Assembly (NCBI GenBank): GCA_051362555.1
Contig: CM120647.1
Coordinates: forward strand, 15,476,651-15,540,650
Length of the DNA: 64,000 nt
Reading direction: 5' to 3'
Source of the DNA: Lingula anatina
Taxonomy: Eukaryota > Animalia > Brachiopoda
Positions within the stretch are counted from its first letter, which is position 1. Every line of letters starts with the position of its first letter. The position numbers and the translations under genes are program-made. Of the stretch, positions 1 through 64,000 are shown one piece after another. Below the pieces are notes generated by a model that saw only the letters and a program-made list of their open reading frames with translations, had not been told where the DNA came from and made no database searches.

Positions 1-161
1 TTGTCATATAATCTAATGCAAGCTATATAATGTGCGTTCAAATAAGTAAATAGAAAAAAAATAAATATCGTATTGTAAATGTTCAGTTAAATACAATGGT
101 TCATTATTTAAAAGTTTATAATAACAGTTAAGAACAGTTTACACATATTTTTTGTTTGCAG

Positions 162-183
162 AAGACCCTTCTTTCGAGGGTAA
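162..183 (+). CDS. Terminal coding exon (exon 3) of cysteine-rich peptide gene copy 0; exons 1-2 lie left of the window
   Basis: tttgcAG acceptor at 160-161, then a-aga-ccc-ttc-ttt-cga-ggg-taa = (R)RPFFRG*, identical to exon 3 of copy E (37414-37435); AATAAA at 298-303; positions 1-450 are nearly identical to 37253-37700. Confidence 0.7.
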
Positions 184-1052
184 GCATGGCCAGTTGGACA
201 TAAAGAAGAAAACAGGAAACTAGTCACTCAGCTAAATGTAAAGCTGCTGTATTTGGACATTTTTTTGTGAATTTTGAGTTCAACAATAAGTGGCCATAAT
301 AAAGATTGTAGTAAATACGTTGTATTTACTGCATTATCAAAACTCTAATTTTACTGCTTTTGTCGTTGTTGAAAATAGTTTAAATGCTTGATACGTATAT
401 TAAATCAATGGGCAATGCACCACTGAAAATTAGAGGCTATATCATTTATTTCATAAGCATGAATGAAAAAGTAAACTTATCAAGATCTCTTTATTAGAAC
501 GGAATGCTTTAACCTCTGTTATAGTTATTTGTGTTACTTAAAAATATTGCTGCACCGGAAAAATCTTGATACACAGAAAACTAGCCAAAGCATTTCGAGT
601 ACCAAAATGTTTCCAGCACTATATATATATTAAGATTCTTTTGCATTATTCGTCATATTCCTCGTATAAAAATACTGACTACAGTAACATTTGTTGCATT
701 TTAACTATTTCTTGAATGTGATGTCCAAATACAAATTTAACATTATTACCCAAGTGCCTCGTGATTAAAGTCTAAACAGAAAAAGCGAAAGTATGTCAAA
801 ATCATTTCATGTTTTTTGTCGAAATTCAGCACAATTTATTAAGAAACAAATCTACTTTGTTGCAATAACACATCAGTTAATGAAAAGTTGCAAAGTTTTT
901 GGCTGTAGCCAACAGGGCATTCGCCATATTGGTCAATCAAGGTCATCACGCACGCGCCACCGATGACACACTTTTTACGGCATTCATTGGTCAGCTGTGT
1001 AATGCACTATTTTCCACCGCAACCACTTCTACAGCTGCGGCAAAAATTAAAA

Positions 1053-1054
<2 letters not shown>

Positions 1055-1139
<85 letters not shown>
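1055..1139. repeat. (AT)n microsatellite
   Basis: Perfect TA dinucleotide run; source of the spurious YIYIY ORFs. Confidence 0.95.
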
Positions 1140-1142
<3 letters not shown>

Positions 1143-4117
1143 GATGAACAGTTTTTATACAAGTGCTATTAGATATCACCTTGAATTCTGACAAAAATAG
1201 AATGATACTTTTAAAAATAAACGAAACGCAGAGAATACATAGTATTCTGATTTTTTTATATATATACACGCACATTTATTTTTTATCTGTGTTCTAGTTT
1301 CTGCATTTTATTTGATTAAGTGACTAACATAGCTACAGACTGAGTTATCATTGTCGTAAAAAAACCAGGTGCCTCCATTTTTACATTGTATGTAACAGCT
1401 TACTTTAACCATGGGTATATCTTCTTAAACTTCGCATCTTCTTCAACATGAAAGATAAAATATGAAATTAAAAGATAAATAAATACATAAATAAATAACA
1501 ACATTTTGTGCCAAGAAATAATACTATGAGATATTTTAATGCAAATGAGACTTGAAGAAATATACTAGTATACATGTACGTGCTGTAGAGCACTGACAAA
1601 GATTTTGTGGACTAGTCTTCTGTTTTCCTTTCCTTCTGTTTTCCTCGGTACATTTATATGTTATTTACAGTTGGTGCATGTTTGCATGCACTTTTCAAGT
1701 GACGTTTTTGCTTCAGTTCTACCACATCCCTCATAACCGCCTTTGTACCTCGTCCCGCCACTGTGGCCGTTAAGTTGTTGGTGGCTGTCTTCAGTTTTGC
1801 CATATATGGACTTAAGAAGACGTACCAGAAGTATTTGAAATACATCTGCTTTGAAAAGCTCGAAAATTTCGTATATTCGTGACTACAACAACAGTACTTA
1901 AGTTATAAGCTAATGTATGTAGTTTGCTTTAATTCAAGGAATACTGAAAGAAATACACGTAGCCAATTTTCAACGAGGTGTTTTTTTAATAGCAGCATTC
2001 AGTCTAAGCAGAAAGCCAGGACAGGTGCTGGTAGTTATAGTTGATATAAATAACAATATAATAATATCAGTATGATGATATATGCCTTCACAGGTAATGC
2101 GTAGGGAATAATTGTATGCACATAAGCTTTTTCCGATGGGGCAGCTAGTGAATCTGCATAGAAAAAAGCATGAGTTTCCCCGTTGTTGTATATGTCATGC
2201 TGGTAATACCTCGATATCTTAGCCTAGTATATGTAATACATAGGTAATTACTAGGATCAGTTAAAAGAGGACAAAAATACGTAAGCCCAACATGCAGCAA
2301 TACACATACCTTTAATATTAATACAATAAGTTCTGCCAGAGGCATGTTCACAATCGAAATACTACTACATGTAGCAGCGTGCAACCCTTTCTTTAACCTA
2401 AGGCTCTGTTCACAACTAAGTTGTATTATCTGAGCTGGAGTTTATTATTATAGTTGTCTTCAGCTTTTGTTTTACTCATAACTTACAATTTTGGAATTTA
2501 ATTTTTTTCACTATATTTTAATTCTTATCTTATTGAAAACTGTTACCAAGCAAAAACTATCAGTCTTCAACAAGGAAACATACAGAATAACGTCGACTTG
2601 AGATATGGTCCTAGCAAGATATTTTCTGTTTCAAACATTTCCTCAATCATTATTACGTAACTCAACGCAATAAAACAATTACCATTTGTTAAAGCGTCTT
2701 CTAATGACAAGTATTACCTGCTTGTTCAAAGTCCTTCCTGTTTAATGCAAGCTACTAGCACATATATATATGCACTTCTTTTTTTTTCTACAAGTATACA
2801 AGCTTCCTTTATTCTGTAATATACACGGGACAATTTTGAAAATAAAAAAGTCAACATTTTTGTTGTTGTAGTAAAACTGAAACTGACACATAATAATAAT
2901 TTTATGATTTATTATAAAACATCTGCTGTTAATTGACGAGGAGGATGTTATTTTCCAGCAAATGAATCTACCACGTACATGATAAACAAATATAAAGAGA
3001 GTTAGATTCCCCTTTAACCCCATAGCGCCTGAGGGCATCTGACCTAGAAAGTGCCCTTGGTCCTGAGCCATCTACCTGGATGCACTCAATTTTACAGGCT
3101 TCCTCATTTAATCAATAATATTGTATTCATTTGTCCAGAAAACACCTAAGAACTGTACATTGTTAGAAAGCCAAATAAATAAGCTTTAATGTCATATCAA
3201 TTTTGTTCACATTAGATAATTAAGGTAGAAAAAGCAGAAGTTTAAAGATGAGACTTATTTTTCTTGAAGAGAAGTAAAAAACAAAATTTCAATTTCAGCA
3301 TGCACACTTTTTTTTCATTTTACCAGATAATTTGTTAAAATTTTCACATAAGCATCCTAAATATGTTTCCAACAATGTCAGAAAATTTCAGAAAAATATC
3401 TTGTTTAGTTTTTGAGTTATAATAAATTTTCTGGGATGCATGCTGTTCCTAAAATCTTGCATCATTGCACAGGGTAAAGAAGGGTTGCTGGTTTGAAGAC
3501 TTCCACCTTTTTACTTTCTTTCCAAGCCACAAAATTAATTATTTGCCTTGTTAATCCAAAGCAGAGCCAGATATAGAGATTTTACAATCACAAGACAATT
3601 ATATAATAATATGTCTTTTTCAAAATTAAAATAAAATAATATTGGTAAATCTATTTTTCAAGTGTGTGTGTGTGGGGGGGTGTTTCCATGCACAACACAA
3701 TATGCACTCATAATATTTTCTTTATACGAGTGACAACACACCAAAAATATCTTCTTTTTTAAAAGTAAAACAAGAACTGCAAATATAAAACTAAGAAACT
3801 TTATTGGTCTAAACCTACTGAAAAGCTAAGAATGTATGCACCACTGACTGAACAAAAAATAATTCAAAATCCAATGTTTTGCTATGAGCAAAAAGTTACA
3901 TAAATTATACAGTAAAAACTGAATCACATTTTGGCTTCTTTGCACAAAACATGACATTATAAAAAAATTGCCCTTTTCAATTTAATCAATCATCAAGAAC
4001 CAACAATTTAATAAAAATAATTTTTATAGTAATAAGACGTATTGCAAAAATCATTTACAAGAATATAAATATTGTCCTGAGCAAATATTACTTTCATGAA
4101 TAAAAACTGCACCATAA

Positions 4118-4339
4118 AACATATGGCATTTGTACACAATGAGGAAAAGACATGTTGATACAACACACTAGTCAACATATGGCATTTATACACAAGCAGG
4201 AAAAGACATGTTGATGCAACACACTAGTCAACATATGGCATCTGTTCACAAGCAGGAAAAGACCTGTTGATGCAGCACACTAATAAACATATTTCATTTA
4301 TGCTTGTACACAAGCAGGAAAAGACATGTTGATCCAGCA
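4118..4339. repeat. 56-bp minisatellite, about 4 copies, inside the piggyBac 3' region
   Basis: Unit AACATATGGCATTTxTACACAAGCAGGAAAAGACATGTTGATxCAACACACTAGTC starts at 4118, 4174 and 4230, plus a degenerate fourth copy. Confidence 0.85.
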
Positions 4340-4772
4340 ATTGCTAATAATATCAATGTATGTATCATAAGGAAAAAAATATTTTTCATGAAAACAATAT
4401 CATAAGCACTATGTCCTGTACAGTTATTGTGACATAAAATAAATAAATAACAAAATGCAATTTATCACAACCCTAAAGCTACACACTCAACACAAATGTA
4501 ATATTCATAATATGACTTTCAAAACTTCCTTGAACAAACACGACTGATTATTATGTATATTGAAAGTAACCCAATAAAAATCATAAATAAACATTCAAGA
4601 TGTGAAATTCAAATTCCTGAGCAAATATACCATAAAGCACATGAAAAATTCAACATGTGCACTGGCAGAAATAAATGCTGTATATATATATCACATATAG
4701 GTATGCAGTACAATATTTATCAAATGTGACCAATTGCACAAAAGCATCATTCTAACTAAAACTTTTTTATTT

Positions 4773-6988
4773 TTATTTTTTTGCTTTTTTTCTCTGTTTT
4801 GGTGTATCTGCCCTATCTGGGTCATTGAAAATAAAGTCACGCATATAATGAAACCTATGGAAACATGGGACAGGACACATTCTGACTTTACATACACTAC
4901 AAGTGTAAGCAGTGTCAACACGCTGTAAGTGTACAACACAGGCAGATCTTTTTCTGTCAGCAGAAATTGCTGGTGCATGTTCTAAATTCCGATTGAGACG
5001 AACACAGTCTGGTAAAGTTACGAGAGGCTTTCTTGTTTCTGAGGCTGCATTTCCTATCAATTCCTGACATAACAGAAGTGTGAAGTCTTTCATTTTGATT
5101 TTTTTTCCAGTTGACTTTTTATATAAAATATAAGAATTAACCCGTGCAATGTCAAGCAAAAACCAAAACAACTTGAGATACCACACCACCCCTCGCATCA
5201 ATCGCTTGTGTGCATTGATATACTGGTCAGACAAATCTACCCCTCCCATATAGGTATTATATGTGGCCACAGTAATGGGACGGGGGACATTGACCTTTGT
5301 CCATTTGCCATTCTGTTTGGAAGAACGCTGCACGGTGTCAGAGTCCTCACTGACAGGGAGAGTAGTGAGGAGAGTAACCACCTTCTTGTCTTTCCAAGTC
5401 ACAGCAGTGAGGGGACCTTTGAACATGTGAATCGAGCTGCCTCTTTGAAGTTTCTTTACTACAGTGGCTTTCCCATTCATTGTGTAAGGCAGTCCTTTTC
5501 TGTTTGGGCGCACCGTCCCACAAGCTAAAGTACTCCTTCTCAAAAGCTGACAGAAGGCTGGAATGCTAGTATAATAGTTGTCCATATAGATATTATGTCC
5601 CTTATCTAAAAAAGGCTCAGTCACTTTCATAATAACGTCATGGGTTACTCCATTTTCAGAACTGTCATTGGCCTTGCCTGTATAAACTTTCATATTTAAA
5701 ATGTACCCTGAAATAGATTCACTTAGCATAAAAACCTTCAAACCCCAGCGTATAGGTTTATCCTTCATAAACTGCTTGAAACCAAAGCGCGATTTACAAG
5801 CAATCATTGACTCATCCAAAGCAATTTCTTTTTCTGGCTGGTAGACTGAGCGGAGTTTACTGATAACAGCATCCAGGACAGAGCGCACTTTGTAGAGTTT
5901 GTCATATGCAGGGTTATTTTTGTCTGTTACTGCTGTCTGGTTATTTGTAAAATGAAGATACCGCAGTATAGCCAGAAACCTGTCTCGAGACATTGCCTTT
6001 CTGATACCCGGAGAAGAAAGCAACCAGTTATTAGTCCAATAGTCCCTTATATTGCTCTTTATTACAAGACCCATGGAGAAAATGATGCCTAGCCAGGTTT
6101 TCAGTTCTTCTAGCCCAATATTTGTCCATGCACACTTATGCTGCTCTGGGGCGTTGGCTCTCTCTTGCTGTGCATACAAGTTAGTTTGTTGACAGATCAA
6201 CAACAGAAGGGCTTGGGTAAAAAACAGGCTAAAGAATGTACCTAGAATGAAAAAGTAAAAACAGACAAAGCTGTAAAATTATACAACATAAGTATGCTGT
6301 ATATTACTTACATCCCAAAGTATAAAAGATTTCAGATTTCTCAAACTAACATGGACATCGATGAAAAGTAAAATTTTGCACTTTATTATTTTACAAATAC
6401 ACAATAAGACAGCACTGGTATAATATTTATAAAAACAAAAAGTTTGCAAATCTTACTGAGTAAAATTTATACAGTGTATATGTCACTTATTTCACAATAA
6501 AACACAAACTAGTGCGATAAATATGCTCAAGTGACCAAGTGATACCCCGCTCAAATATAGTGTTGAAGATCAACAGTACATGTACATGTAGTTACAAATA
6601 CAGACTACTGAAATAATTTACCTGGTGTCGCAGAATTCATATTTTCTTGTCCTCCAAGATCTTCAATGGCTTCTTCCGATAAGCCTGGCTTGCCACGGAA
6701 ACGGAGGTTGCAGTCATTTCTATCACCAATATCCCCACTCCAATCACTCTCATCGTCTGCTTGGTTGCTGTCATTGGTATCATCAGCGTTTTCTAACTCA
6801 GGCTCCGCGTCCGAATCTGCTCTCCGACGACTCATACGAGCAAGAGGTACATCGTCTTCACTGTCGTCCGAGTCACTGCTACTAGACGTATCAAAATCTA
6901 TCAAGGATTCTTCCCCAAAGTCAGAATTTTCTAACATTTCTAGCACATTTCTCACCTCAAGACTTCTATGTTTACTACTCGCCGCCAT
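4773..6988 (-). CDS. piggyBac transposase, two exons (6988-6622 and 6241-4773), 611 aa, uninterrupted
   Basis: Exon 1 is an acidic, Ser/Asp-rich N-terminus ending at donor CCAG|GTAAAT (6621); acceptor TTTTTCATTCTAG| at 6242. The join reads TPGTFFSLFFTQALLLLICQQTNLYAQQ, the typical piggyBac FxLFF..QTNxYA motif. Catalytic DDD motifs LDESM, MDNYYTS and GGVDLSDQ; C-terminal Cys/His-rich domain and basic NLS-like PKQRKKAKK. Confidence 0.92.
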
Positions 6989-7578
6989 CTTGACTTGCTA
7001 TCGCCTCGACAAGGGTGCATATGAATCGCTTTTTCATTTTCTAATTCTTGTCACACGTCTTTCAAAAGCCGGTAGAAAACAAAGAACTAACATCCGGTTA
7101 ATCTTGTGACGGAAGTATGAATTGTTACACACGATAGGGGACAGTACGAGTATGTAAACACAGCAACCGCGTATATGCGGTTCCCGGCACTGAGGACTTT
7201 TTGAAATGAACCGCATATGTGCGGTTTCCGGCGCTATGGGGTTAAAAATTTAGATTTAAATAATGAAAAAAAAAAATGCAAATTAAATGAGGTTGTGGTT
7301 ATCACTTGTATGTAATACAATTGTTTTTTTTTTACCACGAGGGTAATGGTTGCTTAACTGTTAAGTTTGGGAACTAAAGGAAGGAGAAAAAAATGAGAGA
7401 GCACTTCTGCTTTTAGACGTCGCTTTGACAAATGATAATGATTTTCTTGCGTAACACCGTGTAAAAATGATTAAGGGAAGTTTGAAACAGAAATTACCTT
7501 GCTGGGACCATATTTCATGACAATGTTATTCTGTGTTTCTTTGTTGAAGACAAATGGGGATTTGCTCGCACAGAAACG

Positions 7579-7586
7579 TATAAATA
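7579..7586 (+). promoter_or_regulatory. TATA box of peptide gene A; homologous TATAAATA at 12784 (B), 21281 minus (C), 35940 (E), 45984 (F), 55475 (H); degraded in D (27227) and G
   Basis: GTATAAATAGCGGCTTGGG is conserved about 79 nt upstream of the ATG in most copies (99 nt in E). Confidence 0.8.
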
Positions 7587-7657
7587 GCGGCTTGGGTTAC
7601 AAATCTCATCGTAGAGAACTGATCCAGTCACCTGCTACGACAACTTCCTTTGCAACA

Positions 7658-8573
7658 ATGAAGTCTTGCGCTCTTCTTGTGCTCTTGGTGCTTTTTGCCA
7701 CTGTTGTCATAGAAGGTGAGAGGCACACAGTATTAATAATGACTTGAAATGTAAACTCTGAAGCAAAGAAAATAGATATGTCAGAACTGAGACCGAAAAC
7801 TAGTCAGACGGTATCTCCGCTAGGGCGAGATTTAATTAGAAATATTACCTCAGTATGACGTAACTTTACCAAAAGAGGTCGTGATCAACATCACACCCAA
7901 TAAGATAAACTAAAAATGTAAAATAGTTTATACATAAATAACAGAATCCAACTTAAGTAAGCGACAGTGTTAAGTAGTTCAGACTTTACAGATAGGCAGC
8001 TGCGAGTTCTTACTAACAGTGGTAATTTGCTTCCTTTTGAAACTCAGTGAAACTAAAGGACCATTCCCAGACCCTATAGTACTAACTGTAGGTTGATCTA
8101 TCTCCTAGGGTATTCTTAAGCGGCTTAGTTGTCTTTCACGCCTAATAAAGCTTCTAGGGAGTAATTAATTATCGTTTATCAGCTTCAGTTAACGTGTCAG
8201 ACCTCCAAGCTGAAAGCAATTTAGCGAGAAATTCCTTGGAGATGGATCGATCCTTTTAGTTCGATCTAGGTATGGGAACCCAGTGTAATAATTCAAGTTA
8301 GAGTTATCTAATTTGTATGCACAACCATTTTAGTTTCTTGCTTTTCTTCATTAACATTTGAATTGCGAAATTACGCATAAAATAAATGCATATGGACTTT
8401 CAGTAACACGTTTATATTTTGCATTTTTTATTTTGATATTAGACACAGCCGGACAAAGTGTAGCGCGTGCTACGTGCTACTGCTGTGGTCATAGGTGTCA
8501 TACCGACCATGGGCGATGCTACTGCATCGGAAGGCGCCCAAATTGCCGCTGTGCTGCAATCGATTACCCTTGA
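7658..8573 (+). CDS. Secreted cysteine-rich peptide, copy A (62 aa): MKSCALLVLLVLFATVVIEDTAG-QSVARATCYCCGHRCHTDHGRCYCIGRRPNCRCAAIDYP
   Basis: Exon 1 7658-7715 (GAAG|GTGAG, phase 1) and exon 2 8443-8573 (TTAG|AC); hydrophobic signal peptide; 8 Cys; homologous 3' exon from 9099 with AATAAA 9233-9238. Confidence 0.88.
8060..8285. mobile_element. Possible degenerate MITE in intron 1 of copy A
   Basis: About 230 bp absent from the homologous introns of B and H, with imperfect inverted ends (attcccagacc..actaa / ttagttc..ggtatgggaac); no clear TSD. Confidence 0.35.
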
Positions 8574-8879
8574 TAAATGGTGCTGTGATCCCATTGTTCA
8601 TGCCAGTATTTTCATTAATATAAATTCAGACTAGCTACTTGCTTAACATAAAAATGTTGTTAACTGTGCTTATCTGAGACTGATAAAACCGATTAGTAAA
8701 TTCCACAAGTCAATTTGGTGATATTGTTGTTAGAGATTATGAGAAAGAATTAATGGCCCATTAAAACAAAGTGTACTGACTCCACAGAAAAGTTTTCTTG
8801 ATAACAGATTAAGTTTGCCCAAATGCATCAGTTTCAAGACTGAAAAAAAAAAAAAAAAAAAAAAAAAAAAACAGATAAA

Positions 8880-8904
8880 TGTTTTTTTAGTTTTTTTTTC
8901 TAGA

Positions 8905-8939
<35 letters not shown>

Positions 8940-11900
8940 GGAGAGAGATTATATTATATAATGCAACCATATTATGTTCATTCAAGTCAGTTCATAGAAC
9001 AAATGCATATTGAGTTGTATATGGTCAGTTAAATGCAACGGCGTATTATTTTACAGTTTAAAATTACATTTTTTTAACATTTTTTTTTTTGTTTTCAGAA
9101 TAGCCACCCGTCGAGAGGAACCATGACCAGTTGAACATACGGAAGAAAACAGGAAACTAGTCAATCAGCTAAATGCAAAGCTGCTGTATTTGGACTTTTT
9201 TGTGAATATTAAGTTCAACAATAAGTGGTCACAATAAAGGTTGTAGTAAATGCACTGTATTTACTGCATCGTCAAAGCTCAGAATTTATTTTCTTTGTCG
9301 TTGTTAGAAATCGTTTGAATGCTTAGTACGTTTATTACACCGATGGGCAATGCACTAAAATTTAGAGTCTCTAAAATTAATTTCATAAACATGAATGAAA
9401 AAGTATACTTATCAAGTTCGCTTAATTGAAATCAAAAGCACTAACTTAAGTTATAGTAATGATTGGGTAATTTTGCGCACAGGTTAGTCATATAAATAAA
9501 TAAATAAATAAATAAATAAAAAAAAATACTGTTATTACATATTATACCAAGAAATAATGCAAGGTGATAATTCTTTGAAAATGACATTACAAGAAACGAA
9601 AAAAGTTTCTAGTGCAAATTATATGTAAGTGCTGTCGAACACTGACAAAAAGTTTGCAGATGTTTTCTTCTGGCTTTTTTCACATTCTCTCATTAATATA
9701 AAATCATATAAGCCAAAAGCAATACAAATATTATGCCTTTTGTTTTCCTTGGTACACGTACATGTAACTAAGTTGGTGTATGTTTTCATGAACTTCCTAA
9801 GTGACGTTTTTGCTCCAATTCCTCCACCGCACTGCTCTTCTGATACACGTTTTCCACGAGGTCTACAAGACCATGTCGCCACCTCTAGGCCGTACATCCC
9901 TTTGAACCGCCTTTGTACCTCGCCCCCTTCACTTTATCCATTAAATTTTTGGTGTCGGTCTTCAATTTTGCAATATAAGGACAGGAATTCGTACTGGGTG
10001 TATTTAAGATACATCTGTGATGAAAAGCCCGAAACCTCCGTTGATTCATGAATTTAAGAACAGTTTTTAAATCATAAACATATGTATGTGGTTTGCTCTA
10101 ATTCAAGGAACAACGAAAGATATACACGTAGCCCCTTTTCAACGAGGCGTTCAATCTGAGCAGAAAACCAGCACATGTGCTGTTTGTTATAGTATATGTA
10201 AATAGCAATATACAGACTTGACATTTAATATGGAATATTTCAAAGATAAACCTGGGTAAAAATGCATTATATTTTTCCGAAAACACCCGATCTCTTATAA
10301 GATATGCATTGTTCTGTCAAAAAATTATCCGTATGTCGGCAACTACTGCATAGAAGAATTTGAATTTCAGCTACAAGAGATCGGATTTGCAGTGCGTAAA
10401 ATGAGCTAAGCAGTGCTTTACAAAATTGTTGATCTGTAGCAGAATTTTGCGCAAAGGCAAACATTGGCAGACAGATTGTTGCTCCAAAAGGAACAGTCTG
10501 CACAGTTTAACAGAGTAATGTCCAGACTGGTGTACCTACACAGAGGCTATGGCCAATTTATCAAAATCTAACCACACGGATACAGGAACCACTGTCTTTC
10601 GGGATATGCTGCTGCAACTAACCAAATACCACCCAGTCCGTTCATGAGGGGTAAATTGCCACCAAAACGCGTTTTTCAAGGACGTTAGCGGACACTAAAC
10701 TGCTTTTAACAGGTTACTGGTTTTAACAAGTTAGAATACCAGGCGACCTCCGAGGAACCCACTGTAAACAGTAAAACACTGTCATCTGTTTCTCTAATGA
10801 ATTGGAGACCATGACCGTTTCTGGGTAGAGCACTGAAACCACGTACGAGGCTTACTTTACTGAGGTCAGATTTCACCTGTACTACTCAACTAGCCAAAAT
10901 AGAGTTTACGAACACCCAGAAGAAGCTTACGACGAAGCGTGTGCCGCGTCTAAAGTGACCAAAGTCGTTGACAACATCAGTATTTGGAGTTGATACCACA
11001 TTGGTGCCAAAACACCAATGGTAGTCATCGGCATGAACCTGAATTAGATCAAATAAAGGAATAATCTGGGAACCACTTGACTATCATTGTCTCCACTAAG
11101 CCATATTTCACACAACCCTCACATCTTTGTGCATGTAACAGTTATAGCGTGCCCATAAAGCAGCATCTAAAATGATCTTCCTTAGAGACGCTTCCATGTG
11201 TTTCAAAACGAGTGTCTTTACACCGCCCTGTATTTAATGCTACATAAACAAACCAATTAAATATAGACGATAATTATCCTTCTGCACGACGCTTGGAAAC
11301 TGAATTAAGACACGCAATGACCGTTAAACCTTATTTTTTATATTAGGAAACTAATTTTACTGGAAATTTCAGAACTTTTCCATAAATCCCAGACTTTTTA
11401 TCATGTTTTGTAAATAGAATCAGGCAATATAATATTTATTAGTTGAAAACGGGTTCATAAATTATGAAGTCACATTGGTGATCGTTTTAAGGCATATCTG
11501 CTGAAATTACCATTGAGATTAATCTTCAGTTTTATAATTGTTAAACATGCGCCACTTGTCTTTGACATTTAGAAACTTAATTGTTTACATACCACCTCAG
11601 ATGCGGAGCACAATAATGTAATGAGGACAGATGGTTAGCGCCTCTAGCGGGCGTTAATTAACTGTTTATAAACAAAATAAATTGACTAATTTCCATTGAA
11701 TTTGTAATTTTTTTTATCATGTACGTGGTAGATTATTTGCTAGAAAGTGACATCTTCCTCGCCAATCAACAGTAAATGTTGTACAACAATAACAAAGGGT
11801 TGACTTTATTTTCGAATTTGTTCCGTGTGCATTCAAAATAGAAGAAAGCATGTACACTTAAAAAGAAGTGATATATGTATATATGCGTGTGTGTGTGTGT

Positions 11901-12960
11901 GTGTGTGTGTGTGATGGTGGACTGCTGGTACACTTTGGACAAGCAGGTAATATCTGTCGGTAGAAGAGGCTTTAACAAATGGTCATTGCTTTATTACGTT
12001 GAGTTGTGTAATAATGATAAAGGAAATGTTTGAAACAAAATATCTTGTTGGGACAATATCTCATGTCGACGTTATTCTGTATATTTCCTTGTTGAAGACT
12101 GATAATTTTGCTCAATAACAGAGATAATTCAAATGGAAAACTGGTGTGAATTATCTAAATTTTGAAAGTTTTAGGTATTTTTTACAAATTCTGTGAATAT
12201 TCTCGCTTTTCTCACGATCTGGTTTTCTCAATATCCAGAGGTAGATTTTCAATAAGATGAGAAATAAGATATAGTGAAAATTAAATTCCAAAATTATAAA
12301 TTATGAGTAAAATAAAATGAAAGCTAAAAACAACAATAATTAAATTAAAATAATCTTAAATTAGTTTAAGGTAAATGCACAGTTCTTTGAAGATGTTGTA
12401 CGAAAGATGTGAATACGTCTGGTCTATTACAAATGCATCTTTGCTTGCCTTTATCTTATTAGTTCGATATCAGATAGTAAGATTTAATTAAAATAATGAA
12501 ACTATGCAAATTAAATTAAGTTGAGGTTATCACTTGTATGTAAAACAAATTGGAATTTTACCACGACAAAAAGGGTAATGGTGACAAAATTGTTTAGGTT
12601 GAAAAATGAGAGAGCGCTTCTGCTTTTAGACGTTGCTTTGACAAATGATAATGATTTTGTTGCATAACACCGTGAACAGTCGGTGTTGGAAACAGAATAT
12701 ACCTTCCTGGGTCCATATTTCATGACAATTTTATTCTGTGTTTCCTTAATGAAGATTGATAGGGATTTGCTTGCACTGAAACGTATAAATAGCGGCTTGG
12801 GTTGCAAATCTCATCGTAGAGAACTGATCCAGTCTCCTGCTACGACAACTTCCATTGGAACAATGAAATCGTGCGCTCTTCTTGTGCTCTTGGTGCTCTT
12901 TGTTGCTGTTGTCATAGAAGGTGAGAGACACAAAGTATTTAATTAAAAGTATTTAATAAT
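8880..12960 (+). repeat. Segmental duplication block 2 (copies at about 49690-55640 minus the Tc1 insertion, and about 57050-59850 plus 61700-62510)
   Basis: Collinear near-identity, reflected in paralogous spurious ORFs 9629-10051, 50580-50847 and 57680-58003. Confidence 0.9.
10210..11085 (+). mobile_element. Truncated, degenerate Tc1-like transposase relic carried in the duplicated unit
   Basis: Homologous to 59930-61560 and 62625-64000, which retain Tc1 C-terminal motifs; truncated at the same point (gaaccacttg|actatc) as 51085-51960 and 58160-59035. Confidence 0.6.
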
Positions 12961-13818
12961 GACTTGAAGTGTAAAATCTGAAGCGAAGAAAAGGGGTACG
13001 TCAGAACTGAGATCGTAATCTAGGCAGACGTTATCTCCGCTAGGGGGGAATTTAATCTGAAATGTTACATTAGTATGTCGTAATTTGACCAAAAGAGGTC
13101 GTGATCAAAATCACACCCAATAAGATATACTAAAAATGTAAAATTGTTTAAACATAAATTACAGCATCCAACTAAATAAAGTGCAGTGTTCAGTAATTCA
13201 AAATTTGCAGATAGAAGTGAGTGCTTACTGACAGTGGTATTTTGCTTCCCTTTGAAACACAAAGTGAAACGTATAATTCTGCCTTAATTTGTATTTCCAT
13301 AAACTATCTTGACACTGTCAAGATAGAAAATATCTCACTATATATGCAAAACCATTATAGTATCTTCCATGAGAAATGTCTGTTCTTTGTATTTCACTCT
13401 CAAAAATAAGCTAAAACAGCCAAAAAGATTATTTGTCACTACCGACAAATACCGGTAAGAAATTGAATGGAATGGAGACCAGAAAAATGTATTTGGAGTT
13501 CACAAGGGCATGGATAGTGCCACGCATTACCCACTACTAAGCAAAGTTGGAAAGAACGCAAAATTTAAGTTCCACTATGTTGCTTTCCTTCATTAACATT
13601 TAAATTGAGAAATAACGCGTAAAATAAATGCACATGGACTTTCAGTAACACCTTTATATTTTGCATTTTTTATTTTGATATAAGACACAGCCGGACAAAG
13701 TATAGCGCGTGCTACGTGCTCCTGCTGTGGACAAACATGTCATACCGACCATGGGACTTGCTACTGCGTCGGCAAGCCCCCGAATTGCCGCTGTGGTGCC
13801 AGCGATTACACAAAATAA
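12863..13818 (+). CDS. Secreted cysteine-rich peptide, copy B (63 aa): MKSCALLVLLVLFVAVVIEDTAG-QSIARATCSCCGQTCHTDHGTCYCVGKPPNCRCGASDYTK
   Basis: Exon 1 12863-12920 and exon 2 13685-13818 (AAG acceptor); TATA 12784; homologous 3' exon from 14381; AATAAA at 14502 and 14515. Confidence 0.85.
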
Positions 13819-14186
13819 ATGGTGCTGTGATCACATTGTTCATGCCAGTATTTTCACTAATATATATTCAGACCAGCTACTTTTTTTAACATAAATATGT
13901 TGATAACTGTGCTTATCTGAGACTGATAAAACCGATTATTAAATTCCACAAGTCAAATTGGTGATATTGTTGTTAGAGATTATGAGAAGGAATTAATGGC
14001 TCATTTAAACAAAGTGTACTGACTCCACAGAAAAGTTTTTCTTTTCATAACAAATTAAGTTTGCCTAAATGCATTAGTTTAAAGACCGAAACAGAAAACC
14101 GATATAAACGTTTCTTGAATTTTTTTTTCAAGAAAGAAAGAGAGAGAGGAGAGAAAATGAGAGTGAGCTGAGACAGAGAGAGCCAT

Positions 14187-14242
<56 letters not shown>

Positions 14243-14960
14243 TATATTATCTAAGGCAACCACATTATGTTCATTCAAGTAACTTAGTAGAACAAATGCA
14301 TATTGAATTATATATGGTCATATTAATGCAACGGTTTGTTATTTTACAGTTTAAAATTACATTTTTTGTTTTGTTTTCAGGATAGCCGCCCGTCCAAAGT
14401 AAGCATGACCAGTTGGACATACGGAAGAAAACAGGAAATTAGTCACTCAGCTAAATGTACAGCTGCTGTATTTGGACTTTTTTGTGAATTTTGAGTTCAA
14501 CAATAAATGGTCATAATAAAGAATGTAGTAAATACGCTGTATTTACTGCATTGTCAAAGCTCTAATTTTACTGCCTTTGTCGTTGTTGGAAATCGTTTGA
14601 ATGCTTGATATGTGTATTAAGCCAATGTGTCATTAGCATTAATATTAGAGGCTCTATCATTTATTTCGTAAAAATGGATGAAAAACTAAATTCATCAAGT
14701 TCGCTTTCTTTAAACGGAATGCATATATATTACCTTCAGATGTAGTTATGGTGGGGCAATTTTGTGCATATAACAGGTTAGTCATATCAAATTTTTTGTG
14801 GCCATTGTTATGATATATTATAAACTGTATTTATGTATCATTAAAACAATGGCTACAGCTGGCTCTGCAGAAAAAAAAAAACATTTTTTCATAACAATTA
14901 CCGTTTGCCGAAAGGCATAAGTTTAATGACCAAAGCAAAAATAGCGACAGAAATGTTTTT

Positions 14961-15003
<43 letters not shown>

Positions 15004-15415
15004 ATGGTGTGCATGCGTGCGTGTGTTCGAGTGATAAATAAATAATTACCCTACGATACACTTACTTAATGAAATTATAATCGCCAATATTTGCTAGGAC
15101 CAAAAGATGTGAAGTATTTTCGATGACATTTTTTAAAACAATTTGTGTTACTGAAATAAGGGAGATATCTTGCTTATATAAGTGACATAAGATATCACCT
15201 GGAATTCTGACAAAACTGTAATGATAATATTTAAAAAAATATGAAGCATATTTATCATATTTAGTAGTCTGATTCTTCATATATACGTGCATATTTATTT
15301 TTATCTGTGTTCTTGCTTCTGCATTAAATTTGATAAACTGATTCACATACCAATTGTTAACAGACTGGTTTATCATCGTCGTACAAGACGCAGGGGCTTC
15401 CATTCTTACATTGTA

Positions 15416-15583
15416 CAAGGGGCGGATCCAGAGATATTCTCTGAAAGTCTTCTAAATTATTTTTGTTGGTCCATCCTACATTTTTGACCGTCTACTGACA
15501 AAAAAATAGATACCCGTCAATCTAAACTTGAAAATCTAACCTTCTTTCCGAAAGACCAAGAAGACTGCCTAAATCCGCCCCTG
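15416..15583. mobile_element. Short MITE-like insertion
   Basis: Ends CAAGGGGCGGATC / AATCCGCCCCTG, flanked by TTGTA on both sides; the homologous site near 1385 (ttacattgtatgtaacagc) is empty. Confidence 0.6.
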
Positions 15584-15694
15584 TTGTACGTATTAGCTTC
15601 CCCCTAACCAAGGATTTCTCTTCTAACTACATATAATATCAAGAAATAATATTATATGATAATTTGATGCAAATGACACTTGAAGAAACTGACT

Positions 15695-15833
15695 CTTTAA
15701 TGGTCTCTCCGCCTCTTACTCGGCTCCCCACGCGTCGTCCCTCGACCGGTTGAATTGAGAAGAGGTTTAATTAGTGTGCCCCTGCAGAGACGACGCGCGG
15801 GGAGGCATGTGAGAGGCGGAAAGACAATTAAAG
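15695..15833. mobile_element. GC-rich hairpin element (MITE-like)
   Basis: About 47-bp imperfect inverted arms CTTTAATGGTCTCTCCGCCTCT..CCCCACGCGTCGTC / GACGACGCGCGGGG..AGAGGCGGAAAGACAATTAAAG. Confidence 0.6.
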
Positions 15834-15968
15834 GATTACGCGGTTTTCCTTTCATGTAGGTCCGACATATTTAGGGCTCGTCCTTGCTAGACCTCGGCTC
15901 TTCTCGATGTAAATGCTCTCTATTTGGCCCAAATCCTGTAAAATTCAGTTTAGAATTCAGGTCTACCT

Positions 15969-15999
<31 letters not shown>

Positions 16000-18900
16000 T
16001 TCTGAACAATTAGCAATGTCATTTTGTGACAACAACGATGCAATCATTCATGAAATGGAAGTCTATTTAAATACCAGACAAAATGTTCCGTTAATTAATA
16101 AAGAATGAATAAAGAAATATTAAAAAAAGGGAAAAGCACTCTAAAATGCAAATCTCACATCTTCCCCCGTAATTGGACTCAGTTGCCATGAGTCATGTTA
16201 AATATGACATCTAGAATAAAATCACTGGTGAAAATGCTTAACAGATGTGAGATGATCATTTGTAAACAAACACATGGGATTTAGGGGGGACAACCGTTTT
16301 GATTAAATTTGTACACACACAATACAAAATGTTTTGCATTATTTCATTTTTACTGGCATTTTGTCATACACCTACCGAAAATCGAGAACAGTAGCACTGC
16401 ATGGAGCGTTATGATTCCTTCGACACGTGCTACTGTTATAAGCAGTTGGAATGATTTATGCTCCACTCTGCGTATTAAAAGTTTGGCTCAATTTCACTGC
16501 CACGGTATTTTGCCGCCTCCTGTTTTCGGCGACGCCTACAAGAGCGTGTTGCAACCACTAGGGTGTATTGCCCAAGACTCTTATAACCGTTGACACCTTT
16601 GTGCATGTAACAGCTATAGCATGCCCATAAAGCAGGATCTAAAAGGATCTTTCTGAGAGACGTTTCCATGTTTTTCAAAATAAGTGTCTTTACAGCACGA
16701 TGCATGTAATGCTATTTAAGCACATAATGCTTAAAGAGACAATTTGCCTTTTGCACGACGTTTCGTATTTGATTTAGGTAGCACAATAAACGTTAAACCT
16801 TGGTCTATACATAAGAACAATATTTACTGTAGATTTCGATTTTTTTTATTTCGTAAATGGAAAAAAAAATACTGTAAATTTCAAACCTTGTCTATAAATC
16901 CCAAATGTATTTATATTTTGTAATTGGAATGTGGAAATATGAATATTTATAAGTTGGAAACGTGTTCACAAATTGTGACGTTGTCACGTTGGTGATCGAT
17001 TCAAGGCTTATCTGCTGACATTTCCAAGGAAGGTGATCTTAGGCTTTATAATGGTCTAACATGAATTACTTTTCTTTGAAATTTTGAAACTAAACTGCCT
17101 ATATTCCATCTCGGATGCGGAGCACAATACTGTAATGAGGACAGAAAGCATCTCTAGCAGGCGTTTATTAACTGTCTGTAAACAAAATTAAAAAAAATAA
17201 AAAAAAATAATAAATAAATAATTTCGATTGAATTTGAAATTTTGTTTATTGTGTAGATTCATTTGTTAGAAAGCAACATCCTCCTCACCAATCAACAGCA
17301 GATGATTTAGAATAGTAAAATTATTATTGCGTGCCATTGACGGTTTTACTACAACGACAAAAAAGGGTCGACTTTTTATTTTCAAAATTGTCCCGTGTGT
17401 ATTAAAGAATAAAGGAAGCATGTACACTTGTAGAAAAAAAAGAAGTGCAGAAATAAATGTGCTGGTAGATTGCATTAAAAAGGAAGGACTTTAAAGAAAC
17501 TAGTGATACTTGTAATTAAAAGACGCTTTAACAAATTGTTATTGTTTTATTACGTTGAGTTGTGTAATAATGATTAAGGAAATGTTTGAAAAGAAAATAC
17601 CTTGCTAGGACCATATCTCATGTCGACGTTATTCTGTATGTTTCCTTGGTGAAGACTGATACTTTTTGCTTGGTAACAGAGAAAAACAAATGGAAAACTG
17701 GAGTGAATTTTCTTTAATTTGAAAGTTTAAGAAAACTTTAAAATGCTGTGAATATTCTCGCTTGCGATTTAAAGATAATACGTTGCGGCACGATGTGGTT
17801 TTCACAATTACCAGGGGTCGATATTCGATAAGATAAGATATAAAATATAATGAAAAATTAAAATTCCAAAATTGTAAGTTATGAGTTAACCCAAATAAAG
17901 GCTAAAAACATTAATAATTGAATTAAAAAAATATTTATTAAGTTTAAGGTAAATGCACAGCTCTTTCTAGATGTTGTACGAAAGATTTGAATACGACTGG
18001 TTTAATGCAAATGCATCTTTGCGTGCTTTTATCTTATGCGTACCAGTTCGATATTAAAAAGTTATATTCCCATTTTTAATGCAAAAATAAAAAAAAATGA
18101 ATAAATAAATAAATAAATAAAGATAACAATATTGAATAAAGTAATAATAAACTATTTGACCAAAATCCTGTTGAATTCAGTTAAAATAGATTTATTCAGG
18201 TCCACTTAAAAATAGAAATCATTATTCTGAACAAGTAACAGTGCGGTATTTATATAAGAATATAATTTGAATTTATATCTAGCAACCAGACAAAATGTTC
18301 CGTCAATTAATAAATGAATAAAGAAATATTACAAAAGAGAAAAAACTAAAAAAAAAAAATCAAATATACACTGGTAGTTTGTATTTAGTTACCATGGGTC
18401 ATGTTAAATATGACATCTAGAATAAAATCACTCGTGAAAATGGCTAACAGACGTGAGATGATCATTTGTAAACAAACACGTGGGATTTAGGGTGGGACAA
18501 CATTTTTGACCAAGTCTGTACACACGCAATATCCAATATTTTGCATTATTTCATTCATGTTGGTATTTTTTCATTCACCTACCGAAAATAGCAGTGGACA
18601 GTAGCACTGCATGGCGCGTTATGCTTCCTTCGACACGTGCAATGTATTGTGGTTCACTCTGCAAGTGAAAACTTTGCCTCAGTTTCACTGCCACGCAATT
18701 TTGCCATTCTTTGACAGTTATGATCTAACTTCTTTGGCTGTTGTAATGTGTGTTGGCTACAGTCACTGGATGACTATTGCGATGACCCTGTAGCAACGGT
18801 GTGTCGTTACCGAGCGAGACACCTGTAACAACACAATAGGCATCTTTAATGCTGTTTCTCTTTATTTTTCTTTGATTTGACATCATTGTTTGCTGGGTCT

Positions 18901-19230
18901 GATACTGGAGTTTGTGACCCATGTTCCTTCTCCAGATCATTTAACCTATGTTTGGGGTAAATGGCCGTTGGCTCTTAAAGGAGCTAGCCGCCCTTTGTCG
19001 GGTTTTGTTTTTAGTCCTGCTGGGCAAGCCCAGTGGGGGAGCCGTTTTAGCCGCAGACAACAGGTAGTACTGGTTTACGTTACCACTAGCAGGCGAAACT
19101 GACTTGACTGGCTTAGCATTTCTAGCGGGCTTTAATTAAACGTTTTAAGGCACAATTATTAGTTTCGCTGTGTGTTTCAAAAGGAAGCGAAATACCATTG
19201 TAAGTATAAGCACTCACAACTGCCTATCTG

Positions 19231-20906
19231 CAGTGTATGAAATGGCCGCCTGCCCGCCAGCCCGAGGCTGGTAACTTTCAGGCCGGGCGGGTAAGATTTG
19301 CAAATTACCCGCCCGACGGGCTGGCTAATTTACAGCCTATTTTCACCTTTTATTTTGTCTATGTTCACAAGCGATTTCAGCAAAATAAACTCACTGTTTT
19401 CACCCACTTTCACAGAAGCAAAGAACTAACCATAGCTTGCAATCGAACGCTCGTATCGAAATGTAACCAACAGTCTCCCTCTCAGTGGCCTCGTTTTCGA
19501 AGTTCCGTCTGTGTGATATGAAGTTGAAAGACAATTTGAAACGAGGCACATTGTTCTTAACCAGCTTCAGTGCACAGCAGATAACGTTACGTCATTGTTT
19601 TGTGTAGAGGAGATACCGCGAGTAGCAATTTGTAGGTTGAGAGTAATAAAAATGTGATAGTATAAAAAGTTACGATATTGATTAAATAGACTTATAGGTA
19701 CATGAAGTGCTTATAATCAACAGTAATAAAGGCAACGGAGGCAAATTAAAGGAGAATTTTACAAAAATTTGAATCCCAAAATTATGAGTGAACGTGCGAG
19801 TTTACGCCGTGCGTCAGATATAGTTCTTTTCCCACGTGCTTTCATCCTGGGCTGTCAAAAATGAAAAAAATTCTATCAAGTCCGATAGAGAAGTTCACAA
19901 AAGAAAAACAATTGAGGAAAGAAATAAAAATAACAAAGATTACGACAGAACCAGAACAAATTGGGACCCATGGAAATTAAGGTGACTTCAATTTGCAAAT
20001 AGTCGAGCGGCAACATTTTTTGTGGTAGGCCTAACTCGAAAGTATCACGCATTGCGACCGAGCGCAAGCATCTCGATCCAATAACTCGCCCATACTCGCC
20101 CCATATAATATATTGTAGCCTCTATGTGATATATATATAGCTATTCTCAATAAGCAATGAATTGACTACCCCCCCCCCCCGCCCTCCCTCAGGACTGTCT
20201 ATGGGCGATTAGCGTGCAGGACCGTTCCCGACTGCTTTTTGAAGCTTAAAATCGATATTCAAAGGGACCCTCATGCTGAATTCTTTCTTCTTTATTGTCA
20301 GCAAAGAGATCGATTTATTTGACAACAATATATATATATTTGGTCATACTTGTTGCTACACAGAAAAGCAAAAATTATGATCATGAAATCGGAATAATAG
20401 TTATAAATGAATTATTGAAGAAGAAATGAGACAGCCTGCAAGGTGAACATAAACTGAATTGACTACCCCCCCCCCCCCGCCCTCCCCCGCCCACTAAAGG
20501 GCCCTGAAAATTTTTGGTATTTTAGATGGTGAATGGTGCCATTTGGTATGGTTTAGAACTATGATTCAACTAGTGAAAGTCTTATTTCAAGAGGTGAGTT
20601 TTTTTTTTTGCAGAAATTAAAAGGGGGGCGTCAGGGCCCCCTGACCCCCCTCTAAATCCAACACTGACAAGGTATCATTCGGTAGAAAATCCAACCAATT
20701 TCTAAATTTCCATGCATAAGGCATGATATTGCCCTTTCATTTCCAAATTACTCTCCCAAGAATGCATTCTATACCCCCTCAGCATACCTCTCTTAACTCT
20801 AGGGGTTATTATACCTAGGGCAGGTAACTACATGGCCGGGCTGGTAACTTTTCAGAGTTACCTGCCCGGCGGTCTGGCTAGTAATTTCCTTGAATTTCAT
20901 ACACTG
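19231..20906. mobile_element. Non-autonomous DNA transposon (hAT- or P-like) inserted in intron 1 of copy C
   Basis: 13-bp TIR CAGTGTATGAAAT / ATTTCATACACTG; CTATCTG duplicated on both flanks; GC-rich subterminal repeats (gctggtaacttt, cccgcc); paralogous introns have the empty site. Confidence 0.85.
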
Positions 20907-21144
20907 CTATCTGCAAATTTTGAATTACTTTACAAATTTTGAATTACTTTTTTAGTTTATCTTATTGAGTGTGATTTCGATCACGACCTTTTTTGTCAAG
21001 TTATGACATACTAATGTAACATTAAAATTAAATTTGCCCCTAACGGAGATAATATCTGCCTAGATTACGGTCTCAGTACTGACGTATCTCTTGTCTTTGC
21101 GTCCGTTACGCTTTAAGTCATTATAAAAACTTTGAGAATCTCAC

Positions 21145-21202
21145 CTTCTATGACAACAGTGGCAAAGAGTACTATGAGCACAAGAAGAACGCAAGACTTC
21201 AC
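21145..21202 (-). pseudogene. Copy C exon 1 (inverted; ATG mutated to GTG)
   Basis: Minus strand reads GTG-KSCVLLVLIVLFATVVIE-G|GTGAG, with the TATA box at 21274-21281. Confidence 0.85.
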
Positions 21203-22611
21203 TGTTCCAATGGACGTGGTCCTATCAGGAGACTCGATCAGTTCTCTACGATGAGATTTCCAGCCCAAGCCGCTATTTATACGTTTCTGTGCAAGCAAAT
21301 CCCTATCAATCTTCAGCAAGGAAACACAGAATAATAATGTCATGAAATATGGTCCCAGCAAGGTATTTTCTGTTTCAAACTTTTCCTTAATCATTTATAC
21401 ACGGTGTTACGTAAGAAAACCATTATCATTTGTCAAAGCGACGTCTAAAAGCAGAAGCGCTCTCTAATTTTGTTTTCTTTTTCTCCTTTTTTAGTTCCTA
21501 ACCTAAACAATTTTGCAAACATTGCCCTTTTCCTGTCGTGATACAAATGATAGGCAAAACTTAATATAATTTTCATTGTTGCATTATTTTAATTCAAATT
21601 CTGAAAAAAAGTTTATTTTGTAAGGGAAATCTTACTCTCTAATATCTATACATAAGATATGCATAAAATACAAGCACGCAAAAGATGCACTTCCAGTAGA
21701 CCCGTCGTATTCGCATCTTTCGTACAACATCTGAAAAAATGCTGTGAATTTATCTTAAACTGAATAAATAAAAACAATAATTTAATTATTGCTACTTTTA
21801 AAGATTAATTTTATTTTACTCGCGGCTTATATTTGTTGAATTATAAATTTCACTATATTTTCTTCTTATATTATTGGAAACTGACCTCTGGACTTTCTTG
21901 AGAAAATCAGACCATCCAGCAATATTTTAACTTTAAATCGCCATTGAGAAGTTTCACAACTTTCGTTTTAATGATGAAAAACTTCCCCTTGATTCTGTAT
22001 TCTGCACTCGCCAAACACAGCTGCAAAAGATATTCCTTTATTATATGGACTATTTTGTGGCTGGTAAAGAAATATTCTCGCCCCTAATGATTGCATAAAT
22101 ACAATATGTAAATGTATTAAAATTTTATCAATCTTCAACAAAGACACATACAGAATGAGATATGGTCCCAGCAAGGTATTTTCTGTTTCAAACATTTCCT
22201 TAATCATTATTACGTAACTCAACGTAAAAAAACAATTATCATTTGTTAAAGCGATCTTAATGACAAGTATTACCTGCTTGTTCAAAGTCCGCCCTGCTTA
22301 ATGCAATCTACCAGCACATTTATTTCTGCACTTCTTTTTTTCTACAAGTATACATGCTTCCTTTATTCTTTAATACACATAGAATAATATCAAAAATTAA
22401 ACCGAGCCTTTTTGCCGTTGAAATAAAACAGTCACTTACACACTATGATTCATTCTTAAACATCTGCTGTTGATTGGTGAGGAGGATGTTACCTTTTAGC
22501 AAATGAATTTACCACGTATATGATAAACAAAATGACAAATTCAATGAAAACTAGTCAATTTGTTTAGTTTAATTTGCATTTTTATAATTCATCTTGACAC
22601 TGTCAAGTTAG

Positions 22612-22615
<4 letters not shown>

Positions 22616-22686
<71 letters not shown>
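22616..22686. repeat. (AT)n microsatellite
   Basis: TA run at an intron 1 position homologous to the run at 55989-56066. Confidence 0.95.
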
Positions 22687-22688
<2 letters not shown>

Positions 22689-23018
22689 GTAAAACCATTA
22701 TAGTCTCTTCTATGAGGTGTGCCTGTCCTTTGTAAATCACTCTCAAAAATATGCTAAAACAATCCAAAATATTATTTGTTACTACAAACAAGAACCAGTT
22801 ATAAATTTTATTTAGACCAGGAAAATGTATTTGTTCAGAATGGGCAAAGATGGTGCCACCAATTACTGGCACTACTCCTAAGCAAAATTAGAAAGAACAC
22901 ACGTTTTATGTCCACTGTGATATTTTCTTCAATTAACATGTGAATTGAGAAATTACGCGCAAAATAAAGGCACATGGACTTTCAGTAACACGTTTTTATT
23001 TTCATTTTTTAAAGATAG

Positions 23019-23158
23019 ACACAGCTGGGCAAAGTGTAGCTAGTGCTTCGTGCGCATGCTGTGGTCACACGTGTAGCAGCGACCATGGGAGTTGCAGGTG
23101 CGGCGGAAGGCCACCCCACTTCTACTGCCTTGCAGTTGATCAGACAACAACAAATTAC
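23019..23158 (+). pseudogene. Copy C exon 2: DTAG-QSVASASCACCGHTCSSDHGSCRCGGRPPHFYCLAVDQTTTNY
   Basis: TAG|AC acceptor at 23017-23018; Cys7 TGC>TTC; detached from exon 1 by the inversion; intron 2 homology ends near 23540 and no exon 3 follows. Confidence 0.85.
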
Positions 23159-23770
23159 GTAAGGGGTGTTGTGATGAGATTGTTCATAGCAGTGTTTCCA
23201 CAAATACATTAAGGCCAGCTACAAGTTACACATAAAAATGTTGATTATTGTCCAAACCTTAGACTAGTAAATTCTACAAATCAATTTGGTGATATTGTTG
23301 TGAGAAATCATGAGAATGTATTAATGGCTTGTAAAAACACCACCAAAGAAAACTTTATAATAGAAAATACAGTTTGCCCAAAGTTATTAGTTGAGAGACC
23401 GGAAAAAAATAATGAGATGGACGGTCTTGTAAAATCTATTAAAGAGAGAGATAAAATGTGGGGGAGGGAAGGTGAGGCGGAAGGAGAACCAGGTTGTACG
23501 TGTGTATGTCATTTACTCTGTCATATTTGGCGTTTATTTCGAAACCTCTATTCTTGACTTCAACAACATTTCTGCGCTTAAGTCATAAAATTATGTATGT
23601 AATTTTCTCTAATTGGGGGGAAACCAAGGATATATAAGTAGCCCCTTTTCAACGAAACATATGTTAATAGCAGTATTTAATCTGAGCAGATATCCAGCAC
23701 GTGCTGGTAATTATAGTTTAAATGAATAGCAATATAGTGATAGAGTATAGTGATATAGGTTTACACAGGT

Positions 23771-25119
23771 CATCATCATTTAGAGCCTATAGTGTTCCAC
23801 TGTTAGACAAAGGCCTCAGCATGCTTTTTCAATTGTTTCCTATCCTGAGCCTCAGATTTCCAGTTTGGCCAAGGTTTCTTCTTCCACGACTTCCAGTAGT
23901 CCCTCCATCGTTTCACTGGCCTTCCTCTTTTTCTTTGTCCATACCTTGGGGTCCATTCTGTAAGCCTGATTGTCCACCTATTGTCCTTCATTCTTTTGAC
24001 ATGTCCTGCCCACCTCCATTTCATTTCTTTAACTGTGAGCAGTACGTCCTTCACTTTGGTCTGTTCACGTAACCATACATTCGTTTTCCGCTCTCTTGGA
24101 TTGATGTTCAACATAATTCTTTCCATCTTTCTCTGAGCTACTTGTAGCTTGTGTTCCATCGAGGCATTCAGTGCCCAGGTCTCTGAACCATAGGTGATTG
24201 CCGGCAGCACACAAGCATTGAACACTTTCTTTTTCAGGCGGGTAGGAAGGTTGCTCTTGAAGATGTCATTGTGCTTCCCATATGCTGCCCATCCTGCTTT
24301 TATCCTTCGTTGGATTTCTTTCTCCAGTGTTCGATCACTAAGGCTGAACCGTTGCCCAAGATATATATACTCTTCCACTGCTTCTATCTCTTTGGTGTTG
24401 ACTTTCACTGTGCAAGGGGTGGTTAGTGGTCCAAACATCACCTTTGTCTTGCTGGTGTTCATCTTTAGCCCATTTTTTGCGCTTTCATCTGCTAACGCCT
24501 GTAGCATTTCTTCTAGGTCTTTTGCATCATCTGCTACTATTATGATGTCGTCTGCAAACCTAAGGTGATTGAGCCTGGTACCATCTATGTTTATGCCCTT
24601 GTCTTGCCAGTCTAGATCCCTGAATATACGTTCCAATGCTGCTGTGAACAGTTTAGGAGAGATTGTATCTCCTTGGCGTACACCTTTCTTGATCCTGATC
24701 TTATTGGTGGTCTTGTGTAGTTTGACTGTTACAGAGCTATCGGTGTTTATGTCTCTGAGGACGTCTATGTATCCATCTTCGATCCCTAGATCTTGCAGGG
24801 ATGCCAGTATATACTGGGTTTCTACTGAGTCGAAGGCTTTTTCATAATCAACGAATGCTACACATAGTGGAATGTTATACTCGAGACATTTCTCTTTGAG
24901 CTGGTTGACAGTGTGCATATGATCAGAAGTGGTGTACTGGCCTCTGAAACCTGCTTGTTCCTTTGGCTGCGCTTCATCTAGTTGTCTTGTTAGCCTTTCG
25001 GTCAATATTTTCGTGTAAATCTTGTAAAAATTAGAAAGTAGGCAGATGGGTCTGTAATTCTTGATGTCTTTCCTATTGCCCTTTTTGAACATTATGATCA
25101 TGTTGGCGTTCTTCCATGC
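23771..25119 (-). mobile_element. 5'-truncated RTE-clade LINE (reverse transcriptase fragment, open frame)
   Basis: ORF 23803-25152 has NYRPICLL, QAGFR, FVDYEKAFDSV, GVRQGDTISPKLF, LRFADD and KWRWAGHV; (TGA)n 3' tail; 9-bp TSD TACACAGGT at 23762-23770 and 25120-25128; empty paralogous site near 2090. Confidence 0.92.
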
Positions 25120-27304
25120 TACACAGGTAATTCGTAGGAAAAATGTGTGCACATCAGCCCTTTTCGATGGGGCAGCTAGTGAAACTGCATAGAAATAAGC
25201 ATGAGATGCCCCACTGTTGTATATGTAATACTGGTAATAACTAGATAGAATACGAAATACATAGATAAATTAAAAGAGGACGAACATACACAATCAAAGT
25301 ACTATACCAGCTGTGTGCAACCCTTTCTTTAAACTGAAACTCTCTTTACAACTAAGTTTATCATCTGATCCGGGGATCAATTTTTCACCAATAAACATAG
25401 TTGGTGAAGCTTCTAGATTTAAAATGAAAGACAATGCATTGTCTTACGATCAGGTTTTCTTTCTGGTTTCAAATAAGATTAAATTTAAAAAAATAGAAAA
25501 TAGAAAAGAACTAAAAATTCAAGCCTCCTATCTTCACTGATAGTTTGTATTTAATTGCCATGAGTCATGTAAAATTTGACGCATAGAATAAAATCACTGG
25601 TGAAAATGGTTAATAGATAAGAGATGATCATTTGAAAACAAACACATTAGATTTAAGTTAAACGTTAAACCTTGATTTATATATGAGAAAAGATATTTTA
25701 CCGGAAATTTTAAAACTTTTCCATAAATCCCAGACTTGTTTTATATTTTGTAAATGGAATGGGGAAACATGGATATTTATAAGTTGAAAACAGGTTCATA
25801 AGTCACGTTGGTGATCGATTAAAGGCATATCTGCTGAAATTTCCACCGAGGGTGATCTTCGGCTTTATACCTGTAATTGTTAAATATGTATAACTTTTTT
25901 TGAAATTTAGAAACTTAATTACCTACAAACCACCTCGGATTTAGAGTACAATAATATTATGATGACAGATAATTAGCATCACTAGCGAGCGTTAATTAAC
26001 TGTTTATAAACAAAACAAATTGATTAAATTCCATTTAGTTCGTACTTTTGTTTATCATGCATGCAGTAGATTCATTTGCTAGAAAGTAACATCCTCCTCG
26101 CCAATCAAGAGCAGACGTTTAAGAATAAACCGTAGTAAAATTATCATTTTGTGTCAGTGTCGATTTTACTATAATGACGAACATTTATTTTTTCAATTTT
26201 GAAATTATTCCGTGTGTATTAAAGTTGGGAGGAAGTTTGCACGCTTGTAGAGAAAAGAAATGAAGATATAAATTAATATGCTCGTAGATTGCACTGAATA
26301 GAAAGGACTTTGAACAAGCAGATAATACTTGTCACTAGAGGACGCTTTAACAAATGATAATGATTTTCTTACGTTCAGCTTGTAATAATGATAAAGGAAA
26401 TGTTTGAAAGAGAAAATACATTGCTGGGACCATATATCGTTCTGTATGTGTCCTTGTTGGAGACTGATAATTTTTTTGCCTCATAAAAGAGAGAATAAAG
26501 ATGGAAACTGGAGTTAATTATCTGAATTTTGAAAGTTTTAGGCGTATTTTACAAATGCTGTGAATATTCTCTTTTGCAATTTAAAGATAAAACATTTTGG
26601 AACGATCTGATTTTTTCACTATCCAGGGGTCTATTTTCAATAAGATAAGGAATGAAATATAGTGAAAACTAAAATCCCAAATTGTAAGTTATGAGAAAAA
26701 TAAAAACTATAAACAACAATTATTAAGTTTCTAAATAATCAATATTTAGTTTAAGGTAAATGCAAATCCTTCCAGATGTAGTACAAAAGATATGAATATG
26801 ACCGGTCTATTGCAAATGCATCTTTGTGTGCTTTTATCTTATGCGTAGCAGTTTGATATTAGGGAGTTAGGTTCCCCTTTTAGGCTTAAAATTAAAATAA
26901 TAAAGCAAAGAAATTAAATTAAATTGTGATTATCACTTGTATGCAATTTATTTGGAATTTTACCACTACAGAAAATGGTAATGTTTTCAAAATTGTTTAG
27001 GATAGAAAAAAAAAATAAAAATAAAAAAGAGAAAAAGAAAAAAATATGAGAGAGTGCTTCTGCTTTCAGACGTCGCTTCGACAAATGGTAATGGTTTTCA
27101 TGCAAAACACCGTGAATAAATTATCAAGGTAAAGTTTGAAACAGAAAATACCTTGCTGGGACCATATTTCATGACAATGTTATTCTGTGTTTACTGGATT
27201 GATAGGGATTTGTTTGTACAGAAACGTATAATAGCGGCTCGGGTTGCAAATCTTATAGTTGAAAACTTATTAAGTCTCCTGCTGGGACAACATCCATTGG
27301 AACA

Positions 27305-28402
27305 ATGAAGTCTTGCGCACTTCTTGTGCTCTTGGTGCTCTTTGCCACTTTTGCTATAGAAGGTGAGCGATACCATGCACTTAAGGTGTTATAAACAGTA
27401 AATTCTGAAGCAAAGTATAGAAATAAACTCACAGTTGAGTGCAAGCTTCAGGCAGAGGATATATCTCGGCTTAGTAGAGATTGATTTAGAAATTTTACGT
27501 TGATATATCAAAACCTGACTTACAGAGGCCGTAGTTAGAAACATATCTAATAAGATATACTTAAATTTAGAAAAATATGATTTATTGAATTTAGCATCCA
27601 TGAAGTGGCGGTGATCAGCAATTCAAAATGTGCAGATAGGCTGTTGTGAGTGCTTAGAAATTGGTCATTCCTTCGTTTTAAAACTGTATGTGATATATCA
27701 AGCGCCCATCTTAAATAATTACATCTTTCTTTTCAGTTAATTTTCATGACGTTATTATAATTTATTATCCTTATCGCATAATCATCTTTACTTGCCCCTT
27801 TCGTACAGTATTCCTGTGATTCCTGTGACTCCTCGCCACAAAAGTTTTCATGTAAAAAATAAACAGAGCAAAAATGTCTTTCAATGTCTGGAGTATTATA
27901 AAATAATTGTAATATTTAAATGTATTTGCATTTCTATAACTTATCTTCTCACTGTTGACGTAAGTTAAACTATATCTTAATATACATTCAAAACGATTTC
28001 AAGGGTCTCTTTTCCACAGTAGATATTTGTTGATCACTCTCAAAAATAAGCTAAAATCTAACACTTACAACAAATAATTGTGAAAAATTCCACAGTATCT
28101 CGTACAGGAAAATGTAATTGGAGTTTAGAAAGGGCCTCGATGATGCCGCGAATTAATGGTACCATTCCGTAGTGAAATTGAAAAGAACATGGCTATTTTG
28201 TTCCGCTGTATTACTTTACTTCACTAACATTTAGATTTAGAAATTTCACTCAAAATAAACACAAATGGTTTTTGAGGAACATGCTCATCGTTGCCATTTA
28301 ATTATATTTTATACAGAAACATCCAAGTAACCTAGCCATGTAGCATTTGCATCTGCTATGATCACTTGTTTCAAAGAATGAAATTGAACAAATGGGCATG
28401 AA

Positions 28403-28442
<40 letters not shown>

Positions 28443-28678
28443 TTTCCTCTCTGTTAATTTATATCACTACCATCTAGAAAATTTAAGTAAGATATATTCC
28501 TCTGGTCTTTTGAAAAGATGCTTAATTTTGCCATTTGTATTTTTATATAGATACATCCGGGCAATGTACAGAACCTATATGCATCTGCTGTGGTAACGTG
28601 TGTAATAACGTCCTTGGAATTGGAATTTGCAGGTGCCTTGGAGTCCCACCCAACTGCCACTGTCCGATAATTGATTAG
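27305..28678 (+). CDS. Secreted cysteine-rich peptide, copy D (61 aa, 9 Cys): MKSCALLVLLVLFATFAIEDTSG-QCTEPICICCGNVCNNVLGIGICRCLGVPPNCHCPIID
   Basis: Exon 1 27305-27362 and exon 2 CDS 28551-28678; donor AG|GTAAAA at 28689 lies after the stop; exon 3 from 29263; AATAAA 29397-29402; TATA reduced to TATAAT. Confidence 0.8.
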
Positions 28679-28991
28679 ATCACATAAGGTAAAATGTGTT
28701 GTGATGAGATTGTTCATAGCAGTGTTTTCACAAATAAAAGCTACATTTTAGACCAGCTACATGTTACACATAAAGAATGTTGATTATTGTCCAAGGCTGA
28801 GCCTGATAAACTGATTAGTAAATTCTGCAAATCAATTTGGTGATGTTGTTGTGAGAAATCATGAGAGTATATTAATGGCTTGTAAAAACACCACCACACA
28901 ACAGCTTTTTAATAGCAAATACAGTTTGACCAACGTTATTAATTTAGAGCCCGAAAAAAATAACAAGACGAACGGTCTTGTAAATTCTATT

Positions 28992-29022
<31 letters not shown>

Positions 29023-29523
29023 GGAGGGGGGTGGAAGGAGAATTAGAGAACCAGGCTGTACGTTTGTATGCCATATACTCTGATTGTAATATGTGGCGTT
29101 AATTTCCATTCAATTTTGTGATAAAGTCTAATGCAAGTTATATAATGTGCGTTCAAATAAGTAAATAGAAAAAAAATGAACATCGTGTTGTAAATGATCA
29201 GTTAAATACAATGGTTAATTATTTAATATTTTATAATAACAATGCTTTTTTTTTGTTCGCAGTTGACCCTTCCATCGAGGGTAAGCATGACCAGTTGAAA
29301 CTAAAGAAGAAAACAGAAAACTAGTCACTCAGCTCAATGTAAAGCTGTTGTATTTAGATATTTTTGTGAATTTTGAGTTCAACAGTTAGTGGTCATAATA
29401 AAGATTGAGTAAATGCGTATTTACTGCTTTGTCAAAGGTCTCATTTTGCTGCCCTTGTCTTTGACGTTTCTTTTCGATCCGATGCGTTGGGAATCTTTTG
29501 CTTAAAATTAATTATATCTAAAA

Positions 29524-29566
<43 letters not shown>

Positions 29567-30035
29567 ATACTACGAAACACCTTATTAACTTCTAACAGCC
29601 AAATCTGGCTTGGACAAAGAAATGTTTAGGGTGTTTTAAAAATTATAAATACAATTGCACAGGCATATTGGTATTGTTAAACTACTCCTTTAATAGAGTG
29701 GCTAAACACAGTGCTTTGTGATTAAAAATTAAACAGAAAAAAAGAAAGTAAATTTGAAAAACAGATTTGACTTCTCTATAAATTCAGCTCAATTTATTTT
29801 TTAAATTTGCACTTTGTTACAAGTACACATTGAAAAATATGCTGATTTCTTGAAATAAATATAAACATAAACGCGTGTAATAATAATAATAAATACCTCA
29901 TCTCACCTAACTGTTTTTATGGTACTCCCACAGCTTCGTAAGCATGGTTCTCTTTAGTGAGTACCATGACAAGAAAGCTTCCCTGGAGGTGGGACAGGGT
30001 TATTGCACTTTGAATATTATTTCATTCATTTCCTT

Positions 30036-30165
30036 CCTAAAATCCTAAAAACGGTAGTCCCCGGACCTAAAATCCTAGAAACGGTAGTCCCCGGACCTAA
30101 AATTCTATAAATGGTAGTCCCCCGGACCTAAAATCCCAGAAATGGTAGTCCCCCGGGCATAAATA
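30036..30165. repeat. 30-31-bp tandem repeat, about 4 copies
   Basis: Unit CCTAAAATCCTAGAAACGGTAGTCCCCGGA repeated. Confidence 0.85.
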
Positions 30166-30344
30166 CCCATTAAAAATTATTCCCTTATAGGCCATTTATT
30201 CAAGGTACATAGGCCCATTGTACACACATCCCTGGAATTATATATCTGCGTATAACGTAGTGTGACGTCTAATAATATTGCATATTAAACATCATAAAAA
30301 TTGAAAGTTTACTTTATAATTAGACTTGCTTGTTCTCCGAATAA

Positions 30345-31448
30345 CTCCATTACTCTACATAATGTTCTTACTTTTTTGGATCGTAAAATCCCTAACTATG
30401 CAAGGTTACTTTTTATTGACTATAGTTCTGCTTTTAACACGATATCGCCTTTTAAACTTCACGAAAAACTTATTAACTCTCTCCATTTTAGTAAATCACT
30501 TAGTAATTGGATTTTAAATTTCTTAATTAATCGTACTCAACAGGTCAAAGTCGGCAATAACTTTTCCAAGACTATAGAGATAAATACTGGCACGCCTCTC
30601 TTATATTCTCTGTTTACATCCGACTGTGTTGCTTCGTATCCTGATTGCTTGATTGTTAAGTTTGCGGATGATACCACCTGCGCTGGCCTTATTAGCACTT
30701 CCGAGTCTGACTATCGAAATCAAGTTTCGGCCCTTGTTTCATGGTGCTCTGAAAACGACCTCGAGCTTAATGTTAAAAAGACAAAAGAAATTATTGTAGA
30801 TTTTAGGAAAAACCCAACAGAAATTAGCCATCTTACGCTGAATGGTTCTGAGGTTGAAATAGTCAGACATTTCAAATTTCTTGGCATACATATATCTGAT
30901 GATCTTAAATGGCACATTAACATAGATGATTTTGTCCGCAAAGCTCAGCAAAGACTACTTTCTACGACGATTGAGGTCATTCTATGTCAACCAAGAACTG
31001 CTGGCAAAATTTTACCGGGCTGTGATTGAGAGTGTGCTAACACAATCTTTTACCGTCTGGTACAGTAGTGCTTCAGTAGAGAACAAGAATCGCATGAATC
31101 GCGTAGTAAAAACTGCCAGGCGCATTGTAGGTAGGGACCTGCCGTCTATTGAATGTTTGTATACGAGACAAGTGCTCAAGAAAGTAAAGTCAATCACGAG
31201 TGACCCTGGTCACCCAGCGAATAGCCTACTTATGCATATGTCAACAAGCCGACTGCGGTCATTAAAAGCAACCTCCACGCGCACTAAGAATAGTTTTTAT
31301 CCATCAGCAGTACGTATTTTTAATGAACAAAATGTATTTTAATAATTCCACTGTATCACATTTTATCGACAGATCATACCAATTTTCATTTTATATTTGT
31401 ATAAATATGACAATAAATTATTATTATTAAATTATTATTATTATTATT
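30345..31448 (+). mobile_element. 5'-truncated, frameshifted LINE reverse transcriptase fragment (Rex1/Babar-like)
   Basis: YARLLFIDYSSAFNTI, KFADDTT and LNVKKTKEIIVDFRK in ORF 30301-31029, continuing after a frameshift in 30926-31342 (FYRAVIESVLT, TKNSFYPSAVR); AATAAA then a (TTA)n tail at about 31412-31448. Confidence 0.85.
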
Positions 31449-34400
31449 CTGAGTTGCTGTTGTCTCGATAGGGTACGTGCCCTCCTGAAGATATTGGAAA
31501 ATAACTTCAACTTCGGGCCTGGTCCGGGTGCTGCTTGTCCCTTCCATATCAAACGTCTAGAGGGGGTGGTATTCATATATGAGCGGTTTTTATAGTAGAA
31601 CAAGGTAGCGTGTGACATCTAGTTATGTCTGTAACCAATCAAAAATTTGCTAAGTGGCAAAAATGACGACCAGGATAAAACAAAAGAAAAAAAATTCACA
31701 CGAAAAGTAAACATAATTTTATATTTGTAAACGAAATTCGAACCTCCATCCACTTACACAATTACTCTGTATAACATCCATTACACTGCACAGCCTGACC
31801 ACTACACCAGGGAGACGAACTGGCAAACCATCGATTTTACGGGGTACTTATATGTGCTCACTAAAGCATACTATTACTGCCAATAGTCATTATCCACTAG
31901 TTTAAATGGTCGGACATAGTTATAGGGCAGACCTTCATTCCGTTGACTAATGTAAACGTAATGCAGGTCCGCCAGGAATAGAAGTCCTACCCTTTATTAT
32001 ATCAGGAATGCAGGTCCCATTAGGACTACTATTCCTCAGGAACGGTGGTCTGTAGGACCTGCATTCCGTTCACACCGCACAATATAAGTATGTTCACTTT
32101 TAATAGTTATGAATTTAAACGTACCTTTAGAAGACGTGGAACAGACGAGGTCAGAAGGAATTGCAGTCACCAGGTTACAAATTGCTCTTTGTGAAGGATT
32201 TGAGGAAATATAGATTTTGAAGTCGACTGCAGGCAGCTACTTTTTTGAAGGTATACACATTATTGTTGAATTATCCCTTCAGTTATTGTAATACAGGACA
32301 TGCATGATTTTAATTTGTACCATCATGGTAAATAAAGGGGCAGAAAAGTATCAGTTGCGGATTGAGAGTTAATGAAGAATAACACAAAAATTCTCCAGTG
32401 TGATAAGGTTACTATAATATTTACTGCCATGTTCATTAGCCATTGTTGATATGATTTTCCAAAACCTTTTCTGGATGTTTACATACTAGATAATATATAT
32501 ATATATATATACAAGATACCGATCAAAAAGAATGCAAAGATGTAAACTAGATGTGTAAAACAAGACCTAATACTGGTCAGTTAGTATGGATAAAAAAATG
32601 GCAGCTTTGATAATTGTTTGGCAGAAATAAAATGATTTTTCAGAGCTGTACATAGCACATCCATTGAAATAGTACAACCCATCCAACTTCTACCATATGT
32701 TCATAAATGTGCAAAGAAAATTACTTTCCTTCAACGCCATATCCGTGCACAAAAGTAAGAAAAATCCATAAATGCACATCTTTATTGGAAAGTATAAAAT
32801 GCACATTTATAATAAGAACAAAAAGTTGCTTTTCAGTTTAAAAGTGTTTTAATCCTGTAGCTAAACAGGTTATAAGACGAGTACTGCCACTAGTCAGAAG
32901 AAATCTTCCCAGTTAATGGTAGCATTAGTTTATGGTATAGTAATATCAAATCAGTAGAGATACAAATGCTGACAAAAATTTAAAAAAAAAAAAAAAAACA
33001 TTAAGTGAGTGGGAGATGGCCTGCTCCCTGTCCTCTAATTTGTGACCAACATCTAAGAAATAAAACGTGTACATCGTCCTATAGAGGAAGATAAATTTGT
33101 CTGTGATTTTCCAATTTCAAGTAAGGATTACCCTGTGATCTCCCACAGGGAGTCGGTGGTATTGTCAGGATATAATATATGCACTTTTGTTGCATACTGG
33201 TATTGTCTTTTTCCCATCTTTGTTGCATACTGGTATTGTCTTTTTCTAATGGGCACTGTCTTTGTATTTCCTCTAAATTAATCTGGAAATAACTTGCACA
33301 GGGTAAATGTTCGTAAAATATACTCCACTTATTGGTTTCTGTGTCCAATACTATAAAGGTAGACCGATAGTTTATACTAGTACTTTAGGGAGACATTGTA
33401 AAGAAAAACATTATGTTGATAAAAACAACTGGTGGAAACAACTGCATACACACCGTGTTGGCTGAATACTGTGATCTTTATTGGTCTGCAATTTGTTTCT
33501 TGTTCCTTTTTGGTCTCACTGTGCTCATTTCAGGTTTGCTGAAAAGAAAAGGATCCCATCATGTACAAATATTTCAAACTCTAATATATAGTTCATTCAA
33601 ATTATGCAGCACAACAGTCCTTGGCATAAGGGACTTATTTATATTTCTTCATCATAAATGCTTCCATTTTGCATGCCATTAAAAATATGATGCATCAGCA
33701 AGCCTACCTGCCCTGAGCTTTGTTGCTCCCACTAGCTTTCCGACCAACTGGTGAAAGATCTTCAGCTTCTTTCCCCTGAATAAACCAATTACATAGTCAA
33801 AATAAATAAATAACATTAGTCTAAATATATAACATATTCCTCAACCCTCTACTAGTCATATTATCTGAAACACTTCAACTAACTCACGCTATCAACATTT
33901 ACAAAACAACATTTTATCCAGCAAACTTGGATAATGGAATTATTTTATGTGATATCTATTTCCTCGATAAGAGTGAGGTCACCCGTACACGAAAAACATG
34001 TGCTTACATCGTTTTATTATCTGTACATGTAATATAAGCTAATATCCGAACGTGATTTATTCATTTTTAAATTGTCTGGACTTGGAGACTAAGCAAGTCT
34101 GATAATATAGACGTTCCTCAAGACATTTGCGTCTCGTTATACGCAACGTATACTTATCGGAAACATATGCATAAAATGCGCATCGCTAGACTTTTTATTA
34201 CGTGACATAATGTATAAATAACTCAAAACTAAATCACGCGCTTTCAGAAGTGCGCCGCCATTGTTAATTGTTTTGGTCTCGAATGAACGCTACAATCCAT
34301 AGGACATCAAAACGTCATTGGCAACGCATTGCGTGACGGCGGTAAGGAGAGCATCGAAAGCCCCATTGACAAGCACAGATTTCATAATGACTACGATAAC

Positions 34401-36038
34401 TGCCGTTTTGGTGGTGAAACTCAATTTATAATATTTTCGTATGTTGTTAACAATGTATTAATTGTGGAATATTGAATCTCAAACGAAAAGTTGTTATGCC
34501 TTCAAGTTTAAGAAGCAATGCAAATTGTGCCTATAATTTGTGTGTAATAATATTGGATATTAACCAAGACAGAACCAATAATATTGGATATATTGGATAT
34601 TAACCAAGACGCTTGAGTCGGTCCTCTCTAACCCCCCTTTACGAAAAAGAAGCCATGCCATTGGACAATGCGACCTCTGCGGTTACGTCATTTCCTGAAT
34701 ATGATTGTGGAGTGGACCGACTCAAGCGTCAAAGGGGGACTTTGGATTTACGGTTTGATTGTGCGTATGCCATGCACGGAATTTACAAACGAGCGACGGG
34801 ATGATGCAGCCTGCAGTATTAGCGGTAAGCGTGCCAAGTTTTAGAACGCATCGATGCCCGGCAGTATTTTATTTCGATTATTATGTTTAAAATTGTGGAA
34901 TCTTGTTTCACAAGCTTACTCTATTTTATTGTCTCTATGGAGGTATATGGGGACTTTACGACATTCGGTTTGAAGGCTTTAACCACTTGTTATAGTTTAT
35001 TTTTGCATTGTATTAGATTAATGTGGCAGTCCAAGGTTGTCCTATGTGGTTTTCAAGTTTATGCACCCGGTTTTAATATCATTTAGCGATTTTACAACAA
35101 TCGTTTACTATCCAATCAAGGTGACAGCCGACCGTGAGTATTGTTTACAAAAGTATTTAAGTTTAGAACTGCAAAAAGCAGGAAAAGAAATATTGTGAGT
35201 ACACTTTTGCTTTTAAAGTAGTTTTGACAAATGATAATTGTTTTATTGCGTAATGCTGTGTATAAATGATTAAGGAAACGTTTGAAACAGAAAATGTGTT
35301 GAAGCGACCATATTTCATTGTAATTTATAGTATATGTTTCCGTGCTGACGATTATTTGGAAGAAAAATGAACAATTTGTATTGATCCGATTATTAGGAGA
35401 GGTAAAAAAACCAATAGATATATGACTGAGTCTGTATACAGTTGGTGACGTCTGGAGTTGAAAATCAAACCCCGGTGGATTATTCATATTTTGAAAGGTT
35501 TAGACACATATTACCAGCCAGAAAATTAGAATTAGCCCAAAGGCATGTCTTTTAAAGCAATGTTTCTAGTGTGTAAAATACAGCGTCATGTGCAATTTTC
35601 CTCAATATTCGCAATAAAGGTCAGGGTCAGTTGAAGATATTATGAAAGCTTCAAGGTAAACCTTTAGCGTGCAGTAGCTACCTTTTAACCAAATTAACAG
35701 ATGTGTTTGCAAATTTTTGAATCGCTTATTTTGTACGTGGCAATTAGATGCTAGAGAGTAAGATTGCTTTCACCAAATAAGACATTTTGAGAAATGATAA
35801 TGATTTTATTGTATAACACTGCGTATTAATGATTCAGGAAAAGTTTGAAACAGAAAATATCTTGCTGGGACCATATTTCATGGCGATCTGTTTCGGTTTC
35901 CTTGCTGAGGATCAATAGATATTTCCTTGCACAGAACTGTATAAATAGCGGCTTGGGATGCGTAAGATAGCAAGTCTCTTAGAAGAGAACAAATTCCTGA
36001 GATTTCAGTCTCCTGCTAGGACAACTTCCATTGGAACA

Positions 36039-37435
36039 ATGAAGTTGTGCGCTCCTCTTGTGCTTTTGGTGCTCTTTGCCGCTGTTGTCATAGAAGGTGA
36101 GTGATACAAAGTATTTATAATGACTTGAAGCGTAAGTACTGCCGAAAGGAAAAGAGGTATGTCAGAAGTGAGGCCGTACTCTTGGCAGACAGTATCTCAG
36201 CTCAGGCAAGATTTAATAAGAAATGATACCTTCTATGACATGAATGCTTACTGAGATTGTTAGTTTGCTACCTTTTGAAACACACAGTGAAACTAATGAT
36301 TGTGCCTTAATTAGTATTTCCATAAATTATATTGGCACTGTCAAGTTAGGAAATATCTTAATATGTATTTAAAACCATTTTAGTCTCTTCTATCAGGGGT
36401 GTCTGTTCTTTGAAGATCATTCTCAAGAATAAGCTAAAACAATCCAAAAAGTATTTGTCACTAAGAAAATATACCAGGAAGAAATTGAATTTAATGTAGA
36501 CCAAGAAATGCACCTGGAGTTCAGAAAGGGCATAGATGGTGACACACATTACTGACACCATTTTTAAGTATTGCAAATAACACATCCTTTAAGTTCCAAT
36601 TTGTTATTTTCTTTCATTAACAATTGAATTTAGAAACCTCGCACAAAATAATTGACCACGGAATTTTAGTAAAGGGCTAATATTTTCCATTTTTCCATTT
36701 TGATGTAGACACATCCGGGCAACCTCTGGCGTATGCTTCGTGCACCTGCTGTGGTCACACGTGTAGCAGCGACCATGGGAGTTGCGAATGCCGCGGAAGT
36801 CCACCCAACTGCTACTGTGCTGCAGCTGATCACACAACAAGGTAAAAGGTTTTGCAATCAGATTGTTTATCGAAGTATTTTCATAAATACATATTTAGAC
36901 CAGCTGCTTGTTACACACAAAAAAAAATATTGATTATTGTCCGAACCTTAGACTTCTAGCTAATTAGTAAATTCTGCAAGTCAATTTTTATGATATTGTT
37001 GTGAGAAACCATGAGAGTGACTTAATGGCTTGTAAAAACACCACCACAGAAAACTATTTAATAACAAATACAGTTTGCCCAAAAAACCGAAAGACCGAAA
37101 AAATAACGAGATGGAAATTCTATGAATGAATGAGAGAGAGAGAGAGGGGTGGAGGAGGGAGGGGAAGGTGAAAAGAGGATTAAAAAATAAGGTTGTACGT
37201 GTGTATGTCATTTACTTTGATTGTCATATGTGGTGTTTATTTCCATTCACTTTTGTCATATAATCTAATGCAAGCTATACAATGTGCGTTCAAATAAGTA
37301 AATAGAAAAAAAATAAATATCGTATTGTAAATGTTCAGTTAAATACAATGGTTCATTATTTAAAAGTTTATAATAACAGTTAAGAACAGTTTACACATAT
37401 TTTTTGTTTGCAGAAGACCCTTCTTTCGAGGGTAA
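36039..37435 (+). CDS. Secreted cysteine-rich peptide, copy E (70 aa, 3 coding exons): MKLCAPLVLLVLFAAVVIEDTSG-QPLAYASCTCCGHTCSSDHGSCECRGSPPNCYCAAADHTTRRPFFRG
   Basis: Exon 1 36039-36096, exon 2 36709-36841 (AG|GTAAAA, phase 2), exon 3 37414-37435; TATA 35940; AATAAA 37550-37555. Confidence 0.85.
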
Positions 37436-37704
37436 GCATGGCCAGTTGGACATAAAGAAGAAAACAGGAAACTAGTCACTCAGCTAAATGTAAAGCTGCT
37501 GTATTTGGACATTTTTTTGTGAATTTTGAGTTCAACAATAAGTGGCCAAAATAAAGATTGTAGTAAATACGTTGTATTTACTGCATTATCAAAACTCTAA
37601 TTTTACTGCTTTTGTCGTTGTTGAAAATAGTTTAAATGCTTGATACGTATATTAAATCGATGGGCAATGCACCACTGAAAATTAGAGGCTCTATCGTTTA
37701 TTTC

Positions 37705-38480
37705 TACCCTAGGTTCTAGATTCCGGTATTGCCAGTTCGATCTTGATTTCATATTTAACCCATATGTACAATACCGGCTCTAGTGAACAGCGGCCATGTT
37801 TCACTTCCGTCAATCAAATAGAACTGCTCCGCAGTGAATCTGCAGTTGAATGTCATCAGACCAAAATGAAACGTAAAACAGATTTAATTCTGCTTTATTT
37901 AATTTTATTTGCTGTATTTAAGATGTAAAGTGAAAAGATAAATAATATTCTTCGAACAGAAAAGATATATCCAATGTTTTTGTATTTTTTGCTTATCAAA
38001 GAACATTTAGTCCTGAGATGTACACGTGCGCAATACACGTGCTTGCCGTGTGCCAAATTTGACAGCTACACTGTATGCCCGATACCACTATAAGGGCTGC
38101 GCAATGGCTACACCAAAATCAGTTTTTAAGGCAGAATTTTGCTTCTATTGTGGCACTGACCTTCGACTGCAAGATATTTTCAATTCAAACTTCGTCAGGC
38201 ACTTTGCTTCTTGCCTCGTCTGCACGAGATAACATCATCGCGAGGCGGGAAAGGCAGCTCCAGGCGGCCAAACCTGTGACGTACGAGACTTATGACTTCC
38301 AAATATGGATCCAGGCGGACACAGCTGTGACGTGTGACTTCCAAATATGGAAGCGCCCCAGGCAAATTTTGAAGAAGAACGCCCTCAGATTGTCGCTGTT
38401 CGTCAGAGCTAGTAAAAGCGACTCCATCACAAGGTCTATTTAAGCTAGTTAGCTTTTACGTTGCTCTGAAACTCAGGGTA
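37705..38480. mobile_element. Non-autonomous DNA transposon, superfamily unassigned
   Basis: Imperfect TIR TACCCTAGGTTCTAGA / TCTGAAACTCAGGGTA; 8-bp TSD TTTATTTC / TTGATTTC (1 mismatch); empty site at about 445-460 and 47520-47535. Confidence 0.75.
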
Positions 38481-38652
38481 TTGATTTCATAAGCATGAAT
38501 GAAAAAGTAAACTTATCAAGATCTCTTTATTAGAACGGAATGCTTTAACCTCTGTTATGGTTATTTGTGTTACTTAAAAATATTGCTGCACAGGAAAAGT
38601 CTTGATACACAGAAAACTAGCCAAAGCATTTCGAGTACCAAAATGTTTCCAG

Positions 38653-38656
<4 letters not shown>

Positions 38657-38708
<52 letters not shown>
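38657..38708. repeat. (AT)n microsatellite
   Basis: TA run; the paralogous site at about 620 has only a short run. Confidence 0.9.
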
Positions 38709-38712
<4 letters not shown>

Positions 38713-39139
38713 TGAAATTCTTTTGCATTATTTGTCAAATTTCTCGTATAAAAATACTGACTACAGTAACATTTGTTGCATTTTAACTATTTCTTGAATG
38801 TGATGTCCAAATACAAATTTAACATTATTACCCAAGTGCCTCGTGATTAAAGTCTAAACAGAAAAAGCGAAAGTATGTCAAAATCATTTCATATTTTTTG
38901 TCAAAATTCAGCTCAGTTTAATAAGAAAAAATCTGCTTTGTTGCAATAACCAATCAGTTAATGAAAATTTTTGGCTGTAGCCAACAGGGCATTCGCCATA
39001 TTCGTCAATCAATTAAGGTCATCACGCTCGCGCCACCGATGACACACTTTTTACGGGATTCATTGGTCAGCTGCGTAATGCACTATTTTCCACCGAAACC
39101 ACTCCTGCAGCTGCGGCAAAATTTAAAACAAAATATAAA

Positions 39140-42100
39140 TTTATATATATAGTTTATTTATTAAAGTGTCGCATATTCTTAAAACATAAAATACAAAAAC
39201 AATATAAAGTAAACTACTAATTAAAAGAATACCCAGCCATATTTGGCTTATGAGACACAGTTAAAAGATTTCCGTCTTTTAAACATTTTAAAAACTGTCT
39301 TAGCTAATAAAAACTGGTATTCGCAATTCATAATAAAAACAAATTTTTCTGTATCACTATAATTGCTAAAACATGGATTAAGATAGTGACATTGATCTAA
39401 AAGTTCTTGTCGTAAATATGAATAAAAAGGACATATTAACAGAAAGTGAATCTCATCTTCTGTATTTTTTCTATCGCAATAAAAACATAGTCTTTCATTT
39501 AAAAGGGGTTCGTATAAAACGGCCAGATTCTACATGTAAAGGTAGACTGCCACAGCGCAACTTAGCTAAAACGCTACGGTAAGGTCTCGGCATTGCACAG
39601 TGAAGATATGTCTCCGTTTTCAAATCTTTTTTGAAGGATCTATAATGCCTCAGTTTATTTCCATTGGGGTTTCCTTTGTCATTCCACAATTTACAAAACC
39701 ATTTCTGTTCGTAAAATTGAAAAAGAGACCTTCTAATTTCTTTTTTAGTGTTTTTAAATACATAAGACTCATTGCTTAACATGCTGTTCAGTTTATACTG
39801 TGTGAGAAGTTTAATGGTTTTCACACCCCAAGAGCGTTTCTACTTTACTGACCAATTAAAAACTTTACTTAAAAAGCGGCCGATGTTTATATTTTTAAGT
39901 CTACAATAGTATCTGAACACTTCTATGTGTTGAATAGCTAGGCTAGGCATCCACCCCATGTCACCCTGCTTTGCCACATTAGACGTCGTTTTGGTTACGC
40001 CAAGGAAGATACGCATTGCGCGAGTTTGAACATTGTTGACAAATCGGTATTCTTTTTGTCCCCATAATGACGCACAGTACATTAAAACTGGTTCTACTGA
40101 AGACTTATATAGTTGTGTGAAAACGGCATAAGTCATGCCACAGCTTTCAAAATATTTTGCTGTCAAGACGCCAAGTGATCTACTGGCTGCTTTGGCCAGT
40201 TCCCTTACAGCATACGTTAAGTCCAGGTGTTCTGTTAACCAAATGCCAAGATATTCATATTTATCGACCATTTCAAGTCTTTGCTTTCCACTCCACTCAA
40301 AGTTAGATTTTTCAAATGATTTTGCACGAAAATGAATCACATTCGTTTTTGATGAATTAAGCTGAAGTTTCCATTTGTAGCAACAAGCAGAAACAAGGTC
40401 CAGCATTTTCTGAAGATTGTCTTCATTTTCAGCTACGACAACAATATCATCAGCATACATAAGAAGGTTAATTGTTGTTCCATCGATGTCAATACCAAGA
40501 TTTGCCTCACGCAAAGAGTCTGCTAGGTCATTTATATAAATCCCAAATAATGCTGGCGACAGCAAACATCCTTGCATGACACCACGTGTAATTTTAAAAG
40601 GTTCGGTTAATGACCCATTTAGTCGTATACGGGCGGTGACATCGTCATACATGGATATGATTGCTTGGAAAAAGCAACCATTTATCCCCAGTTGTTTCAG
40701 TTTAAACCACAAGCAATCCCTATTTAAACTGTCAAACGCCCTTTGCAGGTCAATAAAGCAGGCAAAAGTTTGCTTGTTAGATTTTATTCTGTTATCTAAG
40801 ATGCTATGTAAGGTGTGGACATGATCCTCGCAGCTCCTGTCCTTTCTGAAGCCGTTTTGTTCATCCGCCAAGTAGGGCGTACTCTCAAACCACGTAGTTA
40901 AGCGTTTATTAAATATATCGCCGTAAATCTTGCACGGTACTGAAATTAGTGTTATACCTCGGTAAGTTAGAGGTTTATGTGGGTCCGTCCCATTTGGTTC
41001 TACTATTGGATTCAGCAATCCGGTTTTCCAAATATCTGGGACTACGCCTTTTTCGAAGCATGCACTGATTATCTTATGCAAAATCTCGACGCAAACTTCA
41101 TTCTCTAATGCTTCTGCCGGGATTGCATCAATGCCGGCAGCCTTACGCATTTAAGTATTCTTTACTGCCTCCGCAACTTCATCTCGTCGTATTGGTTGGT
41201 TCAGGATATTTGCATCGTACATGGGATGGAAGTCATCGTTTTTAAGCATGCTGAGAATTGTACTGTAATGATTTTCATCAAAATCCGTGGTATTATTATT
41301 TACATTGTATAAACACTCATACTGGGATCTCCATTCGTTCATTATCCATTCCTGTTAGGAGAGAGCCGTCGCGGTCTATCACCTCAGTTGGGATTTTACA
41401 TTTTCTGTTATTTGCAATGCCGATTTTCCCTATGTCTCTCCAAAATCCCTGAGAGTTAGAAATTAATGTATCATGCATCTCCATCTGCTTATTCCGTTGG
41501 TAATTACGCTTGTATTTTCTATGGAGCCTGTCGAAACTCTTGCGCTCGATACAACATACAGATTTCAAAGTATTTTTACGTTGAGGCGTCGGACATTTTA
41601 ACCAAGCTCGTTCCGCATCGCAGGTTTTATTCCACTGATTTTGTAATTCATCATTCCAATAGGGTTTTGATTTCGATTTGTGACGTTTTGCATTTCTATG
41701 GCTTTGTCGTAACAAACCACTTTTCTTCAATTCATCGTGTAAATAGTGTTCAAATTCTGCGTACGCCGCATTGACATCGTTTCGATTTTCTAGTTGATAC
41801 TCGATGCGATTCATACATTCGTGAAGTTGTTCGCACGCTCCTTTTCTTGTGCATAAGAAATTGTCGGGGAAATTATTAATGTTAATAACACAGGGATTTT
41901 CTTCATTTGGTTCATCTAATACTGGTAGTTTTACACCAGATTTTCTCAGGTCAATCGTCCAGTTTAACAAAGAATGATCAGGTACTGATAGAGGCGTTGA
42001 AAGCTGGAGTTCTGATATTAAGTCTGACATTGTATGTATCTGAAAGTCCTCGTATAGGGATAATTGTTCATGAGGTGCTAACACATAGTCCACGACTGAC

Positions 42101-44200
42101 CTCCCTTTCGTGGAGATACAAGTAAATGTGTTGCTTTTTCCAATTCGGCCATTTAACATGCATATATTACAGTCCACACAAATATCAATTAATTGGTCAC
42201 CAAAGCCGTTTTCGGTGCAGTCAACATTTTCTCGGTGAGGGATTTCATCCACCCCTTCTATAAAATCACTAAGATTGCCTGTTCGTGCATTAAAATCACC
42301 TCAGATGGTTATAAAACCCACTTTTTGGTATTCATAGAGCTGGCGAGTGAGCGTTGTAAAGAATAAGTGGGAGTCTGAAAGTCTAGAGCTCCCAACTGGG
42401 GGTAGGTAACATATGCACGAGCACATAACAAGATCAGACTGTTTTGCTTGAAACTTAACCCAGAGTATATCATCTACACTATCATCAAGAATACTAACGC
42501 TAAATATGGATAATAATGAACGCTTTATCAAGCATGCTACTTTCAGCGCCCCGCCTGGCTCTAATGTGGGATGATGAACGGTTTTTACTAAGACAGATAA
42601 AATTGTCAATATTAATTATTTCTTCCTTCCTCAGAAAGGTTTCACAGGAACATAAGATATCAAATTTCATTTTCTTCAATACGGTTTGTCTAAAATCAAC
42701 ATTTTCGTTCATATGCGGAGACCACCCGTTGACGTTCCAGAAACCTAGCCGGAGAGAATCCTAGTGGCGACTACTATTATTCCCATTACGGGGGTTATTT
42801 CCTCCGTGATTACGTCTGCTGCTTTCATTCGGATTCGCGGGTTTTTGACGATGTCCATTTTGGCTGCGGTTATTGTAGGGGGCTGGATTAGGGCGTTGGT
42901 CTGGATTTGCGGTTATTTTCTGTATCCGATTTCCCGATAATCTCAATTTATCTCTGCCAACTGCATCCACTATTGCCTTTAGATTTGAGGTCAGAATCCT
43001 TTCTTCCTTGGGCAGATCGTGGTCAAGAAAGACGTTTCTAATGTTCCTTGAATCTTTTAAGTATCTTTTATTTGTCAGAATTTTCTTTTTAGCTTCAACT
43101 GAAGGGCATGTTGCTATCACAACCCCCGGTTTATTTTCATTGAAAGGGGCTTTTCGCATTGCAGATAATATGGTCACATCTCTCAATTTCAAACCATCTC
43201 TTATTAAATCATTTACTTTATTTGTCACGTTTTCGTTTTCTCCAGTAGGTGAATACGGATGACAATGTTTTTTGATCGGTCCCGACCGCTTTTGTTCTCT
43301 TTTACAGCTTCCGCATAGGATTTTTCAAGAGAATGTATGTCTCGCTTCATGGATTCAATTTCCAGATCAAAATCGGTCCTAAATTGATTTACTTCTGTTT
43401 CTATTACTTGCTTGACGCTTCGTGTGACGTGGTCAACAATGCGGGCCTCCAATGTATTAGCGAGAGAATCAATCCTTTTATCAAAATCGTCCTTCATGTT
43501 TTTTATTTCGCTGGTTAAGGAACTGATATTATTTATTAAGGCATCAATCTGATTGCTTTCTGCCCGATTGTTTATCGTTTTCGTATGCGTTTGTATAATT
43601 TTACGGGGACGTCCTCTGCGTTTGGCGGTGGGTTCTTTCTTCTTGCTACCTGTTTTTTATCTGTGATGTCTTGACTAAAATCAGAGTTTTCGTCGAAACT
43701 CAAAGTATCTAGATCTTCCTCCGGATATTCTGAGGTTTGTGTCAAATCAATAGGTGATACTTCAGCTTGTGGGGCTTTTGCGATTATGGGGAAGCGTGTC
43801 TGTTCGCATTGTTTGCACAGCATCAAGTCTCCTTGGCAAAGTTTTACGCAATCGCCGCTTCTCCTTCCTGGGCATTCACCCTCAGATAGACCTTCGCATC
43901 TCATTGTGCTGATAATTGAGTGAACAGTTACTATGCAGGTAACGTTATTACAATGCAGGTGAGTAGATGTACACAGGTAGCTGGTGAATAGAAATCACTT
44001 CCAGCTAGGGTCAACAAAGAACAGACAAAGTTTCAAATATTTCGTCCACAATACCTCGCAAAGACGTGGCATGCACTTCTAATAGACCCCAGTCACCTTA
44101 GAAAGATGTTGATCAAATTTCAAATGTCTCCACTGTTCAGAAGTTGCAACAAATCCAGAAAAAAAGTCTGCGTAAATCAACCAGCTTCTTTTCACCTACT
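39140..44200 (-). mobile_element. Near full-length, frameshifted non-LTR retrotransposon (ORF1 plus APE-RT-CCHC ORF2; RTE-X/CR1-superclade-like, clade uncertain)
   Basis: ORF1 pieces 43904-43572 (Cys-rich N-terminus), 43497-43225 (coiled coil) and 43228-42761; ORF2 motifs GFWNVNG, GDFNAR, SVVDYVL, PDHS, EQNGFR, FIDLQRAFDS, YADD, and C-terminal CFYC..EDEIHFLLICP; absent from paralogous sites near 1050-1160 and 48120. Confidence 0.9.
39840..41150 (-). pseudogene. Reverse transcriptase domain of the disrupted LINE ORF2
   Basis: 436-aa ORF with YRGITLIS, GVMQGCLLSP and LLMYADD; flanked by in-frame stops and frameshifts. Confidence 0.88.
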
Positions 44201-46061
44201 TATATAAGTGCTATAAGATATCACCTGGAATTCTGACAAAAATAGAATGATAGTATTAAAATTAACAAAGCACAGAGCATACATAGTATTCTGATTCTTT
44301 GTATAGACGCACATTTATTTTTTATCTTTGTTCTAGTTTCTGCATTTTATTTGATAAAGTGACTAACATAGCTACAGACTGAGTTATCATTGTCATAAAA
44401 CCAGGTGCCTCCAATGTTACATTGTATGTAACAGCTTACTTTGCATCTTCTCCAACATGGAAGATAAAATATGAAATAAAAAGATAGATAAATAAATAAA
44501 TAAAAACAACATTTTATGTCAAGAAATAATACTATGAGATATTTTAATGTAAATGAGACTTGAAGAAATATACTAGTATACATGCTTTGTGGACTAGTCT
44601 TCTGTTTTCCTTTCCTTCTGTTTTCCTCGGTACATGTATATGTTCTTTACAGTTGGTGCATGTTTGCATGCACTTTTCAAGTGACGTTTTCGCTCCAATT
44701 CTACCCCTGCACTGCTCTTCTGTGACACCTTTTCCATGAAGCCTACAAGACTGTGTCGCCACCTGTAGGCTGTACTGCCCACATCCCTCATATTCGCCTT
44801 TTTACCTCGTCCCGCCACTGTGGCCGTTAAGTTTTTGGTGCCTGTTTTCAATTTTGGCATATATGGACTTAAAAAGTCGTACCAGAAGAATTTGAAGACA
44901 TCTGCTTTAAAAAGCCCGAAAATTTCATATTTTCGTGACTACAACAACAGTACTTAAGTTAGAAGCTAATGTATGTAGCTTGCTTTAATTCAAGGAATAC
45001 CGAAAGAAATACACGTAGCCAATTTGCAACGAGGTGTTTTTTAAAAGCAGCAATCAGTCTGAGCAGAAAGCCAGGACATGTGCTGGTAGTTAAAATGTAT
45101 ATAAATAACAATATAATAATAGCAGTATGATGATATAGGCCTTCAAAGGTAATGCGTAGGAAATAATTGTGTGCACATCAGCTTTTTCCGATGGGGCAGC
45201 TTCTGAATCTGCATGGAAAAAAGCATGAGATCCGCCGTTGTTGTATATGTAATACTGGTAATAACTCGATTTCTTAGTCTAGCATAGGTAATACATATAT
45301 AACTACTACAATCAGTTGACAAACATAGGCCCAACAACTTTTGTTTTACTCATAACTTACAAATTTGGAATTTTAATTTTCACTATATTTTATTTCTTAT
45401 CTTATTGAAAAATGTTACCAAGCAAAAATTATCAGTATTCAACACGGAAACATACAGAATAACGTCGACTTGAGATATGGTCCTAGCAAGGTATTATCTG
45501 TTTCAAACATTTCCTTAATCATTATTACGTAACGCAACGCAATAAAACAATTACCATTTGTTAAAGCATCTTCCAATGAGTATTACCTGCTTGTTCAAAG
45601 TCCTTCCTGTTTGATGGAATCTACTAGCACATTTATAAATGCACTTCTTTTTATATACAAGTATACAAGCTCCCTTTATTCTGTAATACACACGGGACAA
45701 TTTTGAAAATAAAAAAAAAAAAAAAAACCACGACAAAAAGGGTAATGGTTGCAAAACTGTTTAGGTTGTGAACTAAAGGGAGGAGAAAAAGAAAAAAAAA
45801 TGAGAGAGCGCTTCTGCTTTTAGACGTGGCTTTGACAAATGATAATGCTTTTCTAACGTAACACCGTGTATAAATGATTAAGGGAAGTTTGAAAAGAAAA
45901 TACCTTGCTGGGACCATATGTCATGACAATGTTATTCTGTGTATTTTGGTGAAGACAGATAGAGATTTGCTCACACAGAAACGTATAAATAGCGGCTTGG
46001 GTTGCAAATCTCATCGTAGAGAACTGATCCAGTCTCCTGCTACGACAACTTCTATGGAACA

Positions 46062-46952
46062 ATGAAGTCTTGCGCTCTTCTTGTGCTCTTGGTGCTCTTT
46101 ACCATTGTTGTCATAGAAGGTGAGAGGCACAAAGTATTCATAATGACTTGAAGCAAAGAAAAGAGATATGTCAGAACTGAGACCGAAAACTAGTCAGTCA
46201 GCGAATTACTGATACCATTCCATAGTGAAATTGATAAGAACATGCTTTTTTTGTTCCACTGTATTACTTTACTTTACTAACATTTAGAATTTAGAAATTT
46301 CACTCAAAATAAACACAAATGGTTGTTGAGTAACGTGCTCATAGTTGCCATTTAATTATATTTTATACAGAAATATCCAAGCAACCTAACCATGTAGCAT
46401 TTACATCTGCTCTGATAATTTGTTTCAAAGCATCCAAAGCAAGTTAATTTATATCACTACCATCTGGAAAATTTACGTAAAATATATTCCTCAGGTCTTT
46501 TGAAAATATGCCTATCTTTGCCATTTATATTTAGGTTTAGATACATCCGGGCAATGTAGTGAACCTACGTTCATCTGCTGTGGTAACGTGTGTTCTACCA
46601 GCTTTGGAATTTGCAAGTGCTTTGGAAGGCCACCCAACTGCTACTGTCCGCAAGCTGTAATTGATCACACAAGGTAAAATGTGTTGTGATGAGATTGTTC
46701 ATAACAGTGATTTTTATACCAGCTACATGTTTCACATATAAATGTTGATTATTGTCCAAAGCTTAGACTGCTAAACCGATAAGTAAATTCTGCAAGTCAA
46801 TTTGGTGATATTATTGTGAGAAACCATGAGAGTGAATCATGACTTGTAAAAACACCACCATAAAACTTTTTCATAATAAATATAGTTTGCCAAAAGCTAT
46901 TAATTTAGAGCCCGAAAAGAAATAACAAGATAGACGGTCTTGTAAATTCTAT

Positions 46953-46995
<43 letters not shown>

Positions 46996-47262
46996 GGGGG
47001 AGGGAAGGTGAGGTGACAGGAGCATTCAAGAACCAGGCAGTACGTGTGTATGCCATTTACTCTGATTGCCATATGTGGCGTTTATTTCCATTCACTTTTT
47101 CATATAATATAATGCAATCTATATAATGTGCGTTCAAATAAGTAAATAGAAAAAATAATAAATATCGTATTGTAAATATTCAGTTAAATACAATGGTTCA
47201 TTATTTAAAAGTTAATAATAACAATATGTTTTGTTTGCAGAAGACCCTTCCCTCGAGGGTAA
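46062..47262 (+). CDS. Secreted cysteine-rich peptide, copy F (70 aa, 3 coding exons): MKSCALLVLLVLFTIVVIEDTSG-QCSEPTFICCGNVCSTSFGICKCFGRPPNCYCPQAVIDHTRRPFPRG
   Basis: Exon 1 46062-46119, exon 2 46541-46673, exon 3 47241-47262; TATA 45984; AATAAA 47375-47380. Confidence 0.8.
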
Positions 47263-49667
47263 GCATTACCAGTTGAACATAATGAAGAAAATTGGAAACT
47301 AGTTACTCAGCTAAATGTAAAGTTGCTGTATTTGGACATTTTTGTGGATTTTGAGTTTAACAACATATGGTCATAATAAAGAATGTAGTAAACACGCTGT
47401 ATTTACTGCATTATCAAAACTCTAATTTTACTCTTTTTGTCGTTGTTGAAAATCATTTGAATGCTTAATACGTATATTAAACCAATGGGCAATCCACCAC
47501 TGAAAATCAGAGGCTCTATCATTTATGTCATAAGCATGAATGAAAAGTAAACTTATTAAGATCTCTTTATTAGAACAGAATGCTTTATCCTGTGTTATAG
47601 TTATTTGTGTAACTTAAATATATTGCTGTACAGGAAAAAATATTGATACACAGAAAACTAGCCAAAGCATTTCGAGTACCAAAATGTTTCCAGAACTATT
47701 AAGATTCTTTTGCATTATTTGTCAAATTCCTCGTATAAAAATACTGACTACATTATCATTTCTTGCATTTTATCTACTTCGTGAATGTGATGTCCAAATA
47801 CAAATTTAACATTATTACCCAAGTGCCTCGAGATTTAAGTCTGAACAGAAAAAGTGAAAGATTGTCAAAATTATTTCATATTTTTGTCGAAATTCAGCTC
47901 AATTTAATAAGAAAAAATCTACTTTGTTGCAATAACCAATCAGTTAATGAAAATTTTTGGCTGTAGCCAACAGGGCATTCGCCATATTCGTCAATCAATT
48001 AAGGTCATCACGCTCGCGCCACCGATATCACACTTTTTACGGGATTCATTGGTCAGCTGCGTAATGCACTATTTTCCGCCGAAACCACTCCTGCAGCTGC
48101 GGCAAAAATTAAAACAAAATATGATTTCCAGTTTTTATAAGTGCTATTAGATATCAGCTGGAATTCTGACAAAAATAGAATGATAGTATTAAAATAAACG
48201 AAGCACAGAGCATACATAGTATTCTGATTCTTTGTATAGACGCACATTTATTTTTTTTATCTTTGTTCTAGTTTCTGCATTTTATTTGATAAAGTGACTA
48301 ACATAGCTACAGACTGAGTTATCATTGTCATAAAAACCAGGTGCCTCCAATGTTACATTGTATGTAACAGCTTATTTTAATCACGGATATATCTTCTTAA
48401 ACTTGGCATCTTCTCCATCATGAAAGATAAAATATGAAATTAAAAGATAAATAAATAAATAAATAAAAATAACATTTTATGCCAAGAAATAATACTATGA
48501 GATATTTTAATGCAAATGAGACTTGAAGAAATATACTAGTATATATGTACGTGCTTTAGAACACTGACAAAGATTTTGTGGACTAGTATTCTGTTTTCCT
48601 TTCCTTCTGTTTTCCTCGGTACATGTATATGTAATTTACAGTTGGTGCATTTTCAAGTAACGTTTTTGCTCCAATTCTACCACCGCACTGCTCTTCTGTG
48701 ACACGTTTTCCGCGAAGTCTACAAGACCGTGGTACATGTACCACCTCTAGGCCGTACTGCCCACTTCCCTTATAACCGCCTTTCTACCTCGTTCCGGCAC
48801 TGTGGCCGTTAAGTTGTTGGTGCCTGTCTTCAATTTTGCCATATATGGACTTAAGAAGTCGTACCAGAAGTATTTGAAACACATCTGCTTTAAAAAGACC
48901 GAAAATTTCATATTTTCGTGACTACAACAACAGTACTTAAGTTAGAAGCTAATGTATGTAGCTTGCTTTGATTCAAGGAATACCGAAAGAAATACACGTA
49001 GCCAATTTTCAACGAGGTGTTTTTTGATAGCAGCAATCAGTCTGAGCAGAGGCCAGGACATGTGCTGGTAGTTAAAATGTATATAAATAACAATATAATA
49101 ATAGCAGTATGATGATATAGGCCTTCAAAGGTAATGCGTAGGGAATAATTGTGTGCCCAACAACTTTTGTTTTACTCATAACTTACAATTTTTGAATTTT
49201 AATTTTCACTATATTTTATTTCTTATCTTATTGAAAACTGTTATCAAACAAAAATTATCAGTCTTCAACAAGGAAACATACAGAATAACGTCGACTTGAG
49301 ATGTGGTCCTAGCAATGGAAATTGAATGAAATTGTGATTATCACTTGTATGTAATAAAACTGTTCTTTACACGAAAAAAGGGTAATGGTTGCAAAACTGT
49401 TTAGGTTGAAAACTTAAGGGAGGAGAAAAGGAAAAAAAGAAACGAGAGAGCTCTTCTGCTTCTAGACGTCGCTTTGACAAATTATAACGATTTTCTTGCG
49501 TAACACCGTGTATAAATGATTAAGGAAAACTTGAAACAGAAAATACCTTGCTGGGACCATCTTTCATGACAATGTTATTCTGTGTTTCTTTGTTGAAGAC
49601 TAAATAAATAGCGGCTTGGGTTACAAATCTCATCGTAAAGAACTGATCCAGTCTCTTGCTGGGAACA

Positions 49668-50085
49668 ATGAAGTCTTGCGCTCTTCTTGTGCTTTTTAGA
49701 TTTTTTTTTTCGAGAGAGAGAGAGAGAGAAGGAGAGAAAAATGAGAGTGTCGAGGGACAGAGAAAGCCATGGTGTGCGTGTGTGTGTGTGTGTGTGTGAA
49801 GGAGAGAGATTATATTATCTAATGCAACCATATTATGTTCATTCAATTAACTTAATAGAACAAATGCATATTGAATTGTATATGGTCAGCTTAATGCAAC
49901 GGTTTAATATTTTACAGTTCATATTTACAATATTTTTGTTTTCAGAATAGCCTCCCGTCTAGAGGAAGCATGACCAGTTGAACATACGGAAGAAAACAGG
50001 AAACTAGTCACTCAGATAAATGTAAAGCTGCTGTATTTGGACATTTTTGTGAATTTTATGTTCAACAATAAGTGGTCACAATAAA
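49668..50085 (+). pseudogene. Copy G: deletion derivative with the 5' part of exon 1 fused to the 3' part of intron 2 and exon 3
   Basis: ATGAAGTCTTGCGCTCTTCTTGTGCT at 49668 runs directly into intron-2 sequence (AG/GT microsatellites); exon-3 acceptor at 49944-49945; AATAAA 50080; TATA region partly deleted. Confidence 0.85.
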
Positions 50086-51084
50086 GGTTGTAGTATATAG
50101 ACTGTATTTACTGCATCGTCAAAGCTCAGAATATATTCTTTGTCGTTGTTATAAATCGTTTGAATGCTTAGTACGTTTATTACTTCAATAGTCAATGCAC
50201 TTGAATTTAGAGGTCTATCATTTATTTCATTAACATGAATCAAAAAGTAAACTTATCATGTTCGCTTTATTGAAATCAAAAGCACTAACTTAAGTTATAG
50301 TAATGATGGGCTAATTTTGCGCACAGGTTAGTCATATAAATAAATACATAAATAAATAATTTCGGTTATCACATTATATACCAAGAAATAATGCTAGGTG
50401 ATAACTGTTTGAAAATGGCATTACAAGAAACGAAAAAAATATACTAGTGCAAATTATATGTTCGTGCTGTCGAACACTGACCAAAGGTTTGCAGATGTTT
50501 TCTTCTGGCTTTTTTCACATTCTCTCATTTAAATTTTCTCTAATTTAAAATCATATCAGCCAAAAGCAATACAAAGATAATGCCTTTTGATTTCCTTGGT
50601 ACACATACAGGTACATGTAACTTACTGTTGGTGCATGTTTTCATGTACTTCCCAAGTGACGTTTTTGCTCCAATTCCACCACCGCACTGCTCTTGTGAGA
50701 CACGTTTTCCGCGAAGCCTACAAGAGCGTGTCGCCACCTCTAGGCCATACTGCCCACATCCCTTTGAACCGCCTTAATACCTCACCCCCTTTACTTTATC
50801 CATTAAATTTTGATGCCGGTCTTCAATTTTGCCATATAAGGACATAAGAAGTCGTTCCGAATATATTTGAAATACATCTGTGCTAAAAAGCCCGAAAGCT
50901 CCGTGGATTCATGACTTTCAGAACAGTTTTAAATCATAAACTTATGTATGTAGTTTGCTCTAATTTAAGGAACACCGAAAGATATACACGTAGCCCCTTT
51001 TCAACGAGGCGTTCAATCTGAGCAGAAAACCAGCACATGTGCTGTTTGTTATAATATACATACCTGTATATATATATATTTATA

Positions 51085-51960
51085 TATACAGACTTGACAT
51101 TTAATATGGATTATTTCAAAGATAAACTTGGGTAAAAATGCATTATTTTTTCGAAAACACCCGATCTCATATAATATGTGCATGGTTCTGTCAAAAAATT
51201 ACCCGTATGTCGGCAACTACTGCATAGAAGAATTTGAAATTTCGGCTACAAGAGATCGGATTTGCAGTGAGTAAAATGAGCTAAGCAGTGCTTTACAAAA
51301 TTGTTGATCTGTAGCAGAATTTTGCGAAAAGGCAAACATTGGCAGACAGATCGTTGCTCCAAAAGGAACAGTCTGCAAAGTTTAACAGAGTAATGTCCAG
51401 ACTGGTGTACCTACACAGAGGCTATAGCCAATGTATCAAAATCTTACCACAAGGATACAGGAACCACTGTCTTTCGGGATATGCTGCTGCAACTAAACAA
51501 ATAGCACCCAGTCCGTTCATGAGGGGTAAATTGCCACCAAAACGCGTTTTTCAAGGACGTTAGCGAACGCTAAACTGGTTTTAACAGGTTACTGGTTTAA
51601 ACAAGTTAAAATACCAGGCGACCTCCGAGGAACCCACTGTAAACAGTAAAACACCGTCCTCTGTTTCTCTAATGAATTGGAGACCATGACCGTTTCTGGG
51701 TAGAACACTGAAACCACGTACGAAGCTTACTTTACCGAGGTCAGATTTCACCTGTACTACTCAACTAGCCAAAACAGAGGTTACGAACACCTAGAAGAAG
51801 CTTACGACGAAGCGTGTGCCGCGTCTAAAGTGACCAAAGTCATTGACAGCATCAGTATTTGGAGTGGATACCACATTGGTGCCAAAACACAAATGGTAGT
51901 CATCAATGAAAACCTGAACTAGATCAAATAAAGAAATAATCTGGGAACCACTTGACTATC
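51085..51960 (+). mobile_element. Truncated Tc1-like relic (duplicate of 10210-11085)
   Basis: High visual identity to 10210-11085 with the same truncation point. Confidence 0.6.
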
Positions 51961-52159
51961 ATTGTCACCACTAAGTCATATTGCCCACAACCCTCACAAC
52001 CGCTTGCAACTTTGTGCATGTAACAGCTATAGCGTGCCCATGAAGCAGCATCTAAAAGGATCTTCCTTAGAGACGCTTCCAAGTGTTTTAAAACGAGTGT
52101 CTTTTGTTCCTTGTGTATTCAAGAAGAAAGCATGTACACTTAAAAAGAAGTGATATATA

Positions 52160-54566
52160 CACTGATGCTCATAAGTTAAGCAACACTTTCTAATTTTTCA
52201 AATTTGTTTGCAACCAAGCTTTGTATTGAGGCAAAATTTGTACAGTAGCTAGACATGTATCTCGTTCTTACTTTGAACTAGTGGACCGTGACATTTGAGT
52301 TTTATGGGCGGCGGTTTATACAACAATGCAAAACACGATTAGTCGTCATCGTTATCAGATCAGTCAAAATGAAAACACGATTAGTCGTCATCGTTATCAG
52401 ATCAGAAGGCAAAATACGACTAGTAGTCGTCAAAACGCAACTAGTCATCAAAACGCAACTAGTCATCAAAACGCAACTAGTCGTCATCAAAACGCAACTA
52501 GTCGTCATCAAAACGCAACTAGTCATCAAAACGCGATTTGACGCCAGATGGCGCCCATTGTACGAAAATCTAGGCCAAGTCACATGATCCACAGTGATCA
52601 AAATGGCGGACGTTATTGAAGCAGCATTATCATATTCCTCACTCGAACTCGAGAATTATCTCGAGTTCGAGATATTATTATATATATAATATCATTATTA
52701 GATTGTACGCGTAGAGATAATTCTCGAGTTCGAGCGAGGAATATGATAATGCTGCTTCAATAACGTCCGCCATTTTTATCACTGTGGATCATGTGACTTG
52801 GCCTAGATTTTCGTACAATGGGCGCCATCTGGCGTCAAATCGCGTTTTGATGACTAGTTGCGTTTTGATGACTAGTTGTGTTTTGATGATGACTAGTTGC
52901 GTTTTGATAATGACTAGTTGCGTTTTGATGACTAGTTGCGTTTTGATGACTAGTTGCGTTTTGACGACTACTAGTCGTATTTTGCCTTCTGATCTGATAA
53001 CGACGACGACTAATCGTGTTTTCATTTCGACTGATCTGATAACGATGACGACTAATCGTGTTTTGCATTTTTGTATAAACCGCCGCCCTTAGAGTTTCCT
53101 TTTACTGTTGGGCAGGGTAGAATATGCAATAGGGGTGCCACTTGTGAAAAACACAGTTTGGACATGCCATGCGGAGCTTCCAATTTGGCTAGTTTCATGG
53201 GCACAATTTGTTATATTGTACCAACCAATGGTTAGAAGAAGACTCAACGAGGTAATCATATGGCAAATTATAGGAAGCCATCGTGCTGGGGTGCCAGAGA
53301 GACAGATTGCAAGGCAATAGAGAGTAGCACCAAGTCAAGTGTCCAAGCTGGTAGCAAAATGGCGCCAAACGCATCATGTATTGGACAAACATCTTTCTGG
53401 TAGACCGAGATTAACCTACGCAAGTGTTAGAAGATGTTAGGTTCGACTACGCCACCAGAACCGGTTCATGTCGACCAAACAACTGAGAAACATCTGGCCT
53501 GGATTAGGAAGAGCTCGAGGCAGTAGGCAGACAGTCAACAGGCATCATTTAGAAGCTGGACTTTCATCTAAAAACCTCCTAAAAAGCCACCGTCGACCAA
53601 AAGACACAAGCCGATAAGTTTGGCATAAGCCAGATGCCGAGAAAGATATAATCTAAGGACTGGGTGAAGGGTCCTGTGGACTGACGAGAGCAGATTCACT
53701 TTGATGTATGCGGATGGTTGGCTGGGAGTCTGGAGAGGTCCAAACCAAGCGTTTCAGGATGATTGTGATCACCCACGTATTCAGGATGGCGGAGTACCCG
53801 TCATAGTATGGTGCGCTTTCTCATATGATGAAAAATTGCCACTGTACGTCATGCAATGGAGATACACTGGTCAACGATACAGGGAAGAAATATCATTTTG
53901 GTGCAGGACAATTTGACCATCCATAAAGCACGGTCCGTGCAAATCGCGCTGCAACAGCATGGTATTCCAAATTTGGATGGCCCTGCAATATTCGCCAATT
54001 CTCAGTGTAATTGAACATGCTAAAGATATGATTGACAGAGCAGTTAATGAGAGAAAACCTCCAGTCGGAAACATAAGAAAGCTCCAGCAGGCAGTAATTG
54101 AGGAATGGAACAGGCTCACAATGCAAGATTGACAGAATTTGTTGGCAAATTGCAGGAGATATTGTGAAGCTGTTGTTCAAAAATAGGGAAGGCACACCCA
54201 ATATTTATTGGATAATAGACGATTAATCATTTATTATCTACATTCTTATTTTATTAAAACTAATTCTTAGATGATTGAACTTTATTTTTTCATGATAAGC
54301 TGTTTTAATCAGCACGTACTTTATGCTGTGTGAGCATACTTTTTAGACACATGGTTTGGCCTATTTTGGTACCGTTTGGTTAATAAAGTTATTTTGATTA
54401 TTACAGTAAGCTATGTGGTGTATTTTATTAACAGAAATATTCAATTTGAAAAGGTTATTTATAAAATATGAAAGACATATGCATAATTCCCCTAACAAAT
54501 GAAATAATGATTATGATAGAAGAAATTTTTGAAAAAATCTGGGTGTTACTTAACTTATGAGCATCA

Positions 54567-54569
<3 letters not shown>
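52160..54569 (+). mobile_element. Tc1/mariner transposon with a degenerate transposase
   Basis: 27-bp TIR CACTGATGCTCATAAGTTAAG(C/T)AACAC at both ends with TA flanks; broken transposase from ATG 53228 (MVRRRL..IARQ, SGRPRLT, VLWTDESRF, IVWCAFSY, SPILSVIEH); empty sites at about 11870 and 59845. Confidence 0.9.
52306..53088. mobile_element. Foldback (long inverted repeat) element nested in the Tc1 copy
   Basis: Arms about 52306-52662 and 52714-53088 are near-perfect reverse complements, each with 18/21-bp tandem units CAAAACGCAACTAGTC(GTC)AT; ends GGGCGGCGGTTT / AAACCGCCGCCC. Confidence 0.88.
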
Positions 54570-54632
<63 letters not shown>

Positions 54633-54651
54633 ATGTGTGTGTGTGTGTGTG
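54570..54651. repeat. Compound (TA)n(TG)n microsatellite
   Basis: Directly visible; it is the target site of the Tc1 insertion. Confidence 0.9.
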
Positions 54652-55553
54652 AACAAGCAGGTAATACTTGTTGTTAGAAGACGCTTTAACAAATGGTAAT
54701 TGCTTTATTACGTTGAGTTGTGTAATAATGATAAAGGAAATGTTTGAAACAATATATATTGTTGGGACAATATCTCATGTCGACGTTATTCTGTATATTT
54801 CCTTGTTGAAGACTGATAATTTTTGCTCGATAACAGAGATAATTCAACTGGAAAACTGGAGTGAATTATCTAAATTTTGAAAGTTTTAGGCATATTTTAC
54901 AAATTCTGTGAATATTCTCGCTTTTCTCACGATCTGGTTTTCTCAATATCCAGAGGTCGATTTTCAATAAGATGAGAAATAAGATATAGTGAAAATTAAA
55001 TTCCAAAATCATAAATTATGAGTGAAATTAAATAAAAAAAAAACTAAAAACAACAATAATTAAATTTAAAAATCTTAAATTAGTTTAAGGTAAATGCGCA
55101 GTTCTTTGAAGATGTTGCACGAAAGATCTTTGCTTGCATTTATCATCTTAGTTCGATATTAGATTTAATTAAAATAATGAAACAATGCAAATTAAATTAA
55201 GTTGTGGTTATCACTTGTATGCAAAACAAATTGGAATTCAACCACGACAAAAAAGGGTAATGGTTGAAAAATTGTTTGGGTTGAAAAATGAGAGAGCGCT
55301 TCTGCTTTTAGACGTCCCTTCAACAAATGATAATGATTTTTTTGCATAACACAGTGTATAAATGATTGAGGGAAAGTTTGAAACCGAAAATACATTCCTG
55401 GGACCATATTTCATGACAATTTTATTCTGTGTTTCCGTGCTGAAGATTGATAGGGATTTGGTTGCACAGAAACGTATAAATAGCGGCTTGGGTTGCAAAT
55501 CTCATCGTAAAGAACTGATCCAGTCTCTTGCTAGGACAGCTTCAATTGGAATA

Positions 55554-55986
55554 ATGAAGTATTGCGCTCTTCTTGTGCTCTTGGTGCTCTTTGCCGCTGT
55601 TGTCATAGAAGGTGAGAGACACAAAGTATTAACAATGACTTGAAGTGTAAAATCTAGAGCAAAGAAAAGAGGTACGTCAGAACTGAGACCGTAATCTAGG
55701 CAGATGTTATCTCCGCTAGAGTGAAATTTAATTTTAAATCTTACATTAGTAGGTCGTAACTGGACTAAAAGAGGTCTTGATCAAAATCACACCATTGTTT
55801 ATATGTGCATTACAGCATCCAACTAAATAACGTGCAGTGTTCAGTAATTCAAAATTTGCAGATAGACGTGAGTGCTAACTGACAGTGGTATTTTGCTTCC
55901 TTTTGAAACACAAAGTGAAACGTATAATTATGCCTTAATTTGTATTTGCATAAATTATCGTGACGGTGTCAAGTTAGAAAGTATCT

Positions 55987-56069
<83 letters not shown>

Positions 56070-56499
56070 ACTGAAAAATATGCTAAAAGAATCAAAAGAT
56101 TATTTATCACTAAAACAAAAAAGAAAAAAATACCAGTAAGAAATTGAATGGAATCTAGACAAGGAAAATGTATTTGGAGTTCACAAGGGCATGGATAGTG
56201 CCACGCATTACTTATTCCTGAGCGGAATTGGAAAAAAACACAATTTTACGTTCCACTTTGTTACTTTCCTTCATTAACATTTGAATTGAGATATTACGCA
56301 CAAAATAAATGCACATGGACTTTCAGTAACACGTTTATATTTTGCGTTTTTCATTTTGATATTAGACACAGCCGGACAAAGTATAGCGCGTGCTACATGC
56401 ACCTGCTGTGGCCAAACGTGTCATACCGACAGTGGGACTTGCTACTGCGTCGGAAGTCCCCCTAATTGCCAATGTGGTGCCCGCGATTACCCAAGATAA
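55554..56499 (+). CDS. Secreted cysteine-rich peptide, copy H (63 aa): MKYCALLVLLVLFAAVVIEDTAG-QSIARATCTCCGQTCHTDSGTCYCVGSPPNCQCGARDYPR
   Basis: Exon 1 55554-55611 and exon 2 56366-56499; TATA 55475; homologous 3' exon from 57065 (the polyA hexamer there reads TATAAA at 57188). Confidence 0.87.
55989..56066. repeat. (AT)n microsatellite in intron 1 of copy H
   Basis: TA run. Confidence 0.95.
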
Positions 56500-56866
56500 A
56501 TGGTACTGTGATCATATTGTTCATGCCAGTATTTTCATTAATATAAATTCAGACCAGCTACTTGTTAAACATAAAAAATGTTGATAACAGTGCTTATCTG
56601 AAACTGATAAAACCAATTAGTAAATTCCAGAAGTCAATTTGGTGATATTGTGTGAGAGATTATAAGAAGGAATTAATGGCTCATTTAATATAAGTGTACT
56701 GACTCCACAGAAAAGTTTTTTCAAAGTTTGCAAAAGTTTGCCCAAGTGCATCAGTTTCAAGACCGAGAAACAAAAACGGGATAAACGTTTCTTAAATTTT
56801 ATTTCAAGAAAGAAAGAGAGAGAGAGAAAAGAGAAAATGAGAGTGAGCTGGGACAGAGAAAGCCAT

Positions 56867-56925
<59 letters not shown>

Positions 56926-58159
56926 TTATATTATCCAATGGAACCATATTATGTTCATTCAAGTAACTTAATAGGACAAATGCATATTGAATTATATATG
57001 GTCAATTTAATGCAACGGTTTATTATTTTACAGTTAAAAATGACATTTTTTGTTTTGTTTTCAGGATAGCCACCCGTCGAAAGTAAGCATGACCAGTTGG
57101 ACATACGGAACTCCAAACTCATCTAAATGTTAAGCTGCTGTATTTGGACATTTTTTGTGAATTTTGAATTCAACAATAAGTGAATATTATAAAGTTCGTA
57201 GTAAATACGTTGTATTTACTGCATCGTCAAAGCTCAGAATTTATTTTCCTTGTTGTTGTTAGAAATCGTCTGAATGCTTAGTACGTTTATTACACCGATG
57301 GGCAATGCACTTGAATTTAGAGGTCTATCATTTATTTCATTAACATGAATGAAAAAGTAAACTTATCAAGTTCGCTTTATTGAAATCAAAAGCACTAACT
57401 TAAGTTATAGTAACGATTAGTAATTTGCGCACAGGTTGGTCATATCAAAAAAAAAAAAATAATAATTACAGTTATCACATTATATATCAAGAAATAATGC
57501 TAGGGGATAACTCTTTGGAAATGACATTACAAGAAACGAAAAAGTATACTAGTGCAAATTATATGTACGTGCTGTCGAACACTGACAAAAAGTTTGCAGA
57601 TGTTTTCTTCTGGCTTTTTTTATATTCTCTCATTAATATAAAATCATATTAGCCAAAAGCAATAAAAATATTATGCCTTTTGTTTTCCTTGATACACGTA
57701 CATGTAACTAACAGTTGGTGTATGTTTTCATGCACTTCCTATGTGACGTTTTTGCTCCAATTCCTCCACCGCACTGCTCTTCTGAGACACGTTTTCCGCG
57801 AAGTCTACAAGACCATGTCGCCACCTTCAGGTCGTACTGCCCACACTCCTTTGAACAGCCTTTATACCTCGCCCCCTTCACTTTATCCATTAAATTTTTG
57901 GTGTCGGTCTTCAATTTTGCCATATAAGGACATAAGGAATTCGTACTGGATGTATTTGAGATACATCTGTGATGAAAAGCCCGAAACCTCCGTTGATTCA
58001 TGAATTTAAGAACAGTTTTTAAATCATAAACATATGTATGTGGTTTGCTGTAATTCAAGGAACAACGAAAGATATACACGTTGCCCCTTTTCAACGAGGC
58101 GTTCAATCTGAGCAGAAAACCAGCACATGTGCTGTGTGTTATAGTATATATAACTAGCA

Positions 58160-59035
58160 ATATACAGACTTGACATTTAATATGGAATATTTCAAAGATA
58201 AACCTGGGTAAAAATGCATGATATTTTTTTCGAAAACACCCGATCTCATATAAGATATGCATTGTTCTGTCAAAAAATTATCCGTATGTCGGCAACTACT
58301 TCATAAAAGAAGTTGAATTTCAGCTACAAGAGATCGGATTTGCATTGCGTAAAATGAGCTAAGCAGTGTTTTACAAAATTGTTGATCTGTAGCAGAATTT
58401 TGCGAAAAGGCAAACATTGGCAGACAGAATGTTGCTCCAAAATGAACAGTCTGCACAGTTTAACAGAGATATGTCCAGACTAGTGTACCTAAACAAAGGC
58501 TACGGCCAAAGTATCAAAATCTTACAACAGGGCTACAGGAACCACTGTCTTTCGGGATATGCTGCTGCAACTAAACAAAAACCACCCAGTCCGTTCATGA
58601 AGAGTAAATTGCCACCGAAATGCGTTTTTCAAGGACGTTAGCGGACACTAAACTGTTTTTAACAGGTTACTGGTTTTAACAAGTTAGAATACAAGGCGAC
58701 CCCCGAGGAACCCACTGTGAACAGTAAAACACCGTCGCCTGTTTCTCTAATGAATTGGAGACCATGACCGTTTCTGGGTAGAACAATGAAACCACGTACG
58801 AGGCTTATTTTACTGAGGTCAAATTTCACCTGAACTACTCAACTAGCCAAAATAGAGTTTACACCCAGAAGAAGCTTACAACAAGCGTGTGCCGCGTCTA
58901 AAGTGACTGAAGTCGTTGACAGCATCAGTATTTGGAGTGGATACCACATTGGTGCCAAAACACCAATGGCAGTCATCGGCGAAAACCTGAACTAGATCAA
59001 ATAAAGGAATAATCAAGGAACCACTTGACTATCAT
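58160..59035 (+). mobile_element. Truncated Tc1-like relic (duplicate of 10210-11085)
   Basis: High visual identity and the same truncation point. Confidence 0.6.
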
Positions 59036-59842
59036 TGTCACCACTAAGCCATATTTCCCCCAACCCTCACAACCGCTCGCAACTTTGTGCATGTAACAGC
59101 TATAGCGTGCCCATAAAGCAGCATCTAAAAGGATCTTCCTTAGAGACGCTTCCATGTGTTTCAAAACGAGTGTCTTTACACCGCCCTGTATTTAATGCTA
59201 CATAAAAAAAACAATTAAAAAAAGACGATAATTATCCTTCTGCACGACGCTTGGAAACTGAATTAAGACACGCAATGGCCGTTAAACCTTATTTTTTATA
59301 TTAGGAAACTAATTTTACTGGAAATTTCATAACTTTTCCATAAATCCCAGACTTTTTATCATGTTTTGTAAATACATGTAGAATCGGGCAATATAATATT
59401 TATAAGTTGAAAACGGGTTCATAAATTATGAAGTCACGTTGGTGATCGTTTTAAGGCATATCTGATGAAATTACCACCGAGTTTAATCTTGAGTTTTATA
59501 ATTGTTAAACATGCGCCACTTGTCTTTGACATTTAGAAACTTAATTGTTTACATACCACCTCAGATGCGGAGCACAATAATGTAATGAGGACAGATGGTT
59601 AGCACCTCTAGCGGGCGTTAATTAACTGTTTCTAAACAAAATAATTTGACTAATTTCCTTTGAATTTGTAATTTTCTTTATCATGTACGTGGTAGATTTA
59701 TTTGCTAGAAAATGACATCTTCCTCGCCAATCAATGTAAATGTTTTAGAATAAATCTACAACAATAACAAAGGGTTGACTTTATTTTCGAATTTGTTCCG
59801 TGTGCATTCAAAAAAGAAGAAAGCATGTACACTTAAAAAGAA

Positions 59843-59845
<3 letters not shown>

Positions 59846-59930
<85 letters not shown>
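59846..59930. repeat. (AT)n microsatellite
   Basis: TA run. Confidence 0.95.
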
Positions 59931-59931
<1 letters not shown>

Positions 59932-61560
59932 TTGACATTTAATATGGAATATTTCAATTTCAAAGGTATACCTTGGTAAAATGCGTTCTTTTTTTTTTTT
60001 TTTTTAACTAAGATATCCTATTAGATATCTGACTGAAGAAGTGTCTAGTCAGGTGTGTCGCTACCAATTAACTGACAAGTCTGTCTGTTGCATTGCTACA
60101 TTGTGTGATATGCAGTAATTTAATTGGGTAGTGCTCCATTGGGCTGGCCAAAGCTTGGCTTTGGCGAAGCATGGTTCTGCCAAAAAAGTATCCATATGTC
60201 CGCAACTGCTGCATCTACGAATTTGAAATTTTGCATGCAAGCGTACGGTTTTGCATTGCGTAAAATGAGTTAAGCAGTGTTTTAAAAAATTGTTGATCTA
60301 TGCCAGAATGGAGCGAAAAAGACAGACTTTGCCAGACGGACTATTGTGTCACACGGTATGGTCCGCACAGTTTTATAGAGTTATGCCAAAACTGATGTAC
60401 CTACACAGAGGCCACGCCCAATGTATCGAAATCTTACCACCACTGTGCAGGACGCACTGTCCTTCTGGATATGCTGCTGTAACTAAACGAAAGCCACCTA
60501 GTCCGTTCAGAATGAGGGGCAAATTGTCACCAAAACGCGTTTTTCAAGGCATTTACCGAACACCATACTGGTTTCAGCAGGTTAGGATACAAGACGACCT
60601 CTGAGTTAGCCACTGTTAACAGCAAAACAGCGTCGTCTGTTTCTCTAATGAATTGAGGGCCATGACCGTTTCTGAGTAGAACACTGAAACTGCGTGGCTT
60701 TCTTTATTGAGGTCAGATTTCACCTGTACTGCCCAACTGGTCAAAACAGAGTAAATAGACATCCTGATGAGGCCTTCGACGAAGCGTGTGCTGCTTCTAA
60801 AGTGACTAGGGTCATTGACAGCACCAGTATTTGGAGTAGATACTACATTGGTGCCAAAGCACCAATGGTAGTCATCGACGAAAACCTGAACCAGACCAAA
60901 TAAAGGAATAATATGGGAACCCATGTGGTATAATTTGATACTGGACACCTTAGGAACAGTTTTAGGGTGCATGATGAGATTGCCGGTTCACACAGAGCAC
61001 TTTTAATAGCAGATAACTTACAGAACCAAGGGAATGAGCAGCTACCTTGGTCATCAAAATCGCCATTTATGAACCACATAGACAATATGTGGGTGGGTAA
61101 TTACTCGCCGAAACAACGGCCCACCTGCCCTACAACAAAACTGAACCAAATTGAACAAGTTTTGACCGTTGCCTGAAATTTTATTCCAGATTAAACTCTA
61201 AAAACCTATCCCATGGAATTCCTTGCCGCTTGACAGCTCTGGTAGCGGCCAGATGAGGTCAGGCGTAACAGCGACTGTTGCTGTGACTAGACACTGATAT
61301 GAGGGTCCTTTGTGGGGCGTTTAACTCTTTTAAAGACGATAGTTTGGAAAATATGGAGATCTAAAATATCGTTTTCAATGGTTGTCGTATGACATAGAAA
61401 AGGCAATGTATTTTTGTTTGCTTCACTGGCGATTTCAATAAATGAACTGATGTCAAAATGACAATAAAGAGATTATTAAAAGTTATTTAAACACGACTGT
61501 AATCATTATTTTCATTTATCAGTCACCAAAACAGGAAAAAACTGATGATTTATGATTTGG
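59931..61560 (+). mobile_element. Degenerate Tc1-like element
   Basis: FIEVRFHL (cf. xDESRF), QLPWSSKSPFMNHIDNMW (cf. WPxxSPDLNPIENxW) and PCRLTALVAAR (cf. MPxRxxAVIxAxGG); many stops and frameshifts. Confidence 0.7.
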
Positions 61561-61587
61561 AAAAAATATTCCATATTAAATGTCAAG

Positions 61588-61738
<151 letters not shown>

Positions 61739-62429
61739 TGGTGGACTGCTGGTAGACTTTGAACAAGCAGGTAATATCTGTCGTTAGAAGACGCTTTAAC
61801 AAATGGTAATTGCTTTATTACGTTGAGTTGTGTAATAATGATAAAGGAAATGTTTGAAACAAAATATCTTGTTGGGACAATATCTCATGTTGTCGTTATT
61901 CTGTATATTTCCTTGTTGAAGACTGATAATTTTTGCTCGATAACAGAGAGAATTCAAATGGAAAACTGGAGTGAATTATCTAAATTTTAAAAGTATTAGG
62001 TATATTTTACAAATTCTGTGAATATTCTCGCTTTTCTCACGATCTGATTTTCTCAATATCCAGTGGTCTATTTTCAATAAGATGACAAATAAAATATAGT
62101 AAAAATTAAGATTTCTAAAATATTAATTATGAGTAAAATAAAATAAAAGCTAAAAACAACAATAATTTAATTAAAAAATATTAAATTAGTTTAAGGTAAA
62201 TGCGCAGTTCTTTGAAGATGTTGTACGAAAGATGTGAATACGTCTGGTCTATTACAAATACATCTATGCTTGTATTTATCTTTTTAGTTCGATATTAGAG
62301 AGTTAGATTTAATTAAAATAATGAAACAATGTAAATTAAATTAAGTTGAGGTTATCACTTGTATGTAAACAAATTGGAATATTACCACGACAAAAAGGGT
62401 AATGGTGACAAAATTGTTTAGGTTGAAAA

Positions 62430-62625
62430 ATGAGAGAGCGCTTCTGATTTTAGACGTTGCTTTGACAAATGATAATGGTTTTGTTGCATAGCACCGTGTA
62501 CAAATGATTGAGGAAAAGGAACTGAGACTGTAATCTAGGCAGACGTTATCTCAGCTGGAGTGAAATTTAGTAGGTCGTAACTTGATTAAAAGAGGTCTTG
62601 ATCAAAATCACACCATTGTTTATAC
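62430..62625 (+). pseudogene. Copy I remnant: proximal promoter fused to an intron-1 fragment (TATA box and exon 1 deleted)
   Basis: ..aatgattgaggaaaagg joins directly to aactgagactgtaatctaggcagacg, which lie about 300 bp apart in copy H (about 55375 and 55680). Confidence 0.7.
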
Positions 62626-64000
62626 ATACAGACTTGACATTTAATATGGAATATTTCAGTTTCGAAGGTATGCCTAGGTGAAAATGCGTTCTTTTTTCAC
62701 AAACTCCGATCTCATATAAGATATGTGAATGGAGAAGTGTGTAGTCAGGTGTGTCGCTACCAATTAACTGAACACCAGGTTTGTTGCGCTGCTGCATTAT
62801 GTAATATGCAGTGATTTAATTTGGTAGTGCTCCTTTGGGCAGGTCAAGGCTTGGTTTTGGCAAAGCATGGTTCTGTCAAAAAACTCTCCATATGTCGGCA
62901 ACTACTGCATAGAAGAATTTGAAATTTTGCATGCAAGTGGTCGGGTTTGCAGTGTGTAAAATGAGCTATGCAGTGCTTTACAAATTTGTTAATCTGTGGC
63001 AGAATGGCACGAAAAAGACAGGCATTGCCAGACAGATAATTGTGCCAAACGAAACGGTCCGCACAGTTTTATAGAGTAATGCCCAGACTGATGTACCTAC
63101 ACAGAGGCCACACCCTATGTATTGAAATCTTACCACCAGGGTACAGGACCCATTGTCTTTCGGGATATGCTGTTGCAACTAAACAAAAGCCACCTAGTCT
63201 GTTCAGAATGAGGGGTAAATTGCCACCAAAACGCATTTTTCAAGGCCCTTAGCGAACACCAAACTGGTTTTAGCAGGTTAGAATACCAGACGACCTCCGA
63301 GGAACCCACTATAAACAGCAAAACATCGTTGTATGTTTCTCTATTGAATTGGAGACCTTGACTGTTTCTGGGCTGAACACTGAAATCTCGTGGCTTTCTT
63401 TATTGAGGTCAGATTTCACCTGTACCGCTCAACAGTCAAAACAGAGTTTACAGACATCCAGAAGAGGCCAACGACGAAGCGTGTGCCGCGTCTTAAGTGA
63501 CTAAGGTCATTAACAGCGTCAGTATATGGAGTGGATACCACATTGGTGCCAAAACACCAATGGTAGTCATCGACGAAAACCTGAACCAGATCAAATAAAG
63601 AAATAATCTGGGAACCACTTGGCTATCATTTGATAGGGGACAACTTAAGAACAATTTTATGTTGCACGGTGAGATTGCCGGTTCACACAGAGCACTTTTA
63701 ATAGCAGTTTACTTACAGAACCAAGGGAATGAGCAGCTACCTTGGTCATAAAAATCGCCATATTTGAACCACATAGACAATATGTGGGTAGGCCATTTCT
63801 CTCTGAATCAATGGACTACATGTCCTACAACAAAACTGGACCAAATTGGGCAGATTTTGACCGATGCCTGGAAAGTTATTCCAGATTGAACTTGAAAAAC
63901 CTTTCCCAAGGTATGCCTTGCCACTTGACAGCGCTGGTAGCAGCCGGAAGAAGTCAGGCATAACAGCGACCGTTACTGTGACTAGACACTGACATGAGGG
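62625..64000 (+). mobile_element. Degenerate Tc1-like element (runs off the window end)
   Basis: Paralogue of 59931-61560; ORF 63742-63963 ends LKNLSQGMPCHLTALVAAGRSQA, resembling a Tc1 transposase C-terminus. Confidence 0.7.

What the first reader, a model, noticed from the sequence alone, without database searches (positions are those of the whole stretch)
36831..37435. Splice-site switch for an amidated C-terminal tail: the donor itself reads Arg-stop
Seen: in E and F exon 2 ends AG|GTAAAA. Splicing adds exon 3 to give ...RRPFFRG* (E, copy 0) or ...RRPFPRG* (F), whereas reading into the intron gives AGG TAA (R-stop). In A, B and H the donor GT has become AT (ccttgataaa, caaaataaat, ccaagataaa), fixing a tail-less form, and D stops 10 nt before an intact donor. 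Established: a C-terminal Gly is the PAM amidation signal and RR is a convertase site. Inference: the family toggles a cationic amidated tail, or a releasable PFFR/PFPR-amide tetrapeptide, both by intron retention and by point mutation.
Basis: partly seen in the sequence, partly recalled or inferred. Interest (0 to 1): 0.7.

Follow-up and report, generated by a model that had tools for sequence, protein, structure and literature searches.

The report
Peptide tail lost by donor shift
In a cluster of small cysteine-rich peptide genes, likely from a lamp shell (brachiopod), some copies add a short tail that is likely amidated; RNA reads show tail-less relatives splicing seven bases later, so the difference is likely fixed between gene copies rather than a switch inside one gene.

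Summary
The sequence observation holds. E and F end exon 2 in AG|GTAAAA and splice in frame to RRPFFRG*/RRPFPRG*; A, B and H have AT there; D stops 10 nt early. The switch interpretation mostly fails. Arg-stop is what any consensus AG|GTRA phase-2 donor reads. In RNA from the same species label, tailed relatives are spliced, ending RRPFGFG* or RRPFGLG*. The terminal Gly is kept while its neighbours vary, which supports amidation. 'Donor-dead' A/B-type transcripts do not retain the intron: many splice at a GT 7 nt downstream, which is present in all 7 copies, so the stop becomes exonic. AT versus GT is one change on the tree, and A-clade exon 3 holds no Gly tail in the E frame. No intron-2 retention was seen, but E and F themselves were only weakly tested. 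The only credible homologues are two uncharacterised Lingula anatina models. Verdict: an apparently undescribed lineage-specific 8-Cys peptide family whose C-terminus changes by mutation around two tandem donors; no shown regulatory switch.

The parts
35940..35945 (+). TATA-like box of copy E
   Evidence: present upstream of A, B, D, E, F, G, H
36039..36096 (+). E exon 1 coding part: signal-peptide-like MKLCAPLVLLVLFAAVVIE, phase-1 donor
   Evidence: intron-1 joint 36094->36707 GT..AG in 9 reads of X7; signal peptide judged by eye
36709..36841 (+). E exon 2: 8-Cys core C-x-CC-x3-C-x6-C-x-C-x6-C-x-C
36842..36848 (+). E upstream (tail) donor GTAAAAG, with in-frame TAA at 36843-45
36849..36850 (+). 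E second GT, 7 nt downstream (AAG|GTTTTG); use in E not observed
36842..37413 (+). E intron 2 (572 nt), with an internal AATAAA at 37312
   Evidence: depth 0 in all intron bins in 4 runs, only X7 having reads
37414..37435 (+). E exon 3 coding part: tail (R)RPFFRG and stop
   Evidence: spliced relatives
37550..37555 (+). E poly(A) signal AATAAA
162..183 (+). Copy 0 exon 3, near-identical duplicate of E; rest of gene outside the window
7658..9278 (+). Copy A: exon 2 from 8443, stop TGA 8571-73, AT at old donor 8573, used donor GT 8580, exon 3 from 9099 as 3' UTR
12863..14560 (+). Copy B: exon 2 from 13685, stop 13816-18, AT at 13815, second GT 13822, exon 3 from 14381
21145..21202 (-). Copy C exon 1, inverted, ATG replaced by GTG (pseudogene)
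23019..23158 (+). Copy C exon 2 (7 Cys, phase-0 GT donor); no exon 3 found in the window
27305..29284 (+). Copy D: 9 Cys, stop TAG 28676-78, intact GT 28689, exon 3 from 29263 with vestigial PFHRG behind a TGA
46062..47262 (+). Copy F: exon 2 46541-46673, donor 46674, second GT 46681, exon 3 from 47241, tail RRPFPRG*
49668..50085 (+). Copy G: truncated exon 1 running into intron-2-like sequence, no exon 2, exon 3 from 49946 (pseudogene)
55554..57193 (+). Copy H: exon 2 from 56366, stop 56497-99, AT at 56496, second GT 56503, exon 3 from 57065

Best explanation
These are tandem three-exon genes for small, likely secreted 8-cysteine peptides, likely of a lingulid brachiopod, in which E- and F-type copies splice at the upstream of two GT donors 7 nt apart to add a short RRPFxxG tail that is predicted to be amidated, while A-type relatives splice at the downstream GT and so keep the stop, a difference likely fixed per gene copy rather than switched within one gene. 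The upstream donor is phase 2, so it removes the TAA and opens the tail frame of exon 3. When it is mutated (one change in the A/B/H ancestor), the existing +7 GT takes over and exon 3 becomes 3' UTR. D lost the tail separately by an early stop. The tail most likely stays attached to the core (Arg-Arg-Pro is a poor convertase site, recalled). PAM would turn the Gly into an amide, tuning charge, stability or target binding of what is most likely a host-defence peptide (inferred).
For: Spliced tailed reads: 10 reads ending H-T-T-R-R-P-F-G-F-G before 37433 (agreement 0.99); 707 reads ending Y-I-T-R-R-P-F-G-L-G before 14400 in X8 (agreement 0.93). Gly codon differs synonymously (GGG in DNA, GGA in reads) while the two residues before it change. 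+7-donor joints: 8579|9099 GT..AG in 61 reads of X8 and 8 of X9; B equivalent 51 reads; two more allele types with stop then AAG| in 179 and 37 reads. Second GT in 7 of 7 copies. A/B/H one side of a 100/100 branch, 1 change. dN below dS in 10 of 10 exon-2 pairs among A, B, C, E, H, so tail-less A/B/H look functional. Lingula model XP_013403638 ends DHPR-KK-RAPFSSVSMTS, which fits the +7 donor with exon 3 in another frame (my reading of a predicted protein). Arg-stop is generic.
Against: Most reads are not from these copies: 111 of 10906 laid in X8, 154 of 3540 in X7 and 152 of 3711 in X9 were 99+% alike. E's own exon-2/exon-3 joint was not listed, and F and H were never laid. Retained E-type introns might not map to the A/B introns at 85% or to E at 95%, so retention in E/F is only weakly excluded. 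30 joint rows and 543 loose-end rows were not shown. The commonest tail-less A-type form in X8 (773 reads, joints 8594/8595/13836/13837->9092) does not use the +7 donor and is unexplained. Amidation, signal cleavage and function have no direct evidence. E's core is net -1, unlike a typical cationic antimicrobial peptide. The root is unknown, so gain of the upstream donor is not excluded.
Confidence: 0.7

Rival explanations
1. Within-gene switch by alternative 5' donors: E (AAG|GTAAAAG|GTTTTG) uses both GTs, giving tailed and R-stop forms from one gene without intron retention.
For: Second GT kept in 7 of 7 copies. In E it has the AAG| context used by expressed A-type alleles. The upstream donor matches only 6 of 11 consensus positions.
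Against: E's second site matches 4 of 11. The listed tailed loose ends agree 0.93-0.99 with the upstream-donor form. No such joint was listed, but E's exon-2 end had no coverage.
Confidence: 0.12
2. One reading: regulated retention of intron 2 gives the R-stop form.
For: It is the last intron, so a retained form could escape junction-dependent decay (established knowledge, recalled). E and F introns contain AATAAA.
Against: The stop is a by-product of the consensus. Intron-2 depth was 0 on E and under 1 on A/B against hundreds on exons. Donor loss led to donor shift, not retention.
Confidence: 0.07
3. The tail is a separate signal: a convertase cuts after RR and releases PFxx-amide.
For: Dibasic RR and a terminal Gly are present in all 4 coding tails; PC1/3 and PC2 cut C-terminal to dibasic sites (PMC9070308 passages).
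Against: P1' is Pro in all four, which I recall blocks cleavage (no citation found). Motif-only prediction is right for about 35% of sites (PMC3499383 passage). The product would vary (PFFR, PFPR, PFGF, PFGL).
Confidence: 0.08
4. The Gly is incidental and the peptide is not amidated; tails drift nearly neutrally.
For: The tail has been lost at least twice (A clade, D). Two Lingula models end in other tails without Gly. n is small.
Against: Gly kept in 4 of 4 coding tails plus D's vestige, with a synonymous change, while the adjacent residues vary.
Confidence: 0.15

Closest known systems
Lingula anatina uncharacterized LOC106168921 (XP_013403637) and LOC106168922 (XP_013403638)
   Same: Same family: 37 of 44 residues identical to E exon 2, same leader; models on a contig of the same length with consecutive accessions.
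   Different: Automatic models only. LOC106168921 appears to fuse two tandem copies through a 5' UTR. Neither shows the RRPFxxG tail.
CHH / CHH-L (and ITP / ITP-L) alternative splicing in arthropods
   Same: One Cys-rich core with an amidated or a non-amidated C-terminus, chosen at the exon level (PMC8541221 passages).
   Different: There both forms come from one gene and differ after residue 40. Here the forms are seen in different copies or alleles, through a 7-nt donor shift.
Mussel CRP-I family
   Same: Lineage-specific secreted Cys-rich peptides with high inter-individual diversity, pseudogenes and assumed C-terminal amidation (PMC10138031 passages).
   Different: CRP-I has a six-Cys C-C-CC-C-C knottin array, a propeptide with a dibasic site and four exons. 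Here there are eight Cys (C-CC-C-C-C-C-C), no propeptide and three exons.
Cryptic donor activation after a +1 G>A splice mutation; stop codons at phase-2 donors
   Same: The same mechanics; phase-2 GT(A/G)A gives TAA/TGA (PMC2809761 passage). Cryptic activation is recalled textbook knowledge.
   Different: Here it became the fixed state of a gene subfamily under purifying selection and removes a whole amidation signal.
Agouti/ASIP-type knottins
   Same: Only Foldseek row (E 7.2, TM 0.37); both end in C-x-C-x6-C-x-C (ASIP pattern recalled).
   Different: Not significant, model pLDDT 54, VIA-align found nothing at Z 2 or more; cysteine number and spacing differ.

Membership tests
PAM-amidated peptide precursor | Gly as last residue of the spliced product | tested here: met
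   E, F, copy 0 in DNA; two spliced variants in RNA
PAM-amidated peptide precursor | Signal peptide, entry to the secretory pathway | tested here: inconclusive
   Hydrophobic conserved 19-residue exon 1 and invariant T-x-G-Q; judged by eye, no predictor run
PAM-amidated peptide precursor | Amide shown on the mature peptide | not testable with these tools
   needs mass spectrometry
Splice-switched amidation (CHH/CHH-L type) | Both tailed and tail-less mRNA from the same gene | tested here: inconclusive
Splice-switched amidation (CHH/CHH-L type) | Stop at the donor is special, not generic | tested here: not met
Regulated intron retention | Read depth across the intron | tested here: not met
   A/B intron-2 bins under 1 against 250-535 on exon bins in X8; E intron bins 0 (low depth)
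Convertase-released amidated oligopeptide | Dibasic site before the peptide | tested here: met
   RR in 4 of 4 coding tails
Convertase-released amidated oligopeptide | Cleavable P1' residue (not Pro; rule recalled) and a conserved product | tested here: not met
   Pro follows RR in all four; products PFFR, PFPR, PFGF, PFGL
Mussel CRP-I knottins | C-C-CC-C-C array and propeptide with KR/RR | tested here: not met
Big defensins | Prodomain with dibasic site, hydrophobic N-terminal domain, six-Cys C-terminal domain | tested here: not met
   no Pfam match
Scorpion short toxins (PF05294) | Pfam match | tested here: not met
   0 of 7 exon-2 peptides match; Atlas score 0.77 is within chance range
Antimicrobial peptide (functional class) | Antimicrobial activity | not testable with these tools
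   core net charge -1 to +4

The most novel reading that the evidence does not exclude
Two GT donors 7 nt apart act as a three-way C-terminus selector for a new brachiopod peptide family: upstream donor = amidated RRPFxx tail; downstream donor = bare core; downstream donor with the stop mutated = exon 3 read in a second frame behind a KKR site (as LOC106168922 suggests). E-type genes, where both donors have AAG|GT context, switch between them in a regulated way.
Probability: 0.12. Interest if true: 0.6.

Novelty: new member of a known kind. Interest (0 to 1): 0.35.

Why it matters
Brachiopod secreted peptides are little studied. This is a strongly but selectively expressed family (3 of 7 runs laid) with a cysteine spacing that matched nothing in Pfam or the PDB, and with natural tailed and tail-less versions for testing what an amidated tail does. 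It shows in RNA how one donor mutation removes an amidation signal without killing the gene. It is also a caution for the scan: a stop inside a phase-2 donor is expected and is no sign of a switch.

Tried and rejected
No whole genome is held. The run search listed no RNA holder and no DNA run, only 9 runs by species label. X1, X2 and X4 laid 0 reads on E (no test). X3 laid only on repeats. Pfam on 7 exon-2 peptides: one chance row, E 0.74. PDB sequences: one row, E 9.1. Homologue search at 22-83 aa: none. Atlas: best 0.75 and 0.77, chance range. AlphaFold2 model pLDDT 54; Foldseek no match at E 0.001 or below, VIA-align none at Z 2 or more: uninformative. P0003 (1315 aa, 22 short stretches) was rejected as a repeat-driven match. 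Positive selection on exon 2 was not found. Paper searches for five family motifs gave 9 papers unrelated by title and for three accessions 0. Supplements of PMC4595640 and PMC13425148 hold neither the two motifs nor (second paper) the accessions. Gerdol et al. 2018 on Lingula immunity (reference seen) is not held and may describe this family. No source for the P1' proline rule was obtained. Earlier scan findings: none.

Full report
Context. Self-comparison shows a tandem cluster of related genes among transposon remains. Copies A, B, D, E, F and H have three exons: a 19-codon hydrophobic leader, an exon for a 38-44-residue Cys-rich core, and a last exon. C has an inverted exon 1 and no exon 3; G lacks exon 2; copy 0 is cut by the window edge. 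The core spacing in A, B, E and H is C-x-CC-x3-C-x6-C-x-C-x6-C-x-C. Pfam, PDB sequence and fold searches gave nothing significant. A profile search of 1.84 billion representatives gave 3 proteins: two uncharacterised Lingula anatina models and one repeat-driven match. The first is 84% identical to E exon 2. The window is therefore likely from a lingulid brachiopod (inference).

Observation. Confirmed at base level. E: donor GT 36842, TAA 36843-45, exon 3 from 37414, Gly-stop 37430-35. F is equivalent. A, B and H have AT at the aligned site; D stops 10 nt upstream of its GT.

Is Arg-stop special? No. At a phase-2 intron the exon's AG plus the intron's G is AGG, and GT(A/G)A makes the next codon TAA or TGA (enumerated). 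Farlow et al. state this as a general rule (PMC2809761, passages read).

RNA. Nine runs were listed by species label only; 7 were laid in two calls. On E at 95% likeness, X1, X2 and X4 gave 0 reads and X7 gave 39, all from non-identical alleles or paralogues. Intron 1 was spliced (9 reads). All intron-2 bins were 0. Ten reads ended in a spliced H-T-T-R-R-P-F-G-F-G before the stop (my translation of the loose-end consensus). On A+B at 85% likeness, X7, X8 and X9 laid 3540, 10906 and 3711 reads (154, 111 and 152 of them 99+% alike; some lie on repeats), and X3 lay only on repeats. In X8, 707 reads carried a spliced Y-I-T-R-R-P-F-G-L-G before the stop. So the tail frame is real, and its Gly persists while the two preceding residues vary.

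The 'dead' donors. A joint 8579|9099 (GT..AG) stands in 61 reads of X8, 8 of X9 and 0 of X7; the B equivalent stands in 51 reads of X8. Two further allele types (179 and 37 reads) have a stop followed by AAG| at the same +7 position. Intron-2 bins of A and B have depth under 1 against 250-535 on exon bins in X8. Loss of the upstream GT thus shifts splicing by 7 nt and makes the stop exonic; it does not cause retention. This second GT is present in 7 of 7 copies. A larger class in X8 (158+74+332+209 = 773 reads, also in X7 and X9) keeps about 15 more intron-like bases, then TTTTCAG and A-type exon 3. This is either a genomic deletion of most of intron 2 or a third donor in an allele absent from the window. 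It is also tail-less, and I could not resolve it.

Evolution. A, B and H form one side of a 100/100 branch, so AT versus GT needs one change; 29 of 500 shuffles were as low. Their exon 3 in the E frame gives IATRREEP*, IAARPK* and IATRRK* (G: IASRLEEA*), with no Gly. The 22 tail bases are 55-68% alike between the two clades, against 78-93% for the UTR behind them. D lost its tail independently. Exon 2 shows dN below dS in 10 of 10 pairs. The root is unknown. A predicted A-like Lingula unit ending DYTTR plus a further tail hints that GT is ancestral. The neighbouring model ends DHPR-KK-RAPFSSVSMTS, which I read as the +7 donor with the stop replaced and exon 3 in another frame (compare the frames); this is an inference from a predicted protein.

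Processing. A terminal Gly is the amidation signal (PMC2575521 legend). RR is followed by Pro in all four coding tails. I recall that this blocks convertases but found no citation; motif-only prediction is right in about 35% of cases (PMC3499383). Release of a tetrapeptide is therefore unlikely. Core net charges run from -1 (E, D) to +4 (A). The tail adds one or two Arg, so R-R-P-F-x-x-amide rather than charge is the shared feature. A defence role is inferred by analogy with mussel CRP-I (PMC10138031 passages) and is untested.

Comparison and verdict. It works like CHH/CHH-L in yielding amidated and non-amidated ends (PMC8541221 passages), but across copies rather than within a gene, as far as the data show. 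It is not a member of CRP-I, big defensins or PF05294. My searches found no description in print (listings only; supplements in 57, 92, 93), but Gerdol et al. 2018 could not be read, and bioRxiv supplements are closed. Shown: gene anatomy, spliced tails in relatives, the +7 donor shift, one AT/GT change. Inferred: organism, secretion, amidation, function. Not shown: any switch within one gene. Interest 0.35.

Noticed in passing
window 8594-9092 and 13836-13837 (read joints): The commonest tail-less A-type mRNA (773 reads in X8) keeps about 15 intron-like bases plus TTTTCAG: near-complete genomic loss of intron 2 or a third donor in an unseen allele.
   Followed up: partly
P0002 (XP_013403637): The RefSeq model appears to fuse two tandem copies through the second copy's 5' UTR; likely an annotation artefact.
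   Followed up: partly
P0004 (XP_013403638): Paralogue with a shortened Cys loop and a KKR-led tail that matches another frame of exon 3.
   Followed up: partly
window 21145-21202 (-) and 23019-23158 (+): Copy C has its promoter and exon 1 inverted relative to exon 2 and has lost exon 3.
   Followed up: partly
window 49668-49950: Copy G joins a truncated exon 1 directly to the microsatellite of intron 2, deleting exon 2.
   Followed up: partly
window 36711-36722 and equivalents: Invariant T-x-G-Q in all 7 copies suggests signal cleavage before Gln and an N-terminal pyroglutamate, so tailed peptides may be blocked at both ends.
   Followed up: no
window 36783-36818 and equivalents: The C-x-C-x-G-x-P-P-N-C-x-C segment resembles a Bowman-Birk inhibitor loop one residue shorter (pattern recalled); protease inhibition is worth assaying.
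   Followed up: no
window 4773-6278 (-), 23803-25269 (-), 30298-31342 (+), 39840-44000 (-): A DDE_Tnp_1_7 transposase and three reverse-transcriptase elements lie between the gene copies.
   Followed up: partly
window 52325-53070: Large inverted arrangement of 18/39/42-nt tandem repeats, foldback-element-like.
   Followed up: no
loose ends at 7715: Many reads carry an exon 2 starting T-A-G-Q-A-G-G not present in the window, so the family has further expressed members.
   Followed up: no
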